The translations under genes and the position numbers were made by a program. From Acidimicrobiia bacterium (GTDB lineage: Bacteria > Actinomycetota > Acidimicrobiia > Spongiisociales > UBA5794): a stretch of DNA of 64,000 bases. The stretch is taken from positions 70,409 through 134,408 of the forward strand of contig JAUIIM010000001.1 of assembly GCA_030431785.1 (NCBI GenBank). Direction: 5' to 3'. The notes under the pieces are model-generated. The model had not been told where the DNA came from. It saw nothing but the letters and a program-made list of their open reading frames with translations, and ran no database searches. Of the stretch, positions 1 to 64,000 are shown in pieces. Within the stretch, counting starts at the first letter, position 1; the number at the start of each line of letters is the position of its first letter.

Positions 1-438
1 GAGCAACGACCGTTCGTACCGTTCGCGTGGAGGGAACAGGAACCAGTCGGCGATCAATGCGATCGGTGCGGCGGTGTGTTGGATGTAGTCCACCCAGACG
101 CGGTACTCGCCGACATCCGCTCCGAGCGGTCGGAGGACGACGGCATAGACCAGCAGCGTCACCGTCATGTACAACGTCACCGCTCCACGGAACTTTCCGT
201 TCGTTCCCATCCAATCGGGTCTGATGGCCTGGGCGCCCATGAGGATCATGGCGAGGATGTTCGACTCGATCGTGAAGTACGAGAAGTAGTTGATCGGGTT
301 GAACGGTCGCGAATCGTTGCCAGCCGCATCGGCGAACGAAACGATCAGCGACACCAAGACGGCGATCGCGACGAGGCCCCGGACCACACGGGCAGTCGTT
401 CCCATTCCGCGTGCGGGGGCGCGTGCCTGTGTCGTCAT
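1..438 (-). CDS. Pr6Pr-family integral membrane protein (partial; 3' end runs off the window start)
   Basis: Absent from ORF track because no stop lies in the window. My reverse translation from ATG (complement of 436-438) gives 146 sense codons down to position 1: MTTQARAPARGMGTTARVVRGLVAIAVLVSLIVSFADAAGNDSRPFNPINYFSYFTIESNILAMILMG...QHTAAPIALIADWFLFPPRE. The YFTxxSNxL and HxxxPxxxxxDW motifs fit Pr6Pr/FAR-17a-like proteins. Confidence 0.6.
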   Translation of the reverse strand, partial: MTTQARAPARGMGTTARVVRGLVAIAVLVSLIVSFADAAGNDSRPFNPINYFSYFTIESNILAMILMGAQAIRPDWMGTNGKFRGAVTLYMTVTLLVYAVVLRPLGADVGEYRVWVDYIQHTAAPIALIADWFLFPPRERYERSLL

Positions 439-512
439 GCCCGTCGATCCTACAGCACAGCAACTTTCTCGACAGGGCAATTCCGGGTTGAAAACCAGAC
501 TCCACAAGGGTT

Positions 513-534
513 ACTAGGTAACTAGTTACCTAGT
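513..534. promoter_or_regulatory. 22-bp perfect AT-rich palindrome ACTAGGTAACTAGTTACCTAGT in a divergent promoter region
   Basis: Read directly from the sequence. Self-complementary over 22 bp and contains three CTAG tetramers. Lies between the Pr6Pr gene start (438, -) and the surface protein start (587, +) in otherwise GC-rich DNA. Confidence 0.5.
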
Positions 535-586
535 GCGCGAATCAATGACTTTCAAGGGGTTCGCGGGGTGCGACGAAGGGACGGGT

Positions 587-3094
587 ATGACACACCGCAA
601 CACCTTTCACAAGACCATCCGCATCACCCTCGCTCTGGCGCTCCTCGCGGCGAGCTTCGCCGGAGTCGTCGTCTCGTCGACCCCTGCACAGGCCACACCG
701 GTCGACTGCAGTCGGGGCACGAACCTCTCGTTCGAGCAGCCGGTCATCGACTCCGACTGGGACATCGTCTCCACACCAGGCTGGTCCTCGACCGATACCG
801 GTATCGAGATCTGGCAGTCCGGATTCAACGGCGCCGTGGCACCCGACGGCGACCAGTTGGCAGAACTCCAAGGAAACAACACTGCGGCGAACTGGCAGGA
901 CATCTCGACCTTGCCGGGGGACGTCCTTGCCTGGAGCTTCCATCACCGAGGCCGGGTGAACGATGACACGGTTCGCGTCGACATCGGATCGACGACGACC
1001 CAGACGAACGAGGGTCAGTTCACGACGGGTACGACGGCGTTCATCAAGTACGCCGGTACCTACACGGTTCCGTCGGGGCAGACGACAACACGTTTCGTCC
1101 TGGACCCGGTCGACACCGGCAGTGTCGGAAACCTCGTCGACCTGGTGGAGTTCGCCTTCACCTGCGACATCGACATCACCACGACATTCGACGGCTACAC
1201 CGACCTTGACACGTCCGGCAACGTGACGGTCGGCGACACCTTCGACTTTTCGTATCTCGTCACGAATCTTGGAACGGCGACGCTCGATTCGGTGGGCGTC
1301 ACCGACCTTCTCGGGGAGTCGGTCGTCTGCAACGACACGCTTCTCGTCCCGGACGCAAGCACGACGTGTTCCACGACGCACTCGATCACGCAACCCGAGA
1401 TCGATGCGGGTGCGGTCGTGAGCGATGCGACAGCTTCTGGTACCGACGCAGCGGGCGTGACCGTGACTTCTTCCGATACAGAATCCGTTCCCGTAGAGCA
1501 CGACCCGGCCATCACACTCGAGAAGTCCGGAACGAGCGACAACGCCGTCGTGGCACCGGCAGACAGGACGGACGTCGGAGACGTCATCGACTACACCTTC
1601 TCCGTCACCAACACGGGCAACGTGACGCTGACAGCCATAGCGATCGACGACCCGCCTCTCGCAGCGGTGACCTGCCCTCCCGACGATGTCGCACCCGGTG
1701 CAACCGTCGAGTGCACCGGAAGCTATGGCGTCACCCAGGGCGACATCGAAGCGGGCTCTGTATACAACGAAGCGTCGGCTTCCGCGACCCCACCGGTGGG
1801 TGACGCAGTCGTCACCACCGCTGACACCACGGTTGATCTGGTGCAGGTGACCTCGATCGACATCACGAAGTCCACGGCGACGGTTTCGTACGACACCGTC
1901 GGTGAGGTCGTGACCTATGAACTCACACTCACCAACACCGGCAACGTTGCATTGAGCGACGTGGTCGTATCGGATGCCAACGCAGACGACGGAAGCATCG
2001 AGTGCACTCCGGCCGCACCGCTGTCGCTCGCACCCGGATCGAGCGCGACCTGCACCGCCGAGCACACCGTCACCCAGGACGATCTCGATAGCGGTTCCAT
2101 CTCCAACACGGCGTCTGTCGATGCGGTCGGGACCGCAAACGACGAGCCTGCAACGGCGGCTTCGAACGAGGTGATCGTTGATGCCATCCAGACTCCGGGT
2201 CTTGATGTCACGAAGACCGTGACGAGCGAGCCGCTCGGCGACGGTCGATTCAGCCTCGAATACGTGATCACGGTCACCAACACCGGGAATGTCACTGCGA
2301 CCTCCGTCGCGGTGACCGATGATCTCGACGCAGTGTTCGGACCCGATGGCTATGCGATCGAGACCATGTCCTCCACGGTCTTTACGGTCAATCCGGCATA
2401 TGACGGGTCGACGGACACCGAGATGCTCGTCGGTTCCGACACCCTCGCACCCGGTGCGTCCGGTGCGATCTACCTCAGCGTGACAACCGAACCAACCGCG
2501 AATCCCGGTCCGTACGTGAACAACGTCTCGGTCCTCGCCGACGGTGCCGGTGAACCGACGAGCGCCGTGGCCGATGTCGGCGCAGAGCTCGACGTGTCCT
2601 TCGATCTGCGAATCGAGAAGACATCGTCCGTGTCGGTTGCCCCGGGTGACGATGCCACGTGGACGATCACGGTCATCAACGAAGGGCCATCCGCAACCTT
2701 TGGTCCGATCACCGTGACGGACACCCTCACTGACGACCTCTCGTACGTCGGTTTCAACGGCACCGGTTGGGCATGCACACACAGCCATGGTGTCGTGACC
2801 TGCACCCGCGACGGTGCGCTCGCTTCCGGCGAGTCGACGAGTCTCGAGATCGTCACCACAGTGAATGCGGCGATCGGCGAGACCGTCGAGAACCGGGCCT
2901 CGGTCGTCGCTTCGGATGGTGAGAACGAGACGGATCCATCGAACAACGCGGCCGTGGCCTCCATCAACGTGGACTCGTTGCCCATTACCGGGATCGACAC
3001 GGCAGACTTCGCAGCGATCGCCCTTGCAAGTCTTGTCTTCGGATTGATGCTGGTGGGCCTGACGTCCCGTCGCCGTCCGAGAACCGCTCGCTGA
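587..3094 (+). CDS. Secreted, sortase-anchored surface protein: N-terminal jelly-roll/lectin-like module, five Ig-like DUF7507/DUF11-type repeats, LPITG sorting signal
   Basis: ORF 533..3094. Start moved to ATG 587 (MTHRNTFHKTIRITLALALLAASFAGVVVSSTPAQA signal peptide). Repeats carry VGDxxxYxFxVTNTGNVTL...TQxDIDxGSxxNxAxA signatures. Last repeat is DUF11-like (DLRIEKT...INEGPS...DPSNNAA). C-terminus is LPITG (2978-2992) plus a hydrophobic helix plus RRRPRTAR. Confidence 0.85.
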   Translation: MTHRNTFHKTIRITLALALLAASFAGVVVSSTPAQATPVDCSRGTNLSFEQPVIDSDWDIVSTPGWSSTDTGIEIWQSGFNGAVAPDGDQLAELQGNNTAANWQDISTLPGDVLAWSFHHRGRVNDDTVRVDIGSTTTQTNEGQFTTGTTAFIKYAGTYTVPSGQTTTRFVLDPVDTGSVGNLVDLVEFAFTCDIDITTTFDGYTDLDTSGNVTVGDTFDFSYLVTNLGTATLDSVGVTDLLGESVVCNDTLLVPDASTTCSTTHSITQPEIDAGAVVSDATASGTDAAGVTVTSSDTESVPVEHDPAITLEKSGTSDNAVVAPADRTDVGDVIDYTFSVTNTGNVTLTAIAIDDPPLAAVTCPPDDVAPGATVECTGSYGVTQGDIEAGSVYNEASASATPPVGDAVVTTADTTVDLVQVTSIDITKSTATVSYDTVGEVVTYELTLTNTGNVALSDVVVSDANADDGSIECTPAAPLSLAPGSSATCTAEHTVTQDDLDSGSISNTASVDAVGTANDEPATAASNEVIVDAIQTPGLDVTKTVTSEPLGDGRFSLEYVITVTNTGNVTATSVAVTDDLDAVFGPDGYAIETMSSTVFTVNPAYDGSTDTEMLVGSDTLAPGASGAIYLSVTTEPTANPGPYVNNVSVLADGAGEPTSAVADVGAELDVSFDLRIEKTSSVSVAPGDDATWTITVINEGPSATFGPITVTDTLTDDLSYVGFNGTGWACTHSHGVVTCTRDGALASGESTSLEIVTTVNAAIGETVENRASVVASDGENETDPSNNAAVASINVDSLPITGIDTADFAAIALASLVFGLMLVGLTSRRRPRTAR

Positions 3095-3095
3095 G

Positions 3096-3665
3096 TCAGC
3101 CGAAGGTCACCACGGTGTCGGCGTCGTCCTGTAGATCGCGTGCGTTCGGTCCGTAGCTCTCGGCGAACGCGTGGAGCGCCTCTCGCCCGACGGTGAGCCT
3201 TTGCGAGAACACAGTCCACTCGATTCCGGAGGTGTATGGCGGCGTCGTCAGCGACCCGAGGTAGCGGAAGGCGGGAGACGTCGTCGGTACGATCCGTTCC
3301 AGGTGGGCCATCGTTGGGGAGTCAGTGGCCCGTCCGATGAATTGATCGATCGGGTGCTCTCCCTCATCGACGTCGAACATCACCCCGAGCACGGCAAGCT
3401 TCCCCTCTGCCGACTCATGCACCAGATGCGTCTCCAAGTCGGCGCGGTGACCATCGATGGTGTGCTCGGACGGGGCGTGGGAATGGATTTCGATGAGGGT
3501 GTACTGGAGCCCGTCGAGATCCAGCACACCGCCGGGCTCGGCAAGCGCCGACACGGTGGTGCCACGGTCGACGAGCCGGATGGTGCTCATGTGGTGATAA
3601 GAGATCGAGCCGCGGGCCGTGTGCCGACCGGACGTCCGGGAGTTCAGGGCGATGGGTGACTGCAT
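3096..3665 (-). CDS. Alpha-class carbonic anhydrase, short form without signal peptide
   Basis: 189-aa ORF with IHSHAPSEH...HLVH (alpha-CA three-His zinc pattern), GKLAVLGVMF and YLGSLTTPP...IEW. It starts at the conserved QSPI motif (MQSPIAL). It lies 37 nt downstream of the SLH-LRR gene on the same strand. Confidence 0.7.
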   Translation of the reverse strand: MQSPIALNSRTSGRHTARGSISYHHMSTIRLVDRGTTVSALAEPGGVLDLDGLQYTLIEIHSHAPSEHTIDGHRADLETHLVHESAEGKLAVLGVMFDVDEGEHPIDQFIGRATDSPTMAHLERIVPTTSPAFRYLGSLTTPPYTSGIEWTVFSQRLTVGREALHAFAESYGPNARDLQDDADTVVTFG

Positions 3666-3702
3666 GGGCCGATCGTACCCGCCTTCCGGTCAGCGTCCGA
3701 GG

Positions 3703-5856
3703 TCACGGACACCCGTCGTTCCAGCCCGGAGCGTTCGCATCCAGCCAGGTCGCATACGCACCGTTGGGTGTGGTGAGGCACCCGGACTGACCGAACAGGA
3801 TCAAGGTCGCGAGGTTCGGGAGGGTCATGAAGCCTCCCGGGACCTCTCCTGCGAGCCCGTTGTTGGCGAGGTTGACCAGTACCAGCGTGTCGACGCTGGC
3901 GATCGACGCAGGGATGGCGCCTGTCAGCGCGTTGCCGTTGACCATGAGGGTGATGAGGCCGGGAGGATTGCCGAGTTCGGTGGGTATCGGCCCCGTGAGC
4001 TGGTTGTTGCTGACGATCAGATACTCGAGTGTGGTGAGATCCCCCAGATCGGCCGGGATGGACCCGTCGAGCATGTTGTCGGCAAGGTGGATCGTGTCGA
4101 TCGCGGGGAGATCGCCCAGCTCGACCGGTATGCCCCCAGTGAGTTCGTTTCCGTAGAGATACAGCTGTTCGAGCGTCGTCAGCGAACCGATCTGTGTCGG
4201 GATTGCTCCGTCGAGATCATTGCTCGCGAGATTGAAGTACACGATGGAAGAGAGTCCACCGATCTCGGTGGGGATGGAGCCGTCGAGTTCGTTGGCGCGG
4301 AGGTTCAGCGTCTCCAGGTTCTCCAAGCCGAAGAGTTCCGGTGGAAGCTCCCCGAGGAAGTTGTTCTCTTGGCCGAAGAGGGTTTCGAGCGATGTCAGCT
4401 GACCGATGGCCGCCGGGATCAGTCCGGTGAACTCGTTGCCGTTGACTCGAAGTGTCACGAGGTCCTCGAGGTTGCCGATGTCCTCCGAGATCACACTGGT
4501 GAAGCCGTTGTCGTCGAGGCCCAGATACCTGAGGGCGGTCAGATCCCACAGCTCACTCGGGAGCACCCCGTCGAGATCGTTGTCGCTGAGGCTCAGGTGG
4601 GTGAGCTGTGTCAGCTGCCCGATCTCTGCCGGGATCGAACCGGTGAGGGCGTTGGATCGTAGATCCAGGGAACTCAGAGCAACGAGGTTCCCGATCTCGG
4701 TCGGGATGGAGCCGAGGAGGTTGTTCTCCGAGAAATTGATGGTGTCGAGCTCCGTCAGGTCGCCGAGGCTCGCAGGGATCAGTCCCGTCAGGTCGTTGGC
4801 GCTGAGGTCGAGCGCTTCCAGATCGAGGAGATTGCCGATGTCCTCGGAGATGACGCTCTCGAGAAGGTTGTGGGACAGGTCGAGTGACTCGAGCCCCACC
4901 AGCGACCACACTTCCGACGGAATCGTGCCGGAGATGCTGTTGCCCCGGAGCTCGAGCTGTGTCATGTGAGCGAGATCCTCGATCTCGCTCGGGAGTGGCC
5001 CGTCGAGGCCTTTGAACAGGAGAACGAGCGACGACACGTTCGATCCGTCGCACCCGACTCCGGTCCACACGCACGGGTTCGGATGTGCCTTCCAGTGGTC
5101 CACGTCGGTCCACGCTGGTCCGTTCGTCGAGCTGTACAACGCGAGAAGTGCTTCGCATTCGGAGGGCTCGACGCCTGTCTGTACGTTGCAGTCGTACAGC
5201 TGCGGCTGTCGGTTGGTGCCGGGCTCCCCGACCAGCGGCTCACCAGCGAACCGCCATAGGAAGGTTGCGAACTGTGCCCGAGTGACAGGATCGTGGGGAG
5301 AGAACGTGGTGGGACTGGTTCCCTGCGTAAGGCCGTGTTCCACCATCCAGAGAACCGCGTTCGTGAACCACTCGCCGAGCGGAACATCGTCGAACCCCGG
5401 GTCCTTTCCCCCCGGGATCGGTTCGCCGGCGTAGCGGTACAGGAACGTTGCGGCTTGGGCGCGCGTCAGTAGGTCGTCTGGGCCGAAGTGTGTCTTGCTG
5501 ATGCCTTGCGTGATCGCATGAAGGAGAAGCCATCCGACGGCGTCTTCGTAGTACACCCCGCTCGGGATGTCGACGAACCAGTGGTCGACACCGAGGGGCT
5601 CGCCGCCGAACCGATGGAGGAATGCCGCGACCTGGGCTCGCGTCACCGGGTCGTCGGGGGAGAAGGTGGTCGGCGACGTCCCGGATGTGATCCCCTGATC
5701 GACCATCCAGTCGACGGCATCGGCGTAGTACGCCCCCGGATCGACGTCGTCGAATCCGACCGCTGGGCTGACTGCGAAGATACCGAGGAACAGTGCAACC
5801 GCTGCGGCGATGGCGAGAAACCGCCGTCGGAACGGCGCGCTGAGCAGACTCGTCAT
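3703..5856 (-). CDS. Secreted protein with three SLH-type cell-wall-binding domains, an LRRNT-like Cys cap and about 17 plant-type leucine-rich repeats
   Basis: ORF 3703..5916. Likely start is ATG at 5856 (MTSLLSAPFRRRFLAIAAAVALFLGIFAVSPAVG). Three copies of FxDVxxGxYYxDAVxWxxxxGITxGTSxTxFxPxxxxTRAQxAxFLxR. Then ECEALLALYSSTNGPAWTD..W....PCVWTGVGCDG. Then 24-residue units of LxxLxLxxNxLxGxIPxxxGxL, and a C-terminal Cys-containing cap ending NDGCP. Confidence 0.85.
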   Translation of the reverse strand: MTSLLSAPFRRRFLAIAAAVALFLGIFAVSPAVGFDDVDPGAYYADAVDWMVDQGITSGTSPTTFSPDDPVTRAQVAAFLHRFGGEPLGVDHWFVDIPSGVYYEDAVGWLLLHAITQGISKTHFGPDDLLTRAQAATFLYRYAGEPIPGGKDPGFDDVPLGEWFTNAVLWMVEHGLTQGTSPTTFSPHDPVTRAQFATFLWRFAGEPLVGEPGTNRQPQLYDCNVQTGVEPSECEALLALYSSTNGPAWTDVDHWKAHPNPCVWTGVGCDGSNVSSLVLLFKGLDGPLPSEIEDLAHMTQLELRGNSISGTIPSEVWSLVGLESLDLSHNLLESVISEDIGNLLDLEALDLSANDLTGLIPASLGDLTELDTINFSENNLLGSIPTEIGNLVALSSLDLRSNALTGSIPAEIGQLTQLTHLSLSDNDLDGVLPSELWDLTALRYLGLDDNGFTSVISEDIGNLEDLVTLRVNGNEFTGLIPAAIGQLTSLETLFGQENNFLGELPPELFGLENLETLNLRANELDGSIPTEIGGLSSIVYFNLASNDLDGAIPTQIGSLTTLEQLYLYGNELTGGIPVELGDLPAIDTIHLADNMLDGSIPADLGDLTTLEYLIVSNNQLTGPIPTELGNPPGLITLMVNGNALTGAIPASIASVDTLVLVNLANNGLAGEVPGGFMTLPNLATLILFGQSGCLTTPNGAYATWLDANAPGWNDGCP

Positions 5857-5997
5857 GGTGACCCGATCCCTTCGGTGAAGCCTCGTTGCACAGCGTACGC
5901 GAGTCTCCATCGTCATGGTGGCCTCGATCGCATCTCGGACCGGGCGATAGCCTTGGCGGTCGCGCTACTCAAGTATCGAGGGGACGGTGCCGATTCA

Positions 5998-7074
5998 ATG
6001 CGTATGGATCTAGGAGTGGCGACTCGACCGGGTCGCACACGTTCGTTGTCGCTTCCGCGCGTTGCGCTGGGGTGCGCTGTCGCGCTCGCGGCAATGTTCG
6101 TTGTCCTCGCCGTCGGTCAACGTCCCGCCTTGGCCGTCTCCAGCCAAACGGGGTTCGAGCACTGCCTGCTCGACAAGATCAACGAGGCCAGAGCCGATCA
6201 CGGTGTTCCCCCCGTAGAGATGGCGTATGACCGGATTCCCCAGGTCCGGGACTGGTCAGAGTGGATGCGCTTCAACGAGTTCCGTCACATGACGAACGCC
6301 GAACGGAATCCGATCCTCCCGAGCACGTGGTGGACCTGGGCGGAGAACATCGCGATGTATGGGAGCCAACACATCGGTTGTGGCGTCATCCACAACATGT
6401 TCATGAACTCGTCGGGGCACCGGGCCAACATCCTCAACTCGAAGCAGGAGTATGTAGCTCTTGGTGCCTACGTGGACGGTTCCGGTTGGTGGGTGACCCA
6501 GTTGTTCTTCTCCGCTCACGGCTATGTACCGGAATGCGACGGAGCGTTCTGTGACGACGACGAGTCCCCGTTCGAACCGGACATCAACACAATCGCCGCT
6601 GAGGGTGTGACCAACGGCTGCAACTCCATCGGGACGCGCTTTTGTCCCGAGGAGGGTGTCACCCGTGCCGAGATGGCCTCGTTCATCGTTCGGTTGCTCG
6701 GATTGACGGATCGTGGATCGGTGGATTTCACTGATGACGACCATTCCGTGCACGAGGCTGATATCGAGCGGCTGGCAACGGCGGGTATCACGCTGGGCTG
6801 CGATGTGAGCGGCCCGAGATTCTGTCCGGACCGGATCGTCCCACGTGAGCAGATGGCAGCCTTCTTGGCGCGAGCGCTCGGATTGACGGATCGTGGATCG
6901 GTGGATTTCACCGATGACGATGGGTCGCCGTTCGAAGCAGACATCGAGCGGGTTGCCACGGCCGGGATCTCCATGGGTTGCGACGCCAGCGGCCCGCGCT
7001 TCTGTCCGACGGCACCGGTCACCCGTGAACAGATGGCCGGCTTCCTGGCTCGATCACTCTCGCTCCTCGACTGA
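5998..7074 (+). CDS. Secreted CAP/SCP (PR-1-like, YkwD-type) domain protein with three C-terminal SLH-like repeats
   Basis: ORF 5488..7074, trimmed to ATG 5998 (MRMDLGVATRPGRTRSLSLPRVALGCAVALAAMFVVLAVGQRPALA). CAP-like core: INEARADHGVPP...SSGHRANILN..YVALGAY. Three repeats of FxDDDxSxxExDIxxxAxxGITxGCxxxGxRFCPxxxVTREQMAxFLxRxLxL. Confidence 0.8.
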   Translation: MRMDLGVATRPGRTRSLSLPRVALGCAVALAAMFVVLAVGQRPALAVSSQTGFEHCLLDKINEARADHGVPPVEMAYDRIPQVRDWSEWMRFNEFRHMTNAERNPILPSTWWTWAENIAMYGSQHIGCGVIHNMFMNSSGHRANILNSKQEYVALGAYVDGSGWWVTQLFFSAHGYVPECDGAFCDDDESPFEPDINTIAAEGVTNGCNSIGTRFCPEEGVTRAEMASFIVRLLGLTDRGSVDFTDDDHSVHEADIERLATAGITLGCDVSGPRFCPDRIVPREQMAAFLARALGLTDRGSVDFTDDDGSPFEADIERVATAGISMGCDASGPRFCPTAPVTREQMAGFLARSLSLLD

Positions 7075-7099
7075 TTCGGCGTCTGGCTTCGGACGCGCA

Positions 7100-7128
7100 A
7101 GAGGGGCGATCCGCCAGATCGCCCCTCT
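7100..7128. terminator. Bidirectional hairpin between convergent genes
   Basis: AGAGGGGCGATC-cgcca-GATCGCCCCTCT forms a perfect 12-bp stem with a 5-nt loop. It lies between the CAP-SLH stop (7074, +) and the ino1 stop (7180, -). Confidence 0.6.
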
Positions 7129-7179
7129 CACTTCGATCGTACGTGATCCGCCCCGGGTGGCACCGGGAACGATACCGCG

Positions 7180-8289
7180 TCATGCCGTCAGGAACTTCTC
7201 CAGGTCGGCAGCAGTCTGGTCGTCGCCTACGATGAACGCCTCGACGTTGTCGTGGGCGACGCTGTCGTGGTACTGGACCGATGGCGACTTCATGAAGTAC
7301 GAAGACGGGGCGAGGAGTGGCCCTGCCATCCCACGATCCAGACCGATCTTTGCGCAACGCACTGCGTCGATGATCACACCGGCAGAGTTGGGGGAGTCCC
7401 ACACCTCGAGTTTGAGCTCGACGTTGAGTGGCGTGTCGCCGAAGGACGTACCTTCGAGCCGGATGTAGGCCCACTTGCGGTCCGTGAGCCACGGAACGTG
7501 GTCCGAGGGACCGATGTGGACGGAGTCGGTCGAGATGCCCTGATCGATCTGCGAAGTCACGGACTGCGTCTTCGAGATCTTCTTCGACTGGAGGCGATTC
7601 CGCTCCAACATGTTCATGAAGTCCATGTTGCCCCCGAAGTTCAGCTGGTACGTGTTGTCGATCTTGACACCACGGTCTTCGAACAGGCGGGCGAGCTGAC
7701 GGTGCGTGATCGTGGCACCGACCTGGGACTTGATGTCGTCACCGATGATCGGGAGACCGGCGTCGACGAACTTCTGTGCCCACTCGGGATCGGAGGCGAT
7801 GAACACGGGGATCGCGTTCACGAACGCAACACCGGCGTCGAGTGCCGCCTGTGCGTAGAACTTGGTGGCTTCTTCCGAACCGACGGGGAGATAGGAGACG
7901 AGCACATCGGCGCCGGACTCTTTCAACGCCTCCACGACATCGACCGGCTCAGCAGGGGACTCTTCGACCTGGTCGACGTAGTACTGACCGAGGCCGTCGA
8001 GCGTCGGGCCACGGAGCACCTCAACGCCGAGGTTCGAGACATCGGCGAACTGGATCGTGTTGTTCTGGCCCGCCCAGATCGCCTTGGCGATATCCTGACC
8101 GACCTTGGAAGCGTCGACGTCGAACGCTGCGACGAACTCCACATCTCCGACGTGGTAGTCACCGAGTTGGACGTGCATCAGGCCGGGGACACTGAGCTCC
8201 GGGTCGGCGTCCTTGTAGTACTCGACTCCTTGGATGAGCGAGTTGGCGCAGTTTCCGAGCCCTGCGATGGCTACTCGTACCTTGGACAT
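7180..8289 (-). CDS. ino1: myo-Inositol-1-phosphate (inositol-3-phosphate) synthase
   Basis: 369 aa. [29 protein letters not shown]-terminus and overall length are typical of actinobacterial Ino1. Located immediately downstream of a PadR gene, as in mycobacteria. Confidence 0.9.
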
Positions 8290-8314
8290 GGTGTTTCTCC
8301 TCTGGTGGTCCGGG

Positions 8315-8830
8315 CTAGATGCTCGCCCCGAGCCGACGCTCGGTGGCGATCAGGCTGTCCAGCCATGCGACATCTGCTTCGATGGACTGCATCGCATGCT
8401 CCATGAGAGCGAGGCGATAGCGGTCCGGGTCTTGGGCGGTGCGTGCTTCGACGAAGATCTCGCGGGCAGCTTTGAGCTGGCCGGAGAGCTGCGTGCGGCG
8501 ACGATTCAGCACTCGTTCGCGGTGATCCTTCGGGAGGCGGGAGAGGAAGGCGAGGCGTATCTGGAAGGCCCGGTCGGTCTCGGATGCTTCAGGGTCTGCA
8601 GCCAAGAGTTCAGCGAAGACGGTGCGGCCCTCGTCGGTGATCTCGTAGGCCTTTCGCCGCCCGGATCCTTCGGTCGCCTCGATCGCTCCGCGCTTCTCGA
8701 GCCGGCGGAGTGCCGGGTACAGGGAACCGAACGACACGGTCCAGAAGCCGAGTTCAGCGAGGGACCGCTTGATCTCGTACCCGTGGCGCGGGCGTTCCAT
8801 GAGCAGTCCGAGGACGGCGAAGTCGAGCAT
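8315..8830 (-). CDS. PadR-family transcriptional regulator
   Basis: 171 aa. [50 protein letters not shown] is a winged-helix PadR signature. The gap to ino1 is 25 nt, implying an operon. Confidence 0.85.
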
Positions 8831-8841
8831 GACGGGCAGTG

Positions 8842-8881
8842 TATATCGAATCGATACATATGTCTATATCGAATCGATATA
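8842..8881. promoter_or_regulatory. Two copies of palindromic box TATATCGAATCGATA directly upstream of the PadR start (putative autoregulatory operator)
   Basis: Copies at 8842-8856 and 8865-8881 (the second extends to a 17-bp palindrome, TATATCGAATCGATATA). They are separated by catatgtc. This is an AT-rich island in GC-rich DNA, 12 nt from the PadR ATG. Confidence 0.55.
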
Positions 8882-8886
8882 TCGGG

Positions 8887-8928
8887 CCAGGATCTCAGAT
8901 CCCAGATTCCAGATCCCAGTTCAGATGT
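8887..8928. repeat. Heptanucleotide microarray (YCCAGAT)n, about 6 degenerate units
   Basis: CCAGGAT CTCAGAT CCCAGAT TCCAGAT CCCAGTT CAGATGT, read in phase 7. Overlaps the stop codon of the 8921..9421 gene. Confidence 0.7.
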
Positions 8929-9421
8929 CGAGGTAGGTGGAGCGGATGAGAAGATCGACCTCGTGGGCGGTGGCGATGCGGTGGAGGGTTCGGATCGCTG
9001 GGAGGAGGTCGTCGGTTTCGATGAACCGGTCGATAGACGTCGTCGCCTCGACCCGTTCCGCGATGGGGACGCTGCCCCGCAACCAGCCAGCCGCGTGGTG
9101 CAGTGCGTTGACGTGGTTCCCTTTGGTCGGATCGGTTGCGAGTGCCATTTCAAAATCGGTGCGATACTCCGCAGCAAGGGCAGACCGATCCATCGAAGCG
9201 CCGTTCGCCACGAGGGGACCAAGGATCCGATATCTGGCTTCGTCGTGCGCGAGCAGTAGGAGCTTCTCGCGAGTGTGAAACGCGATGAGGTCACCGATCG
9301 TCCAGGTGGTGGCGAAGAGTTCCTCGACGCGACGCCGCGCTGCCGGTCGGTCGTGGACCGCGATGCGTTTCTGTTCCATACCTTGAATACGGTGCCAGCC
9401 CGCGGCGCGGCTTGCGCTCAC
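8921..9421 (-). CDS. DUF1722 (YbgA-like) domain protein
   Basis: 166 aa. FHTREKLLLLAHDEARYRILGPLV...GNHVNALHHAAGWLRG...LLPAIRTLHRIA resembles the YbgA/DUF1722 pattern. The call is from memory of that family only. Confidence 0.45.
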   Translation of the reverse strand: MSASRAAGWHRIQGMEQKRIAVHDRPAARRRVEELFATTWTIGDLIAFHTREKLLLLAHDEARYRILGPLVANGASMDRSALAAEYRTDFEMALATDPTKGNHVNALHHAAGWLRGSVPIAERVEATTSIDRFIETDDLLPAIRTLHRIATAHEVDLLIRSTYLDI

Positions 9422-9422
9422 G

Positions 9423-9824
9423 CTAGGCGGTGTCGTAGGCGCTGGTGGCGATCGCTGCGCCGATGATGAGCACTGCCGCGATCGCGATCCCGAGTTCGAA
9501 GCTGTCCACCGTCCCCTCGTTCACATATCCGGCCAGCGCCCCGGTGAGCAGTCCTATGAGCCCGAATGAGACGATTGAGCGGGCGGGGAGCGCTGCAATC
9601 GCTGCGGCAGCCGTGAAACCGAAGACGCATGCACCGGCGACCATTGCGATCGCCGCCTCGCTCGGCTCTTCCAGTCCGAAGATCGACAGCATCACGAAGA
9701 GACCTGCGTAGAACCCGACGAACCCTGCGGCGAGGCCACCAACGGTGCGCCCGATGATGGCCAGCACGCTCACGTCGCCGCGATGTCGCTCCGTCCGGTG
9801 TCGCTGGTCGAGGTCAGTGGCCAT
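9423..9824 (-). CDS. Small integral membrane protein (about 4 Gly/Ala-rich TM segments), function unknown
   Basis: 133 aa, strongly hydrophobic (LAIIGRTVGGLAAGFVGFYAGLFVMLSIFGL..., GLIGLLTGALAGYV, GIAIAAVLIIGAAIA). Tightly linked upstream of the DUF1722 gene. Confidence 0.6.
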   Translation of the reverse strand: MATDLDQRHRTERHRGDVSVLAIIGRTVGGLAAGFVGFYAGLFVMLSIFGLEEPSEAAIAMVAGACVFGFTAAAAIAALPARSIVSFGLIGLLTGALAGYVNEGTVDSFELGIAIAAVLIIGAAIATSAYDTA

Positions 9825-9956
9825 CGTCTCCTCCTTACGAGTCGATACCGATGCCTACCCGCGGGTGTCGGCCCGCATACATCCCGTTGTCGCGTGAGGC
9901 GCTAGGTTGCGCACCGAGAACGCGAAAAGCCGTTTACCCGATCACGAGGAGACCGG

Positions 9957-10256
9957 ATGCCGTACTCGTTCGATGCTGAGCTCTGGCAGTCGGCGATCGA
10001 AGGGGCCACATGGGTGTTCGTCACCGTTCCCGACGAGATCTCAGACGACATCGAAGCCTCGGTTCCGACCAAGCGCGGGTTCGGGTCGGTGCGGGTGGAG
10101 GTGACGGTCGGTCGCACGACCTGGCGGACGAGCCTGTTCCCAGCCAAGAGTCGCGGCGCCTACATCCTGCCGATGAAGAAGGCCGTCAGAACCGCGGAGT
10201 CGCTCGAGGTCGGGGGGCTGGCGCACATCACACTTGAACCGATCGTTGACGAGTGA
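9957..10256 (+). CDS. DUF1905 domain protein
   Basis: 99 aa. WVFVTVPDEISDDI...GFGSVRVEVTVGRTTWRTSLFPAKSRGAYILPMKKAVR matches the DUF1905 pattern. Confidence 0.65.
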   Translation: MPYSFDAELWQSAIEGATWVFVTVPDEISDDIEASVPTKRGFGSVRVEVTVGRTTWRTSLFPAKSRGAYILPMKKAVRTAESLEVGGLAHITLEPIVDE

Positions 10257-10302
10257 CGTCGGCCGTTGGCGCGTGTTCCGGACTCGAGCACCTATCCGAT
10301 CG

Positions 10303-10935
10303 CTACACGATGCGGCGGTCGGACGCCCAGCGTGCCAGCTCGTGCCGATTCGACAGTTGTAGCTTGCGCAGCACGTTCGAGACGTGCGTCTCCACGGTCT
10401 TGATGGAGATGTCGAGTCTGCGCGCCACCTGTTTGTAGGCGTAGCCCCGAGCGATCTGTCGGAGGACTTCCTGCTCCCTCGGTGTCAGTTGATCGAGCTC
10501 CGGATCGGACTCCACGGGAACAGCTCGTGCAAACGCATCGAGGACGAACCCGGCGAGCGATGGGGAGAACACGGCGTCGCCCCCTGCGACCCGCTCGATC
10601 GCATCCGCGAGTTCGTCGGGAGCGATCGACTTCGTCACGTAGCCGCGTGCCCCCGCTCGGATCATCGCGATCACATCTTCGGGTGCGTCGGAGACGGAGA
10701 GCGCCAGGAAGCGGATTCCCGGGTGTGTCGAGAGCACGTTGCTCACAACCGCAACGCCGCCACCGCCCGGCATGTGGACATCGACGAGCACGACATCGGG
10801 CTGCGCGGAGCGGATTGAGTCAACGGCTTCGTCCACATCCTGTGACGTCCCGGCGATCTCGAATCCATCCTCGAGCTCGGACTGGACGCCGGAGAGGAAG
10901 ATCCTGTGGTCGTCGACCAGGTACACGGACGTCAC
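10303..10935 (-). CDS. NarL/LuxR-family response regulator (LiaR-like)
   Basis: 210 aa. The receiver domain has DVVLVDVHMPGGGG and the C-terminal LuxR HTH has LTPREQEVLRQIARGYAYKQVARRLDISIKTVETHVSNVLRKL. A 4-nt overlap with the kinase gene. Confidence 0.9.
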   Translation of the reverse strand: MTSVYLVDDHRIFLSGVQSELEDGFEIAGTSQDVDEAVDSIRSAQPDVVLVDVHMPGGGGVAVVSNVLSTHPGIRFLALSVSDAPEDVIAMIRAGARGYVTKSIAPDELADAIERVAGGDAVFSPSLAGFVLDAFARAVPVESDPELDQLTPREQEVLRQIARGYAYKQVARRLDISIKTVETHVSNVLRKLQLSNRHELARWASDRRIV

Positions 10936-12167
10936 AGTGTTCTCGCTTTCATGGTGAGGTGGACCTCGGTGCCGGCTCCGACGTCCGAATCGATCGTCAC
11001 GGTACCTCCATGGCGCAGCATCCGGCCGTTGATCGACTCAGCGATCCCTCTGCGGTCGCTGTCGACTGTTGCCGGGTCGAAGCCGCGGCCCTGGTCGCTG
11101 ATGAAGACTTCAACACCATCGGTCGTGACTTCTGCGAACACGGAGACACGATCGGCACCGCTGTGCTCCGCCGCGTTCATCATGGCTTCCGTGGCGGCAG
11201 CTACGAGTGCCACCTGCTGATCCTCCGGAAGGTCGGCCTCGCCTACTACCACCACGGACACCGGCACGTCATGTACTTCCTCCGCCTTCGTAGCGGCCGC
11301 TTGTAGCGCCCCCACGAGGGTCTCGGTGTCGCCAGCAGCCTCGTCGAACAACCACGCTCGCAGGTCGCGCTCTTGTGCGCGGGCGAGGGTCACCATCTTC
11401 TTGGGGTCATCGGACCGTTGGATCAGAGCAAGGGTCTGGAGTACTGAGTCGTGCAGGTGCGCCGCCATCTCGGCCTTCTCCTCCGATCGGATCCGTGCCC
11501 GTCGTTCGGATCGCAGGTCCTCGACGAGGGACCAGATCCAGGGTCCTGCGACCAGGAAGAATCCTGCAAGCGCTGCAACGATCGAGATGGCGAGCACTCC
11601 TATGCCTGCCAGGCGATCCAAGGAGGAGAGGGCGACAGCAAATCCGGCGACCATCATGACGACACCGCCGACGACGATCCACCACGACCGTTGTCGACCG
11701 TCGACCCCCGCGATCCCGGCGATTGACTTCTCGTAGTTGATCCCGGAAGTCTCGATGGCGATCGCAAGTCCGAAGATCACAAGGGTCGCTGGCCACACGA
11801 GGAGGCCGAGCCAGAGCCCGGACATCTGAAGGACCAGCATGACAGCGATGAACATGAGGAGGAGCCCGATCTGCTCCCTTGCGCCGAGGGGTTGCGCCGG
11901 TGTCGTCGTGCCGTCGTCGGGTGGGACGAGGAGAGCGAAGAGCACGTACAGGATCACACCGACGAACCCTGCGAGAGCAAGGCAAAGGAAGGCCGCCCGC
12001 ACATAGATGGGTGAGAGCCCGAGTCGTGCACCGATCCCGCCGGCGACGCCTGCGACCATCCGCTCGGAGCGCGAACGACGGAATGGCCAGGACAAGCGAG
12101 TGAATGGGGATGTCGGCTGGGTCACGGTGTGCTCACGGGTTCGAGTCTCGAGTGGTTGCTGGTGCAT
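10932..12167 (-). CDS. PspC-domain-containing sensor histidine kinase (LiaS-like, HisKA_3 type)
   Basis: ORF 10932..12305. Likely start is ATG 12167 (MHQQPLE). PspC domain: RSRSERMVAGVAGGIGARLGLSPIYVRAAFLCLALAGFVG. Multiple TM segments. H-box AAHLHDSVLQTLALIQ. C-terminal HATPase (NAAEHSGA...DQGRGF...GTEVHL). Confidence 0.85.
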   Translation of the reverse strand: MHQQPLETRTREHTVTQPTSPFTRLSWPFRRSRSERMVAGVAGGIGARLGLSPIYVRAAFLCLALAGFVGVILYVLFALLVPPDDGTTTPAQPLGAREQIGLLLMFIAVMLVLQMSGLWLGLLVWPATLVIFGLAIAIETSGINYEKSIAGIAGVDGRQRSWWIVVGGVVMMVAGFAVALSSLDRLAGIGVLAISIVAALAGFFLVAGPWIWSLVEDLRSERRARIRSEEKAEMAAHLHDSVLQTLALIQRSDDPKKMVTLARAQERDLRAWLFDEAAGDTETLVGALQAAATKAEEVHDVPVSVVVVGEADLPEDQQVALVAAATEAMMNAAEHSGADRVSVFAEVTTDGVEVFISDQGRGFDPATVDSDRRGIAESINGRMLRHGGTVTIDSDVGAGTEVHLTMKARTL

Positions 12168-12286
12168 GGTGTCATACGTCCACTCACCGGGCAATCGGGA
12201 ACGACCCTGACGCGACCCTGATATCTCGGGTATGCACAGGAACATTCCCGATACCAACGTGTAGCGAAGTCGGGCACGATGGTGAC

Positions 12287-13552
12287 ATGACAAACAACAC
12301 AACACACGACCCGAGCGCCCATGGCCGCTTCGAGCGGTCCCGTAGCGAGCGTGTGATCGCAGGTGTGGCTGGCGGAATCGCCCAGCGCCTCGAGATCAAC
12401 GCTTGGTGGATACGCCTCGGGTTCATCATCTTCGCCTTGGTAGGTGCGGGCATCCTCGCCTACGCCGCACTCTGGATATTCCTCCCGAATCCGGAAGAGC
12501 GCTACTCCGCTGCAACTCGGTGGTTCATGGAGCTCGACCTGACCGATAACGGCACGCTCATCGGCGTGATCCTCATGGGAGGGGCTGCCGTCGTGATCGC
12601 CTTCCAAGTGTTCGAGTTCTCCGGATGGGCGGTACTCGCGGCGATCATGTTCGCCGCAGGCATCATCCTCTTCCGGGGTGAGCCCCGGGTGCTCCCGCCA
12701 GAGCCAGACTCCATACTCGCATCCGCGGACGGGTCGACCGATGGCGGTGGGGTCACCGAACCTGACGACGACCACGAGTCCTCCGGACGGGACGGTGATG
12801 GTCCTGATGACGGAGAGGCTGCACCTGCTCCGTTCACGGCGACAGCGGACCGGCCGGTGCCACAGTCACAGGATCCCGATGGTGCGAACGTAGCGCACCG
12901 AACCGAGGCGGTGCGAACGTCGCCACCTTCGTACGTCGGGCGGCTCACGATCGCGTCGGTTCTGATCGTGCTCTCGGGCATGGGTCTGCTTGAAGCATCG
13001 GGTATTGAGGTTGCGGGATCGGAGAACCTCTTCGATCCGATCCACTACGCAGCAACGGCGCTGGGCATCGTCGGATTCGGTCTGTTGGTGTCAGCGTTCG
13101 TCGGGAGGGCTCGATGGCTCATAGCGATCGGTCTGCTTCTCGTTCCGGTGACGATCCTCGCTGCAGTCGTCCCATCTTCGTTCGCGTGGTCGTTCGGCGA
13201 GGAACGCTATGCCCCTCGATCGGTCGACTCCATCGAAGAGGTATACGAGTTGGGATTCGGCGAGCTGACGGTCGACCTGACGAACTTGTCCGAGGCGGAA
13301 CTCGAAGCGATCGGTCTCGTCCGGCTGAAGCTCGGCGCGGGTGAGGCTGTTGTGAAGCTGCCCGATGACGTCGGTGTGCGGATCATCGGAGAGATCGGAG
13401 CCGGAGCATCGGACAGCCACGCCGGCGTCGGGTACGGGGACTACGCAGGATTCGGAATCGACATCGACGAACGAATCGGGCCCTGGCCGACCGTCATCAC
13501 GGTCGAGGGCGAAGTCGGCTTCGGTGTATTGACCATCGAGATCGAGGAGTAG
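12287..13552 (+). CDS. PspC-domain membrane protein with LiaF-like C-terminal domain
   Basis: ORF 12104..13552, trimmed to ATG 12287 (MTNNTTHDP). RSRSERVIAGVAGGIAQRLEINAWWIRLGFIIFALVGAGILAYAALWIFLP is a PspC domain. The C-terminus has GELTVDLTNL...GAGEAVVKLPDDVGVRI. Divergent from the kinase gene. Confidence 0.8.
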   Translation: MTNNTTHDPSAHGRFERSRSERVIAGVAGGIAQRLEINAWWIRLGFIIFALVGAGILAYAALWIFLPNPEERYSAATRWFMELDLTDNGTLIGVILMGGAAVVIAFQVFEFSGWAVLAAIMFAAGIILFRGEPRVLPPEPDSILASADGSTDGGGVTEPDDDHESSGRDGDGPDDGEAAPAPFTATADRPVPQSQDPDGANVAHRTEAVRTSPPSYVGRLTIASVLIVLSGMGLLEASGIEVAGSENLFDPIHYAATALGIVGFGLLVSAFVGRARWLIAIGLLLVPVTILAAVVPSSFAWSFGEERYAPRSVDSIEEVYELGFGELTVDLTNLSEAELEAIGLVRLKLGAGEAVVKLPDDVGVRIIGEIGAGASDSHAGVGYGDYAGFGIDIDERIGPWPTVITVEGEVGFGVLTIEIEE

Positions 13553-13566
13553 GAAGGATTCTTGCC

Positions 13567-13755
13567 ATGGAACGACACAGAACGGATTTCGTAGCCCTGA
13601 CCTTCAGCCTGCTCTTCATCGGTGTGGCGATGCTCGCAGCCTTCGACATGTCATTCGACTGGGACGCCCAGGACTGGGTCGTTCCGGCTGCTGCCATGAT
13701 CCTCGGCATCGGCGTCCTCACCGCGACCCTCCGATCCATTCGGAAGGATCGCTAG
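13567..13755 (+). CDS. Small two-TM membrane protein of the PspC locus
   Basis: 62 aa: MERHRTDFVALTFSLLFIGVAMLAAF...VVPAAAMILGIGVLTATL. Located 14 nt after the PspC gene. Confidence 0.55.
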   Translation: MERHRTDFVALTFSLLFIGVAMLAAFDMSFDWDAQDWVVPAAAMILGIGVLTATLRSIRKDR

Positions 13756-14825
13756 CCGACAAGCGTGATCCGGCCCTCGATCTCGTCGCCGTGGTTGCGA
13801 CCCGTCGGTTCAAAGCCGTACGCGAGGTAGAACGGTCCTGGGCTGCCGCGGCCCGGGTGCCATGAGGTGAGGAGCACTGTTTCTCCGTTCCCTTGGAGGT
13901 CTGTGACGAGCATGTCCAGGACCCTGCGACCGATCCCGCGGCGTTGGTGGTGACGATCGATCAGGAAGCGCCACAGGAAGGGATGTCGGTGGGTTTCGAA
14001 CGTGCCAAGCATCACGAACCCGACCAGCTCACCGTCGGCTTCGATCGCCCTCATCCACGGGCGTATGTCGTCTCCGTCGACGTCCCCCGGGAACAGGTAG
14101 GCGTGGAACGACCTCGCCACCGGTGCGACGAATGCCTCCTGCGACCGATGCGTCACGAGTGACCGGACTGCCCCGTAGTTGTCACGATTGATCTCGACGA
14201 GTCGGATCGTCGACGGTGGGCCGACCGGGCGGTTGCGCCACTGGTCCCAGTCCTGCCGAAGCATCCCGTAGATCCAGTCGTCCGAGACTTCGTCGCCTTC
14301 CCAGAACGATCCTCTCGTGTGTCCTTCGAAGAGCAGTCCGCATCGTTCAAGTACTTGGGCGGATGCCCGGTTGTCGGGATGGAGCTGGCCGAACACACGA
14401 TGCACCCAACGCCCCTCGAAGAGATACTCGACAACTGCCTCGAGTGCCTCGACGGCATACCCGTGACCCCACGCATGTTGTGCGAACGTGTAGCCGACCT
14501 CGGCGGTGCGCCCGCCCCACGTCAGCTGCACGACGATCTCACCGATGGGTGTCTCCGTATCGTTGGTGTCGACGATCGCCGTCCACCAGTTGCCGTCGGT
14601 CGGGCGGCCCTTCGCGATGGCGTCATCGACCATGGATCTGGCACTGTCGAGAGGGAACGGTGGGGTCCATGCTTGGAAGTGGGCGACTCGCGGATCGGAC
14701 CGCCACGCGGCGATTGGTTCGGCATCGGACATCCGTGGCAACCGGACGGTGAGCCGGTCGGTCCGGATGGGGAGAAACGGACCTGGGTCGGTCAGTACGC
14801 TCCGCCGAGTTTCGTGTGATCCCAT
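13752..14825 (-). CDS. Tandem GNAT-family N-acetyltransferase (two acetyltransferase domains)
   Basis: 357 aa. The N-terminal half is RimJ/RimL-like (LTVRLPRMSDAEPIAAW...GYTFAQHAWGHGYAVEA...DNRASAQVLERCG). The C-terminal half carries QRRGIGRRVL and LAYGFEP motifs. Confidence 0.8.
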   Translation of the reverse strand: MGSHETRRSVLTDPGPFLPIRTDRLTVRLPRMSDAEPIAAWRSDPRVAHFQAWTPPFPLDSARSMVDDAIAKGRPTDGNWWTAIVDTNDTETPIGEIVVQLTWGGRTAEVGYTFAQHAWGHGYAVEALEAVVEYLFEGRWVHRVFGQLHPDNRASAQVLERCGLLFEGHTRGSFWEGDEVSDDWIYGMLRQDWDQWRNRPVGPPSTIRLVEINRDNYGAVRSLVTHRSQEAFVAPVARSFHAYLFPGDVDGDDIRPWMRAIEADGELVGFVMLGTFETHRHPFLWRFLIDRHHQRRGIGRRVLDMLVTDLQGNGETVLLTSWHPGRGSPGPFYLAYGFEPTGRNHGDEIEGRITLVG

Positions 14826-15271
14826 GATGAGACCTTCTCCGGTTCGACGATGACTGCGGTGTTCTTCTCTGCGAACCTTCCGAAGGCCTGTTCGAGCGCA
14901 ACGGGATCCAACTCGACGGGTTCGTCTCCGACCATCGGGTACCGGGCAGCCAGGCGTCCATAGATGTCGAGCACGTATGCCGGGTCGGTGACCAGGGTCG
15001 CCCGGCCGCGAATCATCACGCCACGTAGTTCTGCATAGGTGTCACCGGTCTCGACCAGGACCGAGAGCCGTGGATCGCGGTTCAGGTTCACGATCTTCTG
15101 GGATTTGGTGAACGAACGAAACACGATCTTGCCGTCATCCATCACAAACCACATCGGTGCGAGGTGCGGGCCACCGTCTTTACCCAGCGTGGCCACCTGG
15201 AGCACTTTGGCGCCGGAAGCAAGGAAGTCCTGCAGCTCGGTGTCGGTCATGGAGATGTCTTTGCGGGCCAT
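14792..15271 (-). CDS. Pyridoxamine 5'-phosphate oxidase-family (PPOX class, probably F420-dependent) protein
   Basis: ORF 14792..15373. Likely start is ATG 15271 (MARKDISMTDTELQDFL...VLQVATLGKDGGPHLAPMWFVMDDGKIVFRSF). Overlaps the GNAT start by 34 nt. Confidence 0.7.
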   Translation of the reverse strand: MARKDISMTDTELQDFLASGAKVLQVATLGKDGGPHLAPMWFVMDDGKIVFRSFTKSQKIVNLNRDPRLSVLVETGDTYAELRGVMIRGRATLVTDPAYVLDIYGRLAARYPMVGDEPVELDPVALEQAFGRFAEKNTAVIVEPEKVSSWDHTKLGGAY

Positions 15272-15293
15272 AGCCGAAAGCCTACGGCTTTCT

Positions 15294-15328
15294 GAGTACG
15301 CAGTACTGAGTACTCCGTACACAGACCG
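15294..15328. repeat. Heptanucleotide microarray (SAGTACN)n, about 5 degenerate units
   Basis: GAGTACG CAGTACT GAGTACT CCGTACA CAGACCG in phase 7. Located in the divergent PPOX/panB intergenic region. Confidence 0.65.
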
Positions 15329-15464
15329 ACAACCCAGGTCTATTCGGAGATCGGACTGTCGGAGATCGTCCACGTCATAGGCATGCTCCGTGCGTCGGTG
15401 TCGATCGGACGGGTATCATGTGGTTATCCCCCAACCCGTCGTGGTGGGGAGAGAGGACATTCGT

Positions 15465-16373
15465 ATGACCGACGCTGTTCGCCGTCCGATGACGGCTCCG
15501 ATGGTCGCCGCCCGCAAGGGTGGCGAGAAGCTGAAGATGGTCACCGCTTATGACGCCCCGACGGCGAGGATCGCCGATCGTGCGGGCGCGGACATCATCT
15601 TGGTGGGCGATTCCGTGGCCAACGTCGTGCTCGGCCACGACGACACCCTGGCCGTGACGGTCGACGTAATGGTGCATCACACCGCAGCGGTCACCCGCAC
15701 GGACCCGAAGGCGCTCGTCGTCGGAGACATGCCGTGGCTGTCGTACCACAGCACCACGCAGGAGACGGTCGCAAACGCCGGGCGTCTCATCCGTGAAGGG
15801 GGAGCCGGAGCGGTCAAGCTGGAGGGTGGTCGCAAGAGACTCGCGATGGTCGAGGCCGTTCGCGATGCCGAGATCCCGGTGATGGGTCATCTCGGCTTGA
15901 CACCGCAGTCTGTGCACTCGATGGGTGGGTATCGCGTACAGGGCAAGGAAGCCCACGCCGCCTATGAACTGATCTCAGACGCCAGCGCGCTGGTCGACGC
16001 CGGGGTCTTCGCCATCGTCCTCGAAGGGGTTCCCGATGTCGTCGCGTCGATCGTGACGGAGGAGATTCCGGTCCCAACGATCGGCATTGGAGCCGGCGCA
16101 GCATGCGATGGGCAGGTGTTGGTGTTCCACGACGTCACCGGCTTGGGGGCCGGGGAGTACCTGCCGAAGTTCGTCCGCCAGTATGCGTCCCTCGCCGATG
16201 ATGCCGTCGAGGCACTCGAGGCGTTCTTCGCGGATGTGGACTCAGGAGCCTTCCCCTCGGAGGTGGAGACATATCACATGCCTGCGGAGTCCGAGGAGAT
16301 CCTCCGCAACCTTGCGAATCCGAGTGACCACATCCTCGCCGACGAAGCCATGGAGCGGGCACCCGACGCCTGA
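15465..16373 (+). CDS. panB: 3-Methyl-2-oxobutanoate hydroxymethyltransferase
   Basis: ORF 15390..16373. Start is ATG 15465, after GGGGAGAGAGG. KMVTAYDAPTARIADRAGADIILVGDS...VKLEGG...MGHLGLTPQS are PanB signatures. Confidence 0.9.
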   Translation: MTDAVRRPMTAPMVAARKGGEKLKMVTAYDAPTARIADRAGADIILVGDSVANVVLGHDDTLAVTVDVMVHHTAAVTRTDPKALVVGDMPWLSYHSTTQETVANAGRLIREGGAGAVKLEGGRKRLAMVEAVRDAEIPVMGHLGLTPQSVHSMGGYRVQGKEAHAAYELISDASALVDAGVFAIVLEGVPDVVASIVTEEIPVPTIGIGAGAACDGQVLVFHDVTGLGAGEYLPKFVRQYASLADDAVEALEAFFADVDSGAFPSEVETYHMPAESEEILRNLANPSDHILADEAMERAPDA

Positions 16374-16429
16374 CAGTCTCTGCCGAGTCTCGAAGGGCGC
16401 TTGCTGGACCCCGCGGTAGCCTCGCGAGC

Positions 16430-16948
16430 ATGATCCGGTACGTACTGCTGGTGCTCTGTCTCATTGCGATCGTCGGTTGCACCGACGATGTGAACGACGG
16501 GCTACAGACATCATCGACGACACCGACGTCCGGTACGGATGCGATTTCGGTCCCTCCGCAACTGGCGGATCTCGAGGTGGAGGAGGTCACGGTCGGGGAC
16601 CGAATCCTCACGCTTGCGATCGCCGACTCTCCGACGCTTCGTAGCCAAGGGCTCATGGGTGTCGAGGATCTGGGCGATCTCGACGGAATGCTCTTCTACT
16701 GGCGTCACGACGCAGGCAGTGCAGGTTTCTGGATGAAGGACACGCTCATCCCGCTTGACGTCGTCTGGTTCCTGGAAGACGGATCATTTGCGGGTCGAGC
16801 GTCGATGGAACCGTGCCCTTCCACTGCTGATGACTGCCCGACGTACGATCCGGGCGACGGCATCGACTACCGCTTTGCGATCGAAGCAAATCCCGGCGAC
16901 CTGGACTGGATCGACACCTCGACCGTGATCGTCTACGAAGACGAGTAG
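16430..16948 (+). CDS. DUF192-domain lipoprotein
   Basis: 172 aa. Lipobox LIAIVGC. LAIADSPTLRSQGLMGVEDLGDLDGMLFYW...FWMKDTLIPLDVVWF is DUF192-like. Confidence 0.7.
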   Translation: MIRYVLLVLCLIAIVGCTDDVNDGLQTSSTTPTSGTDAISVPPQLADLEVEEVTVGDRILTLAIADSPTLRSQGLMGVEDLGDLDGMLFYWRHDAGSAGFWMKDTLIPLDVVWFLEDGSFAGRASMEPCPSTADDCPTYDPGDGIDYRFAIEANPGDLDWIDTSTVIVYEDE

Positions 16949-16960
16949 CGATCGAGGGTC

Positions 16961-16988
16961 TGAGTACTCAGTACTCAGTACGCAGTAC
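16961..16988. repeat. Heptanucleotide microarray (TSAGTAC)n, 4 units
   Basis: TGAGTAC TCAGTAC TCAGTAC GCAGTAC. The same motif family as 15294-15328. It recurs as GAGTACG AAGTACA at 17071-17084. Confidence 0.7.
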
Positions 16989-17167
16989 AAAGTGGTGGGA
17001 GGCAAGAGGTCACCGGTCTTCGTGTGTGTTCTCTTCACTTTGCGTCCTCCCTTTGGGGGGACGGACGACCGAGTACGAAGTACAGAGTGGTGGGAGGCAA
17101 GCGGCCTACCGGTCTTCCTGCATACCCGGTCTATTTTGCGTCCTCCCTTTAGGGGGGACGGACGACG
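16985..17167. repeat. Two tandem copies (~95-bp period) of a structured noncoding element between convergent genes; possible small RNA
   Basis: Copy 1 is 16985-17070 and copy 2 is 17080-17167. Conserved block A is GTACARAGTGGTGGGAGGCAAG.GG.C.ACCGGTCTTC. Conserved block B is TTTGCGTCCTCCCTTT(G/AG)GGGGGACGGACGAC. They flank a divergent 17-nt centre. Block B folds as a 9-bp hairpin, CGTCCTCCC/GGGGGGACG, with one G-U pair. Confidence 0.6.
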
Positions 17168-17262
17168 GGTTCGGCGGTTCGTCAGAAGCGCCGTGGCCGG
17201 GGTCAGGGGGGCGTGGGAGCCTGCGACCGCAACGCCGATCCACCGAACCCCAACGCTGCGCC

Positions 17263-18138
17263 CTACACGCCATCCCACGCCGCTTCCTCGATCAGGTCAA
17301 GGAGTGCTGCGTTCCCGGCTGGTGTCAGATGTACCAAATCGCTGCGGAGGTACACGTCTTCGTTGCCGGTGGCAGCGGTGTGCCAATCGACCAGGAACGC
17401 GTTGTCATACCGGTCCACGCCTGCCTCGATGATCGCGTTCGTCTCCGATTCCCACCCTCGGTCGATCCGGAGGTTGACGAACAGCACACGAGGCACCAGC
17501 GCGGCCACCTCCATGATTCGATCCATCCGTTCGTCCGTTGCTCCACCGTTCGCACCGAGATTGACCACGAGGAGCTGGGGTCCATCGGGTCGGTCGACCA
17601 TGTCGATGACCGCATCGACTCCCTCGCCAAACGGGCGACTGGTTCGGGCATTGATTCGTGCACCGACAAATCGCTCCTCGATCTCGCTCGTCGCTCCCAC
17701 CGTCAGCGAATCTCCGACGAACACCGCCCACCCTTCAGGCGGTTCGAACAGGAAGGGGACCGCTGCCGTCCGCGTCGAGCCGTCGGGGTTGGTGGCAGTG
17801 ACGACCAACGTGTTCTCGCCCGGCTGACTCCACACATCGTCGAACCGGAAGACCCCGTGCTCGTCGACATCGGCTTCGACATCGTTGACCGTCACCGTCG
17901 CCCCGGGACTCGTCCTGCCATCGATCACTGTCTGGTACACGTCGACGGTCTCGCCGGGTGCGAGATCGAACGTCAGGTCGGGTGGGTCGGATCCTTCGGG
18001 TTCTCCGATGTTGATGAACGTGGTGGTCGTCTCGGCCCCGGGCGGGACGGTGGTAGTGGCGTCTTCGCTCCCGGTCGTGCAGGCGGCGAGGGCGAGACCG
18101 AGTGCGAGCACGCATGCGCCGATCCGCCGGAATCTCAT
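17263..18138 (-). CDS. Lipoprotein with an N-terminal Ig-like region and a C-terminal SGNH-hydrolase domain paralogous to the OatA C-terminal domain
   Basis: ORF 17263..18204. Start is ATG 18138 (MRFRRIGACVLALGLALAACTTGS lipobox). FVGDSLTVGA...VVNLGANGG...DLVHLTPAG parallel FIGDSVMYGA...VLHLGTNGP...DRVHLNGEG of the neighbouring acyltransferase. Confidence 0.7.
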   Translation of the reverse strand: MRFRRIGACVLALGLALAACTTGSEDATTTVPPGAETTTTFINIGEPEGSDPPDLTFDLAPGETVDVYQTVIDGRTSPGATVTVNDVEADVDEHGVFRFDDVWSQPGENTLVVTATNPDGSTRTAAVPFLFEPPEGWAVFVGDSLTVGATSEIEERFVGARINARTSRPFGEGVDAVIDMVDRPDGPQLLVVNLGANGGATDERMDRIMEVAALVPRVLFVNLRIDRGWESETNAIIEAGVDRYDNAFLVDWHTAATGNEDVYLRSDLVHLTPAGNAALLDLIEEAAWDGV

Positions 18139-18212
18139 GGCGTGTGCGGCGTCGGCTCTATGCTCGCAGGCAGGTATCACCCGTTTCCCCCGAGTGGTGG
18201 ACATCTACGCAT

Positions 18213-20144
18213 ATGCAAGCAGCGGAAGAGCGATATCTGGATGATCTGGAGCCGCCGCTCCGGTTGCCCTACCTGAGGGGTCTCGATGGGCTTCGGGCAA
18301 TCGCGGTAATCGCCGTCGTGCTCTATCACGCCGAGGTTCCCTGGGCACGTGGCGGGTTCCTGGGGGTGGAGGTGTTCTTCGTCATCTCCGGCTACCTGAT
18401 CACGTCGTTGCTGCTCCTCGAGTGGTTACGGGACGGCCGCGTCGACATGAAGCGGTTCTGGATCCGCCGGGCCCGTCGCTTGCTCCCTGCCGTCGCATTG
18501 CTTCTCGTGACTGTGGCGCTGGCGGTGACGCTGTTCTATCGAGATGGGCTCAATCGGTTGGCTGAGGACGTCGGGGCGGCACTCGGCTACTTCACCAACT
18601 GGTTCCTGATCGTCAAGGACGTCTCCTATTTTGATTCCTTCGCACGCCCATCGCTGCTCCAGCACCTGTGGTCACTGAGCGTCGAGGAACAGTTCTATGT
18701 GTTGTGGCCGATTGTGTTCTCGGTCGGCTTCTGGCTTCTCAGGTCGTCGGATCGACGGCGCACCATCCGGTCGTTCCTGGTCGTGACCGTCCTCGGAATA
18801 GCGACGTCGACGATCCTCATGGCCGTCCTCTTCACTCCGTTCGACGACCCATCGCGGGTCTACTACGGGACCGACACCCGTGCCGCAGGAATCCTCGTCG
18901 GTGTCGCCACCGCGTTGCTCGCGATCCCGTGGCGTGCGCACCCCGACCCGACGCGACGTGCCCGCACCGCCATGGCTGGTGTCGGTTGGGCGTCACTCGT
19001 GACGCTCATCGTCATCCTCGCGACGATGGACGAGTTCTCGGCGTTCCTCTATCGAGGGGGATTCCTCCTCACCTCTCTGGTGACCGCGGGCCTGATCGTG
19101 GCGGCCGTGAGCCCCGCCAGGGTCTTCGGACCGTTGCTCGACAACCCATTGACGCAGTGGATCGGCACCCGGAGCTACGGAATCTATCTCTGGCACTGGC
19201 CCGTGTTCATGGTCACCCGACCTGGCGTCGAGGTCGCTGATCGGTCTTGGCTCACCTTTGCGCTGCGCCTCTCCGTCACCCTTGTGATCGCGGAGATCTC
19301 GTACCGGCTCGTCGAGATGCCGATCCGTCGCAACGGGCTCCGTGCGTGGGGGCGCGGACTCGCAACCGTCCTACGACCATCCGGGACCGCGCTTCGTGGA
19401 CTCGCCGGCGCCCTTCTCTTGCTGTTGGCGCTGGGCTCGGCGACCGTGGTACTCGGATTGTCCGGTTCGCCGGATGCAGTCGCAGGTGTATCAGACCCCA
19501 GCAAGTTCATGGTCACGTCGTCGTTGGACGCGACGACTGACACCGCCGCCGTCGTGACAGAGGCCCTGCCAGCCCCTGGTAACCGATCTCTCACAGTGCC
19601 GGACTTCGTGCTCGATCGGGTTCAAACTGAGGTGACCACGACGACGGTCGAAGCCATGCCACCGGCACCGCTTCCATCGATCACGTTCATCGGTGACTCG
19701 GTCATGTATGGGGCACGGCACGAGGTCACCGATGAGTTCCCGAACACGGTGTGGGTGGATGCACTCGAGAACCGCCAGTTCTCGGCAGCCAAGCGCATCG
19801 TCGAGCGGATGCGCGATCGAGACGAGCTCGGCGATGTTGTGGTGCTCCACCTCGGAACCAATGGCCCGTTCTCGGCGGATGAGTTCGACACACTTCTCAC
19901 GGCACTCGCTGATCGAGATCGGGTCGTCCTCGTGACGGCCAAGGTGCCACGCCGGTGGGAGGAAACCGTCAATCGCACGATCGCAGAGGGGGCCGACCGG
20001 TGGGAGATCGTCGAGGTCTTCGATTGGCACACCCTCGGGAACGAGAACCCACAGTGGTTCTATTCAGACCGGGTTCACCTCAACGGGGAGGGCAAGGCTG
20101 CCTACGCCGACGCCCTTTCGTCGTTCCTGGCTACCGGGTCCTGA
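18213..20144 (+). CDS. Acyltransferase-3 family membrane O-acyltransferase with a C-terminal SGNH domain (OatA-like)
   Basis: ORF 18102..20144. Start is ATG 18213 (MQAAEERYLDDLEPPLRLPYLRGLDGLRAIAVIAVVLYHA). About 10-11 TM segments, then an SGNH domain. Confidence 0.85.
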   Translation: MQAAEERYLDDLEPPLRLPYLRGLDGLRAIAVIAVVLYHAEVPWARGGFLGVEVFFVISGYLITSLLLLEWLRDGRVDMKRFWIRRARRLLPAVALLLVTVALAVTLFYRDGLNRLAEDVGAALGYFTNWFLIVKDVSYFDSFARPSLLQHLWSLSVEEQFYVLWPIVFSVGFWLLRSSDRRRTIRSFLVVTVLGIATSTILMAVLFTPFDDPSRVYYGTDTRAAGILVGVATALLAIPWRAHPDPTRRARTAMAGVGWASLVTLIVILATMDEFSAFLYRGGFLLTSLVTAGLIVAAVSPARVFGPLLDNPLTQWIGTRSYGIYLWHWPVFMVTRPGVEVADRSWLTFALRLSVTLVIAEISYRLVEMPIRRNGLRAWGRGLATVLRPSGTALRGLAGALLLLLALGSATVVLGLSGSPDAVAGVSDPSKFMVTSSLDATTDTAAVVTEALPAPGNRSLTVPDFVLDRVQTEVTTTTVEAMPPAPLPSITFIGDSVMYGARHEVTDEFPNTVWVDALENRQFSAAKRIVERMRDRDELGDVVVLHLGTNGPFSADEFDTLLTALADRDRVVLVTAKVPRRWEETVNRTIAEGADRWEIVEVFDWHTLGNENPQWFYSDRVHLNGEGKAAYADALSSFLATGS

Positions 20145-20304
20145 TTCACGGTGTGCTGCGGGGAGATTCTCCCTACACTTGCTGCATCCAGTCGACACCG
20201 AACGTGGTGTCGCCGTGTGCGTCGGGTTCCGATGCCGCGTCAATCCTGCTCCCGCCACTCGCGGGGGCCGTCCGCTCAGCGGATGTCCAGAGGAGGAACA
20301 TCAC

Positions 20305-20592
20305 ATGCGTTCGTATGAGCTCATGGTGATCCACCGCTATGACATGGCAGAAGCCGATGTCAGGTCGGCGGTCGATGAGGTCGAGAAGGCCATCACCGAT
20401 CGCGACGGCGTGGTCACCGCAACCGATTTCTGGGGCAAGCGTCGCTTCGCCTATGAGATCGACCACATGACCGAGGGCTTCTACACCGTCCTCAATTTCG
20501 ACGGTGAAGTCGAGCTCCAGCAGACCCTCGATCGGTCGCTCGGCCTGCTCGACAGCGTGGTCCGACACAAGATCGTTCGCTCACCAAACTAG
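20305..20592 (+). CDS. rpsF: 30S ribosomal protein S6
   Basis: ORF 20179..20592. Start is ATG 20305, after AGGAGG (20291-20296). MRSYELMVIH...WGKRRFAYEIDHMTEGFY. Confidence 0.92.
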   Translation: MRSYELMVIHRYDMAEADVRSAVDEVEKAITDRDGVVTATDFWGKRRFAYEIDHMTEGFYTVLNFDGEVELQQTLDRSLGLLDSVVRHKIVRSPN

Positions 20593-20655
20593 AAATCGTC
20601 ACAGCAAGTCCGCACAATGTCGGTGACGACAGCGGGCGAAAGAGAAGAGAGAGAC

Positions 20656-21102
20656 ATGAGCAACAGTGTGACCCTCGTAGGCAACCTCGTCGAAGATCCT
20701 GAACTCCGTTTCACTGCGAGCGGTGTGGCGATGGCCCGCATTCGTCTTGCGGTCAACCGTCGCTGGCGCGACAACAACAACGAGTGGCAGGAAGAGACGA
20801 GCTTCTTCGGGGGAACCTGCTGGCGAGATGTGGCGGAGAACGTCGCGGAGTCGCTGTCGAAGGGCGATCGGGTATTCATCACCGGACGTCTTGAGCAGCG
20901 CAACTGGGAGACCAACGAGGGAGAGAAGCGCTCGATCATCGAGGTACGCATCGATGAAGTCGGCCCTTCACTCCGTTGGGCGACCGCCCAGGTCTCCAAG
21001 ACGCCGCGCAACAACGCCGGCGGCTCCTACGGCGGCGGTGGATCCACTCCACCAGCGCCTGTTGCTCGGGACGACTTCGGTGCCGACGAGGCCCCGTTCT
21101 AG
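20656..21102 (+). CDS. ssb: Single-stranded DNA-binding protein
   Basis: ORF 20617..21102. Start is ATG 20656 (MSNSVTLVGNLVEDPELRFTASGVAMARIRLAVNRRW). Gly-rich tail ending DEAPF. Confidence 0.92.
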   Translation: MSNSVTLVGNLVEDPELRFTASGVAMARIRLAVNRRWRDNNNEWQEETSFFGGTCWRDVAENVAESLSKGDRVFITGRLEQRNWETNEGEKRSIIEVRIDEVGPSLRWATAQVSKTPRNNAGGSYGGGGSTPPAPVARDDFGADEAPF

Positions 21103-21129
21103 TCGCTCTCACGAGAGGACAAACTCACC

Positions 21130-21396
21130 ATGGCAAATCCAAAGAACCAGAAACGCGGACGCCGGCGTCGCCCGGATGTCGGCCCCAAGAAGAAGCGCGT
21201 CGTCCACAAGTTCGGACCTGACGACGTCGTGGATTACAAGGACGTCGCACTCCTTCGCAAGTTCATGTCCGACCGCGGGAAGATCCGTTCCCGTCGTGTC
21301 ACCGGCCTGAGCCCGAAGCGTCAGCGCGAGGTCGCAGCGGCGATCAAGAACGCTCGCGAAATGGCCCTGCTGCCCTACACCCAGACGAGGCACTAG
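21130..21396 (+). CDS. rpsR: 30S ribosomal protein S18
   Basis: 88 aa. [49 protein letters not shown]. Confidence 0.92.
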
Positions 21397-21398
21397 CG

Positions 21399-21845
21399 AT
21401 GAAGGTCATCCTCACCAAGAACGTCGAAACGCTCGGGAGCAAGGGTGATGTGGTGGACGTGTCCGACGGATACGCCCGCAACTATCTCGTCCCCAAGAAG
21501 CTTGCGGTCAAGGCATCCGACGGTGCGTTGCGCCAAGCAGAGGCAATGCGCGAAGCCCGGATCGCCCAGGAGGCACAGGCCCTTGATGATGCACGGCAGC
21601 TCGCCGAGTCGCTCGAGGGAACCCGGGTCGTGGTCGCCGCACGTGCGGGAGACGCAGGGAACCTGTTCGGTTCGATCGGTGCGCCGGATGTCGCGGCAGC
21701 GATCGTGAAATTCACCGGCATCGAGATCGATCAGAAGATCGTCGACATCCCATCGCCGATCAAGGAGATCGGGCTCCATGAAGTCATGGTGCGCCCGCAC
21801 TCCGAGGTCGAGGTCGGTGTCACTCTGGACGTCATCCCGGCGTAG
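21399..21845 (+). CDS. rplI: 50S ribosomal protein L9
   Basis: 148 aa. MKVILTKNVETLGSKGDVVDVSDGYARNYLVPKKLAV. Confidence 0.92.
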   Translation: MKVILTKNVETLGSKGDVVDVSDGYARNYLVPKKLAVKASDGALRQAEAMREARIAQEAQALDDARQLAESLEGTRVVVAARAGDAGNLFGSIGAPDVAAAIVKFTGIEIDQKIVDIPSPIKEIGLHEVMVRPHSEVEVGVTLDVIPA

Positions 21846-21860
21846 CGCCACTGCGCGGCG

Positions 21861-21890
21861 AGATCCCAGATCTCAGATCCCAGATCACAG
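21861..21890. repeat. Heptanucleotide microarray (AGATCNC)n, 4 units
   Basis: AGATCCC AGATCTC AGATCCC AGATCAC, 16 nt after the rplI stop. This is a cyclic permutation of the motif at 8887-8928. Confidence 0.7.
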
Positions 21891-21892
21891 TA

Positions 21893-21916
21893 GAGCCGGT
21901 CCGACAGGGCCGGCTC
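21893..21916 (+). terminator. Putative terminator hairpin of the rpsF-rplI operon
   Basis: GAGCCGG-tccgacaggg-CCGGCTC is a 7-bp GC stem followed by the T-containing tract gctgcttgttgctgctgattctc. There is no clean U-run. Confidence 0.4.
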
Positions 21917-22013
21917 GCTGCTTGTTGCTGCTGATTCTCATGGGCTGGAGGTCGGCGCACCTTCCAGAGATTGGGTATCGTTGTGCTCGTTGCCTAGGTA
22001 GGAGTGGGTCACC

Positions 22014-23588
22014 GTGCACACTGTTCGCCGTCCGAGAACCGTCGTCGTTGCAGTCTTCGTCCTTGCCCTGATCGCTGTCGGTCTTGGCCAGCGATCCGCG
22101 AGTGCGGGTGCGTTCGTCGATGTCGATCCGGAGGACTACTTCGCCGATGCGGTGGACTGGATGGTCGATCAGGGGATCACGCAAGGCACGTCTCCGTCGA
22201 CCTTCTCTCCCGACGATCCTGTGACCCGGGCGCAGGCTGCCGCCTTTCTCCATCGGTTCGGCTTCGAGTGGGACGGCGTCGATCATCCGTTCACCGATGT
22301 CCCATCCGAGTCGTACTACGAGGATGCCGTCGGCTGGCTGATGATGCGGATGATCACGCAAGGCGTGTCGGCGACCGAGTTCGGTCCGGATCTGATACTG
22401 AGCCGCGCCCAGATCGCGACGTTCCTCTACCGATACGCCGGGGAGCCGGAGGTATCGGCCTCGTCCGGGTTCTCCGATGTCCCTGACGGGATGTGGTTCT
22501 CGGACCCGATCGCCTGGATGGTCGAGCAGGGGATCACGCAAGGCACCTCAGCCTCGACCTTCTCACCTGAGCAGACAGTCACACGTGCCCAGTTCGCCAC
22601 CTTCCTGTGGAGGTATGTCGGCGAGCCTGCAGTCGGTGAGGTGATGCAGCGCGAACGGCAGCCGGTCCTGTACGACTGCGAACTCCAGACGGTGCTCTAC
22701 GGGGAAGAATGCACCGCAATCGTCGCACTCCACCAGCACACGGACGGGCGATACTGGACCAACACGGGCGGTTGGCTGAAGACTCCGAACCCATGCGGGT
22801 GGCTGGGTCTCGATTGCGAAGGACTGACGGTCACGGCCATACGACTCCCCGACAACAACCTCGTGGGGACACTTCCCGACGACATCACGATGCTGACCTC
22901 GCTACGGGTCCTTGAGCTGAACTCGAATTCGATCTCCGGGCCGATCCCATCGTCGGACTTCGACAATCTGGATTCGCTGGAAGAGCTGGATCTCCAACAC
23001 AACGAGCTGACCGGATCGATACCTTCGGGGATCGACCAGTTGACTTCACTACAGTTCCTCACTCTCAATTCGAACAGCCTGAACGGCTCGTTTCCCGCCG
23101 GGATCACGTCACTCGTCGAGCTGGTCACCGTTCGTCTCGACAACAACCGACTCACCGGCAGCTTGCCGTCGGACCTCGGGTCCTTGACCAAGGTCCAACG
23201 ATTCGACGTGTCGAGCAACCTCTTGTCAGGGTCCGTCCCGACATCGATCGGCTCGATGGCCGACCTCCAATTCTTGCGACTCCAGGACAACGGTTTCACC
23301 GGGACTCTCCCGTCGGAGCTTGGCTCGCTTTCGAACCTGCTCCACCTCGTGATCTCGGGCAACGACTTCGCTGGGTCGATCCCATCCACCTTCAGCGACC
23401 TGTCGGCGGCCACCTGGATCGACATTTCGTACAACCAGCTGGAGGGTGCGGTTCCCCCATCAATGCAATCACTGCCTGACCTGGCAACGTTCACCCTCCG
23501 CGGGAACGGATGCTTCACGGCGGTTGACGGAATCCTGACGCTCTGGCTGGACGGCATGGATCCACTCTGGGATGACGGCTGCCCGTGA
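22014..23588 (+). CDS. Paralog of 3703..5856: three SLH-type domains, an LRRNT-like cap and about 9-10 plant-type LRRs
   Basis: 524 aa with a GTG start. Signal anchor VVVAVFVLALIAVGLGQRSASA. SLH units share long identical stretches with the paralog (YFADAVDWMVDQGITQGTSPSTFSPDDPVTRAQAAAFLHRFG). ECTAIVALHQHTDGRYWTN..W...NPCGWLGLDCEG cap. C-terminal WDDGCP. Confidence 0.85.
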   Translation: MHTVRRPRTVVVAVFVLALIAVGLGQRSASAGAFVDVDPEDYFADAVDWMVDQGITQGTSPSTFSPDDPVTRAQAAAFLHRFGFEWDGVDHPFTDVPSESYYEDAVGWLMMRMITQGVSATEFGPDLILSRAQIATFLYRYAGEPEVSASSGFSDVPDGMWFSDPIAWMVEQGITQGTSASTFSPEQTVTRAQFATFLWRYVGEPAVGEVMQRERQPVLYDCELQTVLYGEECTAIVALHQHTDGRYWTNTGGWLKTPNPCGWLGLDCEGLTVTAIRLPDNNLVGTLPDDITMLTSLRVLELNSNSISGPIPSSDFDNLDSLEELDLQHNELTGSIPSGIDQLTSLQFLTLNSNSLNGSFPAGITSLVELVTVRLDNNRLTGSLPSDLGSLTKVQRFDVSSNLLSGSVPTSIGSMADLQFLRLQDNGFTGTLPSELGSLSNLLHLVISGNDFAGSIPSTFSDLSAATWIDISYNQLEGAVPPSMQSLPDLATFTLRGNGCFTAVDGILTLWLDGMDPLWDDGCP

Positions 23589-23791
23589 CCCGGAGGGCTC
23601 ACCGTTCTGCGGCTCGCACCACAGAGCGCGAAACACAACCGTGAACGGGAAAACTTTGCGGTCCGCGAGCTTTCGGATGTAGACGGACCGTTCGTACAAT
23701 CGCCACGCTGGCGCCGACGCCCTACGACGGAATCTGTCATACCCGTCGTGCAGCATGTCGGGAGCCGTGTTGACGACACCGAGGAGGACCG

Positions 23792-25150
23792 GTGACCACA
23801 CTGATGGAGCCGCAGGCATCGAGGGGAACCCGCGTTGCCCCCCACAGCACCGAAGCGGAAGTCTCCGTACTCGGCGCGATGCTCCTGTCGGTGGATGCGG
23901 TCAACACGGCTCACGAGCTGCTCCAGCCCGACGACTTCTACGTTCCGGCGCATCAATCGGTGTTCCAGGTCACGAAGAAGCTGTTCGACGACCAACAGGC
24001 CGTCGATGCGGTAACGGTCTCCGAAGGGCTCCGACGCCTCGACCTCCTCGACAAGGTCGGAGGCATCGACTTCCTCACCGGCATCGTCGATGCGGTCCCG
24101 TCGACGTCGAACACCGAGTACTACGCAAACATCATCAAGGAGCACAGCCTCCGTCGGCGGCTGATGCGCGTCGCCAACGAGATCGGGCAGCTTGCGACGA
24201 AGACGGCCGAACCGATCGAGGAAGTCGTCGACCAGGCTGAGCGGGCCGTGTTCGCGGTGTCCGAGGACAAACTCGGTGACGGCCTCCAGGCGATCACGCC
24301 GCTCCTCGGTCAGACCCTCGAGGAGGCGGAGGAACGCCAGCGTCTCGGGTCGGAAGTCACCGGACTCTCCACCGGGTTTCGGGACCTCGACCGAAAACTG
24401 TCGGGTCTCCATGCGACCAACCTTGTCATCATCGCTGCACGTCCCGGCATGGGTAAGTCGTCGCTTGCGTTCAACATCGCCCAGAACGTGGGGATCGCCG
24501 GTCACAGCGTGGCCCTCTTCACGATGGAGATGAGTCGCGAGGAAGTCGTCACGCGACTGATGTGCTCGAAAGCCCGCGTGGATTCGCAGAAGCTGCGTAC
24601 GGGGAAACTCACCGAGAACGACTTCACGAAGCTCGCCAACGCAGCGGGGGCGTTCTACGACGCCAACATCTACGTCGACGACTCCCCGGGGCTCACGGTG
24701 ACGGCGATCCGCGCAAAGTGTCGACGGCTGCAACGGCAGTACGGACTCGACATGGTCGTGGTCGACTATCTGCAGCTCATGAACGGTTCCGGTCAGGAGA
24801 ACCGTCAGCAGGAGATCGCCATGATCTCGCGATCGCTCAAGAGCCTCGCACGGGAGCTCCACGTTCCCGTCGTCGCCCTCTCCCAGCTCAACCGCGGCGT
24901 CGAAGCCCGTGAGGACAAACGCCCACGGTTGGGGGACCTTCGTGAATCCGGTGCTGTCGAGCAGGACGCCGATGTCGTCATGTTCATCTACCGCGACGAG
25001 TACTACCACCCCGACAAGATCGAGTCGAAGGGTGTCGCCGAAGTCGTCGTCGCCAAACACCGCCAGGGCGATGTCGGCAAGATCGACATGACATACCTCC
25101 CCGAGTTCACCCTCTTCGCCGACATGGGTCGCGCCGACGCACCGATGTGA
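23792..25150 (+). CDS. dnaB: Replicative DNA helicase DnaB (no intein)
   Basis: 452 aa. PHSTEAEVSVLGAMLL, ARPGMGKSSLAFN (Walker A), VVVDYLQLM, SQLNRGVEAREDKRPRLGDLRESGAVEQDADVV. Confidence 0.92.
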   Translation: MTTLMEPQASRGTRVAPHSTEAEVSVLGAMLLSVDAVNTAHELLQPDDFYVPAHQSVFQVTKKLFDDQQAVDAVTVSEGLRRLDLLDKVGGIDFLTGIVDAVPSTSNTEYYANIIKEHSLRRRLMRVANEIGQLATKTAEPIEEVVDQAERAVFAVSEDKLGDGLQAITPLLGQTLEEAEERQRLGSEVTGLSTGFRDLDRKLSGLHATNLVIIAARPGMGKSSLAFNIAQNVGIAGHSVALFTMEMSREEVVTRLMCSKARVDSQKLRTGKLTENDFTKLANAAGAFYDANIYVDDSPGLTVTAIRAKCRRLQRQYGLDMVVVDYLQLMNGSGQENRQQEIAMISRSLKSLARELHVPVVALSQLNRGVEAREDKRPRLGDLRESGAVEQDADVVMFIYRDEYYHPDKIESKGVAEVVVAKHRQGDVGKIDMTYLPEFTLFADMGRADAPM

Positions 25151-25173
25151 GCCGAGTGTCAGCGCTGCTGGCA

Positions 25174-25447
25174 CTCGGAGACCGCAGCTTCGCTTCGCTC
25201 GCTGCTTCAAGACCGCACCTCGCTGGCGCTCGGCACTCCAAGACGCAAGACCGCATCTCGCTCCACTCGATGCTCAAAGACGGCGGTCCGACTGTTCGAT
25301 ATCCGACGCTCTCGGAGACCGCAGCTTCGCTTCGCTCGCTGCTTCAAGACCGCACCTCGCTGGCGCTCGGCGCTCCAAGACGCAAGACCGCATCTCGCTC
25401 CGCTCGATGCTCAAAGACGACGGTCCGACTGTCCGAAATCCGACCAT
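25174..25447. repeat. Direct tandem duplication, 2 x 137 bp, noncoding, immediately downstream of dnaB
   Basis: Copy 1 is 25174-25310 and copy 2 is 25311-25447. My hand alignment gives 7 mismatches, and the first 58 nt are identical. Each copy contains three sub-repeats of AGACCGCAnCTYCGCT. Confidence 0.85.
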
Positions 25448-25514
25448 CCGATATCCGATGCTCATGGCTCATGGCTCATGGCTCATGGCTCACGGCCTAG
25501 GGCTCACGGCTCCC
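25431..25514. repeat. Composite heptanucleotide array, 12 phase-locked units: (ATCCGAN)x4 then (GGCTCAY)x8
   Basis: GTCCGAA ATCCGAC CATCCGA TATCCGA TGCTCAT GGCTCAT GGCTCAT GGCTCAT GGCTCAC GGCCTAG GGCTCAC GGCTCCC. Ends 19 nt before the EamA start. Confidence 0.8.
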
Positions 25515-25532
25515 AAGCTCTATCCTCCCGTG

Positions 25533-26420
25533 ATGCCTCGTCAGATGTCGCCGCTCGTCGCAACCGTGACCCTCGCAGCGGTCGCCGTGATGTGGGGTGC
25601 GATTCCCCTGTTCGTCCGGACCGACGTGCCAGCAGCTGGGTTGGTCGGGGTGCGGGTCACGTTCGGGGCGATCACTTTGCTCGTCGGTGCTGCGGTCGTC
25701 GGGCGGCTCCGGTTCCCCACCGTCCACCGCCGGCGCGTCGCGCTCTGTGGTGTCCTCCTCACCATCCACTGGGTCACCTTCTTCGCTGCGATCAAGCTGA
25801 CGACCGTCGCGATCGCCCTCGCGATCATGTACCTCGGGCCGATCGCCGCTGCGATCCTGTCCGGCCCGATCCTGGGGGAGCGCGTGTCGGGAACGCTGTG
25901 GATTGCTCTCGCTGTGGCTGCTACCGGCACGCTGTTCGTCGTTCAGCCCTGGGGTTTCGGAGAAGGCGAGCTGTCACCAATTGGGATAGGGATGGCAGCC
26001 CTCTCCGGTGCATCGCTCGCGGCGATCATGATCGTCGCAAAGCCAGCTGCATCGGTGCTTGGTGGTCTCATCCTGTCGATCGGCGAGCTGACGATCGCAT
26101 CGATCCTCCTCGCTCCAGCGACGGTCGGTGCCATCGCGGAACACTCGGACCAGATGGTCAACTTCCTGATCCTCGGGGTGGTGTTCACGGGTCTGGCGAA
26201 CCTCGTCTACTGGGAGGTGTACCGCGTGCTGCCGGTCGCTTCCGTGTCGACCATCATGTACATCGAACCGGCATCCGCCGTCATGTGGGCTCTGGCATTC
26301 CTCGATGAGGCGCCGACGCCGCTCACATGGCTCGGCGTCGCGCTCGTCATCGTGGGTGGGTTCATGTCCAGTACGGTTGGTGGAGCGCGGGAGGAGTACG
26401 TTGTCCCAGCCAATCTTTGA
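25533..26420 (+). CDS. EamA/DMT-superfamily transporter
   Basis: ORF 25407..26420, trimmed to ATG 25533 (MPRQMSPLVATVTLAAVAVMWGAIPLF). Ten hydrophobic segments in two EamA-like halves. Confidence 0.8.
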   Translation: MPRQMSPLVATVTLAAVAVMWGAIPLFVRTDVPAAGLVGVRVTFGAITLLVGAAVVGRLRFPTVHRRRVALCGVLLTIHWVTFFAAIKLTTVAIALAIMYLGPIAAAILSGPILGERVSGTLWIALAVAATGTLFVVQPWGFGEGELSPIGIGMAALSGASLAAIMIVAKPAASVLGGLILSIGELTIASILLAPATVGAIAEHSDQMVNFLILGVVFTGLANLVYWEVYRVLPVASVSTIMYIEPASAVMWALAFLDEAPTPLTWLGVALVIVGGFMSSTVGGAREEYVVPANL

Positions 26421-27540
26421 GGTCACCGGTCTACGCGTTGCGGTGTTCGACCAGGACCGATCGATCGCCGGGATCCCGGGACCCATCACCGACGACGGAG
26501 AGGAGCTTTCGCCCGGTTGGGTCGAGGTGATCCCCTCGATCGACTACGCCGTCGCCGAAGGCGAGTCCCTCGCGTTCGTCGGTGAGTCGGCGTCGGGCAA
26601 GTCGCTGACACTGATGGGAGCGTTCGGGCTCCTCTCGTCCGGTGCCCGAGTGATCGGTGGTATCACGCGATACCGCGATCTCCAGTACGAACCCGGCGGG
26701 GGTCGGTTGCCGACCGAGCGAGAGGCGACCTGGCGTGAGCGACGCAAGGAGAAGAAGCGTCGACCTACGTCGGGAACGGTCGCCGACGACATCGGTGACG
26801 AAGACTGGGCACGCCTGGTCGGGACCGACGTGGGCTTTCTGTTCCAGAATCCTGTGGGTTCCTGGACCCCGGTCGAGGTGATCGGAACGCAGTCGGGTGA
26901 GGCGTTGGGCTATCACTCCGACCTCACACAGGACGAGATCGAGGACCGGGTGTTCGATGCCTTGGGCGAAGTGAAACTCCCGAAGTCGAACCGTCTGTTC
27001 AACGCATTCAGCAACGAGCTGTCACGGGGGATGGCACAGCGAGCGATGCTGGCCGCAGCGCTCACCAAGGCGCCGCACCTCTTGATCGCCGACGAACCGC
27101 TCAACGGCCTCGACGCACCGGTCGCCGCAGCGATCATGGATCTGATCCTCGACATGCGTGAGAAGCGTTCGATGGCGATGGTGCTGGTCACCCACGATCT
27201 CGCTGCCGTCGCCCGCGTTGCGGACCGCATCGCCGTCATCTACTCAGGTGTGATCATCGAGGAGGGAACGGCGATCGATCTCTTCCATGCACCGAAGCAT
27301 CCCTACACGGCGGGACTGATCGGATCGATTCCGGGACTCAGCCATGGCCGACTCAAGCACATCGAAGGGGAAGCGCCTCGACTCCCGGACACCGACCGGA
27401 CCGGATGCGTCTTCGTTGCGAGGTGTGAGTTCGCAACCGATCTGTGCCGCTCGACACCCCCAGAACCCCAAAGGATCGGTACCACCACGGTCCGCTGTCA
27501 CTATGCGACCGAACTGGAACTGAAGGGGATCAACGACTGA
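26401..27540 (+). CDS. OppD/DppD-like ABC ATPase with a basic insertion; no cognate permease or binding protein adjacent
   Basis: ORF 26305..27540. Proposed TTG start at 26401, after GGGAGGAG (GTG 26380 is an alternative). Walker A GESASGKS. About 45 extra residues (YRDLQYEPGGGRLPTEREATWRERRKEKKRRPTSGTVADD) come before the FQNP Q-loop. LSRGMAQR signature, LLIADEP Walker B, and an oligopeptide-type C-terminus HPYTAGLIGSIP. Overlaps the EamA stop by 20 nt. Confidence 0.7.
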   Translation: MSQPIFEVTGLRVAVFDQDRSIAGIPGPITDDGEELSPGWVEVIPSIDYAVAEGESLAFVGESASGKSLTLMGAFGLLSSGARVIGGITRYRDLQYEPGGGRLPTEREATWRERRKEKKRRPTSGTVADDIGDEDWARLVGTDVGFLFQNPVGSWTPVEVIGTQSGEALGYHSDLTQDEIEDRVFDALGEVKLPKSNRLFNAFSNELSRGMAQRAMLAAALTKAPHLLIADEPLNGLDAPVAAAIMDLILDMREKRSMAMVLVTHDLAAVARVADRIAVIYSGVIIEEGTAIDLFHAPKHPYTAGLIGSIPGLSHGRLKHIEGEAPRLPDTDRTGCVFVARCEFATDLCRSTPPEPQRIGTTTVRCHYATELELKGIND

Positions 27541-27542
27541 AG

Positions 27543-27577
27543 CCCGATCTCCGATCCCCGACACCTGACCTCCTGTC
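27543..27577. repeat. Heptanucleotide microarray (CCGATCY-like), about 5 degenerate units
   Basis: CCCGATC TCCGATC CCCGACA CCTGACC TCCTGTC, starting 3 nt after the ATPase stop. Confidence 0.55.
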
Positions 27578-27690
27578 GCGTGAACCGGCGGCCCAAGGCT
27601 CTTTGTTGCCGTGACCGCACCAACAATTCGCATCTCCCGAGCGACACTGGCTAGGCTGGCCGACGTTCCGGAGGCTCAGGGACTCAACAG

Positions 27691-30600
27691 ATGAGAATTG
27701 CGACATACTTCGCTCTTGTCGTGCGTCGGGTATGGGCCAAGAAGGGCATCCTCTTCGGGTCCCTCCTCGGAGCCACCCTTGTCACCGCACTCCTCGTCGT
27801 CGTGCCCCTGTATGAGGCTTCGGTCCTCGCCGTCGACCTGAAGTTCACCATCGGGAACGCGCTCGACGATGAGGTCGATGCCACAGCGTTCAGCAATATC
27901 ACTGCCTACGCCGCGGGCGTGGGCGAGACGAATCGCGAGATCGTGTCATCGTCTCAAGAACAGTGGATCGAGCAGTGGTACCCGACCCTTGAGGAGCGGA
28001 CGCAAACACGCGAGTTCCTCGTGATCCCATCCGGGCCGGACAAGTTCATCGACTACATCGCGTTGGCCGACGAGTGGCGGGCTGAGTACGAGCAGGGCAT
28101 CGCGGACGGCGTACCGCCTGAGGAACTTCCCACCCCGCAGTACCCCCGGCCCCCACAAGAGGCGACGCAGCTGCGGATCTTCACGTCGCCAGAACTTCCT
28201 GAGCTGCTCACTGTCGTTTCCGGCGAGTACACGGAGGATGCGTCCGTGCCGAGCGACGAATTCGGTCCGTTGCAAGTCATGCTCGGTGATGAGCTCGCAT
28301 CGATCACCGGTTCCGAGGTGGGCGACACCTTCTTCATCCGTCCGTTCACCGGCGCACCGACCGTCTTCGAGTACGTGCAGGTCGCTGGCATCGTCACAGC
28401 GGCCGACCCGACCGCCAACATCTGGGGCGTCGACGATCCGTCCCTCATGATGTACCTGGATCAGGCAGTCTTCGACGACTGGATGGCCCCGGTCGCGATC
28501 GACGCCGATGTCGATCCCTGGCTGCGCAACTCCCGTGGACTCCCGGAAACCACGGTGACGCAGCGGTGGCGGCTGCCGCTCGACCGAGACTCCGTTCGGC
28601 TCGAGGAGCTCAACGAATTCCAGAACCGTCTGAACCAGTGGTCGGCCCAGGTGAGTCGTGAATCGAGCGGTGCGATCCCAACCACGACGTTCGTCAACAA
28701 CCTTATCGACGAGTTCACCACCCGCAGCGTGGTCGTCGGCGGTCCGATCCTGGCGATGTTGGCGCTCGTGGTCGGCGGTGCGATCTACTTCCTCGTCTAT
28801 TCGGCTGCCATGACCGTCGAGCGTGAGGGCTCCGAGATCGCGCTCCTCAAGTCGCGCGGGGCATCGTCGACCCAGACGATCGGTATCCACATCGGTCAAT
28901 CGTTCGTGGTTGCGACCATCGCCGCGCTCCTTGCACCGTTGGTCGCCCGATGGCTCGTTGGCTTCACCGGAAGGGTGCCTCCGCTGTCGACGCTGACCGG
29001 AGGCGACCCTCTCGAGGTTGCGCAACAGCGATCCGTCGTGCCATTCATGATCGCCGGTGGCATTCTCACGTTCCTGTCGATGGGCGTCGCCATCATTCCG
29101 TATGCCAGGCGCGGTGTGCTGGCGCTTCGGTCACTCGCAGCGCGGCCCGGTTCCAAGTCGGTGTGGCAGAAGTACAACCTCGACCTCTTCGCCATCGCGC
29201 TGTCGCTCGTCCTGCTCGTCCAGTTGCGCATGCGTGGGTTCATCAACCAATCGACCGGAGAGGCGACACTCGATCCGCTTGCCGTGGTCTTCCCCGCACT
29301 GCTGTTGTTCACGGGCGCGCTGATCCTCCTTCGGCTGTTCCCGTTCGTGCTGCGGTTCGTGGGTTGGATCCTCACCAAGCCGAGATCCCTTGCCACGGCA
29401 CTCACGGGGTGGCATCTGGGACGGAATCCGGTCCCGTACGGTCGTCTCGCTCTGCTCGTGTGGGTCACGACCGGGCTTGGTGCCTTTGCGCTCACCTACG
29501 CTGCCACACTCGAGGATTCGTATGCAGACAGGGCGGCGTTCGCAGCGGGTGCCGATGTGCGCATCGTCGGCGAAGAAGCAGGGTACTCCTCGGTTCCCGA
29601 GGGAAGCATCGGGACCCCGGTCACTCGTACGGTTGGGTCGCCGCGGCTCTCCACCCGTCGGGCCGAGGTCCTTGCAGTCGATCCGGTCGAGTTCAGTGAG
29701 GTGGTCAAGTGGCGCCCTGACTTCGGCGCTGATACGGCCGCTGAGGTCTTTCTCCAGCTGCGTCCGGACGGAGCGGTGCCTGACGTCGGCATCGAGATCC
29801 CAGACGGTGCGACGCATATCCACATGGAAGGCGTCATCGTTCCGCCATCGCTCGCCGAGGAGGCGGCAGACCCGGAGCTCGCCTCACGTGACTACCGCCT
29901 GATGCTCATGGTGATGGACGCACGAACGCGCGTCTGGATCATGCCGGCCGACGTCGACTTCACGGACACCGAGTGGCGCACGGTGTCGGTCGACTTGTCG
30001 GGCGGCCGCAACGACTTCGCCGACCCTCCCGAGCCACCGCTCGCGATTCACGCCATGTGGCTGGAGCGATCGGACTCACGCAACGGCTTCATCGTCGATG
30101 GAGGCGAGTTGTTGTGGACCTCGCTGTCCGCTGTCGGCGAGGCCGTCGACGAGTCGCTCTCGGTTGCCGAGATGACATCCGCGAACGGCATGCTCGTGTC
30201 CGAGGCGAGTGCGTCCGATGCCGCGCTCACCAAGTACAGCCAGATGCCTGAGGGGGAGGAACGCCCACCACAGGAAGAGGTCCGCCAGGACCCGTTGTGG
30301 CGGGAAGGCGAAGCAACCAAGTGGACGACGCCGGCCCGGCGGCAGCGGTCGAATCCGCTCGTGCCGCATCTCCGCCGACTCCCGGACCCGATGTACACGC
30401 TCATCGACCGAGAGGTCGGGGCGATCAGTGGACTCAACCCAGGGGACCAGTCCAGCTACACGCTCGACACGCAGGTGGTCGACGGTGAGCTCGTCGGTTA
30501 CGTCGAGGTGGTCCCAACTGCAACCGACGACCGGCTCGAAGGCCTCATGGTGGTCGACATCGTCGCCTTCAATGCGTGGATCAACGGTGTGCCGACCTGG

Positions 30601-31197
30601 TCGCTGACCGGCCCACTATCCCGCGTCGTCACACCGGATGAACTGTGGGCGGAGACCGACGCTCCAGATGCGACCATTCGGATCGCCACCGCACAGATGC
30701 CGGACCCTCCGGAGCAAATCTGGACGATTGGGCTTGCTGAGGCGGACTTCTCGTCCCGACCGATCCAGATCGGGCTCGTGGCCATCCTGTTCGTCGGTGC
30801 TGCGGTGGGCGTGGTCCTGTCACTGGCCGGTGTCACCGGATACGTACTCCTGGCCGTCAGCCGGCGCGCAAGAGAGATGGGTGTCTTGCGTGCACTCGGG
30901 TTTGAACGCAAGTCCGTCGGTGTCACGTTCGCACTCGAACAGTTCGTGGTGATCGGACTCGGTGCCGCGATCGGCGCTCTCGGTGGCGTCGCACTCGTGA
31001 GGATCATGCTGCCGTTCCTGCAATTGGGCGAGACCGCAGACGTGATCGAGCCGCCGATTGTGATCTCCATTCCGACACCGCAGCTCTTGGGCTACATCGC
31101 GATCGTCGGCGTATTGCTTCTCATCTCGGTCCTGTGGGCGACCCGCAGGGTGTCGGTGCGACGAATGAGTGAAGTCTTGAGAGAGGGGGAGCGCTGA
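27691..31197 (+). CDS. Very large FtsX/MacB-type ABC permease (two FtsX 4-TM modules with large extracytoplasmic regions)
   Basis: 1168 aa. N-terminal TM (ILFGSLLGATLVTALLVVVPL). First FtsX module around LKSRGASSTQTIGIHIGQS. Second around LRALGFERKSVGVTFALEQ. The stop overlaps the start of the next gene (ATG at 31197). Confidence 0.85.
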   Translation: MRIATYFALVVRRVWAKKGILFGSLLGATLVTALLVVVPLYEASVLAVDLKFTIGNALDDEVDATAFSNITAYAAGVGETNREIVSSSQEQWIEQWYPTLEERTQTREFLVIPSGPDKFIDYIALADEWRAEYEQGIADGVPPEELPTPQYPRPPQEATQLRIFTSPELPELLTVVSGEYTEDASVPSDEFGPLQVMLGDELASITGSEVGDTFFIRPFTGAPTVFEYVQVAGIVTAADPTANIWGVDDPSLMMYLDQAVFDDWMAPVAIDADVDPWLRNSRGLPETTVTQRWRLPLDRDSVRLEELNEFQNRLNQWSAQVSRESSGAIPTTTFVNNLIDEFTTRSVVVGGPILAMLALVVGGAIYFLVYSAAMTVEREGSEIALLKSRGASSTQTIGIHIGQSFVVATIAALLAPLVARWLVGFTGRVPPLSTLTGGDPLEVAQQRSVVPFMIAGGILTFLSMGVAIIPYARRGVLALRSLAARPGSKSVWQKYNLDLFAIALSLVLLVQLRMRGFINQSTGEATLDPLAVVFPALLLFTGALILLRLFPFVLRFVGWILTKPRSLATALTGWHLGRNPVPYGRLALLVWVTTGLGAFALTYAATLEDSYADRAAFAAGADVRIVGEEAGYSSVPEGSIGTPVTRTVGSPRLSTRRAEVLAVDPVEFSEVVKWRPDFGADTAAEVFLQLRPDGAVPDVGIEIPDGATHIHMEGVIVPPSLAEEAADPELASRDYRLMLMVMDARTRVWIMPADVDFTDTEWRTVSVDLSGGRNDFADPPEPPLAIHAMWLERSDSRNGFIVDGGELLWTSLSAVGEAVDESLSVAEMTSANGMLVSEASASDAALTKYSQMPEGEERPPQEEVRQDPLWREGEATKWTTPARRQRSNPLVPHLRRLPDPMYTLIDREVGAISGLNPGDQSSYTLDTQVVDGELVGYVEVVPTATDDRLEGLMVVDIVAFNAWINGVPTWSLTGPLSRVVTPDELWAETDAPDATIRIATAQMPDPPEQIWTIGLAEADFSSRPIQIGLVAILFVGAAVGVVLSLAGVTGYVLLAVSRRAREMGVLRALGFERKSVGVTFALEQFVVIGLGAAIGALGGVALVRIMLPFLQLGETADVIEPPIVISIPTPQLLGYIAIVGVLLLISVLWATRRVSVRRMSEVLREGER

Positions 31198-32036
31198 TGC
31201 AGCCGATCATCGACTGTCGCAATCTCATCAAGATCCACAAGCAAGGGAACCTTGAGGTGGTCGCCCTCCAGGGGCTCGACCTCGTGATGGAGCAAGGTGA
31301 GTTCATCTCCGTCGTCGGTGCGTCCGGAGCCGGCAAGTCGACGCTGCTGACGATCCTCGCCGGCTTCGAGAAGCCGTCGGCAGGCAAGGCGATCGTCGTC
31401 GACAGGGACCTCTCTGACATCAGCCCGAAGGAACTGACCCGGTACTACCGCCGGGACGTCGGATTCGTGTGGCAGGACTTCACACGGAATCTGGTTCCGT
31501 ACCTCAAGGCGGTCCAGAACGTCGAACTGCCGTTGCTCCTCGGCGGGATCTCTGGGCGCAAACGCAAACGACGTGCAATGGCACTGCTCGAGGCGGTCGG
31601 TCTGCGTGGGAAGGCCCACGCACCCGTCCACACGATGTCCGGTGGGGAGCAGCAACGGCTCGCCTTGTGCGTGGCGCTCGCACCGGGTCCCAAGCTCCTG
31701 CTCGCCGACGAGTTGACCGGTGAGCTCGACACCGAGACTTCGCTCGAGATCTTTGAACTACTCAAGACGCTCTCGCACGAGGGTGGTTTGTCGATCCTCG
31801 TCGTGACGCACGATGTCGCGATCGCGAAGCGGACAGATCGTGTGGTCCGAATCGCGGACGGACGTGTCGCAACCCAAGGCAGGCGGGGAGCGACCGAGCT
31901 CGCCGCGGTCGACCAGCGAGGGATGCTCCAGCTGCCTCGTGACATGATGATCGAAGCCGGGATCAGCGATCAGGTGCGTCTGAAGATCGTCGAGGAGGGC
32001 ATCTTGCTCCAGCCGGATGAGGAGGATCTGCGATGA
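31197..32036 (+). CDS. ABC ATPase (MacB/LolD type) with a C-terminal AbrB/SpoVT-like tail
   Basis: 279 aa. GASGAGKST, MSGGEQQRLAL, LLLADELTGELD, VVTHD. The last ~40 aa, GMLQLPRDMMIEAGISDQVRLKIVEEGILLQP, resemble a swapped-hairpin AbrB/MazE motif. Confidence 0.85.
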   Translation: MQPIIDCRNLIKIHKQGNLEVVALQGLDLVMEQGEFISVVGASGAGKSTLLTILAGFEKPSAGKAIVVDRDLSDISPKELTRYYRRDVGFVWQDFTRNLVPYLKAVQNVELPLLLGGISGRKRKRRAMALLEAVGLRGKAHAPVHTMSGGEQQRLALCVALAPGPKLLLADELTGELDTETSLEIFELLKTLSHEGGLSILVVTHDVAIAKRTDRVVRIADGRVATQGRRGATELAAVDQRGMLQLPRDMMIEAGISDQVRLKIVEEGILLQPDEEDLR

Positions 32037-32737
32037 GTCTGGAACTACGCGGCGCCTCGAAGAAGTATCCGAACGGAGCGATCGGTGCGGACAATGTCGA
32101 CCTCGTGGTGGACAAGGGGACCTTCGTGGCGTTGTTCGGCCCGTCGGGTTCGGGCAAGACCTCGCAACTCCACATGCTCGGGCTCCTCCAGCGCCCCGAC
32201 TCAGGCGAGGTGCGGATCGACAGCGAGCGGGTGGATCAGGTCTCGGAAGCCGCTGCGGCGAAGCTGCGTCGCACCAAGCTCGGCTTCGTGTTCCAGTCGG
32301 CATCGCTCCTTCGTCTCGCATCGGCACGGGAGAACGTCGACGTGTCGATGCGCCTGTCCGGCAAACGCGGTTCCGATGCCCGCCAACGCGTCGATGCCGC
32401 GCTTGCGTCGGTGGGGATGGATGGCCGCGCTGACCACCGACCCGATGAGATGTCCGGCGGTGAACAGCAGCGAGTGTCGATCGCACGAGCCCTCGTCCAC
32501 GAGCCGTCCTACCTGCTGGCCGACGAACCCACCGGTGAGCTGGACACGGCAACGGGTGCGTCGATCCTCCAGATGCTGCGTGACATCGCCGATGGCGGTA
32601 CCACCATCGTGATGGCGACCCACGATCCTGCGGCGATCGACTACGTCGACACCGCGTACTTCGTCCAGTCGGGGACGCTCCACCTCCCGAACCGAGACGA
32701 ACTCGGACTCTGGCTCACCGAAGGCACCGAGTTCTGA
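32033..32737 (+). CDS. Second ABC ATPase (MacB/LolD type) of the same operon
   Basis: 234 aa. GPSGSGKTS, MSGGEQQRVSIARAL, YLLADEPTGELD, MATHD. A 4-nt overlap with the preceding gene. Confidence 0.85.
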   Translation: MSLELRGASKKYPNGAIGADNVDLVVDKGTFVALFGPSGSGKTSQLHMLGLLQRPDSGEVRIDSERVDQVSEAAAAKLRRTKLGFVFQSASLLRLASARENVDVSMRLSGKRGSDARQRVDAALASVGMDGRADHRPDEMSGGEQQRVSIARALVHEPSYLLADEPTGELDTATGASILQMLRDIADGGTTIVMATHDPAAIDYVDTAYFVQSGTLHLPNRDELGLWLTEGTEF

Positions 32738-32848
32738 GCGAAGTCGACATCCCGTGATCGACGACTCCTCGTCTCTCATGAGGTTCGTGACTCTGACTCG
32801 GTGCTACGCCTAGCATCGACCACAATCGGCCAAGAGAGGTTTCCCGCC

Positions 32849-34573
32849 GTGGAATGGCTGTTCCAGTCCCTGATCGACCATCCGGAGATCGCCGTGTTCC
32901 TCGCCCTTGGTGGCGGCTTCTTCGTCGGGAAGTTTCAGGTCAAGGGCATCGGACTCGGTTCGGTGACCGGCACGTTGCTGGTCGGGGTGATCATCGGGGC
33001 CGTGGTATCGGTGACGGGGGACGACGGCACCGTCATGCACATCGAGATCTCGGACGTTGCGAAGCAGATTTTCTTCCTGCTGTTCCTATTCGCTCTCGGG
33101 TATCGGGTCGGTCCGCAGTTCTTCAGCGGCCTCAAAGGGAATGGGCGACCCCAGGCCATCTTCACGTTTCTCCTCATCACGATCGGCGTGGCAACGGCCA
33201 TCGGAATGTCGCTCGCACTCGGATACAACCCGGGACTCGCCGCCGGACTCACCGCCGGTGCTCTGACGCAGTCATCCATAATCGGCGTCGCTCAGGACGC
33301 GATCTCTGGACTGAGCGAGAGTGCCGACACCCTGAGCGACTGGGAAGACCTCGTCTCGGTCGGCTATGCGGTGACCTACATCTTCGGGACGATCGGTGCT
33401 GCGATCTACTGTGGCAGCATCGCCCCTCGTCTCATGGGCATCAAGGATCTCCCTGCAGCCGCAAGAGAAGATGAGATCAAGTTGGGGTTCGTCGAGTCCC
33501 CTCCCGACACGGCAAGTGCGTTCAACCGTATCGAACGTCGTGTCTTCACCCTGCCGTCGTCGGCCGGTGGATCGTCGATAGCTTCCATCGAGAGTTCCAT
33601 CGAGTCGAAAGTGACATCGCGGGTCCACATCGACCGCGCGCGTCACGGCACCGAACTCGTCGAGGTGGGGTCATCGACCCGCTTGGACGGTGGCGACGTC
33701 GTCGTGGTCGCAGCGGTGGACGTTGCTGCATTCCGTGAGCTCGAGACCGAGGGGTATCGAGAGATCGAGGACCCTGCGATTCTCGACTTCCCGGTCGAGG
33801 ACATCGCGATCGTCGTGACCCAGAGCACCGTAGCCGGGCGGTCGTTGGGGGAGCTCGGAGCACACACCGAGGCTCGTGGTGTGTTCCTCAAGTCCATCAC
33901 CAGGATGGATCATGAGCTGCCACTCCTCCCCGAGACCGAGGTCGCCGAGGGGGACATCGTGCAGGTACAGGGTCCGCGTCCGATCGTCGAGGCGATCATC
34001 CCTCACATCGGGTATCCGGAACGGACCACCCCCGAGACCGACATGGTGACGGTGGGCCTCGGAATCGTCGTCGGTGCGTTGATCGGGCTTCCGGCATTGA
34101 CCGTCGGAAACGTGCCCCTGAGCCTCACCTCCAGCGTGGGTGCCATGTTGATAGGGCTCATCATCGGGCAGCGGCGCGCGAAGTCGCCCACGTTCGGTCG
34201 CATCCCTCCGGGAGCTCAGTGGTTCTTCGAATCGGTCGGACTCGCTGCGTTCGTAGGAATCGTCGGTGTCGACTCGGGCCCCGGGTTCGTAGATGGCCTT
34301 TCTGAATACGGAGCGGGACTGTTCCTGGCAGGTGTCGTGGTGACGCTCGTACCTCTGGTCGCGTCGACGTTCATCGCCAAGTACGTATTCAAGTTCGATC
34401 CAGTTCAGGCCCTCGGAATGCTTACCGGTGCTCAAACCACGACGGCGGCCATCGGTGCCGTACGAGAGGGTGCGCAGTCGAGTGTTCCTCTCCTCGGATT
34501 CACGATCCCGTATGCGATCGGGAACATCTTCCTGTCGATCGCTGGGGCGATCGTCGTTGCCTTCCTCGCCTGA
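32849..34573 (+). CDS. aspT: Aspartate:alanine antiporter-family (AAE; AspT/YidE/YbjL) transporter with two central TrkA-C/RCK_C domains
   Basis: ORF 32801..34573. Likely GTG start at 32849, after AGAGAGG. VEWLFQSLIDHPEIAVFLALGGGFFVGKFQVKGIGLGSVTGTLLVG is the typical N-terminus. Duplicated membrane halves flank two RCK_C-like segments. Confidence 0.75.
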   Translation: MEWLFQSLIDHPEIAVFLALGGGFFVGKFQVKGIGLGSVTGTLLVGVIIGAVVSVTGDDGTVMHIEISDVAKQIFFLLFLFALGYRVGPQFFSGLKGNGRPQAIFTFLLITIGVATAIGMSLALGYNPGLAAGLTAGALTQSSIIGVAQDAISGLSESADTLSDWEDLVSVGYAVTYIFGTIGAAIYCGSIAPRLMGIKDLPAAAREDEIKLGFVESPPDTASAFNRIERRVFTLPSSAGGSSIASIESSIESKVTSRVHIDRARHGTELVEVGSSTRLDGGDVVVVAAVDVAAFRELETEGYREIEDPAILDFPVEDIAIVVTQSTVAGRSLGELGAHTEARGVFLKSITRMDHELPLLPETEVAEGDIVQVQGPRPIVEAIIPHIGYPERTTPETDMVTVGLGIVVGALIGLPALTVGNVPLSLTSSVGAMLIGLIIGQRRAKSPTFGRIPPGAQWFFESVGLAAFVGIVGVDSGPGFVDGLSEYGAGLFLAGVVVTLVPLVASTFIAKYVFKFDPVQALGMLTGAQTTTAAIGAVREGAQSSVPLLGFTIPYAIGNIFLSIAGAIVVAFLA

Positions 34574-34608
34574 GACCGACCAAGAGCCTTGCTACCAAAG
34601 GAGCAGCT

Positions 34609-36249
34609 GTGCATATCGACCACATCTCGCGTGAGCAGATTCGTCGCCTTCAAACCCTTTCGCCCTTCGAGCTGAAGGGGACTTTGATCGAGCTCGCTGG
34701 CGAGCGTGAAGCAGCGACCGGGTTCCACATGCTCAACGCTGGACGCGGCAATCCGAACTTCATCGCACCGACCCCACGCGAAGCGTTCTTCCGACTGGGG
34801 TTCTTCGCCCTCGAGGAATCGCGTCGAGACGCCGAGTGGGATCCGGAACTCGTCGGGGTGCCGCAGAAGGATGGAATCGCCGATCGATTCCGGGCATGGC
34901 TCGCAGATCATGACGGTGAGAGCGGTGTCGACCTGCTTCGCAGGACACTCGATTGGGGGGTGGACGAGCTCGGCTTCGATGCGGACGACTTCGTGTGGGA
35001 GTTGGCAGACTCGATCATCGCTGATCACTACCCGATGCCGGACCGGATGCTGAAGTACAACGAGGTGGTGTCGCGCGAGTATCTCATCCAAGAGATGTGT
35101 CAAGGGCAGCGGCCGGCGCACGGCACCTACGATCTCTTCGCCACGGAGGGTGGCACGGCCGCGATGACGTATCTGTTCAACACCCTGAAGGCGAACCGGC
35201 TGATGCATCAGGGGGACAAGGTCGCCATCATGACCCCGATCTTCACTCCCTACCTCGAGATCACGGAACTCGCTGAGTTCGACTTCGAGCAGGTACACAT
35301 CCCTGCCTCGGTAACGACAGAGGACGGACGCCATCTATGGCAGTTTCCCGACGAAGAAATCGACAAGCTCCGAGACCGGTCCGTGAAGCTGCTCTACTGT
35401 GTGAATCCGACGAATCCCCCGTCGGTGAAGATCGCAGACGAAACGCTCGCGCGGATCGCTGACATCGTCACGACCGACAATCCGGATCTGATGATCATCA
35501 CTGACGATGTCTACGGGACCTTCATCGACGGTTTCCGATCCCTGATGGTCGCTTTGCCACACAACACGGCGACCGTGTATTCGTACTCCAAGTACTTCGG
35601 TGCGACGGGGTGGAGATTGGGTGTCATCGCCGTCCACGAGGACAATGTGTTCGACCGCCGTCTCCAGGCACTGTCGGAGGATGACAAGGACACACTGGAC
35701 ATCCGCTACTCATCGCTGACTCTGACCCCGCGCGAGATCAAGTTCATCGACAGGCTCGTCGCCGATTCACGGAATGTCGCCTTGAACCACACAGCGGGTC
35801 TTTCGTTGCCACAGCAATGCCAGATGCTTCTGTTCTCTGCATACTGCGTCCTCGATCGCGACAACCACTACAAGCGAACGGCCGGAGCCTTGATTGCAAA
35901 GCGACTGTCCTCGATGCTGCATAGCGCGCAACTGTCGGTCCCGGAGGATCCGAATCGAGTCGGGTACTACATCGAGTTGGACTTTCTCGTATGGGCGATC
36001 GAGGAGCACGGACCGGAGTTCGCGACGTTCCTCAAGGACAACTATGAGCCGACCGACATCCTGTTCCGTTTGGCGGAGCAGACCGGCGTGGTTCTGCTCA
36101 ACGGCAGTGGATTCGAAGGGCCGGAGTGGTCCATCCGTGCGTCGCTCGCCAATCTGGACGACGCAGACTATGAAGAGATCGGGAAAGCGCTCGTGAAGAT
36201 CGCCAACGAGTACGTCGAAGAGTGGAGATCGGCAGGCGGCACTCGGTGA
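34609..36249 (+). CDS. asdA: Aspartate 4-decarboxylase (bifunctional aspartate aminotransferase / L-aspartate beta-decarboxylase)
   Basis: 546 aa. LNAGRGNPNFIAPTPREAFFRLGFFALEES and SYSKYFGATGWRLGVIA (PLP Lys region) match AsdA-type fold-type I enzymes. Length is typical. Confidence 0.75.
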   Translation: MHIDHISREQIRRLQTLSPFELKGTLIELAGEREAATGFHMLNAGRGNPNFIAPTPREAFFRLGFFALEESRRDAEWDPELVGVPQKDGIADRFRAWLADHDGESGVDLLRRTLDWGVDELGFDADDFVWELADSIIADHYPMPDRMLKYNEVVSREYLIQEMCQGQRPAHGTYDLFATEGGTAAMTYLFNTLKANRLMHQGDKVAIMTPIFTPYLEITELAEFDFEQVHIPASVTTEDGRHLWQFPDEEIDKLRDRSVKLLYCVNPTNPPSVKIADETLARIADIVTTDNPDLMIITDDVYGTFIDGFRSLMVALPHNTATVYSYSKYFGATGWRLGVIAVHEDNVFDRRLQALSEDDKDTLDIRYSSLTLTPREIKFIDRLVADSRNVALNHTAGLSLPQQCQMLLFSAYCVLDRDNHYKRTAGALIAKRLSSMLHSAQLSVPEDPNRVGYYIELDFLVWAIEEHGPEFATFLKDNYEPTDILFRLAEQTGVVLLNGSGFEGPEWSIRASLANLDDADYEEIGKALVKIANEYVEEWRSAGGTR

Positions 36250-36261
36250 CTCGGCGGTACG

Positions 36262-37542
36262 TCAGTCGCCCTGATCGTGCGTCGCCATCGAGACGGCGAC
36301 ATCGCTCGGTTGATTGCGCTTCATCAGGAGATATCGCAGCGCAAAGGCTGTCATCGTGGCGAGGGCGATGGCGCCAAAGATCTCGTACGAGCCGCTGATC
36401 ATCACGGTGACGATCACCGCCATCGACAGCGGTAGCAATGCTGCGGCTGCTCCGACCGCCGCCATCACGGCACCGACGGCCAGCGCGAGGGGGATGTCCG
36501 GAATCGCTAGGTGGACCGCCAGCCCGAAGGATGTACCGACGAAGAACATCGGGAAGATCGGGCCACCGAACATGCCGCTGCCGAGACTCACCCCCAGGGC
36601 CAACGCTTTGAGGATCCCGAGAGCGATCAACGTCGCGATACCGATCGCCTCGAAGTCCTCGAGAACGACAGGAATTGAAGTCTGACCGGAAAAGAGCGTG
36701 AGGGGGAGCGTCCATCCGATGAGTGCCACGCCGATTCCCCCGACGAGTCCCCGCACGATCGGGCGCTCGGTGAGCGGTTCGAAGAGTCGGGTCGTGAGTA
36801 CGAGCAGTTTTCCGACGACCATGGCACCGATCACGCCGACCACGCCGAGGCCGACTGCGGCGAGGAGCATCCACGACTTGAAGTCCGGTTGCTCGAGTGC
36901 GAGAAGCCCGTCGAACGGGGCCCCGACGATCGGCCACATGATCCCGAACGCCACGGCGCCAGCGACCACGCCGGGCACGAGGTGCCGGAAGTAGTAGTCG
37001 GTCGATTGATCGTGTTCCAACTCGTACGCCATGAGTGGGCCACCGATCGGCGTGGAGAGGAGCCCACCAAACGCACCGCTGATACCGACGAACGAGAGCT
37101 GCCTGGTGCGCTCTTCGTCCTTGCCCATACGCTCAGACAGCCACGTTCCGGCGCCCCCTCCGGCGGTTCCCATCGGGGCTTCCGGTCCCACGGATGCCCC
37201 ACCGATCAGCGAAACGATCGCGACGAGCACGACGCTTGGCATGGTGGTCGGTTCTACCCGTCCCTCTTCGAGCTCCTCGATGAATCCGGGGAATCGGGAC
37301 GGCAGGGAGAGCACCTTGTAGAGGATCCCGACGATGAGGCCAGCGGCAATGGGAATCACGAGGACGGGCCATGTCCCTGAGAACCAGTCCGGGTCGGCCC
37401 ACTCGGGCCAGATGGCGTGGGTTCCCTCTTCGATCAGGATCAGGTAGATGGCACCGAATACCCCGGTGAACACGCCGAGTGCGACCGATCGCCACATGAG
37501 CCCGGCGAACGGCAGGGGGGGACTGGCAGGTGATTCGCTCAT
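36262..37542 (-). CDS. ClC-family chloride channel / H+-Cl- antiporter
   Basis: ORF 36262..37608. Start is ATG 37542 (MSESPASPP). GASVGPEAPMGTAGGG, GGLLSTPIGGPLMAYE and GMFGGPIFPMFFVG correspond to ClC selectivity-filter regions. Confidence 0.8.
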   Translation of the reverse strand: MSESPASPPLPFAGLMWRSVALGVFTGVFGAIYLILIEEGTHAIWPEWADPDWFSGTWPVLVIPIAAGLIVGILYKVLSLPSRFPGFIEELEEGRVEPTTMPSVVLVAIVSLIGGASVGPEAPMGTAGGGAGTWLSERMGKDEERTRQLSFVGISGAFGGLLSTPIGGPLMAYELEHDQSTDYYFRHLVPGVVAGAVAFGIMWPIVGAPFDGLLALEQPDFKSWMLLAAVGLGVVGVIGAMVVGKLLVLTTRLFEPLTERPIVRGLVGGIGVALIGWTLPLTLFSGQTSIPVVLEDFEAIGIATLIALGILKALALGVSLGSGMFGGPIFPMFFVGTSFGLAVHLAIPDIPLALAVGAVMAAVGAAAALLPLSMAVIVTVMISGSYEIFGAIALATMTAFALRYLLMKRNQPSDVAVSMATHDQGD

Positions 37543-37622
37543 GGGGAGGCACGATAGCCCGAACGCGGGCACCTGTGGGGCATGGCGTTTGCTGACAGGG
37601 CGATGCACCGTACCCTTCCATC

Positions 37623-38453
37623 ATGGACGAATCCTCAGTGACCCTCGCAGCGACGCCGATCATGCGCGATGTCGTGATCGTCGAGGGAGCTGACGCTCTC
37701 AGCTACCTCCAGACGCAGCTCACCCAGGATGTCGAGCGGCTCCCGCTGGGTGGATCAGCATGGTCGTTCATCCTCGACCCGAAGAGCAGCATCGAGGCAT
37801 TGGTGCGTGCGACGCGATTCGGGACGAACCGGGTATCTCTCGACGTCGACCCGGGATTCGGACATGTCGTACGGGAACGCCTCGATGGCCTGCTGTTCCG
37901 CACGGACGCTCGATTCTCGGAAGACACGTGGCCGGGTGTGTCGTGGCGAGGTCCCGCAGCGGCTTCCCGCAAGCAAGATGCGCCGATCGTGTCGCTCTCC
38001 AAATGGCACGGCGTCGAAGGGATCGACATCGTCGGTCCAGATGTCGCCGTTCCGGCGGGGGCACCGATGCGAACCCACGACGAACTCGAGGCGCTACGGA
38101 TCCGAAGCGGTTGGCCCACGATGGGGTACGAGCTCGGTCCGGGGATCCAGCCTGCGATGACCGGTTTGGTAGGTGTAGCCGTGTCCTTCGAGAAAGGTTG
38201 TTACACCGGACAGGAATTGGTGGCCCGAACGTACCACCGTGGCGCCGCACCGACGAAACGGCTCGTCCGGCTGACGAGCGACGACGCGTTCGAACGCGGG
38301 GTCCGCCTCATGCTGGGTGGTGACGACGTCGGGGAGGTCACTTCAGTGGCCGGGGGCAACGGGCTCGGCTACCTCGCGAGGAAGGTTGAGACCCCGGCAC
38401 AGTTGGGGGCAAACGGTCGCACCGTCACAGCCCATGACATCGCCGACGGTTGA
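37623..38453 (+). CDS. ygfZ: YgfZ/CAF17-type folate-binding protein (GcvT-like fold)
   Basis: 276 aa. SFEKGCYTGQELVARTYHRGAAPTKRLVRL is the KGCYxGQE signature. Confidence 0.75.
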   Translation: MDESSVTLAATPIMRDVVIVEGADALSYLQTQLTQDVERLPLGGSAWSFILDPKSSIEALVRATRFGTNRVSLDVDPGFGHVVRERLDGLLFRTDARFSEDTWPGVSWRGPAAASRKQDAPIVSLSKWHGVEGIDIVGPDVAVPAGAPMRTHDELEALRIRSGWPTMGYELGPGIQPAMTGLVGVAVSFEKGCYTGQELVARTYHRGAAPTKRLVRLTSDDAFERGVRLMLGGDDVGEVTSVAGGNGLGYLARKVETPAQLGANGRTVTAHDIADG

Positions 38454-38479
38454 TCCGGGTCCGAGGGTCCCGCCGCGAA

Positions 38480-38860
38480 CTACTCGACGTGCGGTTTCGT
38501 CACGCAGAACTCGTTGCCTGCAGGATCGCTGAGGACGATCCATCCGTGTCCGTCGAGTTCATGACGGGCGACGATGGCACCCCCGAGTGATTCGACATGG
38601 GATGCGAAAGCCTCGGGATCCGGATGCCCGAGATCGAGATGCAGCCGATTCTTGACGGTCTTGTCCTCGGGAACTCGTTGGAAGGCAAGGCGGATGTGGT
38701 TCATCGGCAGCTTCGTCATGAACACGTAGTCGGGGTACACGAACTCGGGCTCGGATCCGGTGATCTCGCCCCAGAAGGAGGCAAGCGCCTCCGGATCGTG
38801 GCAATCGATCATCACCGCACCGACCCGTGCGACGTTCTCCGGCAGGCCCCAGTCGCTCAC
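38480..38860 (-). CDS. VOC (glyoxalase/bleomycin-resistance) family protein
   Basis: 126 aa. [15 protein letters not shown]...KNRLHLDLG...[10 protein letters not shown] paralog is at 59896..60327. Confidence 0.7.
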
Positions 38861-39462
38861 GGCGAGTCGGAACCGGGATCTGGGGTCTGGGATGTGTGAT
38901 CTCCGAAGTCACTGTGCATCTGCGAGGGCGTGGGACCGGTCTGGCCTTGGTACTTCGAGCCGAGTTCCGGGGATCCGTAAGGGTGCTCGGCCGGTGTGGT
39001 CATCCGGTAGAAGCTGATCTGGCCGATCTTCATGTGCGGGTAGATCGCGATCGGCAGATTGGCGACGTTCGAGAGTTCAAGCGTGACCTGCCCCCGAAAA
39101 CCCGGATCGATGAAGCCAGCCGTCGAGTGGATGAGCAACCCCAAGCGTCCGAGACTCGACTTGCCCTCCAGTCTGGCGACGATGTCGTCAGCAAGCCCGA
39201 CGGTCTCAAGCGTCGAACCCAGGACGAACTCGCCCGGGTGGAGGATGAACGGTTCGTCTTCGGTGACGGTGACACTCGTCGTCAGATCGTGCTGCGGGGC
39301 CTTCGGATCGATGAGCGGGTACTTGTGGTTCTCGAAGACCCGAAAACTCGGATCGCATCGTAGATCCACGCTCGATGGCTGGACCATGGACTCGTCATAG
39401 GGATCGATGACGATGTCGCCGGTCTCTACGGACTCTTTGATGGTGCGGTCGGAGAAGATCAT
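38857..39462 (-). CDS. dcd: dCTP deaminase
   Basis: ORF 38857..39687, trimmed to ATG 39462 ([10 protein letters not shown]...SSVDLRCD...[33 protein letters not shown]). A 4-nt overlap with the VOC start. Confidence 0.88.
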
Positions 39463-39508
39463 CGGCGCCGATGCTAGTGCGCTGCGGTTGCTCGAACCGT
39501 GGGCGACC

Positions 39509-41869
39509 TCACACGGACCGCTCGCGGACGATCTCTCCCACCTTGATCCGTTTGACGGCCCGAAGTGCCGGCAGGAGCGAGAGTCCTGCGACGACGAACA
39601 TCGAGAGTGAGGCGATGACGAAGGTGATCGGTGCCACATCCGCGGTGATCGGCATCTGCTCGTCGGCGAACGATTTGATGAAGGCATTTGCCGCCCACCA
39701 TCCGACGAGCATGCCCGGAAGGATTCCGAGCGCCGTCAGGAGGAATGTCTCACCAGCGATCATGTTTGCGACCCTTCGGTACGACAGGCCGTTTGCGCGC
39801 ATCGATGCGAACTCGCTTGAGCGCTCTGCGACGTTCACCGAGATGATGTTGAAGATGAGCGCGAACGCCAAGGCAGCACCGAAGACGACCATCAAGCCGA
39901 TGAAGGCGTAGAAGAATGCCTGATAGTCGAGGAATGCGTCGCGTAACGCTGTCTCGTTGACGACGGTTGCGACGATGTCGAGATCCTGGATGCGATCCAT
40001 GACGTTCTCAGCGTTGGCCCCTTGGTCGAACCGAGCCTCGGCGGTCGTGTACGCCGGGCTCGTGAGCAGCGCCGGGTCCACGTCGTCGTTGGAGGCGACG
40101 ATCGAGTTGATCAGCGTGTCGAGCTGCATGTAGGCAACTGTCCCGAGTGGCTCGTCGACGAAGCCTTCGATACTCGTCGTGATCTCCGCATCGAGTTGTC
40201 CGAGTACGACCGTCACGTTGTCACCGACCGATACGTCGAGGACGTCACCCATGGCCTGCCCGACGAGGATGCCAGTCCGCGGTAGCGGTTCAGGGAAGCC
40301 GTGCATCGTGGTGTCTGCCTCGTAGCCGGAGATCGTGGTCGAGAACGTCTCCGCACCGTTCTTGATCGATGCCTGAAGCGTCATCACCGCCTCCGCACCA
40401 GCGACATCGTTGACGCCGGCTACTTCTGCGATGGCGTCGGGCGTCACGGGTACGTTGAAGATGGCGGTCGCGTCCGAAAGCGACACCTCATCGAACTGTC
40501 GGTCCACGATCCTCACGATGGTGTCGAGCATCCCGACGGCGGCGATGATGAGGGTCATCGCAAGGACGACACCTATCACTTGCGTCGAGGAGCGCTTCAT
40601 GTTGCGTCCGATACCGCGCAGTGTCATCCGCCAGCGCACCGGCGCACGCCGCAACGGAGGTAGCAGCTTCTCGAAGATCGACTCCTTGCCGGCTTCAGCC
40701 GGGACGTCACCACGCATTGCCTCGGCAGGTTCCATACGCATCACGAGGCGAGCTGGTGCGATCGAAGCAACGATCCCCGCCACAGCTCCGAAGGCCAGTG
40801 CCACCAAGACCGTGGGAAGATGGAAACGGGCGACGAGGTCCGGGATGCTGAATACCTGGGTGTAGAGCGCGGTCATGCCTCGGGCCATCAGCCCACCGAA
40901 CAGGGCGCCGATGGCGGCCCCGATGATCCCGACCAGCATGCCGTAGGACCGATAGTGCGCGGCGAGCTGCTTCTTGCCGAAACCGGATGCGCGGAGCGTC
41001 CCGATCACGCCACGTTGAGAGAAGACGAGGCGGGTCATGATCACGTAGATCGCCATCCCTGCCGCTGAGAGGAAGAGCACCGGGAACGCGACGGCCATCG
41101 ATTGGAGACCGGATATCTCCTCGTTGATTGCACTGTTCGACGGCTGGTCCTCGAGTACCTGCGTCCCGCCGGCGTTGGCAGCTGAGGCCGCGTTCTCGAC
41201 TGCCTCGTCGGTCGCCTCGCGATCGGCGTCCTCGTCGTATTCGACCAGTACCTGGTCGAGAGCGATCGTCGATCCGAGGCCGTCGAGCGTCTCTTCGAGT
41301 GCAAAGACCACGGCGAACGTGTCCGGCGGCGTGAACAGGGACTGCTCGTCGCGTGCTGGCCACAGGTACTCCGGAGAAGTGACGATCCCGACCACGGTCA
41401 CCTCGACATCTGCGATGGTGAACGAGTCCCCGACCCCGAGATCGAAGTTTGCCGCGGCATGCTTCTCGATGAGCACGTCTGTCGGTGCGTCTGGATCGAG
41501 GTAGTCCCCTTCGTCGATGTCGATCTGATCGATCGCAGGTTGACCGTCGCCGGGGAATCCGATGACACGGCCGAGGAGATCGTCGTCGCCGATGACGAAC
41601 GGGACGTCGGCTTGCCGGCGCTCGATGGCGTTGGCGACGCCCTCGACCGATTGGACGCTGTCGACGAAGCCTTCATCGGCGCCGGTGACCACCATGTCGG
41701 CCATGTGTAGCCGGTCGTATGAGGCTTCGAGGGACGTGCCGAGGTTCAGATAGGCGTTGAACGTCCCGGCGAACATCGCAACACCCATCGCGACGGTGAT
41801 GATGACCGCGATGAACTGCCACTTCTGCTGGCCGATGTCCCGCCGTCGCTTGTTCGAGAGCGCCTTCAC
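39509..41869 (-). CDS. FtsX/MacB-type ABC permease (two FtsX modules)
   Basis: 786 aa. N-terminal [36 protein letters not shown] and [11 protein letters not shown] FtsX motifs. Confidence 0.85.
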
Positions 41870-42579
41870 CAGGCGACGTCCCCGGGGTCTTTCGGGTCGT
41901 CGTTGAGATGCATGCCGAGCACGACGCCGTCCTTGAGTTCGATCACGCGGTTCGCGATCTCTGAGATCTGGGAGTTGTGGGTGACCACGACGATCGTCCG
42001 GTCCCCGCTATCGGTGATCGAACGGAGCAGCCGTAGTACCTGGATACCGGTCTCGGTGTCGAGCGCCCCTGTTGGTTCGTCGCACAACATGAGCGGAGGG
42101 TTCTTGACGAGACCGCGTGCGATCGAAACGCGTTGCTGCTCGCCACCGGACATCTGACCGGGGAAATGGTCCATGCGGTCGCCTAGGCCGACCGATGCAA
42201 GGACTTGCTCGGAACGTTTCCGCACGTCGTCGCCGGTCAGTTCGGCGATCAGGGCGACGTTCTCGTACGCCGTGAGGGATGGCACGAGGTTGTAGAACTG
42301 GAAGACGAATCCGACGGTGTTGAGGCGGTAGTCCGTGCGTCCGTCGTCATCGAGACCGTTGAGCTTGTAGCCGTTCGATTCGACATCGCCCGATGTCGGT
42401 GCCTCGAGTGCCCCGAGCTGGTTGAGGAGTGTGGTCTTGCCGCACCCAGATGGACCCTGGAGGACGACGAACTCGCCGCGGGGTATCTCAAACGTGACAT
42501 CGCTCAGCGCATGTACAGCCGTCTCGCCCTCTCCGTACGTCTTCGTCAGCTCCGTTGCCTTGACGGCCAAGTTGTTCAT
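41866..42579 (-). CDS. ABC ATPase (MacB/LolD type)
   Basis: 237 aa. GPSGCGKTT, MSGGEQQRVSIARGL, LMLCDEPTGALD, VVTHN. A 4-nt overlap with the permease gene. Confidence 0.88.
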   Translation of the reverse strand: MNNLAVKATELTKTYGEGETAVHALSDVTFEIPRGEFVVLQGPSGCGKTTLLNQLGALEAPTSGDVESNGYKLNGLDDDGRTDYRLNTVGFVFQFYNLVPSLTAYENVALIAELTGDDVRKRSEQVLASVGLGDRMDHFPGQMSGGEQQRVSIARGLVKNPPLMLCDEPTGALDTETGIQVLRLLRSITDSGDRTIVVVTHNSQISEIANRVIELKDGVVLGMHLNDDPKDPGDVAW

Positions 42580-42647
42580 TCCGCCTCCATCGGTCCAGCG
42601 AGCCAGCCTAGACGAACGACAGTCGGGTCCACGCCCGCACAGGTGAT

Positions 42648-43313
42648 TCAGCGCTGCGCTGCGAGGCGGGCTTCGAGACCGGCGATGACGATGTCGAACG
42701 TGTAGCGGTACTCATCCACGAAGTCGCACTTCATCATTGCATCGCCGATTCGGGCGACATGGGGGAACTGGGGTGCAACGAGTGCAAACTCCGCCGCAAG
42801 CTGCTCCTCGTCTCGGGTGAATGTTCCGCTGTCACGGCTTGCGACCTGGAACGCATAGCCCATCGTGTGGGAGGCGAGGAGTTGCCAGGCGTGATGCGCT
42901 GCGTCTTCGTCGAACCCCGCCTCGAAGAGGATCCCGACCGTACGATCCATGAACGCCAACGATCCGGGGCCATAGTTGCCTCGGGTCATCAGCAGGGTCA
43001 CGACCCAGGCATGCTGTGCGAACGTGTCCATCGCGGCCCCACCGATCGACCGGATCTGTTCTTGCCACGACCCAGCGGCGTCGGGCATCTCGATATCCAC
43101 AAAGATCGCGTCAATCATGCCGTCGTACAGGTCGTCCTTGTTGTCGACGTGGTTGTACAACGACATCGCCTCCACACCGAGGTGGGCGCCGAGCTTGCGC
43201 ATGGAGAGCGACTCAAGTCCAAACTCGTCGGCGTATGCGACAGCCGCGTCGATGACCCGGTCTCTCGTGAGTGTTGGCCGCTCGGTTGTGGTCATTCCTG
43301 CATCGTAGGTCAT
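42648..43313 (-). CDS. TetR-family transcriptional regulator
   Basis: 221 aa. LTRDRVIDAAVAYADEFGLESLSMRKLGAHLGVEAMSLYNHV is the HTH, followed by a TetR_C-type C-terminal domain. Confidence 0.85.
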   Translation of the reverse strand: MTYDAGMTTTERPTLTRDRVIDAAVAYADEFGLESLSMRKLGAHLGVEAMSLYNHVDNKDDLYDGMIDAIFVDIEMPDAAGSWQEQIRSIGGAAMDTFAQHAWVVTLLMTRGNYGPGSLAFMDRTVGILFEAGFDEDAAHHAWQLLASHTMGYAFQVASRDSGTFTRDEEQLAAEFALVAPQFPHVARIGDAMMKCDFVDEYRYTFDIVIAGLEARLAAQR

Positions 43314-43340
43314 CAGTCCGGCAATTTCCTCTTGACGTAC

Positions 43341-43384
43341 TTACAGCGTATGTACTATGTTTACGCCGTACACATACAGTGTAA
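43341..43384. promoter_or_regulatory. Imperfect inverted repeat (putative TetR operator) overlapping a candidate promoter of the MMPL gene
   Basis: Arms are TTACAGCGTATGTAC (43341-43355) and GTACACATACAGTGTAA (43368-43384). GTAC occurs 5 times within about 80 nt of AT-rich DNA. TTGACG (43332-43337), an 18-nt spacer and TATGTT (43356-43361) look like -35/-10 elements. Confidence 0.45.
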
Positions 43385-43416
43385 GCATACAACGTACATA
43401 TAGGAAGGTACATCTC

Positions 43417-45627
43417 ATGGCATTGGGAACACGTGCGCTTGCGGCTGGCAGCGCCCGCCGACCCTGGAGGGTCGTCGTCATCTGGACCGTTCTCCTGGCG
43501 ATTTCGATCGCGATCACCGGAGCCCTACTCGGCGGTGCGCTCACGACGTCAGTCAGTTTCACGAACGAGCCGGACTCGATCGTCGTCAGCCAACTCGTCG
43601 AGGAGCTCCGAGGGGAGGCCGACCACGTCGAATACGTCGTCGTCACGCATCCCGAGCAGACCGTCGGCGATCCTGAGTACGCCGATTACGTGACCGCCGT
43701 CGTCACGTCGGTGGCCGACCTCGGGCCCGACGTGGTCGAGACCGTCGGGTCCTATCTGGACGAGTCCGGTCCCGTCTCGCCGGACGGACACACCACGCTG
43801 ATTCCGGTGGCTGTCGCCGGTGCTGATCTCGACGATGTCGCCGACAATGCCAGTGAGGTTCAGGCGGTCGTCGAGACGCAACGCGGGGATGAGTTCACGA
43901 CGGTCGTCTTCGGTCCGCAAACGGTCGCCAATGACTTCAACCACATCGCTGAGGAAGACCTTGCCAAGGGCGAGATGATCGGCATCGCCGTCGCCCTGGT
44001 GGTGCTGGTCCTCGTGTTCGGCACGATCGTCTCAGGTTTGATCCCGATCCTTCTCGGGATGATCTCGATCGCTGTCGCCCTCGGCGCCGCAGCACTCGTC
44101 GGTCAGGTCTTCGAGCTGAGCTTCTTCGTGACGAACATGATCTCGATGATCGGGTTGGCGGTAGGGATCGACTATTCCCTCTTCATCGTCTCTCGGTATC
44201 GCGAAGAACGCGCAGCCGGGCACGAGAAGCAGGAGGCCATCGAACGAGCAGGAGGTACCGCGACTCGAGCAGTCTTCTTCAGCGGGATCACGGTCGTCTT
44301 TGCGCTCGTGGGGATGCTGATCCTCCCGAACACCATCTTCCGCTCGCTCGGCACGGGGGCGATCCTTGTCGTGATCGTGGCGGTCATGGCATCGATGACG
44401 TTGCTCCCTGCGGTGCTGTCGTTGATGGGTAACCGCATCGAGTGGCTGCGTATCCGCCGGAAGAAGACGGCGGAGGGCGGACGGTGGTGGGACACCATCA
44501 CGCGTGCGGTCATGGGTCGTCCTGTAGTCTCGCTCGTGGCCTCGGCTGGAGTGCTGCTCCTGTTCGCTTCAAGCTTCTTGTTCATCGATACCGGGTTCGC
44601 TGGTGTCTCGACCCTGCCGGATGACATCGAGACCAAGCAGGGATTCCTCATCGTCGAGGAAGAGTTTGCAGGTGGATTCGCATCACCCGTCGAGATCGCC
44701 GTACGAGGCGACGGCGCAGGGCAGACGGCGGGAGAACTCGTCGAGGTGGTCCAAGCCGACCCACGCTTCGGTGGCGCCATGATCGACCCGCTATCGACGG
44801 ACGACATCGTCCTTGTGTCGGTGCTGCTCCCCGGGGACGTGAATTCGGTCGAGTCGCTCGATGCCGTGCGGTCATTGCGTGCTGACGTCGCACCTGCCAT
44901 CTCGGACGACAACGTCGAGGTGTTCGTCGGTGGCGAGACAGCCATCACGATCGACTTCACGGAGCAGACCGATACCTACACGCCCATCGTGTTCGCCGTC
45001 GTGCTCGGGCTGAGTTTCATCCTGTTGCTCCTCGCTTTCCGCTCGATCGTCGTTCCCGCCAAGGCCATCGTGATGAACCTGCTCAGCGTGGGGGCGGCCT
45101 ATGGGCTCGTCGTCGCGTTCTTCCAGATCGGTGTCGGACCCGAGTGGGTGAAGGACATTGCCTCGTTCTTCGGGTTCGCCCAGGTCGAAGTGATCGAGGA
45201 TTGGATCCCGCTGTTCCTGTTCTCGGTGCTGTTCGGGCTGTCTATGGACTACCACGTGTTCCTCCTGTCGAGGATCAAGGAGCGGTTCGACATCACCGGC
45301 GACAACACGGAGTCGGTGGCATATGGGCTTCGGACGACCGGTGCACTCATCACCGGTGCCGCCGCGATCATGGTTGCCGTGTTCGGAGGATTCGCTGCGG
45401 GCCGGCTCGTCACGTTCCAGCAGATGGGCTTCGGGTTGGCGGTTGCCGTCCTCCTCGATGCCACGATCGTGCGGTCCGTGCTCGTGCCGGCATCGATGAA
45501 GCTGCTCGGTGCCCGCAACTGGTACTTCCCGTCCTGGCTCGAGTGGATCCCGAACGTGTCGATAGAGGGCCACGCCGACGACCCGATGCTCGTCGAAGTC
45601 GAGGAACGAGAACTCCAGATGGTCTAG
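43417..45627 (+). CDS. MMPL-family (RND superfamily) membrane transporter
   Basis: ORF 43357..45627. Start is ATG 43417, after AGGAAGG. Two 6-TM bundles with GIDYSLFIVSRYREE and GLSMDYHVFLLSRIKE motifs. Confidence 0.88.
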   Translation: MALGTRALAAGSARRPWRVVVIWTVLLAISIAITGALLGGALTTSVSFTNEPDSIVVSQLVEELRGEADHVEYVVVTHPEQTVGDPEYADYVTAVVTSVADLGPDVVETVGSYLDESGPVSPDGHTTLIPVAVAGADLDDVADNASEVQAVVETQRGDEFTTVVFGPQTVANDFNHIAEEDLAKGEMIGIAVALVVLVLVFGTIVSGLIPILLGMISIAVALGAAALVGQVFELSFFVTNMISMIGLAVGIDYSLFIVSRYREERAAGHEKQEAIERAGGTATRAVFFSGITVVFALVGMLILPNTIFRSLGTGAILVVIVAVMASMTLLPAVLSLMGNRIEWLRIRRKKTAEGGRWWDTITRAVMGRPVVSLVASAGVLLLFASSFLFIDTGFAGVSTLPDDIETKQGFLIVEEEFAGGFASPVEIAVRGDGAGQTAGELVEVVQADPRFGGAMIDPLSTDDIVLVSVLLPGDVNSVESLDAVRSLRADVAPAISDDNVEVFVGGETAITIDFTEQTDTYTPIVFAVVLGLSFILLLLAFRSIVVPAKAIVMNLLSVGAAYGLVVAFFQIGVGPEWVKDIASFFGFAQVEVIEDWIPLFLFSVLFGLSMDYHVFLLSRIKERFDITGDNTESVAYGLRTTGALITGAAAIMVAVFGGFAAGRLVTFQQMGFGLAVAVLLDATIVRSVLVPASMKLLGARNWYFPSWLEWIPNVSIEGHADDPMLVEVEERELQMV

Positions 45628-45645
45628 GAGCTCGGGAGCCGTTGA

Positions 45646-45675
45646 GTGAGGGCCGGCCTTCGGGTCGGTCCTCAC
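45646..45675 (+). terminator. Hairpin with UUCG loop after the MMPL gene
   Basis: GTGAGGGCCGGCC-ttcg-GGTCGGTCCTCAC is a 13-bp stem. Two positions are G-U pairs only on the + strand transcript. There is no U-run. Confidence 0.45.
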
Positions 45676-45689
45676 CGCGTGCCGCTCGA

Positions 45690-46724
45690 TCAGTCAGCGC
45701 TGCCGCTGAGCTCTCTGACGATCGGAGCAACTTCCGTGCCCAGTGATTCGATTACCCGGAGAACCGTTGAATGGTCCATGGTCCCGACGCTCACGTGGAG
45801 CATGAAGCGTTCGATGTCGAGGACCTCACCCCATCGGACGATCTTGCGCGCTACCTCTTCCGGGTTACCCAGTATGAGCGAACCCTCCGGACCGCGCATC
45901 GCATCGAACTGGGGGCGTGTCATCGGTCCCCATCCGCGCTCGCGCCCGATGCGGGTCATCGCCGCGGCGTAAGAGGGGAAGAACTCCTCGGCGGCTTGGT
46001 CGGTCGTTGGTGCGATGTGGCCGTGTGCGTGGACTGCCCGTGGGACGCCCTTCGGGTCGTGTCCACCCTCGGCGAGTCCACGCCGATGGATCTCGGAGAA
46101 GACAGCGAACCGGTCCGGTTGACCACCGATGATCGCGAGCGTCATGGGCAGCCCAAGCAGCCCCGTCCGCATCGCGGATTCCGGGGTGCCGCCGACTCCG
46201 ACCCACACGGGCAGTGGATCCTGCAACGAGCGCGGGTAGACGCCTTGTCCCGTCAGTGGTGGACGGAACCGGCCTTCCCAGTGGACGTGTTCGTTGTCTC
46301 GGATCTTGAGGAGGAGTTCAAGCTTCTCCGCAAACAGGTCTGCATAGTCAGTGAGCGGGTATCCGAAGAGCGGGAACGATTCGGTGAACGAGCCGCGACC
46401 GACGAGTAGCTCTGCCCGTCCTTCCGAAAGGAGGTCGAGCGTCGCGAAGCGTTGGTAGACACGGACGGGATCGTCCGAGGACAAGACTGTGACCGCCGGC
46501 GTCAGGCGAATCCGCTCTGTCCTCGCTGCGATGGCCGCGAGGACGACCGAGGGAGCCGATGCCGCAAAGTCCGGACGGTGATGCTCCCCGACCCCGTACA
46601 CGTCGAGTCCGACCTCTTCTGCGAGAACCGCTTCCTCGACGACTTGGCGGAGGCGCACGCCGTGGTCTGACGATCCGCCGTCGGCGGCGATCGTTTCGGC
46701 AAAGGTGGTGAGTCCCAACTCCAT
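45690..46724 (-). CDS. LLM-class (luciferase-like) flavin-dependent oxidoreductase
   Basis: ORF 45690..46970, trimmed to ATG 46724 (MELGLTTFAE...YGVGEHHRPDFAASAPSVVLAAIAARTERIRLTPAVTVLSSDDPVRV). Confidence 0.8.
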   Translation of the reverse strand: MELGLTTFAETIAADGGSSDHGVRLRQVVEEAVLAEEVGLDVYGVGEHHRPDFAASAPSVVLAAIAARTERIRLTPAVTVLSSDDPVRVYQRFATLDLLSEGRAELLVGRGSFTESFPLFGYPLTDYADLFAEKLELLLKIRDNEHVHWEGRFRPPLTGQGVYPRSLQDPLPVWVGVGGTPESAMRTGLLGLPMTLAIIGGQPDRFAVFSEIHRRGLAEGGHDPKGVPRAVHAHGHIAPTTDQAAEEFFPSYAAAMTRIGRERGWGPMTRPQFDAMRGPEGSLILGNPEEVARKIVRWGEVLDIERFMLHVSVGTMDHSTVLRVIESLGTEVAPIVRELSGSAD

Positions 46725-46817
46725 GACCCACAGCCTATGGACGCTGCATCGTGTCGCTGACGAATGGGGGGTGCCCCCATCTCGGCCCCGAGTTGGAGCC
46801 CTATCCTCGGGCTCACG

Positions 46818-48083
46818 ATGAGTCTCCACGTCTCCATCCGTGTCGGCCTGCTCCTGTGCTGTTTGGCGTTCGTTGCTGCCGCCTGTACCCCAACGGGAGA
46901 CACGACCACGACGACGACGAATGACGTCACGACGACCGAGTCTCTGGGTCAGGGTGGACCGACAGCGCAAGACCCCTATCGCTGGACGTGGACCATCGAT
47001 GTCCCCGGATCGCCAACTGGCGTGACAACTGACGAGGTACGTGGACTGCTGTGGGTGACGACTGACGAAGGCGACCTGCTGCGTGTGGCATCGGTCGACA
47101 CGGCGACCCCATCGGTCGAAACAGTGGCATCCGGACTTGTCCGCCCCCGTGGCGTCGCAACCGATGGTTCGACTGTGTTCGTCTCAGAGCTCGGCGACCT
47201 CCCGTGTCCGGGTTTGCGATGCAAAGGGGACGACGTCGACGGTGCCACCGACCCATATCGCGGTGAGCTTCAGATCCTCCGTGAGTCGAACGGGAGAGTC
47301 ACGGCATTTCCGATCAACGCCGACGACTCGCTCGGCGTGCCCGCGACCGTTGTCGATGGGCTGCCGGTCGCCAACACCGACCACGGAGTGAACGGGTTGG
47401 TCGTTTCCGATGGCAACCTCTTGGTCAGCATCGGTCATGTCGACCTCCTGCTCTTTGGGTTCCACTCGATGCTCGAGATACTGAATGCGGATCTGCTCGG
47501 AACCGAGAGAGAACTGTTTCCCGACGATGACATGTCGGATGTACACGCCAAGGCAGACATGCTCGGAACGATTCAGCGCATCGACCTCGCAACCGGTGCG
47601 ATCGAGGTCGTGGCACGGGGTCTGCGCAACGTTTACGACATCGATGTCGACGACCGGGGGTCGCTGTGGGGCGCTGACAACGATGGGTTTGCGCTGGGTA
47701 GCTGGCGTCGTGACGAGCTGTTGAGGATCGCCGACGGCGACGACTACGGGTTCCCCATCGACGGTACTGCACCCCCCTTCTCACAGCGCACGACCGCCGG
47801 CGTATGGGCGCTGACGGGCGATGCGGGTGGGCCATCGGGGCTGGAAGTCGTGGAGGGGCCCTCCGGTCGCCCGGGTGTCATGCTCGCCATGGCCGGTCGC
47901 ATCGGATATGTGGATCTCGAACTCGTCGACGGCGTGTATACGACGATGCGAGAGCCCGTGTATCAGGTGATTGCGACGTTGTCCGGCTACCCGTCAGCGA
48001 TCGCGGCCTTCGGTGGAGACGCGGTCGTGGTTGCCGATTACGCAACTGGCTCGCTGTCTATGCTCTCGTGGGATTCGAGCTGA
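46818..48083 (+). CDS. Lipoprotein with a beta-propeller, glucose/sorbosone dehydrogenase (PQQ-dependent sugar dehydrogenase)-like
   Basis: ORF 46764..48083. Start is ATG 46818 (MSLHVSIRVGLLLCCLAFVAAAC lipobox, then a Thr-rich linker). ARGLRNVYDIDVDDRGSLWGADNDG...DELLRIADGDDYGFP resembles the GSDH signature. Confidence 0.6.
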   Translation: MSLHVSIRVGLLLCCLAFVAAACTPTGDTTTTTTNDVTTTESLGQGGPTAQDPYRWTWTIDVPGSPTGVTTDEVRGLLWVTTDEGDLLRVASVDTATPSVETVASGLVRPRGVATDGSTVFVSELGDLPCPGLRCKGDDVDGATDPYRGELQILRESNGRVTAFPINADDSLGVPATVVDGLPVANTDHGVNGLVVSDGNLLVSIGHVDLLLFGFHSMLEILNADLLGTERELFPDDDMSDVHAKADMLGTIQRIDLATGAIEVVARGLRNVYDIDVDDRGSLWGADNDGFALGSWRRDELLRIADGDDYGFPIDGTAPPFSQRTTAGVWALTGDAGGPSGLEVVEGPSGRPGVMLAMAGRIGYVDLELVDGVYTTMREPVYQVIATLSGYPSAIAAFGGDAVVVADYATGSLSMLSWDSS

Positions 48084-48106
48084 CGAGCAGGCGATTGGAG
48101 TTGGGG

Positions 48107-48550
48107 ATGCACAGAACGCGGCTTGGTGGTCTCGCAGTGCTCATAGCACTCGTCGTTTCGGCATGTACGTCGTCGGCTCCCGATGACCTGGTCGACGGCG
48201 TGTACCGCGGCTTTGCATCGTCAGACGGAGACGCTCCGGAGGCAACACTCGTGATCGAAGGCGACATCGTGACGATCACGGAAGATGATGCCACCTCGGT
48301 CTACACCATCACGGCAGGCACCGAGCAGTATGTCGTGTGTCCGGATGAGGTGAAGGGGGTCCCGTCGCTTCTGGACGCGAGTTTGGCGGTCGGTGATGTT
48401 GCGTTGCTGGAACCGGCGATCTTTGGGGATTGTGGGGGCGTGCGCCCGATGCGAGTCACCCTGATGGACCTGACCTCGCGCGAGGACCGTCTTGCGTTCC
48501 CGTTCACCCGCTGGGTCGAGTTCTGCGACGTGACCGACGACGACTGCTGA
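48107..48550 (+). CDS. Small Cys-containing lipoprotein, function unknown
   Basis: ORF 47804..48550, trimmed to ATG 48107 (MHRTRLGGLAVLIALVVSAC lipobox). Located 23 nt after the propeller gene. Confidence 0.55.
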   Translation: MHRTRLGGLAVLIALVVSACTSSAPDDLVDGVYRGFASSDGDAPEATLVIEGDIVTITEDDATSVYTITAGTEQYVVCPDEVKGVPSLLDASLAVGDVALLEPAIFGDCGGVRPMRVTLMDLTSREDRLAFPFTRWVEFCDVTDDDC

Positions 48551-48580
48551 TCTCGCTGGTGTGATCTCGCAGACCTATCG

Positions 48581-48624
48581 TCAACTTGTGTTGATGTTTC
48601 GACTGCACGTCAACTAACGTTGAC
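48581..48624. promoter_or_regulatory. Two similar inverted repeats, CGTCAAC-N4-GTTGA, upstream of the small HTH gene
   Basis: TCAACttgtGTTGA at 48581-48594 and GTCAACtaacGTTGAC at 48609-48624, spaced 28 bp apart. The second ends 4 nt before ATG 48628. Confidence 0.45.
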
Positions 48625-48627
48625 AAT

Positions 48628-48852
48628 ATGAGGGAAATGAAGTCTGGCCGGTTGGCGATTCCACGCCCCGAGGCCACGGAGGACGCACTTGCCGCAGTCG
48701 TCGCACTTCGGCGTGCCGCCGACCAGCTGGAACTCGCAACGATCGCCCATGCAATCGACAGCGGATGGTCGTGGGCACAGGTGGCACAAGCGCTTGGCGT
48801 CTCCAAGCAGGCGGTCCACAAGAAGTATGCGAAACGAATCGGAAAGGCGTGA
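48628..48852 (+). CDS. Small helix-turn-helix DNA-binding protein
   Basis: 74 aa. GWSWAQVAQALGVSKQAVHKKYAKR is the HTH. Confidence 0.6.
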   Translation: MREMKSGRLAIPRPEATEDALAAVVALRRAADQLELATIAHAIDSGWSWAQVAQALGVSKQAVHKKYAKRIGKA

Positions 48853-48854
48853 CG

Positions 48855-49376
48855 GTGTTCGGGAAGAAGGGTTCCAAGCGAAGCAAGATGCGTGACATCC
48901 AGATCATGGGGCAGGTCTTGCCGGCTGCGGAACGCCTTGCGCAAGAGGATGGGCTGGAGAAGCCGGGCGCCGAGTATCTCCTTCTTGCCGCGCTCGGTTT
49001 GGACGACGACTCCGGGAGGGCAGCTTTCCGTGCCGTCGGGGCAGAGCCGACCGCCTACCACGACGCCATCCGGTCGGTCCACGCCGAAGCGCTCGGCTCG
49101 CTTGGCATCGATGCTTCCACGCTCGACTCGGACATCCCAGACGTTCCGAGCACGCCGACGGGCGTGTTCAAAGCTGAACCATCGCTGCACGATGCATTCC
49201 AGACCGTTTCCGAGAAGGTGCGATCTGAGAAGTCCCAGCTCTACGGTGCGTACTTCGTCGAGACCATATGCGAGGCGGAGTTCGGTACGGCCGTGCGTGC
49301 CGTCGAGGCGATGGACATCGACCCGACGCTCCTGGCCGCTGCTGCACGGGAGCAGATCGAGGCGCTCAACGCATAG
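48855..49376 (+). CDS. Clp N-terminal (Clp_N double repeat) domain protein without an ATPase domain
   Basis: ORF 48765..49376. Proposed GTG start at 48855, 2 nt after the HTH stop. AERLAQEDGLEKPGAEYLLLAALGLDDD plus a second repeat, YFVETICEAEFGTAVRAVEAMDIDP. Confidence 0.55.
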   Translation: MFGKKGSKRSKMRDIQIMGQVLPAAERLAQEDGLEKPGAEYLLLAALGLDDDSGRAAFRAVGAEPTAYHDAIRSVHAEALGSLGIDASTLDSDIPDVPSTPTGVFKAEPSLHDAFQTVSEKVRSEKSQLYGAYFVETICEAEFGTAVRAVEAMDIDPTLLAAAAREQIEALNA

Positions 49377-49377
49377 C

Positions 49378-50274
49378 TCAGTCACCTACGAAGGCGAACA
49401 TCCACCTGCCCGTCTCGGTGATTGCGATCCGGAACCGGTCGTAGGCACCGCCGGCGTCCGAGTCAGCGATCAGGTCTTCCACGGTGACTCCGTTGAGTGC
49501 CGCCACGATCGCGAGTAGGTCTTCGTCCCAGAAGTCAGCGAGTGACTCGTCGCTGTCATATCGCGTGACCGGTGGCCACACATAGAACACCTCGACTTCG
49601 TCGGGCGTCGGCTCCCACTGCTCCACACTGAACGGCAGCTCCGTAAGGGCCACGGCGAGTTTCGCAAGCGAGTCGTATTGGGCGTCGTGGTCAGCAAGTG
49701 CGTCTGTCGATTGGGCTGCTCCCCAGAAGATCAGATCGTCAGGGTTCACGAGCGCAGCCTCGACACTGAGCGCTACGAGACCGGCGAAATCGCACGCCAT
49801 GGCAAGGTCGACGAGGTTGTCGCGGAGCGCCACAGCCTCGGCGCTGAGTGAGTTCGGGTCGGCTGCGTCATACGACGGAACGACCAGACCGCGTTCAGCG
49901 GAGCACCGTGCTTCGGTCGCAGGTGTCGTCGTTGTCGGTGAACTGGAGGTCGTCACCGGGTCGGTCGTCGTCGTCGAGCTCTCTGTAGCCGACCCGTCGT
50001 CCACCGTGGTCGTCGTCGCCGGTGGGCTGGTGGCAGGGACCGGGGACGGACCGGTGTCGAGGAGGGAAGCAAACACCATCGCCACCCCGACGACTGCGAC
50101 GGTCGCTACGGCGGCAGCGATCAGTGCGATTGGCTTCCGCCACGTGGGCACTGGCGCAGCAGAAGCGAGCTTTGCGAATCCTGTCGTCATGTCGTCCCAG
50201 TGGGGTGCCGGAGGCGTCTGGGCTTCGATGTCTGCGAAGACGTTGCTGACTTCGTCGTGAAAACGGTCAGTCAC
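49378..50274 (-). CDS. Putative anti-sigma factor (single TM, Thr/Pro-rich linker, extracytoplasmic domain of unknown family)
   Basis: 298 aa. TM segment is PIALIAAAVATVAVVGVAMVFASLL. An 8-nt overlap with the ECF sigma gene stop. Confidence 0.55.
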   Translation of the reverse strand: MTDRFHDEVSNVFADIEAQTPPAPHWDDMTTGFAKLASAAPVPTWRKPIALIAAAVATVAVVGVAMVFASLLDTGPSPVPATSPPATTTTVDDGSATESSTTTTDPVTTSSSPTTTTPATEARCSAERGLVVPSYDAADPNSLSAEAVALRDNLVDLAMACDFAGLVALSVEAALVNPDDLIFWGAAQSTDALADHDAQYDSLAKLAVALTELPFSVEQWEPTPDEVEVFYVWPPVTRYDSDESLADFWDEDLLAIVAALNGVTVEDLIADSDAGGAYDRFRIAITETGRWMFAFVGD

Positions 50275-50704
50275 GGTCGACCACCTCCGCGAGCTTTCTG
50301 CGGGCGAGGTGGAGGTACCGACGTACCGTGCTCGGTCGACAGCCCATCTGGGAAGCGGCTTGCTCGCTCGTCATTCCCTCCCAGTACGTCCAATAGACCG
50401 CAGCACGCTGTTGGAGCGGAAGGGTGAGTACGGCGTCGAGTACATCAGGACGCGCCTCTCGGGCCTCGATCGCTTGATCTCGCAGTGGGACCTCGGTTCG
50501 GCGGCGCTTTCGATCGATCGCCTCGTTGAGTACGGACCGCATCAGATACGGCTTTGGGTCGTCGAGTGACGACAGGGACCGGTGCTTCTTGTAGATCCTG
50601 GTCACCACACTGGACACGATGTCCTCCGCATTCGATGGGCCTGCAAGGACGGCCGCGTAACGAACCAGGGCATCCTTGTGTTGCCGGTAGATCGTCTCGT
50701 CCAT
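50267..50704 (-). CDS. ECF-type sigma-70 family RNA polymerase sigma factor
   Basis: ORF 50267..50935. Likely start is ATG 50704 (MDETIYRQHKDALVRYAAVLAG...). Region 4: LPLQQRAAVYWTYWEGMTSEQAASQMGCRPSTVRRYLHLARRKL. Confidence 0.75.
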   Translation of the reverse strand: MDETIYRQHKDALVRYAAVLAGPSNAEDIVSSVVTRIYKKHRSLSSLDDPKPYLMRSVLNEAIDRKRRRTEVPLRDQAIEAREARPDVLDAVLTLPLQQRAAVYWTYWEGMTSEQAASQMGCRPSTVRRYLHLARRKLAEVVDRD

Positions 50705-50763
50705 CCACCCATTATCACGAACGAACCTGGCCGATTGTTGCACGCGATCGGTGCCGGAGGTCG

Positions 50764-50790
50764 TAGACCGAGGGTCTTCGGGCAGGTTCA
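50764..50790 (-). promoter_or_regulatory. ECF-like promoter candidate TGAACC-N16-GTCTA upstream of the sigma gene
   Basis: The minus strand reads ATGAACCtgcccgaagaccctcgGTCTAcg, about 60 nt upstream of the sigma start. Pattern match only. Confidence 0.3.
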
Positions 50791-50844
50791 TGATCGTGTC
50801 ACGGGGCATGCGTACCATGCGTATCGACGTGTTGAGGAGTGACC

Positions 50845-52572
50845 ATGACGAACGGGAATGACCCAGCGGCAGCGTTGGGGTTGGTGGTCGGTACCGAGGA
50901 CTCGACGCCCCTCGATTTCTGGTTCGCCGTATCACCGGGCCAACGCGTGCAGCTCGACGACGTCGTCGCCGTGGATCGTTCGCTGCCTGACGGCACCAAG
51001 GTCGTGATGTACGGCATCGTCAGTCAGATTCGAGCGCGCCAGGAGGGGGCACGATTCGAGAGCGACGTCTTCCTGATCACCGACGGTGTGTTGCCCGGTG
51101 AGGTCACGGAAGCAGCACAGGTCCAGATCACGCGCATCGTGCCGGAGACATTTGTCCCTCCGCTGCCCGGTGCACGTGTTCGTCGCGCAGAGGATGCCGA
51201 ACGAGATGCAGCCCTTGACTTTGAAGGGGTCGACCGTCGTCTCCCTGCTGGTCTTTCCCGAGAAGACGAACCGATCTGGCTCGATCTCGACTTCCTCGAC
51301 GGGACGAAGGGCGCACACCTCAACATCGCCGGGATCTCGGGGGTGGCGACGAAGACGAGCTACGCAACCTTCCTGCTCTACTCGTTGTTCACCTCGGGGG
51401 TGCTCGGGAAGGAAGCAGCGAATACCAAGGGGATCATCTTCAACGTGAAGGGTGAGGACCTGCTGTTCCTCGACCACGGGAACACTGCGCTCGACGACGA
51501 GAGCCGGGCCCGCTACGGCGCCTTGGGTCTTGAACCGGCTCCGTTCCGTGACGTAGGCATCCTCGCACCACCCCGTGCAGGTGACGTGAATGCAACTCCG
51601 GATACGGGCGCTCGTCAGCAAGGTGTGGCCCCGTTCTTCTGGACGATCGCCGACTTCTGTAGCCAGCGTCTGCTCCCGTTCTTGTTCGCCGACGCGGAGG
51701 ACGAGCGTCAGCAATACACGATCGTCGTCCAGTCGGTGACAGCGAGACTCGCTGAGATCGCATCGACATCGACGACCGACGATGGTGCCGTCCGGATCGA
51801 GGGGACGACTGTCCGCACTTTCCGCGATCTGGTGGGCGCCATCGAACGAAGGCTGATCCCGGATGATCCCGACGAACCGATCGACCCGTCTTGGTCGGGG
51901 AGAGCCATCGGCGGCGGGACGATCAACGCCTTCGTCCGGCGTCTCGCCTCAGCGACCCGATACGTCGAGCATCTCATCCGATCCGACATCAGTGATTCAC
52001 CGTCACATGCCCTTGACCTCGACTCCCACCAGCTGACCGTCGTGGACATCCACCGGTTGCACGATCGAGCGAAGCGATTCGTCGTCGGTGTCGTGTTGCG
52101 GCAGGCGTTCGAGGCGAAGGAGCGGTCCGGTGTGGCGAAGCCGTTGCAGTTCATCGTGCTGGACGAGCTGAACAAGTACGCCCCGCGTGACGGTTCGAGT
52201 CCCATCAAGGAGATCCTCCTCGATGTCGCAGAGCGCGGGCGTTCGCTAGGCATCATCCTCATCGGTGCGCAACAGACCGCTAGCGAGGTCGAGCGTCGGA
52301 TCGTCGCCAACAGCGCGATACGTGTCGTCGGTCGTCTCGACTCGGCCGAGGCGAGACGGGATGAGTACGGGTTCCTCCCACCGGTCCAGCGTCAGCGTTC
52401 GACGATTCTCAAACCCGGGTCGATGTACGTGGTCCAGCCGCGTCTTCCGGTACCGCTCCTCGTCGAGTTCCCCTTCCCTGCATGGGCGACGAGGTCGTCG
52501 GAGGCCGACCCGGCACACAACCCCTCCGGTACCCCCGTTCCTGATGATCCCTTTGCAGGCCTCGAACGGTGA
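50845..52572 (+). CDS. herA: HerA-like (DUF87) hexameric ATPase/translocase with an N-terminal HAS-barrel
   Basis: ORF 50839..52572. ATG 50845 follows GAGGAG. N-terminus LGLVVGTEDSTPLDFWFAV..GQRVQLDDVVAV...VMYGIVSQI. P-loop-like LNIAGISGVATKTSY. Walker B LQFIVLDELNKYAP. RGRSLGIILIGAQQTASEV. Confidence 0.75.
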   Translation: MTNGNDPAAALGLVVGTEDSTPLDFWFAVSPGQRVQLDDVVAVDRSLPDGTKVVMYGIVSQIRARQEGARFESDVFLITDGVLPGEVTEAAQVQITRIVPETFVPPLPGARVRRAEDAERDAALDFEGVDRRLPAGLSREDEPIWLDLDFLDGTKGAHLNIAGISGVATKTSYATFLLYSLFTSGVLGKEAANTKGIIFNVKGEDLLFLDHGNTALDDESRARYGALGLEPAPFRDVGILAPPRAGDVNATPDTGARQQGVAPFFWTIADFCSQRLLPFLFADAEDERQQYTIVVQSVTARLAEIASTSTTDDGAVRIEGTTVRTFRDLVGAIERRLIPDDPDEPIDPSWSGRAIGGGTINAFVRRLASATRYVEHLIRSDISDSPSHALDLDSHQLTVVDIHRLHDRAKRFVVGVVLRQAFEAKERSGVAKPLQFIVLDELNKYAPRDGSSPIKEILLDVAERGRSLGIILIGAQQTASEVERRIVANSAIRVVGRLDSAEARRDEYGFLPPVQRQRSTILKPGSMYVVQPRLPVPLLVEFPFPAWATRSSEADPAHNPSGTPVPDDPFAGLER

Positions 52573-53726
52573 AGCTTCTCCACACGAGCGATTGGCACGT
52601 CGGTAAGACGATCCGGAACAAGAACCGAGCCGACGAGCACGAAGCAGCACTCGCCGAGATCGCCGAGATCGCCGATGCCAACGAAGTTGATGTCGTGGTG
52701 GTCGCCGGCGACCTCTTCGATACGGCCTCACCGACACCCGAGTCCGAACGAATCGTGTATCGAGCGTTGCTGGACCTTGCGGAGACCGGTGCTGCGGTTG
52801 CGGTGATCGCTGGCAACCACGACAACCCGAGGCGTCTCGCAGCTGTTGCACCGTTGCTCGATCTCGGGAAGGTGCAGCTCGTGACACAACCATTGGCTCC
52901 AGCTGATGGTTCGGTCCGTGTGCTGGAAGGACGATCCGGCCAAGAGGTCGCGATCGCGATGCTCCCGTTCGTCTCCAAGCGAGGCATCGTGCGCGCCGAT
53001 GAGCTCATGGACAACGCCGCGTATCAGAATGCTCAGCTCTACAGCGAGCGGATGCGGATTCTCATCGGAACACTGGCGGATGCGTTGCCGGACGATCTGC
53101 CCTCCGTCCTCACCACCCATGCGTTCGTGCTCGGCGGCCAGGCGGGAGGGGGTGAACGCCCGGCACACCTCGTCGACGAGTATGCGATCGCATCGCAGGC
53201 CTTCCCGGCCACCGTCGGGTATGTCGCCCTCGGTCATCTGCATCGTCCTCAACGGATCCATGGTGCGACCGCCATCTACTACAGCGGTTCGCCGCTTCAG
53301 ATCGACTTTGGTGAGGAGGCGGAGCGCAAGCAGGTCAACGTCGTGGAGCTGGCCGTCGGGACGCCGGCGAAGGTGACGGAGGTCCCGCTCACGGCAGGTC
53401 GGCCCCTTGTGACCCTGAGCGGCTCGCTCGCCGAGCTCGCCTCCCAGCTCGAGACGACCGACGATCGAGCCTGGATTCGAGCCCGGGTCGATGAACCGGT
53501 GCGGGCCGGACTCGCGGACGAAGTCCGGGAGCTCCTGGGAGAACGGGTCGTCGATGTGTTCATCGAGCGTCCGGAGTCGACGCCACGGCGGCGCCGAACA
53601 CGCCAGACGTCTCGCACACCGCAAGAGGCCTTCCGTGCCTTCCTCGACGACCGTGACATCGCCGATGATCGCCTTTCCGACCTCTTCGACGACCTGTACG
53701 AGCAAGTGAGCGAGGCGACGGACTGA
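52569..53726 (+). CDS. sbcD: SbcD/Mre11-family nuclease
   Basis: 385 aa. GTG start overlaps the herA stop (GTGA). LLHTSDWHVG, VVVAGDLFD, VIAGNHDN, LGHLH phosphoesterase motifs. Confidence 0.88.
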   Translation: MKLLHTSDWHVGKTIRNKNRADEHEAALAEIAEIADANEVDVVVVAGDLFDTASPTPESERIVYRALLDLAETGAAVAVIAGNHDNPRRLAAVAPLLDLGKVQLVTQPLAPADGSVRVLEGRSGQEVAIAMLPFVSKRGIVRADELMDNAAYQNAQLYSERMRILIGTLADALPDDLPSVLTTHAFVLGGQAGGGERPAHLVDEYAIASQAFPATVGYVALGHLHRPQRIHGATAIYYSGSPLQIDFGEEAERKQVNVVELAVGTPAKVTEVPLTAGRPLVTLSGSLAELASQLETTDDRAWIRARVDEPVRAGLADEVRELLGERVVDVFIERPESTPRRRRTRQTSRTPQEAFRAFLDDRDIADDRLSDLFDDLYEQVSEATD

Positions 53727-56107
53727 TGCGCCCGACGACGCTCGATCTCAAGGGATTCGGCACCTTCCGCGAACCGACGACGGTCGACTTCGAGGATGTC
53801 GACCTGGCAGCGGTGTCCGGACCGACCGGTGCGGGCAAGTCGACGATCGTCGATGCGCTCACGTTTGCTCTCTACGGGTCCGTCACCCGCTACGACGACG
53901 CTCGTCTCGTGGCACCGGTCATCAACTCGATGTCGAACGAGGCGCGGGTACGACTCGATTTCGAGGTGGAAGGAGTCGGGTATACCGCTGTCCGCGTGGT
54001 CCGACGGACGAAGTCGGGTGGTGCCACCACGAAAGAGGCGCGGCTGCAACGCGGCGATGAGGTGGTCGCTGACGACGCCAAGGGCATGACATCATCGGTG
54101 GAGGAGTTGCTGGGGCTGTCGTTCAACCAGTTCACCAAGACCATCGTGCTCCCTCAGGGTGAGTTTGCGACGTTCCTCCACGACTCCGGGACGGATCGGC
54201 AGGCGTTGCTCCGACAGCTGCTCGAGTTCGGTGTCTATGAGGAGATCGGGCGTCAGGCCCGTGGACTGGCGGACCGGCTGAAAGGTTCGATCGACACACT
54301 GGCTCGTCGTCTCGAAGCCATGGGTGAGGTCTCGGACGAAGAACTCGATCAGCTCCGGTCGGTCCATGCCGACATCGACAAGGCAGCTACGAAGGCGAAG
54401 GAGCTCGCCGGAACTCTCACCGAGCAACAGGTCGCAGTCGACGCTGCTCGTGCCGCGCTTGACGAGCATGACGCCCATACCGCGGCGTTGTCCGACATCG
54501 CCGTTCCTACGGCGGTGGAGTCCCTGGGCAAGGCGATCGCCGGGGCGCAGCAAGCAGTTTCGGCGGCGACCGAGCATGAGGAACGGTGCCGTTCGCGGCT
54601 GCAAGCCCTCTCCGCCGAGGCCGAAGGAGCCCCAGACCCCAACGAGCTGCAAGCGTTGATCGCTGCCTACCAGGAACGGGACGAGTGGTCATCGAAGGTG
54701 GCCGAGGCCGAGAAGTCCGATCTTGCTGCGGCGGGCGAACTGGAACGTGCGACCGCCGCAGCGGGGAAGGCGACCACCAGTCTCGCGGACACAACAGAGC
54801 GGCTTGAGACCGCACGCCATCACGCCGGACTCGCCACCTACCAACGCCATCTCGTATCCGGCGAGCCGTGCCCCCTCTGCCAACAACCCGTCGACACGCT
54901 GCCGAGCATGGACGCAGTCGACGACGTCGAGGCGGCCGAGGCGGCCGTTGCCTCCGCGCGTTCTGATCACGATGCTGCTGCCGTCGCCTTGCGCTCGGCG
55001 GGCGAGCAGCGCGCCCGAACCGAAAGTGTCCTCAGGTCGTGCCGTGAGCGTCTCGCCGACATCGAGCAGAGACTCGCCGGGGCCCCCTCGGTCGATGAGC
55101 TCGCGGAGCAACTCGCTGAAGCCCGGAAGACTGCAGAACAGCGAGAGGAAGGGCGTCGAGAACTCGACGGTGCAACATCAGCAGTGCGGTCTGCGACGTC
55201 GCAGCTCGATGAACTCCGCACCCAAGAGAATGCGCTCCGTGCGGGGTTCGGTGAGGCACGAGACGCGGTCGTCGTCCTCGATCCGCCACAGCCGAGTGGG
55301 GAGGGCTTGGCAGATGACTGGCAAGCACTTGCACGCTGGGCAGAGGAGCGGGCAGCGCTTCGAGCCGCCGAACGTAAACAGCTGGTCGATCACCATGTCG
55401 AGGTCTCGGCGGCGTTCGCCAAGACCCAGGGCGAGTTCGTCTCGGTGGTCGAACCGTTCGTCGACACGGATTCGAGCGATGACATCATGCTTGCGCTCGC
55501 TCGGGAAGGAGATCGTGTTGTCGCCCAGATCTCCGAGGCCGAGAAGCTCGCCGAGGAGCGGGCGACGCTGTCGGCCGAGCTCGCATCATCCACGGAGCGC
55601 TTCGCAGTCGCGAACGAGCTCGGGCAGCTGCTGAAGGCGAACGGCTTCGAACGCTGGTTGATGGATGAGGTGATGGACGTCCTCATCGAACGAGCGTCGG
55701 CGAGACTCATGGAGCTGTCGAGCGAGCGGTATCAGCTACTCCACGACGACGGTTCGTTCCTCGTGGTCGATCATCAGAACGCCGGTGAACGCCGTGACGT
55801 CAAGACGCTCTCCGGTGGCGAGACGTTCCTCGCATCCCTGTCGCTGGCGTTGGCGTTGAGTGACAGCATCGCTGAGCTCGCCCCGGCGTCGACACCGCGG
55901 TTCGAGACGATCGTGCTCGACGAAGGGTTCGGTGCCCTCGACGTCGAGACGCTCGATGTCGCTGCCTCCGCCGTGGAGGAACTCGGAGCAAGCGGCCGAA
56001 TGGTCATCGTCGTCACGCACATCGCTGCACTCGCCGAGCGACTCCCCACCCGGTTCATCGTGGGCAAGGGTCCCTCAGGATCGACCGTCACGAGGACGGA
56101 GCAATGA
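53726..56107 (+). CDS. sbcC: SbcC/Rad50-family SMC-like ATPase with a CxxC zinc hook
   Basis: 793 aa. GPTGAGKST Walker A, long coiled coil, and CPLC at 54869-54880 (mid-protein). LSGGETFLASLSLALAL signature and IVLDEGFGALD Walker B. The start overlaps the sbcD stop (TGATG). Confidence 0.88.
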   Translation: MRPTTLDLKGFGTFREPTTVDFEDVDLAAVSGPTGAGKSTIVDALTFALYGSVTRYDDARLVAPVINSMSNEARVRLDFEVEGVGYTAVRVVRRTKSGGATTKEARLQRGDEVVADDAKGMTSSVEELLGLSFNQFTKTIVLPQGEFATFLHDSGTDRQALLRQLLEFGVYEEIGRQARGLADRLKGSIDTLARRLEAMGEVSDEELDQLRSVHADIDKAATKAKELAGTLTEQQVAVDAARAALDEHDAHTAALSDIAVPTAVESLGKAIAGAQQAVSAATEHEERCRSRLQALSAEAEGAPDPNELQALIAAYQERDEWSSKVAEAEKSDLAAAGELERATAAAGKATTSLADTTERLETARHHAGLATYQRHLVSGEPCPLCQQPVDTLPSMDAVDDVEAAEAAVASARSDHDAAAVALRSAGEQRARTESVLRSCRERLADIEQRLAGAPSVDELAEQLAEARKTAEQREEGRRELDGATSAVRSATSQLDELRTQENALRAGFGEARDAVVVLDPPQPSGEGLADDWQALARWAEERAALRAAERKQLVDHHVEVSAAFAKTQGEFVSVVEPFVDTDSSDDIMLALAREGDRVVAQISEAEKLAEERATLSAELASSTERFAVANELGQLLKANGFERWLMDEVMDVLIERASARLMELSSERYQLLHDDGSFLVVDHQNAGERRDVKTLSGGETFLASLSLALALSDSIAELAPASTPRFETIVLDEGFGALDVETLDVAASAVEELGASGRMVIVVTHIAALAERLPTRFIVGKGPSGSTVTRTEQ

Positions 56108-57024
56108 TGCAATTTGCGGTCGATGCTTGGGAGCCGGACTACGGAGCGGGTGGGGACAGCACCCACCTCGACAAGACCGAAGGGATGGTCGACGTCGGGG
56201 TCGAACTCGGAGCCGCCGAGTGGGAACCGGTGGACCCCGGTGCTGTCGACCCTCCCGAGAGTGTGATGTTCGTCGACGGAGTCCGGAGGATCGACGCCCG
56301 ACTGTGGATCACGTCAGCCGACGGTTTGGTGCATCCCGGAGTGTGTGCATCGTTTGCCGCCGGTGCTGTGGTCGCCAGAGGCGGCGAGGCGAGCGTCGAG
56401 GCGATCAAGGTGGGTCGTGGTCTGTTTGCGCTCGCAGGGGAAGGCTTGGGTCCGATCGTCACGAAGGACGTCACCTATGCGTTGTACCCGGTCGCCGATG
56501 ACTCGAGCGAGGGTCTGTATCTCGGTGTCCACGAGCAGATGACGGCCCTCGAGTTGTCGATCGAGTCCGATGGCATCGATCTCGTCGTGTTCGATGGTCC
56601 CCTGAGGGGTCGGCAGTCAGCGACGGCTGTCGGCTATGTGAAGACACATCATGTCCAGTACCTCCCGGAGGACCAACAGCGGGTGGTGTATCGGTTGGCG
56701 CCGGGTCAGCGTTCACCCCTCTTCCTCGTAGGTGGTCAGGGCTTCTCGAGGTGGTCGTGGTATGTCCGACTGCCCGGGCCGATCACGCACCCGCTTGCCG
56801 GGGTGGTGCGCTGTGAGCTGGCGGGTCTGGGGACGGTGGACGACGCCGCATGGCGCGCCTCGCTAGTGACCGCGACGCTCGGGCGTTTCGCCAGCGAACC
56901 CCACAAGGACGGTCGGGCACCCCAGAACCTCTACCCGATCGCTGGGCTCGAGCGGGAACTCCAACGTCGCTTGGGCGACCGAGTGTTCCTCGAACGCGGT
57001 CTTCGGCTCGCAGCGTCCGGTTGA
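56104..57024 (+). CDS. nurA: NurA-like nuclease (RNase H-like fold predicted)
   Basis: 306 aa. The ATG overlaps the sbcC stop. VMFVDGVRRID, EQMTALELS and DLVVFDGPLRG are placed like the NurA catalytic D/E/D motifs. The call rests on motif and context only. Confidence 0.6.
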   Translation: MMQFAVDAWEPDYGAGGDSTHLDKTEGMVDVGVELGAAEWEPVDPGAVDPPESVMFVDGVRRIDARLWITSADGLVHPGVCASFAAGAVVARGGEASVEAIKVGRGLFALAGEGLGPIVTKDVTYALYPVADDSSEGLYLGVHEQMTALELSIESDGIDLVVFDGPLRGRQSATAVGYVKTHHVQYLPEDQQRVVYRLAPGQRSPLFLVGGQGFSRWSWYVRLPGPITHPLAGVVRCELAGLGTVDDAAWRASLVTATLGRFASEPHKDGRAPQNLYPIAGLERELQRRLGDRVFLERGLRLAASG

Positions 57025-57028
57025 CGCT

Positions 57029-59758
57029 TCAGCGTGGTTCGCGCAATGCCGCTTGTGCGGCGGCGAGTCGCGCGACAGGAACACGCGGAGGCGAGCAGCT
57101 CACGTAGTCGAGACCGAGCCGGCGACTCAACGCGATCGACTCGGGATCTCCGCCGTGCTCCCCGCATATCCCCGCATTCAAGTCTGCACGTGTGGCACGA
57201 CCCTTCTCGATGGCGATCCGCATCAGCTCACCGACGCCTTCGACGTCCAAGGTCGAGAACGGATTGCGTTCGAGGACCCCTTCCTCGAGGTAGTGGACGA
57301 GGAACGCCTTCTCCGCGTCGTCGCGACTGATGCCGAACGTCATCTGTGTCAGGTCGTTGGTCCCGAATGAGATGAACTCGGCGTACTCCGCGATCTCGTC
57401 GGCGGTCAATGCTGCCCGCGGGATCTCGATCATCGTGCCGAATTCGTAGTCGATGTCCGCACCGGTCTCGTCCATGACTGCCCGTGCCTCTTCTTCGAGT
57501 GTGGCTCGTTGGCGAGCGAGCTCGTTCACGTGCGAGGTGAGCGGGATCATGATCTTGGGGTGGACCGTCTTCCCTTCGTCGGCCACCTGACACGCCGCCT
57601 CGAAGATGGCTCGCACCTGCATCCGGGTCAGACCAGGGAGCGCGATCCCGAGTCGAACGCCCCTGAGGCCGAGCATCGGATTCGCCTCGCGCAGGCTTTC
57701 GACACGTTCAAGGAGATGCTCTGCCTCCTCGATCTGTGACAGGATCTCATCGATCTCAGTGAGCGAACCAGCGGACTGGATACGGATCTTCAGATCGGTC
57801 AGGTTCGTCGTCAACTCTTCGTAACTGGGCAGGAACTCGTGGAGGGGCGGGTCGATCAGACGGATCGTCACGGGCAGACCATCCATCGCTCTGAACAATC
57901 CGACGAAGTCGGACCGTTGCATCGGGAGCAGCTGCTCGAGGGTCTCGGTCACCTCAGCTGGGATGGTCGCCGTGATCATCCTCTGCATGATCGGGAGACG
58001 ATCGGGGGCGAAGAACATGTGCTCGGTGCGCACCAGTCCAACGCCTTCGGCTCCGTACTCCCGGGCGAGTACCGCGTCCTCCGGGGTGTCCGCGTTGGTC
58101 CAGACACCTATGTCACGCTTCTCGTCTGCCCACCCGAGCAGCTTCCGAAGCCATTCGTTCCCGAGATCCGGCGTCTGCATCGCGACCTCGCCGAGGATGA
58201 CTTCACCGGTCGTCCCGTCGACGCAGATGACCTCTCCCTCGCGGATCACTTGATCGCCGACATGGAGTACGCGGTCGGCGAGGTCGATCACGAGCCGGTC
58301 GGCACCGACGACGGCAGGCTTGCCGAACTGCCGGGCGACGAGGGCGGCATGGCTGGTGCGGCCCCCGCGACTGGTCAGGATGCCGTTCGCCGCAAGCATG
58401 CCGTGCACGTCGTCCGGCTTGGTCTCGGGGCGAACCATGATGACATCGCGCCCTTCTTCGACGGCCCACCGTTCGGCCAAGTCGGCATCGAACGCGATCA
58501 TGCCCACGGCGGCTCCAGGGGAGACGTTGAGTCCGGTCGCCAGCAGGCGCCCCTCGTTCGCAGCCTCCTTCTTTGCATCCGCCAAGAACGACGGGTGGAG
58601 GAAGAAGTCGATCTGATCGGGCAGGACTCGTTGGAGCGCCTCCTCCTTCGTGATGAGCCCTTCTTCGGCCATGTCGACCGCAATGCGCACAGCGGCCTGT
58701 GCTGTCCGCTTTCCATCGCGTGTCTGTAGGAGCCAGAGCTTTCCGCGCTCGATCGTGAACTCCATGTCCTGCATGTCGCGATAGTGCTGCTCCAGAGCAG
58801 TAGCGATCCTCTCAAACTCGGCGAGGCTCTCAGGGAACTCCTCCGCCATCTGGTGGACCGGCTTGGTGACGCGGATGCCGGCGACCACATCCTCGCCCTG
58901 CGCATTCGTGAGGTAGTCCCCCTCGAGGTTCGGCTCACCGGTGGTGGCGTTGCGCGACATCGCGACGCCAGTCGCCGAATCGTCACCCATGTTCCCGAAC
59001 ACCATGGTCTGGATGTTGACCGCGGTCCCGAGGTCATGGGCTATTCCGGCCGCGTTCCGATAGTCACGTGCACGCTTCCCGTCCCACGAGCGAAACACGG
59101 CTTCGATCGCGAGATGCAGCTGCTCCACTGGGTCTTCCGGGAAGGTCCGCCCGGCGTAGCGTTCGACGATCGCCTTGAACTCGTCAGCGATGGACCGGAA
59201 GTCGCTCGCTTCGAGGTCGGAGTCGTTCTCGACTCCTCGCTCGTTGCGGTATCGGTCAAGAACCTGTTCGAACGGTTCGTCCCTGACACCGAGCACCACA
59301 GCGCCGAACATCTGGATCAGGCGACGATAGGAGTCGTAGACGAAGTGCTCGTCGCCCGTCAACCGCACGAGTCCCTCGACGACGTCGGCGTTCATGCCGA
59401 TGTTGAGGACGGTGTCCATCATCCCGGGCATCGAGAACTTCGCGCCCGACCGGCAGGAGATCAAGAGAGGCTCGTCTGCGTCGCCGAACTGCTTTCCCGT
59501 GGCCTTTTCGGTGTCGTGCAATGCCGCCGCTACCTGATCGACGAGGCCGTCGGGGAATTCCTCCCCCTGTCCAAGGTACGCGTTGCAAGCCTCGGTGGTG
59601 ATCGTGAATCCGGGGGGTACGGGCACGCCAATGCGCGTCATCTCGCCAAGATTCGCTCCCTTGCCGCCCAACAGACCGCGAACCTTGTCCCAGTCGCCGT
59701 CGACGAAATCCTCCGCCGACGCCACCTCAGCGAATCCGTAGACCCACCTCGTCACCAT
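57029..59758 (-). CDS. ppdK: Pyruvate, phosphate dikinase
   Basis: ORF 57029..59770. Probable start is ATG 59758 (MVTRWVYGFAE...GGKGANLGEM). TSRGGRTSHAALVARQFGKP phospho-His region. A C-terminal PEP-utilizing domain. Confidence 0.92.
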   Translation of the reverse strand: MVTRWVYGFAEVASAEDFVDGDWDKVRGLLGGKGANLGEMTRIGVPVPPGFTITTEACNAYLGQGEEFPDGLVDQVAAALHDTEKATGKQFGDADEPLLISCRSGAKFSMPGMMDTVLNIGMNADVVEGLVRLTGDEHFVYDSYRRLIQMFGAVVLGVRDEPFEQVLDRYRNERGVENDSDLEASDFRSIADEFKAIVERYAGRTFPEDPVEQLHLAIEAVFRSWDGKRARDYRNAAGIAHDLGTAVNIQTMVFGNMGDDSATGVAMSRNATTGEPNLEGDYLTNAQGEDVVAGIRVTKPVHQMAEEFPESLAEFERIATALEQHYRDMQDMEFTIERGKLWLLQTRDGKRTAQAAVRIAVDMAEEGLITKEEALQRVLPDQIDFFLHPSFLADAKKEAANEGRLLATGLNVSPGAAVGMIAFDADLAERWAVEEGRDVIMVRPETKPDDVHGMLAANGILTSRGGRTSHAALVARQFGKPAVVGADRLVIDLADRVLHVGDQVIREGEVICVDGTTGEVILGEVAMQTPDLGNEWLRKLLGWADEKRDIGVWTNADTPEDAVLAREYGAEGVGLVRTEHMFFAPDRLPIMQRMITATIPAEVTETLEQLLPMQRSDFVGLFRAMDGLPVTIRLIDPPLHEFLPSYEELTTNLTDLKIRIQSAGSLTEIDEILSQIEEAEHLLERVESLREANPMLGLRGVRLGIALPGLTRMQVRAIFEAACQVADEGKTVHPKIMIPLTSHVNELARQRATLEEEARAVMDETGADIDYEFGTMIEIPRAALTADEIAEYAEFISFGTNDLTQMTFGISRDDAEKAFLVHYLEEGVLERNPFSTLDVEGVGELMRIAIEKGRATRADLNAGICGEHGGDPESIALSRRLGLDYVSCSPPRVPVARLAAAQAALREPR

Positions 59759-59895
59759 GCTTGACCCCATCTTTCTCTTGATGCGGCCTCTCTACGCTGT
59801 GATCGTCCCGATGGTAGCCCCGGTGCCTGATGTGCTCGCCGGGTGCGTCACCCAAGCGTTGTGCCCCGGGTGAGTATCGCGCGTAGGATGGGGCG

Positions 59896-60327
59896 ATGGC
59901 CCACAACCTCCAGATCGTGATCGACTGTGCCGAGCCGCACACGTTGGCGGCGTGGTGGGCGGAGACTCTCGATTGGATGGTCGAACCGCAGGATGCCGAC
60001 TTCATCCGGTCCATGATCGAGCAAGGTTTCGCCTCTGAGGACGACACCACGGTGTTCGACGGGCATCTCGTCTGGAAGGAAGCGGTCGCCATTCACCCTG
60101 ATGCCGAGAAGTCACCCGAGCGACCGCGCATCCTCTTCCAACAGGTGCCCGAGGCCAAGACGGTGAAGAATCGGGTCCACCTCGACATCCGACCTGTCGG
60201 CGTAGATGTCGAGGAACTGAGGGAGCAACTACTTCAACGCGGTGCGACCGTCCTCCACGAGGGTCGGCAGGGACCCCACACCTGGTTGACGATGGCGGAC
60301 CCCGAGGGCAACGAGTTCTGCATCTGA
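59896..60327 (+). CDS. VOC (glyoxalase) family protein, paralog of 38480..38860
   Basis: 143 aa. VIDCAEPHTLAAWW...KNRVHLDIR...DPEGNEFCI. Confidence 0.7.
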   Translation: MAHNLQIVIDCAEPHTLAAWWAETLDWMVEPQDADFIRSMIEQGFASEDDTTVFDGHLVWKEAVAIHPDAEKSPERPRILFQQVPEAKTVKNRVHLDIRPVGVDVEELREQLLQRGATVLHEGRQGPHTWLTMADPEGNEFCI

Positions 60328-60367
60328 TGTGAGCCTTCGACGGGGAATGTGGCTCTACGATTGGTCC

Positions 60368-62962
60368 ATGCTGCTCGAGCGCGATGGCTATCTCGAAACC
60401 CTCTCCGACCGCCTCGATACCGTTCGATCTGGTGAGGGCGCCTTGGTTCTGGTGGCTGGCGAAGCTGGCGTCGGAAAGACCGCCCTCGTCGACGCATTCG
60501 TCTCTGGCCTCGGGGGCGACATCCTGATCACGCGGGGTCAGTGCGATCCTCTGACGACACCTCGGGCCCTCGGACCGATCCATGACGTCGTCGCCGATGG
60601 CGCGTTCGGGCTCGGAGGCGTCGCCCTCACGGATGACCCGACCGAGATGTTTGCCGAGATCCTGGATCGTCTTTCGAACTCGATCCGTCCGATCGTTCTC
60701 GTACTGGAAGATATCCACTGGGCAGACGGTGGAACACTCGACTTCCTCCGGTATCTCGGGCGACGCGTCGAATCGACTCGGGCTCTGGTCATCTGCACAT
60801 ACCGTGACGACGAGGTCGGGCAGCTCCACCCGCTCCGGCCGGTACTCGGGCAGCTCATTCCGAGACCGGCGGTCCACCGGATCAAGCTCGATCCGCTCTC
60901 TGCAGAAGCGACTAGGGCTCTGGCGGAAGGCTCTCGCATGGACACAGAGCGACTCCATCGCGTGACCGGAGGCAATGCATTCTTCGTAACCGAGGCCGTC
61001 GCCGCCGGGGACCTCATCCCGGCCTCGGCGCAGGACGCCGTGCTTGCGCGGGTCGGCAGGCTGTCGGCCGCTGCTCAGCGGGTGGTGAGGGCCGTGTCGG
61101 TCTCTCCGCGGCCGATCCACATTGCCACGTCGATCCGGCTGGCCGGTGTGCATCACGAGGCTGTCGACGAGGCGCTCGATGCAGGAGTGCTCGTTGCAAT
61201 CGGCCCGGATGTCCGCTTCCGCCATGAGATTGCGCGAGTCGCAGTGGAGCAGTCCCTACCCGGCGGTTCGCGGGTTGCTCTCAATGAAGCGATGCTCGGC
61301 TTGCTGTTGGAGGACGATCCGCCGGATCCGTCCCTGATCGCCCACCACGCGATCGCCGCCGGCGACGGCGAGAAGGTCGCCGAGTTTGCCCCGATCGCTG
61401 GCGACGAGGCGCGCCTCGCCGGTGCGGGACGCGAGGCGGTCGCCTTCTACGAGGCGGCGCTCAGCCATCGCACGTTGCTCGAGGACGCCGACGAAGCGCG
61501 GGTCGAGTACGAGTACGGCTGGCTCTTGGCACGACAGATGAGGCATCGAGAAGCACAGGACGCCCTCGAACGCGCAGTCGATCTCTACGAAGAGCTTGGT
61601 GACACCGAGATGACGTGTCGGGCGTTGGTACGGCTCCAGAGTCCGACCTGGGTGCTCGACTCACGGGAAGCAGCTTTGGGAGTGACCGACCGTGCTCTCG
61701 CCCTGGCCCGTGACAGGGGCAGTCCCGAGGCCGAAGCGTCGGTCCTCTATCGAATCGCGCACAACAACATGGTCGACCGCAACCGCGATGGCGCTCTCGA
61801 AGCAGCAGCAGCCTCGTTGGGGATTGCCGAGCAGGTCGGGAATGTCGAGGAAGCATGGCGGGCCGGCCTCATGGTGGGGTGCGTCCAGCTCGTGATGGGT
61901 GATGCCGATACTGGGGCCGAGCTGATTCGTCAGAAGGTCGACGCGGCGAGAGCACTGGGTCGAAGCGATCTCGAGGCCTCTGCGTTGGGAATGCTCGGCA
62001 CCGGAGCCGGGGAGGTGCGGGAGTACCAACTGGCCGTGTCAGCCCTGGAGGCCACGATCGCGTTGAGTCAGGCGGTTGATGACGATGCAAACGGTGCATA
62101 CAGCGTCGCCTGGCTGGCGCGGGTGCGTTTCGAACAAGGCCGGTGGGATGAAGCGCTGGAGCTTGCGGAATTGGTGTTGTCCGACGACGCGAGCACGGGC
62201 ATCGAAGCTATCACTGCCCATGGAGTCAGGGGCAGGGCCCTGACTCGGCGGGGAGAACCCGACGAGCGTGACGGTATCCAATGGGTACTGGACCGTGCCG
62301 ATGGCGAGCTGTTCCAGTACGTCTGGGGTGCGTACTGCGGCGTAGCCGAGCATGCCTGGCTGAACGGCATGGATGAGGTCAGCGCCGAGCCAGATCTCAG
62401 TGATCTTCTCCAGTCGGCCCATGCACGAGCACTGAACACGGACAGTCCGTGGGCGCGGGGCGAAGTCGGCTTCTGGTTGTGGCGCCTCGGCATGATCGAT
62501 GGTTCGCCGGACGGAGCAGCAGAGCCGTATGCGTTGCAGATGGCCGGCGACTGGGAGCAAGCAGCGGAAGCGTGGGAGGCGATCGGGTGTCCCTACGAGG
62601 TCGGTATGGCACTGTTGGATGGCGACACCGATGCGGTGGCGCGGGCACACACGATCTTCGACGCCATCGGAGCCGCTCCCGCCGCCAAGATCGCTCGTGA
62701 CCGCTTGCGCAAACTCGGCGTGGTGGCACGAGGCCGGGGCGCGAACCGATCGACGATCGCGAACCCAGCGGGCCTCACCGATCGACAGCTTGAGGTCCTC
62801 GGGCTGATGGTGCGCGGCCTGTCGAACGGTGAGATCGCAGACGCCTTGTATGTGGCCCCCAAGACCGTCGAGCACCACGCATCAGCCATCTACGCAAAAC
62901 TCGCCGTGGATGGCCGGGCCAAGGCCGTGGCTGTCGCGACGGAGCAGGGTCTCTTCGAATAG
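60368..62962 (+). CDS. Large ATP-binding LuxR-family regulator (LAL/MalT-like: AAA/NB-ARC-type ATPase, TPR-like repeats, LuxR HTH)
   Basis: ORF 60329..62962. Likely ATG at 60368 (MLLERDGYLETL). VAGEAGVGKTAL Walker A, VLVLEDIHWAD Walker B. C-terminal LTDRQLEVLGLMVRGLSNGEIADALYVAPKTVEHHASAIYAKL. Confidence 0.85.
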   Translation: MLLERDGYLETLSDRLDTVRSGEGALVLVAGEAGVGKTALVDAFVSGLGGDILITRGQCDPLTTPRALGPIHDVVADGAFGLGGVALTDDPTEMFAEILDRLSNSIRPIVLVLEDIHWADGGTLDFLRYLGRRVESTRALVICTYRDDEVGQLHPLRPVLGQLIPRPAVHRIKLDPLSAEATRALAEGSRMDTERLHRVTGGNAFFVTEAVAAGDLIPASAQDAVLARVGRLSAAAQRVVRAVSVSPRPIHIATSIRLAGVHHEAVDEALDAGVLVAIGPDVRFRHEIARVAVEQSLPGGSRVALNEAMLGLLLEDDPPDPSLIAHHAIAAGDGEKVAEFAPIAGDEARLAGAGREAVAFYEAALSHRTLLEDADEARVEYEYGWLLARQMRHREAQDALERAVDLYEELGDTEMTCRALVRLQSPTWVLDSREAALGVTDRALALARDRGSPEAEASVLYRIAHNNMVDRNRDGALEAAAASLGIAEQVGNVEEAWRAGLMVGCVQLVMGDADTGAELIRQKVDAARALGRSDLEASALGMLGTGAGEVREYQLAVSALEATIALSQAVDDDANGAYSVAWLARVRFEQGRWDEALELAELVLSDDASTGIEAITAHGVRGRALTRRGEPDERDGIQWVLDRADGELFQYVWGAYCGVAEHAWLNGMDEVSAEPDLSDLLQSAHARALNTDSPWARGEVGFWLWRLGMIDGSPDGAAEPYALQMAGDWEQAAEAWEAIGCPYEVGMALLDGDTDAVARAHTIFDAIGAAPAAKIARDRLRKLGVVARGRGANRSTIANPAGLTDRQLEVLGLMVRGLSNGEIADALYVAPKTVEHHASAIYAKLAVDGRAKAVAVATEQGLFE

Positions 62963-63077
62963 TCATCCCGGGGTGGGGCGAAGCAAAGATGGGGGCGCAC
63001 CCCGATGGCGGTTTGGTCCACTCGTGCGAAGTTGTGCTCAGAGATCGGAACCACCGATCGTGGAAAGGAAGCACAAC

Positions 63078-63368
63078 ATGGCTCGCTACATGGTCACCCG
63101 TTCGTTCCCCGACGGGCTTGAGATCCCGACGACCGGAGAAGGTGCAAAGGCCTGCCTGGGCGTCGTCGACAACAACGCGACCGAGCAGGTCACATGGATC
63201 CAGTCATTCGTCAGCGACGACCACAACAAAACGTTCTGCGTCTACGACGGCCCGTCAGAAGATGCGATCCGCAAGGCTGCGGCGCTCAGCGGTCTGCCGG
63301 TTGACGAAGTGACGCAGATCAGTGTCCTCGACCCGTACTTCTACGTGAGTGAGGCGGCCACCGCATAG
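63078..63368 (+). CDS. DUF4242 (SCO4226-like) small ferredoxin-fold protein
   Basis: ORF 62829..63368, trimmed to ATG 63078, after GAAAGGAAG. MARYMVTRSFPDGLEIP...VTWIQSFVSDDHNKTFCVYDGPSEDAIRKAA...VLDPYFY. Confidence 0.65.
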   Translation: MARYMVTRSFPDGLEIPTTGEGAKACLGVVDNNATEQVTWIQSFVSDDHNKTFCVYDGPSEDAIRKAAALSGLPVDEVTQISVLDPYFYVSEAATA

Positions 63369-63511
63369 AGGCGACCCAGCAGGGTGGCGCCGATCAGACC
63401 GGCATCGTGGCCGTGCGACGCCAGAACGATGCACGAATCGGCATGCCGTATCGATCTCGGATCGACGGCCAGCGATGCCCGGTGGGTCGGGTCACCGCTG
63501 GCCGTCGACCT
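63341..63511 (-). pseudogene. Start-less remnant resembling the C-terminus of a ROK/BadF-type sugar kinase
   Basis: My minus-strand translation between stops gives ...ADSCIVLASHGHDAGLIGATLLGRLYAVAASLT*. GHDAGLIGATLLGR parallels GQDAGLVGAALLAR at the end of the partial kinase gene (63845 onward). There is no ATG/GTG start in frame, and it overlaps the DUF4242 3' end. Confidence 0.35.
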
Positions 63512-63515
63512 CTAC

Positions 63516-63785
63516 CTACTCCGTGACGATGATCTCACCCATCATCCCGTGGACGAAGTGCGGTGGAAGCTCGCTCTCGGGTGGCTCGCCGGTTGCAGCA
63601 ACCGCATCGAGATATTCCTGGGGTGCTATCCCGGTCGGGATGAAACACAGGATCGCGTAGCGTCCCGGCTCACTGAGCGTCCCATCGCCGACGGGCACGA
63701 TGTTGCCTCCACCGGGTGGGGCGAGGATCACCGTCGTGAGTCCCGGCTCGAGGATGGCTTCGCTCTCGTCCGGTGGCAGCTGCAT
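63516..63785 (-). CDS. Small hypothetical protein with a Cys...His...Met pattern (possibly cupredoxin-like)
   Basis: 89 aa. GRYAILCFIPTG...PPHFVHGMMGEIIVTE. High GC3 codon usage consistent with coding. The family was not identified. Confidence 0.4.
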   Translation of the reverse strand: MQLPPDESEAILEPGLTTVILAPPGGGNIVPVGDGTLSEPGRYAILCFIPTGIAPQEYLDAVAATGEPPESELPPHFVHGMMGEIIVTE

Positions 63786-63844
63786 GAGCTCATGGACCGG
63801 GCGTGTCTCATGAGGTTGAGGCAGAAGGTCTCGGAGGGCGGTTC

Positions 63845-64000
63845 CTACGGGCGCGCGAGCAGCGCTGCTCCGACGAGACCGGCGTCCTGGCCCAGGGTCG
63901 CAGGTGTGATGTAGCGGTCATCGGTGGTGATCGACGGGGCGGTGCTGTAGCCGTTCAAGGCGTGGGCGGCTCCGACGCGAACGAGGTCGATCCGGTCGTT
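63845..64000 (-). CDS. ROK/BadF-type sugar kinase, C-terminal end only (5' part beyond the window end)
   Basis: Not in the ORF track. My reverse translation gives NDRIDLVRVGAAHALNGYSTAPSITTDDRYITPATLGQDAGLVGAALLARP*, with the stop at the complement of 63845-63847. Confidence 0.45.
   Translation of the reverse strand, partial: NDRIDLVRVGAAHALNGYSTAPSITTDDRYITPATLGQDAGLVGAALLARP

What the first reader, a model, noticed from the sequence alone, without database searches (positions are those of the whole stretch)
3703..5856. Plant-type LRR ectodomain with an LRRNT-like Cys cap, fused to three SLH cell-wall anchors
Seen in sequence: after a signal anchor and three SLH-type units comes ECEALLALYSSTNGPAWTDVDHWKAHPNPCVWTGVGCDG. 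Then I count 17 uninterrupted 24-residue repeats of LxxLxLxxNxLxGxIPxxxGxLxx, plus a Cys-pair C-terminal cap (CLTTP...NDGCP). Established knowledge: the 24-residue LxGxIP repeat class and the CxWxGVxC N-cap define the plant-specific LRR class of receptor kinases and PGIPs. Typical bacterial LRRs (internalin, YopM, SDS22-like) have shorter, different repeats. Inference: this is a wall-tethered, receptor-like binding surface, possibly acquired from or convergent with eukaryotic LRRs. The ligand is unknown.
Basis: partly seen in the sequence, partly recalled or inferred. Interest (0 to 1): 0.65.

Follow-up and report, generated by a model that had tools for sequence, protein, structure and literature searches.

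The report
Wall-anchored bacterial plant-type LRR protein
An uncultured actinobacterium (class Acidimicrobiia) encodes a secreted protein that probably hooks onto its cell wall and displays a 17-repeat binding solenoid of the type best known from plant receptors; it belongs to a widespread but uncharacterised bacterial family and is not a recent acquisition from plants.

Summary
ORF 3703..5916 (minus strand) encodes a signal peptide and three SLH wall-binding units. These are followed by a Cys-rich N-cap that passes Pfam LRRNT_2, 17 uninterrupted 24-residue repeats with the plant-specific (PS) LRR consensus, and a Cys-pair C-cap. The best sequence and fold matches among solved structures are plant receptor-kinase ectodomains such as FLS2, GSO1 and ERL2.

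The idea that the gene was acquired from eukaryotes is not supported as a recent event.
- Codon usage is native.
- A 48%-identical paralog lies in the same window, and a third probably lies on the same contig.
- The 4-Cys N-cap is far closer to many bacterial caps than to plant caps.
- The C-cap (GQSGCLT…WL…WNDGC) occurred only in hits without a plant-type kinase and has no solved relative.

The same cassette (N-cap, PS-LRR, C-cap) occurs in other bacterial proteins behind different anchors: SLH, CWB2, lipoprotein-like signals, or a Ser/Thr kinase plus a membrane segment.

Within Acidimicrobiia the genes are accessory: two relatives lack them at the conserved syntenic sites.

The most likely role is a wall-tethered ligand-binding or adhesin surface. 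The ligand is unknown. PS-LRRs in bacteria were already the subject of a 2013 paper. Verdict: a new member of a known kind, of modest interest.

The parts
3703..5916 (-). Whole ORF, 737 aa including the stop codon at 3703-3705. The likelier start is the ATG at 5856 (codon 21), giving 717 aa.
   Evidence: ORF list. Family members align from about codon 21 onward. Both ATGs sit in the same caccATGacg context, without a strong ribosome-binding site.
5755..5856 (-). Export signal, aa 21-54: MTSLLSAPFRRRFLAIAAAVALFLGIFAVSPAVG|F. It most likely uses the Sec pathway. It contains an RRRFL stretch that resembles a twin-arginine (Tat) motif.
   Evidence: Hydropathy shows a single N-terminal hydrophobic core at aa 32-50. 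Family members carry ordinary signal-like N-termini without the RR motif. No signal-peptide predictor was available.
5227..5754 (-). Three S-layer-homology (SLH) units, aa 55-230. Predicted wall anchor.
   Evidence: Pfam SLH E=7e-32 with three stretches. Each unit carries a TRAQ motif. AF2 predicts a helix pair per unit at pLDDT 62-85.
5197..5226 (-). Short linker, aa 231-240 (GEPGTNRQPQ), conserved in the closest family members.
   Evidence: Alignment A1.
5038..5196 (-). Four-Cys N-terminal cap, aa 241-293: YDC..(9)..ECEALLALYSSTNGPAWTDVDHWKAHPNPCVWTGVGC. LRRNT_2-like.
   Evidence: Pfam LRRNT_2 22.3 bits against a cut-off of 20.7. PDB phmmer finds plant TMK3 at E=2.5e-5. Much closer to bacterial caps than to plant caps. 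C243 and C254 are invariant; C282 and C289 are present in 5 of 6 family members.
3814..5037 (-). 17 uninterrupted 24-residue plant-specific-class LRRs, aa 294-701. Repeats 3-7 and 8-12 are an old five-repeat block duplication.
   Evidence: Register and consensus. AF2 pLDDT above 90. Foldseek best match is ERL2 5xkn, TM 0.80 normalised to the target, rmsd 2.4 A over 490 columns. Block duplication permutation p about 4e-4. DNA repeats are spaced at multiples of 72 nt.
3706..3813 (-). Degenerate 18th repeat plus the bacterial-type C-cap, aa 702-737: LATLILFGQSGCLTTPNGAYATWLDANAPGWNDGCP.
   Evidence: C713, W724, L725, W732 and C736 are invariant in the family. AF2 predicts a helix at 719-728. The motif appears only in hits without a plant-type C-terminal kinase. 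No PDB relative at E<=10. No Pfam or NCBIfam model covers it.
22014..23588 (+). Paralog, 524 aa: 3x SLH, the same linker, a 4-Cys N-cap, about 8-9 PS-LRRs and the same C-cap.
   Evidence: Pfam. It equals P0005 at 99.8% identity and is about 48% identical to the query. Alignment A1.
5998..7074 (+). Divergently transcribed neighbour: a secreted CAP-domain protein with Cys-containing SLH-like repeats. It shares the same insertion with the LRR gene.
   Evidence: Pfam CAP and SLH. Absent, like the LRR gene, from the syntenic site in a relative.

Best explanation
This is a secreted, cell-wall-tethered binding protein of an uncultured Acidimicrobiia bacterium (phylum Actinomycetota).

Proposed mechanism:
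1. An N-terminal signal exports the protein.
2. The three SLH units fold into one module that attaches non-covalently to a secondary cell-wall polymer.
3. A short linker projects a rigid, disulfide-capped solenoid of 17 plant-specific-class leucine-rich repeats.
4. The variable concave face of the solenoid binds a still unknown ligand, most likely a protein or peptide.

The protein has no membrane segment beyond the signal and no signalling domain. It therefore acts as an adhesin or capture surface, not as a signalling receptor.

In evolutionary terms it belongs to a bacterial cassette family: a 4-Cys N-cap, PS-LRRs and a GQxGCLT..WL..W(N/D)xxC C-cap. Different bacterial proteins combine this cassette with interchangeable anchors (SLH, CWB2, lipoprotein-like signals, Ser/Thr kinase plus membrane segment). 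The cassette shares ancestry with plant receptor ectodomains at the level of repeat class and N-cap. The gene itself is long resident in this genome, has multiplied there, and is an accessory gene within the class.

Shown: domain composition, repeat class, fold similarity, native codon usage, paralogy, cap affinities and the synteny gaps.
Inferred: wall attachment, disulfides, ligand binding on the concave face, and the type of ligand.
For: Architecture: Pfam finds SLH x3, LRRNT_2 and LRR. There are 17 in-register repeats with the PS consensus. A single N-terminal hydrophobic core is present, and the mature protein has pI 4.05 and six Cys confined to the caps.

Fold: the AF2 LRR region has pLDDT above 90. 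All top 50 Foldseek PDB hits are plant LRR receptor ectodomains. phmmer gives FLS2 at 1e-159, against 2e-51 for the best solved bacterial LRR, Leptospira LIC11098.

Long resident in this genome: synonymous-codon likelihood z=+0.54, rank 27 of 39 genes; GC3 is 0.80 against 0.65-0.84 for the other genes. Repeats are only 36% identical to one another in protein and at most 65% in DNA.

Family:
- A paralog lies at 22014..23588. P0001 is linked to the paralog in two ways.
- SLH-LRR relatives P0046, P0058 and P0100 exist; a protein in the same 90%-identity cluster as P0100 is named 'S-layer homology domain-containing protein [Acidimicrobiia bacterium]'.
- Searching the last repeat plus C-cap finds 384 representative clusters at E<=1e-3, though many of these match only the repeat. 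At least 26 of the top 148 carry the C-cap motif.
- The same cassette is fused to CWB2, SLH, He_PIG or Pkinase.
- The N-cap scores 125-164 against bacterial caps, and a median of 48 against plant receptor-kinase caps.

Binding face: positions 2, 3, 5, 7 and 8 of the repeat are the most variable (entropy 2.79 bits, against 0.98 for framework positions). Aromatic residues cluster on repeats 12-15: Y560, Y586, Y588, H610, Y632.

Precedent: SLH-anchored LRR surface proteins exist in Bacillus, namely IlsA and BslL (PMC2777315).

Taxonomy: DnaB is 74-77% identical to Acidimicrobiia MAG proteins.
Against: - No experimental data exist for any member of this family.
- No ligand can be inferred from the neighbouring genes.
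- Wall attachment via SLH needs a pyruvylated wall polymer and the CsaB enzyme (established knowledge from Bacillus). No csaB gene was seen among the ORFs annotated in the window, and the rest of the genome could not be examined.
- The SLH part of the model has only moderate confidence (pLDDT 62-85).
- The signal peptide was judged from hydropathy only. An RRRFL motif leaves Tat export possible.
- Concave and convex variable positions differ little in entropy (2.79 against 2.59 bits), so the variability argument is weak.
Confidence: 0.75

Rival explanations
1. Recent horizontal acquisition of a plant or algal receptor ectodomain, which was then fused to bacterial SLH anchors.
For: The best solved-structure matches, by sequence and by fold, are plant receptor kinases. 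LRRNT_2 passes Pfam's cut-off. The gene is an insertion relative to two related genomes. A 2013 paper by its title concerns plant-bacterium transfer of PS-LRRs.
Against: - Codon usage of the LRR part is even more typical of this genome than that of the SLH part.
- The nearest relatives are bacterial; named plant proteins reach only 29-40% identity, about what any two PS-LRR arrays share.
- The N-cap is much closer to bacterial caps.
- The C-cap was seen only in hits without a plant-type kinase.
- Diverged paralogs (about 48% identity) show long residence in the genome.
- No mobile-element scars flank the gene.
Confidence: 0.04
2. Pure convergence: bacteria evolved a 24-residue LxGxIP repeat and a CxWxGxxC cap independently, with no common ancestry with plant ectodomains.
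For: LRR classes are thought to have arisen several times (statement in PMC4232680). Repeat consensus is constrained by the fold. The C-caps are different.
Against: The non-repetitive N-cap independently matches the plant LRRNT_2 profile above its curated cut-off, here and in several bacterial relatives at up to 31 bits. It also matches the plant TMK3 cap at E=2.5e-5. Convergence in both the repeat and the cap is less parsimonious than homology.
Confidence: 0.1
3. It is a structural S-layer or envelope lattice protein. The LRR solenoid would be a building block or spacer rather than a ligand-binding surface.
For: An N-terminal SLH triad is the classic layout of S-layer proteins. The protein is very acidic (pI 4.05). 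Several SLH proteins cluster at this locus.
Against: Three paralogs with 8 to 17 repeats and variable concave faces look like a diversifying binding family, not a single abundant lattice protein. The same cassette is attached to a kinase or to lipoprotein-like signals elsewhere. Related Acidimicrobiia lack the gene at the syntenic site.
Confidence: 0.08

Closest known systems
Plant LRR receptor kinase and receptor-like protein ectodomains (FLS2, GSO1, ERL1/2, MIK2, HAESA; PGIP)
   Same: The 24-residue plant-specific LRR class and a right-handed superhelical solenoid. An N-cap with helix ... W ... CxWxGVxC that passes LRRNT_2. Extracellular location and Cys-pair capping at both ends.
   Different: No transmembrane helix or kinase, and no island domain. 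The anchor is SLH at the N-terminus. The N-cap has four Cys in the bacterial pattern. The C-cap is unrelated to the plant GNxxLCG-type cap.
Bacterial proteins with plant-specific-class LRRs (Miyashita et al. 2013, Nat Sci 5:580; Xanthomonas XopAC/AvrAC and XopAE in NCBIfam)
   Same: PS-class repeats in a bacterial protein. The best NCBIfam hits are XopAE and XopAC, which match through their LRR regions.
   Different: Scores are far below those families' cut-offs (131 against 600 bits; 124 against 450). Those proteins are type III effectors delivered into plant cells, without SLH units or Cys caps. The content of the 2013 paper could not be read here; only its title and citations were seen.
Bacillus cereus IlsA and B. 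anthracis BslL (SLH-anchored LRR surface proteins)
   Same: Gram-positive surface proteins that combine an LRR domain with three SLH units for wall attachment. IlsA is shown to be surface-located and ligand-binding (PMC2777315). The NCBIfam NEAT-LRR model matches the SLH triad here.
   Different: In IlsA the SLH units are C-terminal and a NEAT domain is present. Its LRRs were not compared here. No NEAT domain and no iron-regulation signal were seen in this window.
Uncharacterised bacterial 'capped PS-LRR cassette' proteins from metagenomes (P0001, P0005, P0046, P0100, P0132, P0139, P0272 and others)
   Same: The same 4-Cys N-cap, PS-LRRs and GQxGCLT..WL..WNDGC C-cap. P0001, P0005, P0046, P0058, P0100 and P0273 also share the SLH x3 anchor, and P0251 has SLH-type units too.
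   Different: Repeat number varies: 17 here, the largest array among the six aligned SLH-LRR family members. Other members use CWB2, lipoprotein-like or kinase-plus-membrane anchors, or repeat the cassette in tandem.

Membership tests
Plant-specific (PS) LRR class (Kobe & Kajava / Matsushima classification) | Repeat length of 23-25 residues, typically 24 | tested here: met
   17 consecutive repeats of exactly 24 residues with no register shift. Class definition taken from PMC2946307.
Plant-specific (PS) LRR class (Kobe & Kajava / Matsushima classification) | Consensus LxxLxLxxNxL(t/s)GxIPxxLGxLxx | tested here: met
   Each repeat matches 9-11 of 11 defining positions. The derived consensus is LETLxLxxNxLTGxIPxEIGxLxx.
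Plant-specific (PS) LRR class (Kobe & Kajava / Matsushima classification) | Structural unit of beta strand, second short beta strand and 3-10 helix, giving a twisted superhelix like the plant ectodomains | tested here: met
   The AF2 model shows a strand, a frequent second short strand and a short 5-residue helix per repeat. Foldseek top 50 are all plant LRR ectodomains, with TM 0.80 to ERL2 normalised to the target. This rests on a prediction, not an experiment.
Pfam LRRNT_2 (PF08263) N-terminal cap | Score at or above the curated gathering cut-off, plus the CxWxGVxC motif | tested here: met
   22.3 bits against 20.7, covering profile positions 3-41 of 41. The motif CVWTGVGC is present. The margin is small, but it is supported by a PDB hit to the TMK3 cap at E=2.5e-5 and by higher scores in relatives, up to 31 bits.
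Plant LRR receptor-like kinase / receptor-like protein | C-terminal transmembrane helix, with or without a cytoplasmic kinase | tested here: not met
   No Pkinase hit. No hydrophobic segment after the signal peptide apart from the LRR core.
Plant LRR receptor-like kinase / receptor-like protein | Plant-type C-terminal cap (GNxxLCG... Cys pair) | tested here: not met
   The query lacks it. By strict regex, 19 of 55 kinase-bearing plant hits have it. The query's C-cap motif was found only in hits without a plant-type C-terminal kinase.
SLH-anchored cell-wall proteins | Three tandem SLH units | tested here: met
   Pfam SLH E=7e-32 with three stretches. Each unit has the TRAQ variant of the TRAE motif.
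SLH-anchored cell-wall proteins | Export signal | tested here: inconclusive
   The layout n-region RRR, 17-residue hydrophobic core and AVG|F fits a signal peptide. No dedicated predictor was available, and Sec versus Tat export is undecided.
SLH-anchored cell-wall proteins | The host makes a pyruvylated secondary wall polymer (CsaB) | not testable with these tools
   None of the 34 window ORFs scanned had a pyruvyl-transferase hit. The remaining smaller ORFs and the rest of the genome were not examined.
Internalin family (Listeria-type LRR adhesins) | 22-residue LRRs with an Ig-like inter-repeat region and an LPXTG or GW anchor | tested here: not met
   The repeat is 24 residues and of the PS class. 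No internalin or Ig-like domain hit was found. The anchor is SLH.
Xanthomonas XopAC / XopAE / XopL type III effectors | NCBIfam score at or above the cut-off | tested here: not met
   131, 124 and 71 bits against cut-offs of 600, 450 and 500. The matches cover the LRR region only.
Bacterial capped PS-LRR cassette (family delimited here) | 4-Cys N-cap (C..x9-15..EC..AL..LY..T.G..W...PC.W.G..C) together with the C-cap G(Q)xGCLT..WL..W(N/D)xxC | tested here: met
   Both motifs are present. C243, C254, C713, W724, L725, W732 and C736 are invariant in alignment A1. The N-cap scores 125-164 against at least 40 bacterial caps.

The most novel reading that the evidence does not exclude
The capped plant-type LRR cassette may be an old and diverse bacterial extracellular module. 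It occurs behind SLH, CWB2 and lipoprotein-like anchors, and even behind a Ser/Thr kinase plus membrane segment (P0272, in effect an inverted bacterial LRR receptor kinase). On this reading, bacteria rather than plants would be the evolutionary source of the N-cap plus PS-LRR ectodomain of plant receptor kinases. The 'plant-specific' class would be misnamed, and the direction of transfer implied by that name would be reversed.
Probability: 0.15. Interest if true: 0.7.

Novelty: new member of a known kind. Interest (0 to 1): 0.3.

Why it matters
On its own this is one more uncharacterised surface protein. Taken with its relatives, it shows that the 'plant-specific' LRR plus LRRNT_2-like cap is a common bacterial surface module with its own C-cap and interchangeable wall anchors. 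That bears on two questions.

First, where the plant receptor ectodomain came from. The bacterial family supplies an outgroup, or a possible donor, for a properly rooted phylogeny.

Second, how uncultured aquatic Acidimicrobiia interact with their surroundings. A multi-copy, length-variable, accessory family of wall-displayed binding proteins is what one expects of adhesins or capture proteins under diversifying pressure.

Practically, the C-cap has no Pfam or NCBIfam model and no solved relative, so it could be turned into a new domain model.

Tried and rejected
- Exact-sequence look-ups of the query, of ino1, of P0001 and of P0005 all returned 'not on record'. The source contig therefore could not be fetched directly.
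- The genome-collection scan found only SLH-level relatives, not LRR orthologs. L001 is a different protein that ends in three SLH units.
- A word-indexed homology search with the N-cap alone returned nothing and cost one of three searches. The question was answered instead by pairwise scoring of caps extracted from proteins already fetched.
- The Miyashita 2013 paper is not held in the library. Only its title and its citations in other papers could be verified.
- Cluster look-ups gave a taxon name for one relative only.
- No tRNA or Rfam RNA is present in the window.
- No promoter-like site lies near the gene, and no convincing terminator. The only minus-strand terminator-like hit lies inside the ORF.
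- No direct or inverted repeats flank either SLH-LRR insertion, so a mobile-element origin is not indicated.
- Rejected: recent repeat amplification. Repeats are at most 65% identical in DNA.
- Rejected: pseudogene or annotation artefact. The ORF is intact, GC3 is 0.80 and the codon usage is native.
- Rejected: membership of the internalin or Xop effector families.
Full report
**1. What is there**

The finding sits on a single ORF, 3703..5916 on the minus strand, 737 aa. Both ATGs have the same caccATGacg context. Related proteins align only from about codon 21 onward, so 5856 is the likelier start.

From that start the protein reads MTSLLSAPFRRRFLAIAAAVALFLGIFAVSPAVG|FDD. That is a basic n-region, a 17-residue hydrophobic core and a small-residue cleavage-like site. 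No other membrane-like segment occurs outside the LRR core.

Pfam finds:
- Three SLH units (E=7e-32), within aa 55-230.
- LRRNT_2 at aa 252-290, with 22.3 bits against a gathering score of 20.7.
- Very strong LRR models.

Printed in a fixed 24-residue register from aa 294, the sequence gives 17 repeats without a single insertion or deletion. A degenerate 18th repeat follows and runs into CLTTP...NDGCP. Every repeat matches 9-11 of the 11 defining positions of the plant-specific consensus LxxLxLxxNxL(t/s)GxIPxxLGxLxx (consensus as given in PMC2946307). The mature protein is acidic (pI 4.05). Its only six cysteines lie in the two caps.

**2. Repeat class and fold**

phmmer against all solved structures ranks plant receptor-kinase ectodomains first: FLS2 at 1e-159, GSO1 at 3e-130, then MIK2, ERL1, PEPR1, RGFR, BRI1 and others. 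The best solved bacterial LRR protein, Leptospira LIC11098, reaches only 2e-51.

An AlphaFold2 model built on a six-sequence family alignment has mean pLDDT 82, and above 90 through the solenoid. All of the top 50 Foldseek PDB matches are plant LRR ectodomains. The best is ERL2 (5xkn), with TM 0.80 normalised to the target and rmsd 2.4 A over 490 columns.

The N-cap alone finds only the plant TMK3 (E=2.5e-5) and TMK1 caps among solved structures.

**3. Is it foreign?**

No compositional sign of foreign origin was found.
- GC3 is 0.80, inside the 0.65-0.84 range of the other genes.
- In a leave-one-out synonymous-codon likelihood the gene ranks 27th of 39, z=+0.54. The LRR part is even more typical of the genome than the SLH part.
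- The 17 repeats are old: mean 36% protein identity and at most 65% DNA identity between any two.
- The array grew in part by an ancient five-repeat block duplication. Repeats 3-7 resemble repeats 8-12 at variable positions, identity 0.31 against a background of about 0.13, permutation p about 4e-4.

**4. Relatives**

The best database hit is a bacterial SLH-LRR protein, P0001, at 47% identity. Named plant proteins follow at 29-40% identity, which is roughly what any two long PS-LRR arrays share.

P0005 is encoded in this same window at 22014..23588 (99.8% identity; Pfam SLH plus LRR). It is a 524-aa paralog with the same layout and about 48% identity to the query.

P0001 is probably a third paralog on the same contig.

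Further SLH-LRR relatives exist: P0046, P0058 and P0100. A protein in the same 90%-identity cluster as P0100 is annotated 'S-layer homology domain-containing protein [Acidimicrobiia bacterium]'.

The alignment of these six proteins shows a conserved SLH triad, a conserved linker, four N-cap cysteines, a variable number of repeats and a conserved C-cap, G(Q)xGCLT..WL..W(N/D)xxC.

**5. The caps tell bacterial and plant proteins apart**

In the 120 best hits, the Cys-bearing start of the cap helix (EC.AL..LY) and the C-cap motif occur only in proteins without a kinase. Kinase-bearing plant hits instead carry GNxxLCG-type C-caps.

I scored the query N-cap against 158 caps extracted from all fetched proteins. 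Bacterial four-Cys caps scored 125-164. Plant-type receptor-kinase caps had a median of 48 and a maximum of 73.

The C-cap has no relative among solved structures even at E<=10. No Pfam or NCBIfam model covers it.

An exhaustive phmmer search with the last repeat plus C-cap against 1.84 billion cluster representatives found 384 proteins at E<=1e-3, though many of these match only the repeat. At least 26 of the top 148 carry the C-cap motif.

Inspection and Pfam scans of these proteins show the same cassette behind different anchors:
- CWB2 repeats (P0132, P0147, P0157).
- SLH units (P0273, P0251).
- Lipoprotein-like signals, judged from the N-terminal sequences only (P0134, P0139, P0151).
- He_PIG domains (P0127).
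- In P0272, an N-terminal Ser/Thr kinase and a membrane segment.

Three large non-plant LRR hits sit among ordinary bacterial genes. P0022's contig is 3.6 Mb. P0048 also occurs on a contig longer than 1 Mb, but the place actually read is a 58-kb contig.

The PS-LRR plus LRRNT_2-like cap is therefore a widespread bacterial surface module.

**6. Organism and locus**

DnaB, encoded in the window, is 74-77% identical to proteins of Acidimicrobiia MAGs.

Related Acidimicrobiia contigs show a conserved gene backbone. One contig (L008) carries carbonic anhydrase, ino1 and PadR next to one another. Both L008 and L009 carry pantoate transferase, S6, SSB, S18, L9 and dnaB in that order. In L008 carbonic anhydrase abuts ino1, and in both contigs L9 abuts dnaB.

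In the window, the SLH-LRR gene and a divergent CAP-SLH gene are wedged between carbonic anhydrase and ino1. The SLH-LRR paralog is wedged between L9 and dnaB.

The family is thus accessory and patchy within the class, not vertically universal. No repeats or mobile-element scars flank either insertion.

The neighbourhood is rich in envelope proteins. Upstream lies a DUF11/DUF7507 protein ending in LPITG, a hydrophobic stretch and a basic tail.

**7. Mechanism**

The most likely mechanism has four steps:
1. Export through the N-terminal signal.
2. Non-covalent attachment of the SLH triad to a secondary wall polymer. This rests on established knowledge from Bacillus SLH proteins; here it is inferred.
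3. Display of a rigid, disulfide-capped solenoid.
4. Binding of a partner on the concave face.

Concave-face positions 2, 3, 5, 7 and 8 are the most variable across repeats (entropy 2.79 bits against 0.98 for framework positions), though only slightly more variable than the convex variable positions (2.59 bits). Repeats 12-15 carry a cluster of aromatic residues there.

With no membrane segment and no enzymatic or signalling domain, the protein is an adhesin or capture surface rather than a signalling receptor. Bacillus cereus IlsA (NEAT-LRR-SLH) and B. anthracis BslL (LRR-SLH) are experimental or annotated precedents for SLH-anchored LRR surface proteins (PMC2777315).

The ligand remains unknown.

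**8. Novelty and score**

PS-class LRRs in bacteria were the subject of a 2013 paper. Its title and citations were verified, but its content could not be read here. NCBI already names a close relative as an SLH-domain protein.

This gene is a new member of a known kind. What is mildly new is the delimitation of a bacterial cap pair, the interchangeable anchors, and the accessory and expanding behaviour in Acidimicrobiia.

The most novel reading not excluded is that this bacterial module is the evolutionary source of plant receptor ectodomains. Nothing here decides the direction of transfer.

Interest: 0.3.

Noticed in passing
window 22014..23588 (+): A second SLH x3 + 4-Cys N-cap + PS-LRR + C-cap gene (524 aa, about 48% identical to the query). 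It is inserted between ribosomal protein L9 and dnaB, which are adjacent in two related Acidimicrobiia contigs.
   Followed up: yes
window 5998..7074 (+): A divergently transcribed secreted protein with a CAP (cysteine-rich secretory protein) domain and three Cys-containing SLH-like repeats (...GVTNGCN..RFCP...TRAEMA...). It shares the same insertion with the LRR gene, between carbonic anhydrase and ino1.
   Followed up: partly
window 533..3094 (+): An 853-aa DUF7507/DUF11 repeat protein ending in LPITG, a hydrophobic stretch and RRRPR. This is a sortase-type sorting signal, so the organism appears to use both sortase and SLH anchoring.
   Followed up: partly
window 3096..3665 (-): An alpha-type ('eukaryotic-type') carbonic anhydrase of 189 aa with no obvious signal peptide. 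It starts 37 nt downstream of the LRR gene's stop. A 191-aa counterpart, 50% identical, lies next to ino1 in a related MAG (L008).
   Followed up: partly
window 5817..5831 (-), aa 29-33 of the ORF: The signal peptide contains FRRRFL, which resembles the twin-arginine (Tat) motif RRxFL. The motif is not conserved in the paralogs. No Tat predictor was available.
   Followed up: no
P0272 (metagenome protein, 721 aa): A bacterial protein with an N-terminal Ser/Thr kinase (Pfam Pkinase, E=4e-42), one membrane segment, then the same 4-Cys N-cap, PS-LRRs and C-cap. In effect it is an inverted bacterial counterpart of a plant LRR receptor kinase.
   Followed up: partly
P0132, P0147, P0157 (metagenome proteins): The same capped PS-LRR cassette fused to one to three CWB2 cell-wall-binding repeats instead of SLH. 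This shows anchor swapping around a constant binding module.
   Followed up: partly
window 4318..5037 region (-), repeats 3-12: Repeats 3-7 and 8-12 resemble each other at variable positions (for example SVISEDIGNL in both repeats 3 and 8). This indicates an old five-repeat block duplication.
   Followed up: yes
L001 4255..6666: In another Actinomycetota MAG, a large secreted protein ends in three SLH units that are 46% identical to those of the query. SLH anchoring is therefore used by unrelated proteins in this group.
   Followed up: no
window 10303..12305 (-): A LuxR-type response regulator and a histidine kinase with a PspC domain. The pair is conserved in a related contig (L009) and looks like an envelope-stress two-component pair.
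   Followed up: no

Follow-up and report, generated by a model that had tools for sequence, protein, structure and literature searches.

The 64-kb stretch of an Acidimicrobiia bacterium analyzed here (the window, to which all coordinates refer) carries four adjacent genes, herA, sbcD, sbcC and nurA, in an order familiar from archaea. Is this a resection machine acquired from elsewhere, a module directed against foreign DNA, or a repair operon belonging to the bacterium itself? A first-pass annotation, made from the letters alone, left the choice between the first two. We consider it likely that the locus belongs to the chromosome and is a bacterial operon passed on by vertical inheritance, working by the end-resection mechanism proposed below.

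Four genes with overlapping stop and start codons

Four ORFs on the same strand had been described as joined by overlapping stop/start codons, and this was confirmed at all three junctions: GTGA at 52569-52572 (herA/sbcD), TGATG at 53724-53728 (sbcD/sbcC) and ATGA at 56104-56107 (sbcC/nurA) (Table 1). Besides 50845, the ORF calls give position 50839 as an alternative start of the first ORF. The ATG at 50845 is the best choice because of the GAGGAG just upstream and because independent gene calls give a product of 575 aa. The gene identities and order in the first-pass annotation were also correct, and every motif that it named was located. The arrangement is far beyond chance: strong homologs exist for every one of the proteins, and of the 61 related loci with enough sequence (Acidimicrobiia, Micromonospora/Micromonosporaceae and others), 58 carry these four genes in this order. 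Judged from sequence, herA-sbcD-sbcC-nurA is a real four-gene operon, predicted to process DNA breaks by means of a HerA motor, an SbcD/SbcC end-recognition nuclease and the NurA nuclease.

Table 1. Features of the herA-sbcD-sbcC-nurA locus (window coordinates)
Feature	Position	Strand	Description
Promoter-like 22-nt site	50797..50818	+	TGTCACGGGGCATGCGTACCAT; matches RecA-NDp/PafBC-type TGTCR-N11-TANNNT
Shine-Dalgarno-like GAGGAG	50834..50839	+	5 nt ahead of herA ATG; direct sequence reading
herA	50845..52572	+	Deinococcus-type bacterial HerA translocase/ATPase, 575 aa
sbcD	52569..53726	+	Mre11-family nuclease, 385 aa; GTG start overlapping herA stop
sbcC	53726..56107	+	Rad50/SMC-family ATPase, 793 aa; short coiled coil, zinc hook
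nurA	56104..57024	+	Bacterial-type NurA nuclease, 306 aa
Inverted repeat	57012..57028		AGCGTC-CGGTT-GACGCT; covers nurA stop codon and 4-nt spacer before ppdK stop

HerA and NurA resemble the Deinococcus pair

The first gene product had no match in the Pfam search. Its PDB matches were HerA-type chains only, with VirB4, TraG and FtsK not among them, which upholds its assignment as HerA rather than a conjugative VirB4/TraG or FtsK ATPase. A single-sequence comparison aligned aa 4-557 with D. radiodurans HerA (PDB 7F6D, chain 7f6d_B; E=7.5e-154, 517 bits), and a family profile gave 720 bits (1.4e-215) to the same protein versus 23 bits (1.9e-4) to Sulfolobus HerA (4d2i). The Walker B motif is FIVLDELNKYAP (aa 436-447), and the Walker A motif is deviant, GISGVATKTSY (aa 163-173). 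Both the deviant Walker A and the Walker B region are common to the window protein and its close full-length relative in the D. radiodurans HerA-NurA complex (PDB 7F6D, 7WRW; PMC9960219). Among 27 diverse homologs, residues G166, A168, K170, T171, D440 and E441 are invariant.

NurA carries the D/E/D motifs FVDGVRR (56-62), ALELS (148-152) and VVFDGPL (161-167), and 26 orthologs all retain the acidic residues of these motifs, D58, E150 and D164. D58 aligns with an aspartate of D. radiodurans NurA that is residue 73 in chain numbering; the catalytically dead NurA mutant is D53A (PMC4663267). The Pfam NurA model scored 20.5 bits, 0.5 bit under its gathering threshold of 21. The single sequence nevertheless matched D. 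radiodurans NurA (7f6d_H) at E=5.7e-23, and the family profile matched 7f6d_H at 8.8e-46 and TM1739 at 2.3e-16. An AF2 model (pLDDT 89.8) has the NurA/RNase-H-like fold, with Foldseek TM scores of 0.73 to D. radiodurans NurA (7f6d_G), 0.70 to TM1739 (1zup) and 0.48 to Sulfolobus NurA (2ygk), so the fourth gene was named correctly. The window protein is of the same bacterial subtype as D. radiodurans NurA, differing in length (306 aa versus a 369-residue chain) and being only ~27% identical. The likeness of both proteins to the D. radiodurans pair leads us to expect that here, too, a HerA hexamer binds a NurA dimer.

Gene organization differs among these bacteria. The D. radiodurans sbcCD genes are presumably unlinked. 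In the Thermus pair, the start of hepA overlaps the stop of nurA, and the genes on either side are unrelated to DNA metabolism (PMC5448004), whereas the window has herA first, nurA last and sbcD-sbcC between them, all apparently translationally coupled. A bacterial HerA/NurA pair linked to bacterial SbcD and SbcC is also mentioned for a single organism, Oceanithermus profundus (PMC5448004), where the order is nurA-hepA-sbcD-sbcC and the phylum is a different one.

SbcD and SbcC are of the bacterial type

All of the Mre11/SbcD phosphoesterase motifs reported for the second ORF are present: HTSDWH (5-10), AGDLFD (46-51), GNHD (82-85) and GHLH (222-225). SbcD passed the TIGR00619 sbcd model (180.9 bits, cut-off 77.65), scored 196 bits on the bacterial sbcd_Bac model versus 57 bits on Mre11_Sulfo, and matched Pfam Metallophos (48 bits) and SbcD_C (21.6 bits). 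The third ORF is, as described earlier, an SMC-like ATPase with a mid-length CPLC zinc hook (aa 382-385 of 793), together with Walker A GPTGAGKST (32-40), signature LSGGE (695-699) and Walker B VLDEGFG (730-736). Nearly all full-length SbcC orthologs (775-955 aa) keep a CP[VLI]C at mid-length. Pfam AAA_23, SMC_N and SbcC_Walker_B each matched above cut-off, and SbcC scored 246 bits on TIGR00618 (below its 478.5 cut-off) versus 99 bits on Rad50_Halo. By these scores, in which bacterial models beat archaeal ones two to three times, SbcD and SbcC are bacterial-type proteins.

Inheritance and genomic context

This type of HerA occurs in at least 588 species genomes. HerA is highly conserved across the 58 complete related loci, with an identity of 59-80% (median 63%; best-HSP comparisons), and the window protein nests inside the Acidimicrobiia clade of the HerA tree. 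Operon GC is 0.63-0.65 versus 0.63 for the window, and both GC and GC3 are native. A sporadic acquisition does not agree with these results; the operon is common and vertically inherited in this actinobacterial group, probably an ordinary repair module. One metagenomic relative (L087) has a third order, sbcC-nurA-herA, besides those of the window and O. profundus. It had been allowed beforehand that the operon might prove common and already characterized in related actinobacteria. Common it is, and most of the novelty is therefore removed; as to the second part, we found no paper in the literature characterizing a herA-sbcD-sbcC-nurA operon in Actinobacteria.

Could a complete archaeal herA-mre11-rad50-nurA operon have moved recently into an actinobacterium? 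The four roles and the gene order are identical to those of the archaeal operon (Sulfolobus, Pyrococcus; PMC3326311, PMC4351679), and nearly all archaea have HerA and NurA, whose distribution in bacteria is patchy (PMC4663267). The likeness extends to the RNase-H-like fold of NurA and the FtsK-HerA-type ATPase core. The sequences, however, are only remotely related: the HerA profile strongly prefers the D. radiodurans protein, archaeal NurA was recognized by fold only (~10% identity in the Foldseek comparison with the NurA model), and archaeal-bacterial identity is published as <20% (PMC9960219). The Mre11/Rad50 parts of the window operon are of the bacterial SbcD/SbcC type, its host chromosome is mesophile-type, actinobacterial and of 63% GC, and a bacterial RecA-NDp-type promoter motif lies upstream. 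The two operons also differ in that the archaeal one consists of essential genes (PMC4351679), while apparently decayed copies are seen in two relatives of the window locus (L004 and L050). In view of the remote sequence relatedness, the bacterial-type SbcD and SbcC, the Acidimicrobiia nesting and native GC, a recent archaeal cassette is extremely improbable. The earlier label "archaeal-style" thus holds for the gene order and fails for the proteins, and the proposed lateral acquisition of a resection machine was not borne out. Bacteria may have received herA and nurA by a transfer long ago; such an event would not be specific to this locus.

HerA-based defense systems include Sir2-HerA, DUF4297-HerA, TdpAB and MADS. 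The operon could accordingly be read as an anti-phage or anti-plasmid system in which HerA-NurA, with SbcCD as sensor, would destroy invading linear DNA. PADLOC returned weak partial matches, both on the C-terminal ATPase core of HerA (mad8, 4.3e-10; "HerA type III coevolved", 8.1e-10) and on SbcC (mad3 and LmuB, ~7e-25), but these are confined to generic ATPase cores and NurA had no PADLOC match. The HerA profile is about as close to the defense HerAs 8xau (5.5e-8) and 8yho (1.3e-7) as to archaeal 4d2i, the NurA model resembles the TdpAB nuclease subunit (TM 0.41, Foldseek), and there has been speculation that archaeal HerA-NurA has a dual role that includes acting on foreign DNA (PMC3326311). 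In contrast to fast-turnover defense genes, HerA keeps 59-80% identity across the related loci and tracks Acidimicrobiia phylogeny. The neighboring genes are ordinary in the window and housekeeping in relatives (Ddl, Mur ligase, amidase), with no restriction-modification, toxin-antitoxin, integrase or transposase gene adjoining the operon in the window or in related loci L084 and L085. Native GC and the conserved damage-type motif 5' of herA likewise speak against this reading, and the defense module suggested in the first-pass annotation is unlikely.

A putative damage promoter upstream of herA

The 22-nt site ahead of herA is the sole match to TGTCR-N11-TANNNT (consensus quoted in PMC5656591; 22-nt PafBC site, PMC8682763) in the 64-kb window, both strands included, and its -10-like TACCAT ends 26-27 nt ahead of the herA ATG. 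Among related loci, 27 of 78 have the pattern ahead of herA versus 0.35 expected, and a relaxed -10 raises the count to 38 of 78 (1.3 expected); the strict pattern was not found in about half of them. Eighteen other matches occur in 80 related loci (~2.65 Mb, both strands counted). Six of these lie directly ahead of sbcD, one each ahead of RmuC and a LigD primase-polymerase, two ahead of one DUF222-HNH gene and one ahead of a DUF559 endonuclease. The mycobacterial PafBC/RecA-NDp regulon similarly has a 22-nt non-palindromic element directly 5' of DNA-repair genes, including the end-resection complexes RecBCD and AdnAB (PMC8223512). It differs in that its core is TGTCGG, versus TGTCAC in the window, and PMC8223512 does not name HerA, NurA or SbcCD as members. 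The match points to a putative RecA-independent (PafBC-type) damage promoter of the operon. The presence of a damage-type promoter motif before herA is a new observation.

The same motif bears on a further reading, that the complex pumps DNA for cell-to-cell transfer or chromosome segregation instead of repair, functions that have been suggested for ATPases of the FtsK-HerA family. A T. thermophilus mutant in a second nurA-like gene is as transjugation-defective as the hepA mutant (PMC5448004), and an FtsK-like DNA-pumping role has been proposed (Iyer et al. 2004, as cited in PMC4663267). That HerA shares a tight operon with a nuclease partner and with SbcCD, a nuclease for end processing, points instead to DNA being degraded or resected. 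The neighborhood has no genes for conjugation, ICE or division, and in related loci the damage-type promoter motif is also found ahead of RmuC, LigD and HNH genes. We regard such a transfer or segregation role as very unlikely.

Proposed mechanism

The operon is probably a damage-induced end-resection machine. DNA damage would activate transcription from the putative upstream promoter, and the overlapping stop and start codons would couple translation of the four proteins. SbcC, as a zinc-hook dimer of SMC-like ATPases, and the Mre11-type nuclease SbcD would recognize DNA ends that are blocked or hairpinned and clean them, an activity established for SbcCD/Mre11-Rad50. A HerA hexamer would then load on the duplex end and pump DNA into a NurA dimer on its HAS-barrel face, where NurA would degrade the 5' strand and leave a 3' tail for RecA. 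We infer these activities, the damage induction and that SbcCD couples physically to HerA-NurA; the coupling, physical or functional, is suggested by operon linkage only, and the pumping and resection step by the homologous HerA-NurA complex of D. radiodurans (PDB 7F6D; PMC9960219), which resects DNA ends in vitro. In Deinococcus/Thermus, strains lacking nurA or herA show a resistance to radiation and mitomycin C that is modest or even improved, and what bacterial HerA-NurA does in vivo is therefore disputed (PMC9960219, PMC4663267).

The 3' end of the operon

As noted in the first-pass annotation, the operon ends 4 nt from a convergent ppdK stop: the spacer CGCT separates the nurA stop TGA (57022-57024) from that of ppdK (TCA as reverse complement, 57029-57031). 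Pfam PPDK_N, PEP-utilizers and PEP-utilizers_C identify ppdK. No canonical terminator was found at the nurA/ppdK junction. The inverted repeat there appears in the MFE fold, in a region of ordinary folding energy (z = -1.68), and may form a weak bidirectional hairpin.

The operon and its boundaries

In the ORF listing, herA, sbcD, sbcC and nurA (ORF1 to ORF4) lie on one strand as a single co-directional operon, in the order herA-mre11-rad50-nurA that has been given for the archaeal operon (PMC4351679). The first-pass annotation had all coordinates right: the overlaps GTGA, TGATG and ATGA are read in the sequence exactly where it placed them, and each of the motifs that it named was located in the translations. 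ATG 50845 is the likely herA start: GAGGAG is found 5 nt before it, and a length of 575 aa is given by independent gene calls on metagenomic contigs of identical sequence. The exact window HerA occurs only in three short Logan contigs, each ending inside sbcC, and the exact window NurA protein is absent from the contig index.

At the 3' end, only 4 nt (CGCT) separate the nurA stop from the reverse-strand ppdK stop, as had been noted before. A 6-bp inverted repeat, AGCGTC-N5-GACGCT, spans the nurA stop and this gap at 57012-57028. It is the sole hairpin candidate for ending both convergent transcripts and is not statistically unusual; folding of the nurA/ppdK junction is likewise not exceptional (z = -1.68). 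Canonical sigma-70 promoters and intrinsic terminators did not rise above shuffled expectation.

Features of the operon and of other genes in the window
Feature	Coordinates	Strand	Basis and remarks
herA (ORF1)	50839/50845..52572	+	ORF listing; 575 aa
sbcD (ORF2)	52569..53726	+	ORF listing
sbcC (ORF3)	53726..56107	+	ORF listing; 793 aa
nurA (ORF4)	56104..57024	+	ORF listing; stop 57022-57024
ppdK	3' of nurA, convergent	-	913 aa; identified as ppdK because it carries PPDK_N, PEP-utilizers and PEP-utilizers_C domains
ECF sigma factor and 298-aa ORF (4-nt overlap)	49381-50707	-	Divergent from herA; 298-aa ORF has no Pfam match
SLH-domain protein with many leucine-rich repeats	3706-5916	-	Large surface protein, unrelated to operon
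DUF7507/DUF11 repeat protein	533-3091	+	Large surface protein, unrelated to operon

Identification of the four proteins

The assignment of the four genes to HerA, SbcD, SbcC and NurA is borne out by PDB, TIGR/Pfam, profile and fold matches, with the family models contributing unevenly: SbcD and SbcC exceed their Pfam cut-offs, NurA falls 0.5 bit under its own (20.5 bits for PF09376, gathering score 21), and HerA/DUF87 models give nothing. ORF1 matches no family of any kind in Pfam or NCBIfam, and HerA/DUF87 is missed even at E=10; its identity comes from the PDB sequence search alone. There, residues 4-557 align with 7f6d_B (E=7.5e-154), from the Deinococcus radiodurans HerA-NurA complex (PDB entry 7F6D, confirmed in PMC9960219), and a HerA family profile finds D. 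radiodurans HerA at 1.4e-215. No VirB4, TraG or FtsK appears among the remaining PDB matches of the sequence and profile searches, which are all HerA-type ATPases. ORF1 is thus a bacterial, Deinococcus-type HerA rather than a conjugative VirB4/TraG or FtsK ATPase. A role of the operon as a DNA-transfer or segregation pump was weighed as well and is very improbable. The P-loop ATPase core comprises Walker A (GISGVATKTSY, 163-173) and Walker B (VLDE, 438-441), of which G166, A168, K170, T171, D440 and E441 are invariant across 27 diverse homologs. Although they have no Pfam match, the N-terminal 310 aa score 269 bits against residues 8-336 of D. radiodurans HerA, and by homology ORF1 would carry an N-terminal, NurA-binding HAS-barrel domain.

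The Walker A of the window HerA (51331-51363) is deviant, with ATKT instead of GK[ST]. This deviant form is invariant throughout the bacterial HerA family and identical in D. radiodurans HerA.

For ORF4, a single-sequence comparison with D. radiodurans NurA gave 5.7e-23, and a profile of 26 NurA orthologs recovered D. radiodurans NurA at 8.8e-46 and the Thermotoga NurA, TM1739, at 2.3e-16. PF09376 is annotated in many orthologs at 55-62% identity, and NCBI already gives the Aquihabitans ortholog the name 'DNA double-strand break repair nuclease NurA'. The NurA/RNase-H-like fold expected by the first-pass annotation is predicted by an AF2 model built on an alignment of database homologs (pLDDT 89.8, pTM 0.87). 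In Foldseek this model matches D. radiodurans NurA 7f6d_G (E=1.7e-18, TM 0.73), TM1739 (1zup; TM 0.70) and Sulfolobus NurA 2ygk (E=9e-7, TM 0.48); the next matches are EndoV and Argonaute PIWI-type RNase-H folds. The acidic, predicted catalytic residues D58, E150 and D164 show no substitution in the 26 orthologs or in a set of 30. In the alignment, D58 falls on the aspartate of VVDG in D. radiodurans NurA, which would be the published D53A position (PMC4663267), assuming a 20-residue tag offset.

SbcD scores 180.9 bits on TIGR00619 (cut-off 77.65) and 48.1 bits on Pfam Metallophos (cut-off 21.5), and has the phosphoesterase motifs DWH, GDLFD, GNHD and GHLH. It falls short of the genus-specific equivalog models sbcd_Bac and PRK10966, as is expected of a distant phylum. 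The ABC-type ATPase head of SbcC (Walker A, signature, Walker B and H-loop) is bipartite, with a coiled coil between its two parts, and the protein exceeds the cut-offs of AAA_23 (74.7 bits), SMC_N (47.9) and SbcC_Walker_B (43.7). Its 245.9 bits on TIGR00618 are under the cut-off of 478.5, a shortfall that we put down to its short coiled coil (793 aa, versus 1043 positions in the model). A zinc hook, CPLC, is predicted at the coiled-coil apex, residues 382-385 of 793, and CP[VLI]C is found at mid-length in nearly all full-length SbcC orthologs (775-955 aa) of related loci.

Bacterial proteins in an archaeal order

The first-pass annotation had called the module archaeal-style. That description holds for the gene order only, because bacterial models outscore archaeal ones for the proteins, which are not archaeal-type sequences. 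SbcD reaches 196 bits on sbcd_Bac and 186 on E. coli-type SbcD versus 57 on Mre11_Sulfo, and SbcC 246 bits on TIGR00618 versus 99 on Rad50_Halo. The HerA family profile gives D. radiodurans HerA 720 bits versus 23 bits for Sulfolobus HerA (4D2I), a score no better than that to defense-system HerA ATPases. Archaeal NurA is recovered through the fold only, at about 10% identity. An identity below 20% between archaeal and bacterial NurA-HerA has been published (PMC9960219), in line with these scores. A recent import of the cassette from archaea would account for the shared order, but with SbcD, SbcC and HerA scoring far lower against archaeal proteins, we regard it as extremely unlikely. A bacterial nurA-herA pair linked to sbcD and sbcC has been noted in Oceanithermus profundus (PMC5448004).

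Distribution and inheritance

A HerA homology search returned at least 8000 scored clusters, the best 120 of them at 73-100% identity; the few named clusters among these 120 are labeled Acidimicrobiia, Acidimicrobiales or Acidimicrobiaceae. With 50% clustering, 483 HerA clusters have E<1e-30, and at one genome per GTDB species there are at least 588 confirmed relatives. We took the best 80 as related loci, 61 of which have at least 5.8 kb 3' of herA. In a survey of these 61, sbcD, sbcC and nurA follow herA in the same order and strand in 58, at least 44 of them as a compact operon. Cultured carriers include Micromonospora species, Longispora albida and Plantactinospora sonchi; metagenome-assembled genomes (MAGs) labeled Dehalococcoidia, Saprospiraceae, Gammaproteobacteria and Acidobacteriota carry it as well. 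HerA is by far the most conserved component (median identity 63%, versus 45% for SbcD, 38% for SbcC and 46% for NurA).

In a neighbor-joining tree, computed without bootstrap and indicative only, the window HerA is sister to those of two Acidimicrobiales/Acidimicrobiaceae MAGs, within a tight Acidimicrobiia clade. Nested in actinobacterial diversity is one small group made up of the HerAs of non-actinobacterial MAGs, which reflects either passage of the cassette out of Actinomycetota or contaminated bins. The six loci of this group (L031, L038, L040, L043, L044 and L045) have about 62% HerA identity to the window and are without the TGTC promoter motif described below.

The operon has a GC content of 0.63-0.65 (GC3 0.74) in a window of 0.63. 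We rejected a recent horizontal acquisition because this composition is native and HerA falls within Acidimicrobiia in the tree. The picture of a rare or laterally acquired module thus has to be given up, in view of the number of relatives, the order kept in nearly all of them and the position in the tree. The first-pass annotation recognized the locus correctly, yet within its lineage the locus is ordinary, and it is no new kind of system.

Genomic neighborhood

The genes around the operon in the window are ordinary chromosomal ones: the divergent ECF sigma factor, ppdK, a LuxR-type regulator, ABC/FtsX transporters and surface proteins. In two complete relatives, which share synteny, the operon adjoins D-Ala-D-Ala ligase, Mur ligase and amidase genes. 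No integrase, restriction-modification or toxin-antitoxin gene adjoins the operon in the window or in these two relatives. For the idea that the operon is a DNA-degrading anti-phage defense module, raised by the first-pass annotation, PADLOC-DB v2 gives partial ATPase-core matches only (mad8, HerA, mad3, LmuB). No component matches at full length, NurA has no match at all, and there is no defense-island context among these ordinary neighbors; we consider defense unlikely.

The window flanks (ppdK, ECF sigma, the 298-aa ORF and LuxR) are conserved beside the operon in none of the 80 related loci, so synteny is uninformative on the window neighbors. The 298-aa ORF may be an anti-sigma factor. 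The divergent ECF sigma/anti-sigma-like pair probably has nothing to do with the operon, since no relative has the pair beside it.

A candidate damage-type promoter upstream of herA

Directly 5' of herA, 27 nt from its ATG, TGTCACGGGGCATGCGTACCAT (50797-50818, + strand) fits the RecA-independent damage promoter of actinobacteria, tTGTCRgtg-8nt-TAnnnT (consensus quoted in PMC5656591). The element is the target of PafBC, 22 nt long and with TGTCGG conserved at its 5' end (PMC8682763). It is the sole match to TGTCR-N11-TANNNT on either strand of the 64-kb window, and no LexA/Cheo box (GAAC-N4-GTTC) was seen by eye in 50708-50844.

Of 78 related loci, 27 have the same motif no more than 250 nt 5' of herA, versus 0.35 expected from the related loci themselves, an enrichment of about 77-fold. 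Leaving the first base of the -10 free raises the count to 38 of 78 versus 1.3 expected, and takes in all Micromonospora loci, which read TGTCGTACTCCTCGGGCAGGAT. The 80 related loci, which add up to about 2.65 Mb with both strands counted, contain 18 further occurrences elsewhere. Six of these stand 6-38 nt 5' of an sbcD start, mostly where an insertion parts sbcD from herA. One precedes RmuC (L018:2040, +), one a LigD primase-polymerase (L059:474, -), two a single DUF222-HNH endonuclease gene (L060:3829 and 3885, +) and one a DUF559 endonuclease (L023:12622, -; AbiEi/DUF559). Judged from its genomic positions, the motif marks DNA-repair genes in related genomes. The distribution looks like that of a broader damage regulon of the Acidimicrobiia and Micromonosporaceae, and with the motif standing before repair genes, the operon is very probably part of a LexA-independent damage regulon.

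Among the sbcD-preceding motifs, the gap to sbcD is 6-7 nt at L011:15049, L034:14605, L041:4007 and L061:8283, and 27 and 38 nt at L055:11729 and L059:11851. The 6-7 nt gaps suggest leaderless, damage-inducible sbcD transcripts in those four loci.

Proposed function

We think it probable that the operon encodes a damage-induced SbcCD-HerA-NurA end-resection mechanism. Damage would trigger transcription from the promoter at 50797-50818, followed by coupled translation of the four proteins, and SbcCD would recognize and open blocked or hairpinned ends. The recognition and opening of such ends is established biochemistry for SbcCD/Mre11-Rad50. By homology, HerA is expected to form a hexameric ring with ATP-dependent translocation on double-stranded DNA, in a 6:2 complex with NurA. 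The HerA hexamer would move along the duplex and feed the NurA dimer, with degradation of the 5' strand, an activity that the D. radiodurans complex has been shown to have in vitro (PMC9960219). The 3' tail left over would serve RecA. The main caveat comes from Deinococcus and Thermus, in which mutants of nurA and herA show phenotypes that are weak or even go the opposite way (PMC9960219, PMC4663267). A broader proposal, which we make tentatively and which falls somewhat short of being likely, is that many Actinomycetota use HerA, SbcD, SbcC and NurA as one complex of fixed stoichiometry, damage-inducible under PafBC/RecA-NDp control from one coupled transcript.

To our knowledge, bacterial HerA-NurA has been studied in Deinococcus and Thermus only, and its in vivo role is disputed there. 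The Deinococcus nurA-herA pair is presumably located apart from DNA-metabolism genes. The Thermus pair is so located (PMC5448004). In a large part of the Actinomycetota, the pair sits in one operon with SbcCD in the archaeal order. The first-pass annotation had allowed that the operon might be common and already characterized in related actinobacteria. It is common; our literature search found no paper characterizing an actinobacterial herA-sbcD-sbcC-nurA operon or its damage promoter, and none on HerA in the PafBC regulon. What the analysis adds is the breadth of the conserved operon together with its predicted RecA-NDp-type promoter. If the broader proposal holds, Actinobacteria would have in this machine a bacterial equivalent of the archaeal Mre11-Rad50-HerA-NurA resection pathway and, alongside AdnAB and RecBCD, a further route of end resection that has so far gone unstudied. 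Micromonospora would then be a genetically tractable setting in which to settle the dispute over what bacterial HerA-NurA does in vivo. A damage-induced SbcCD-HerA-NurA pathway is a testable hypothesis, with Micromonospora and Longispora as cultured hosts.

Variant and interrupted loci

Remoter family members have other layouts, such as sbcC-nurA-herA (L087) or herA without partners (L086). Eight other related loci have genes inserted between herA and sbcD. By reading of the translated ORFs the inserts are unrelated cargo, including a transposase-like ORF (L011), a MerR-like regulator, oxidoreductases and a DsbA-like protein, and no conserved fifth operon gene recurs across the insert-bearing loci. 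A complete Acidimicrobiia genome has a DUF222-HNH endonuclease gene between sbcC and nurA (L084:15935-17704). In a complete MAG chromosome (L004:11762-13101), all that is left of SbcD and SbcC between intact herA and nurA is about 68 aa and the C-terminal 350 aa or so, respectively; at L050:12175-16067, the nurA region has three in-frame stops and the sbcD and sbcC matches are fragmentary. These apparently decayed copies are either assembly errors or a sign that the module may be dispensable in some lineages.
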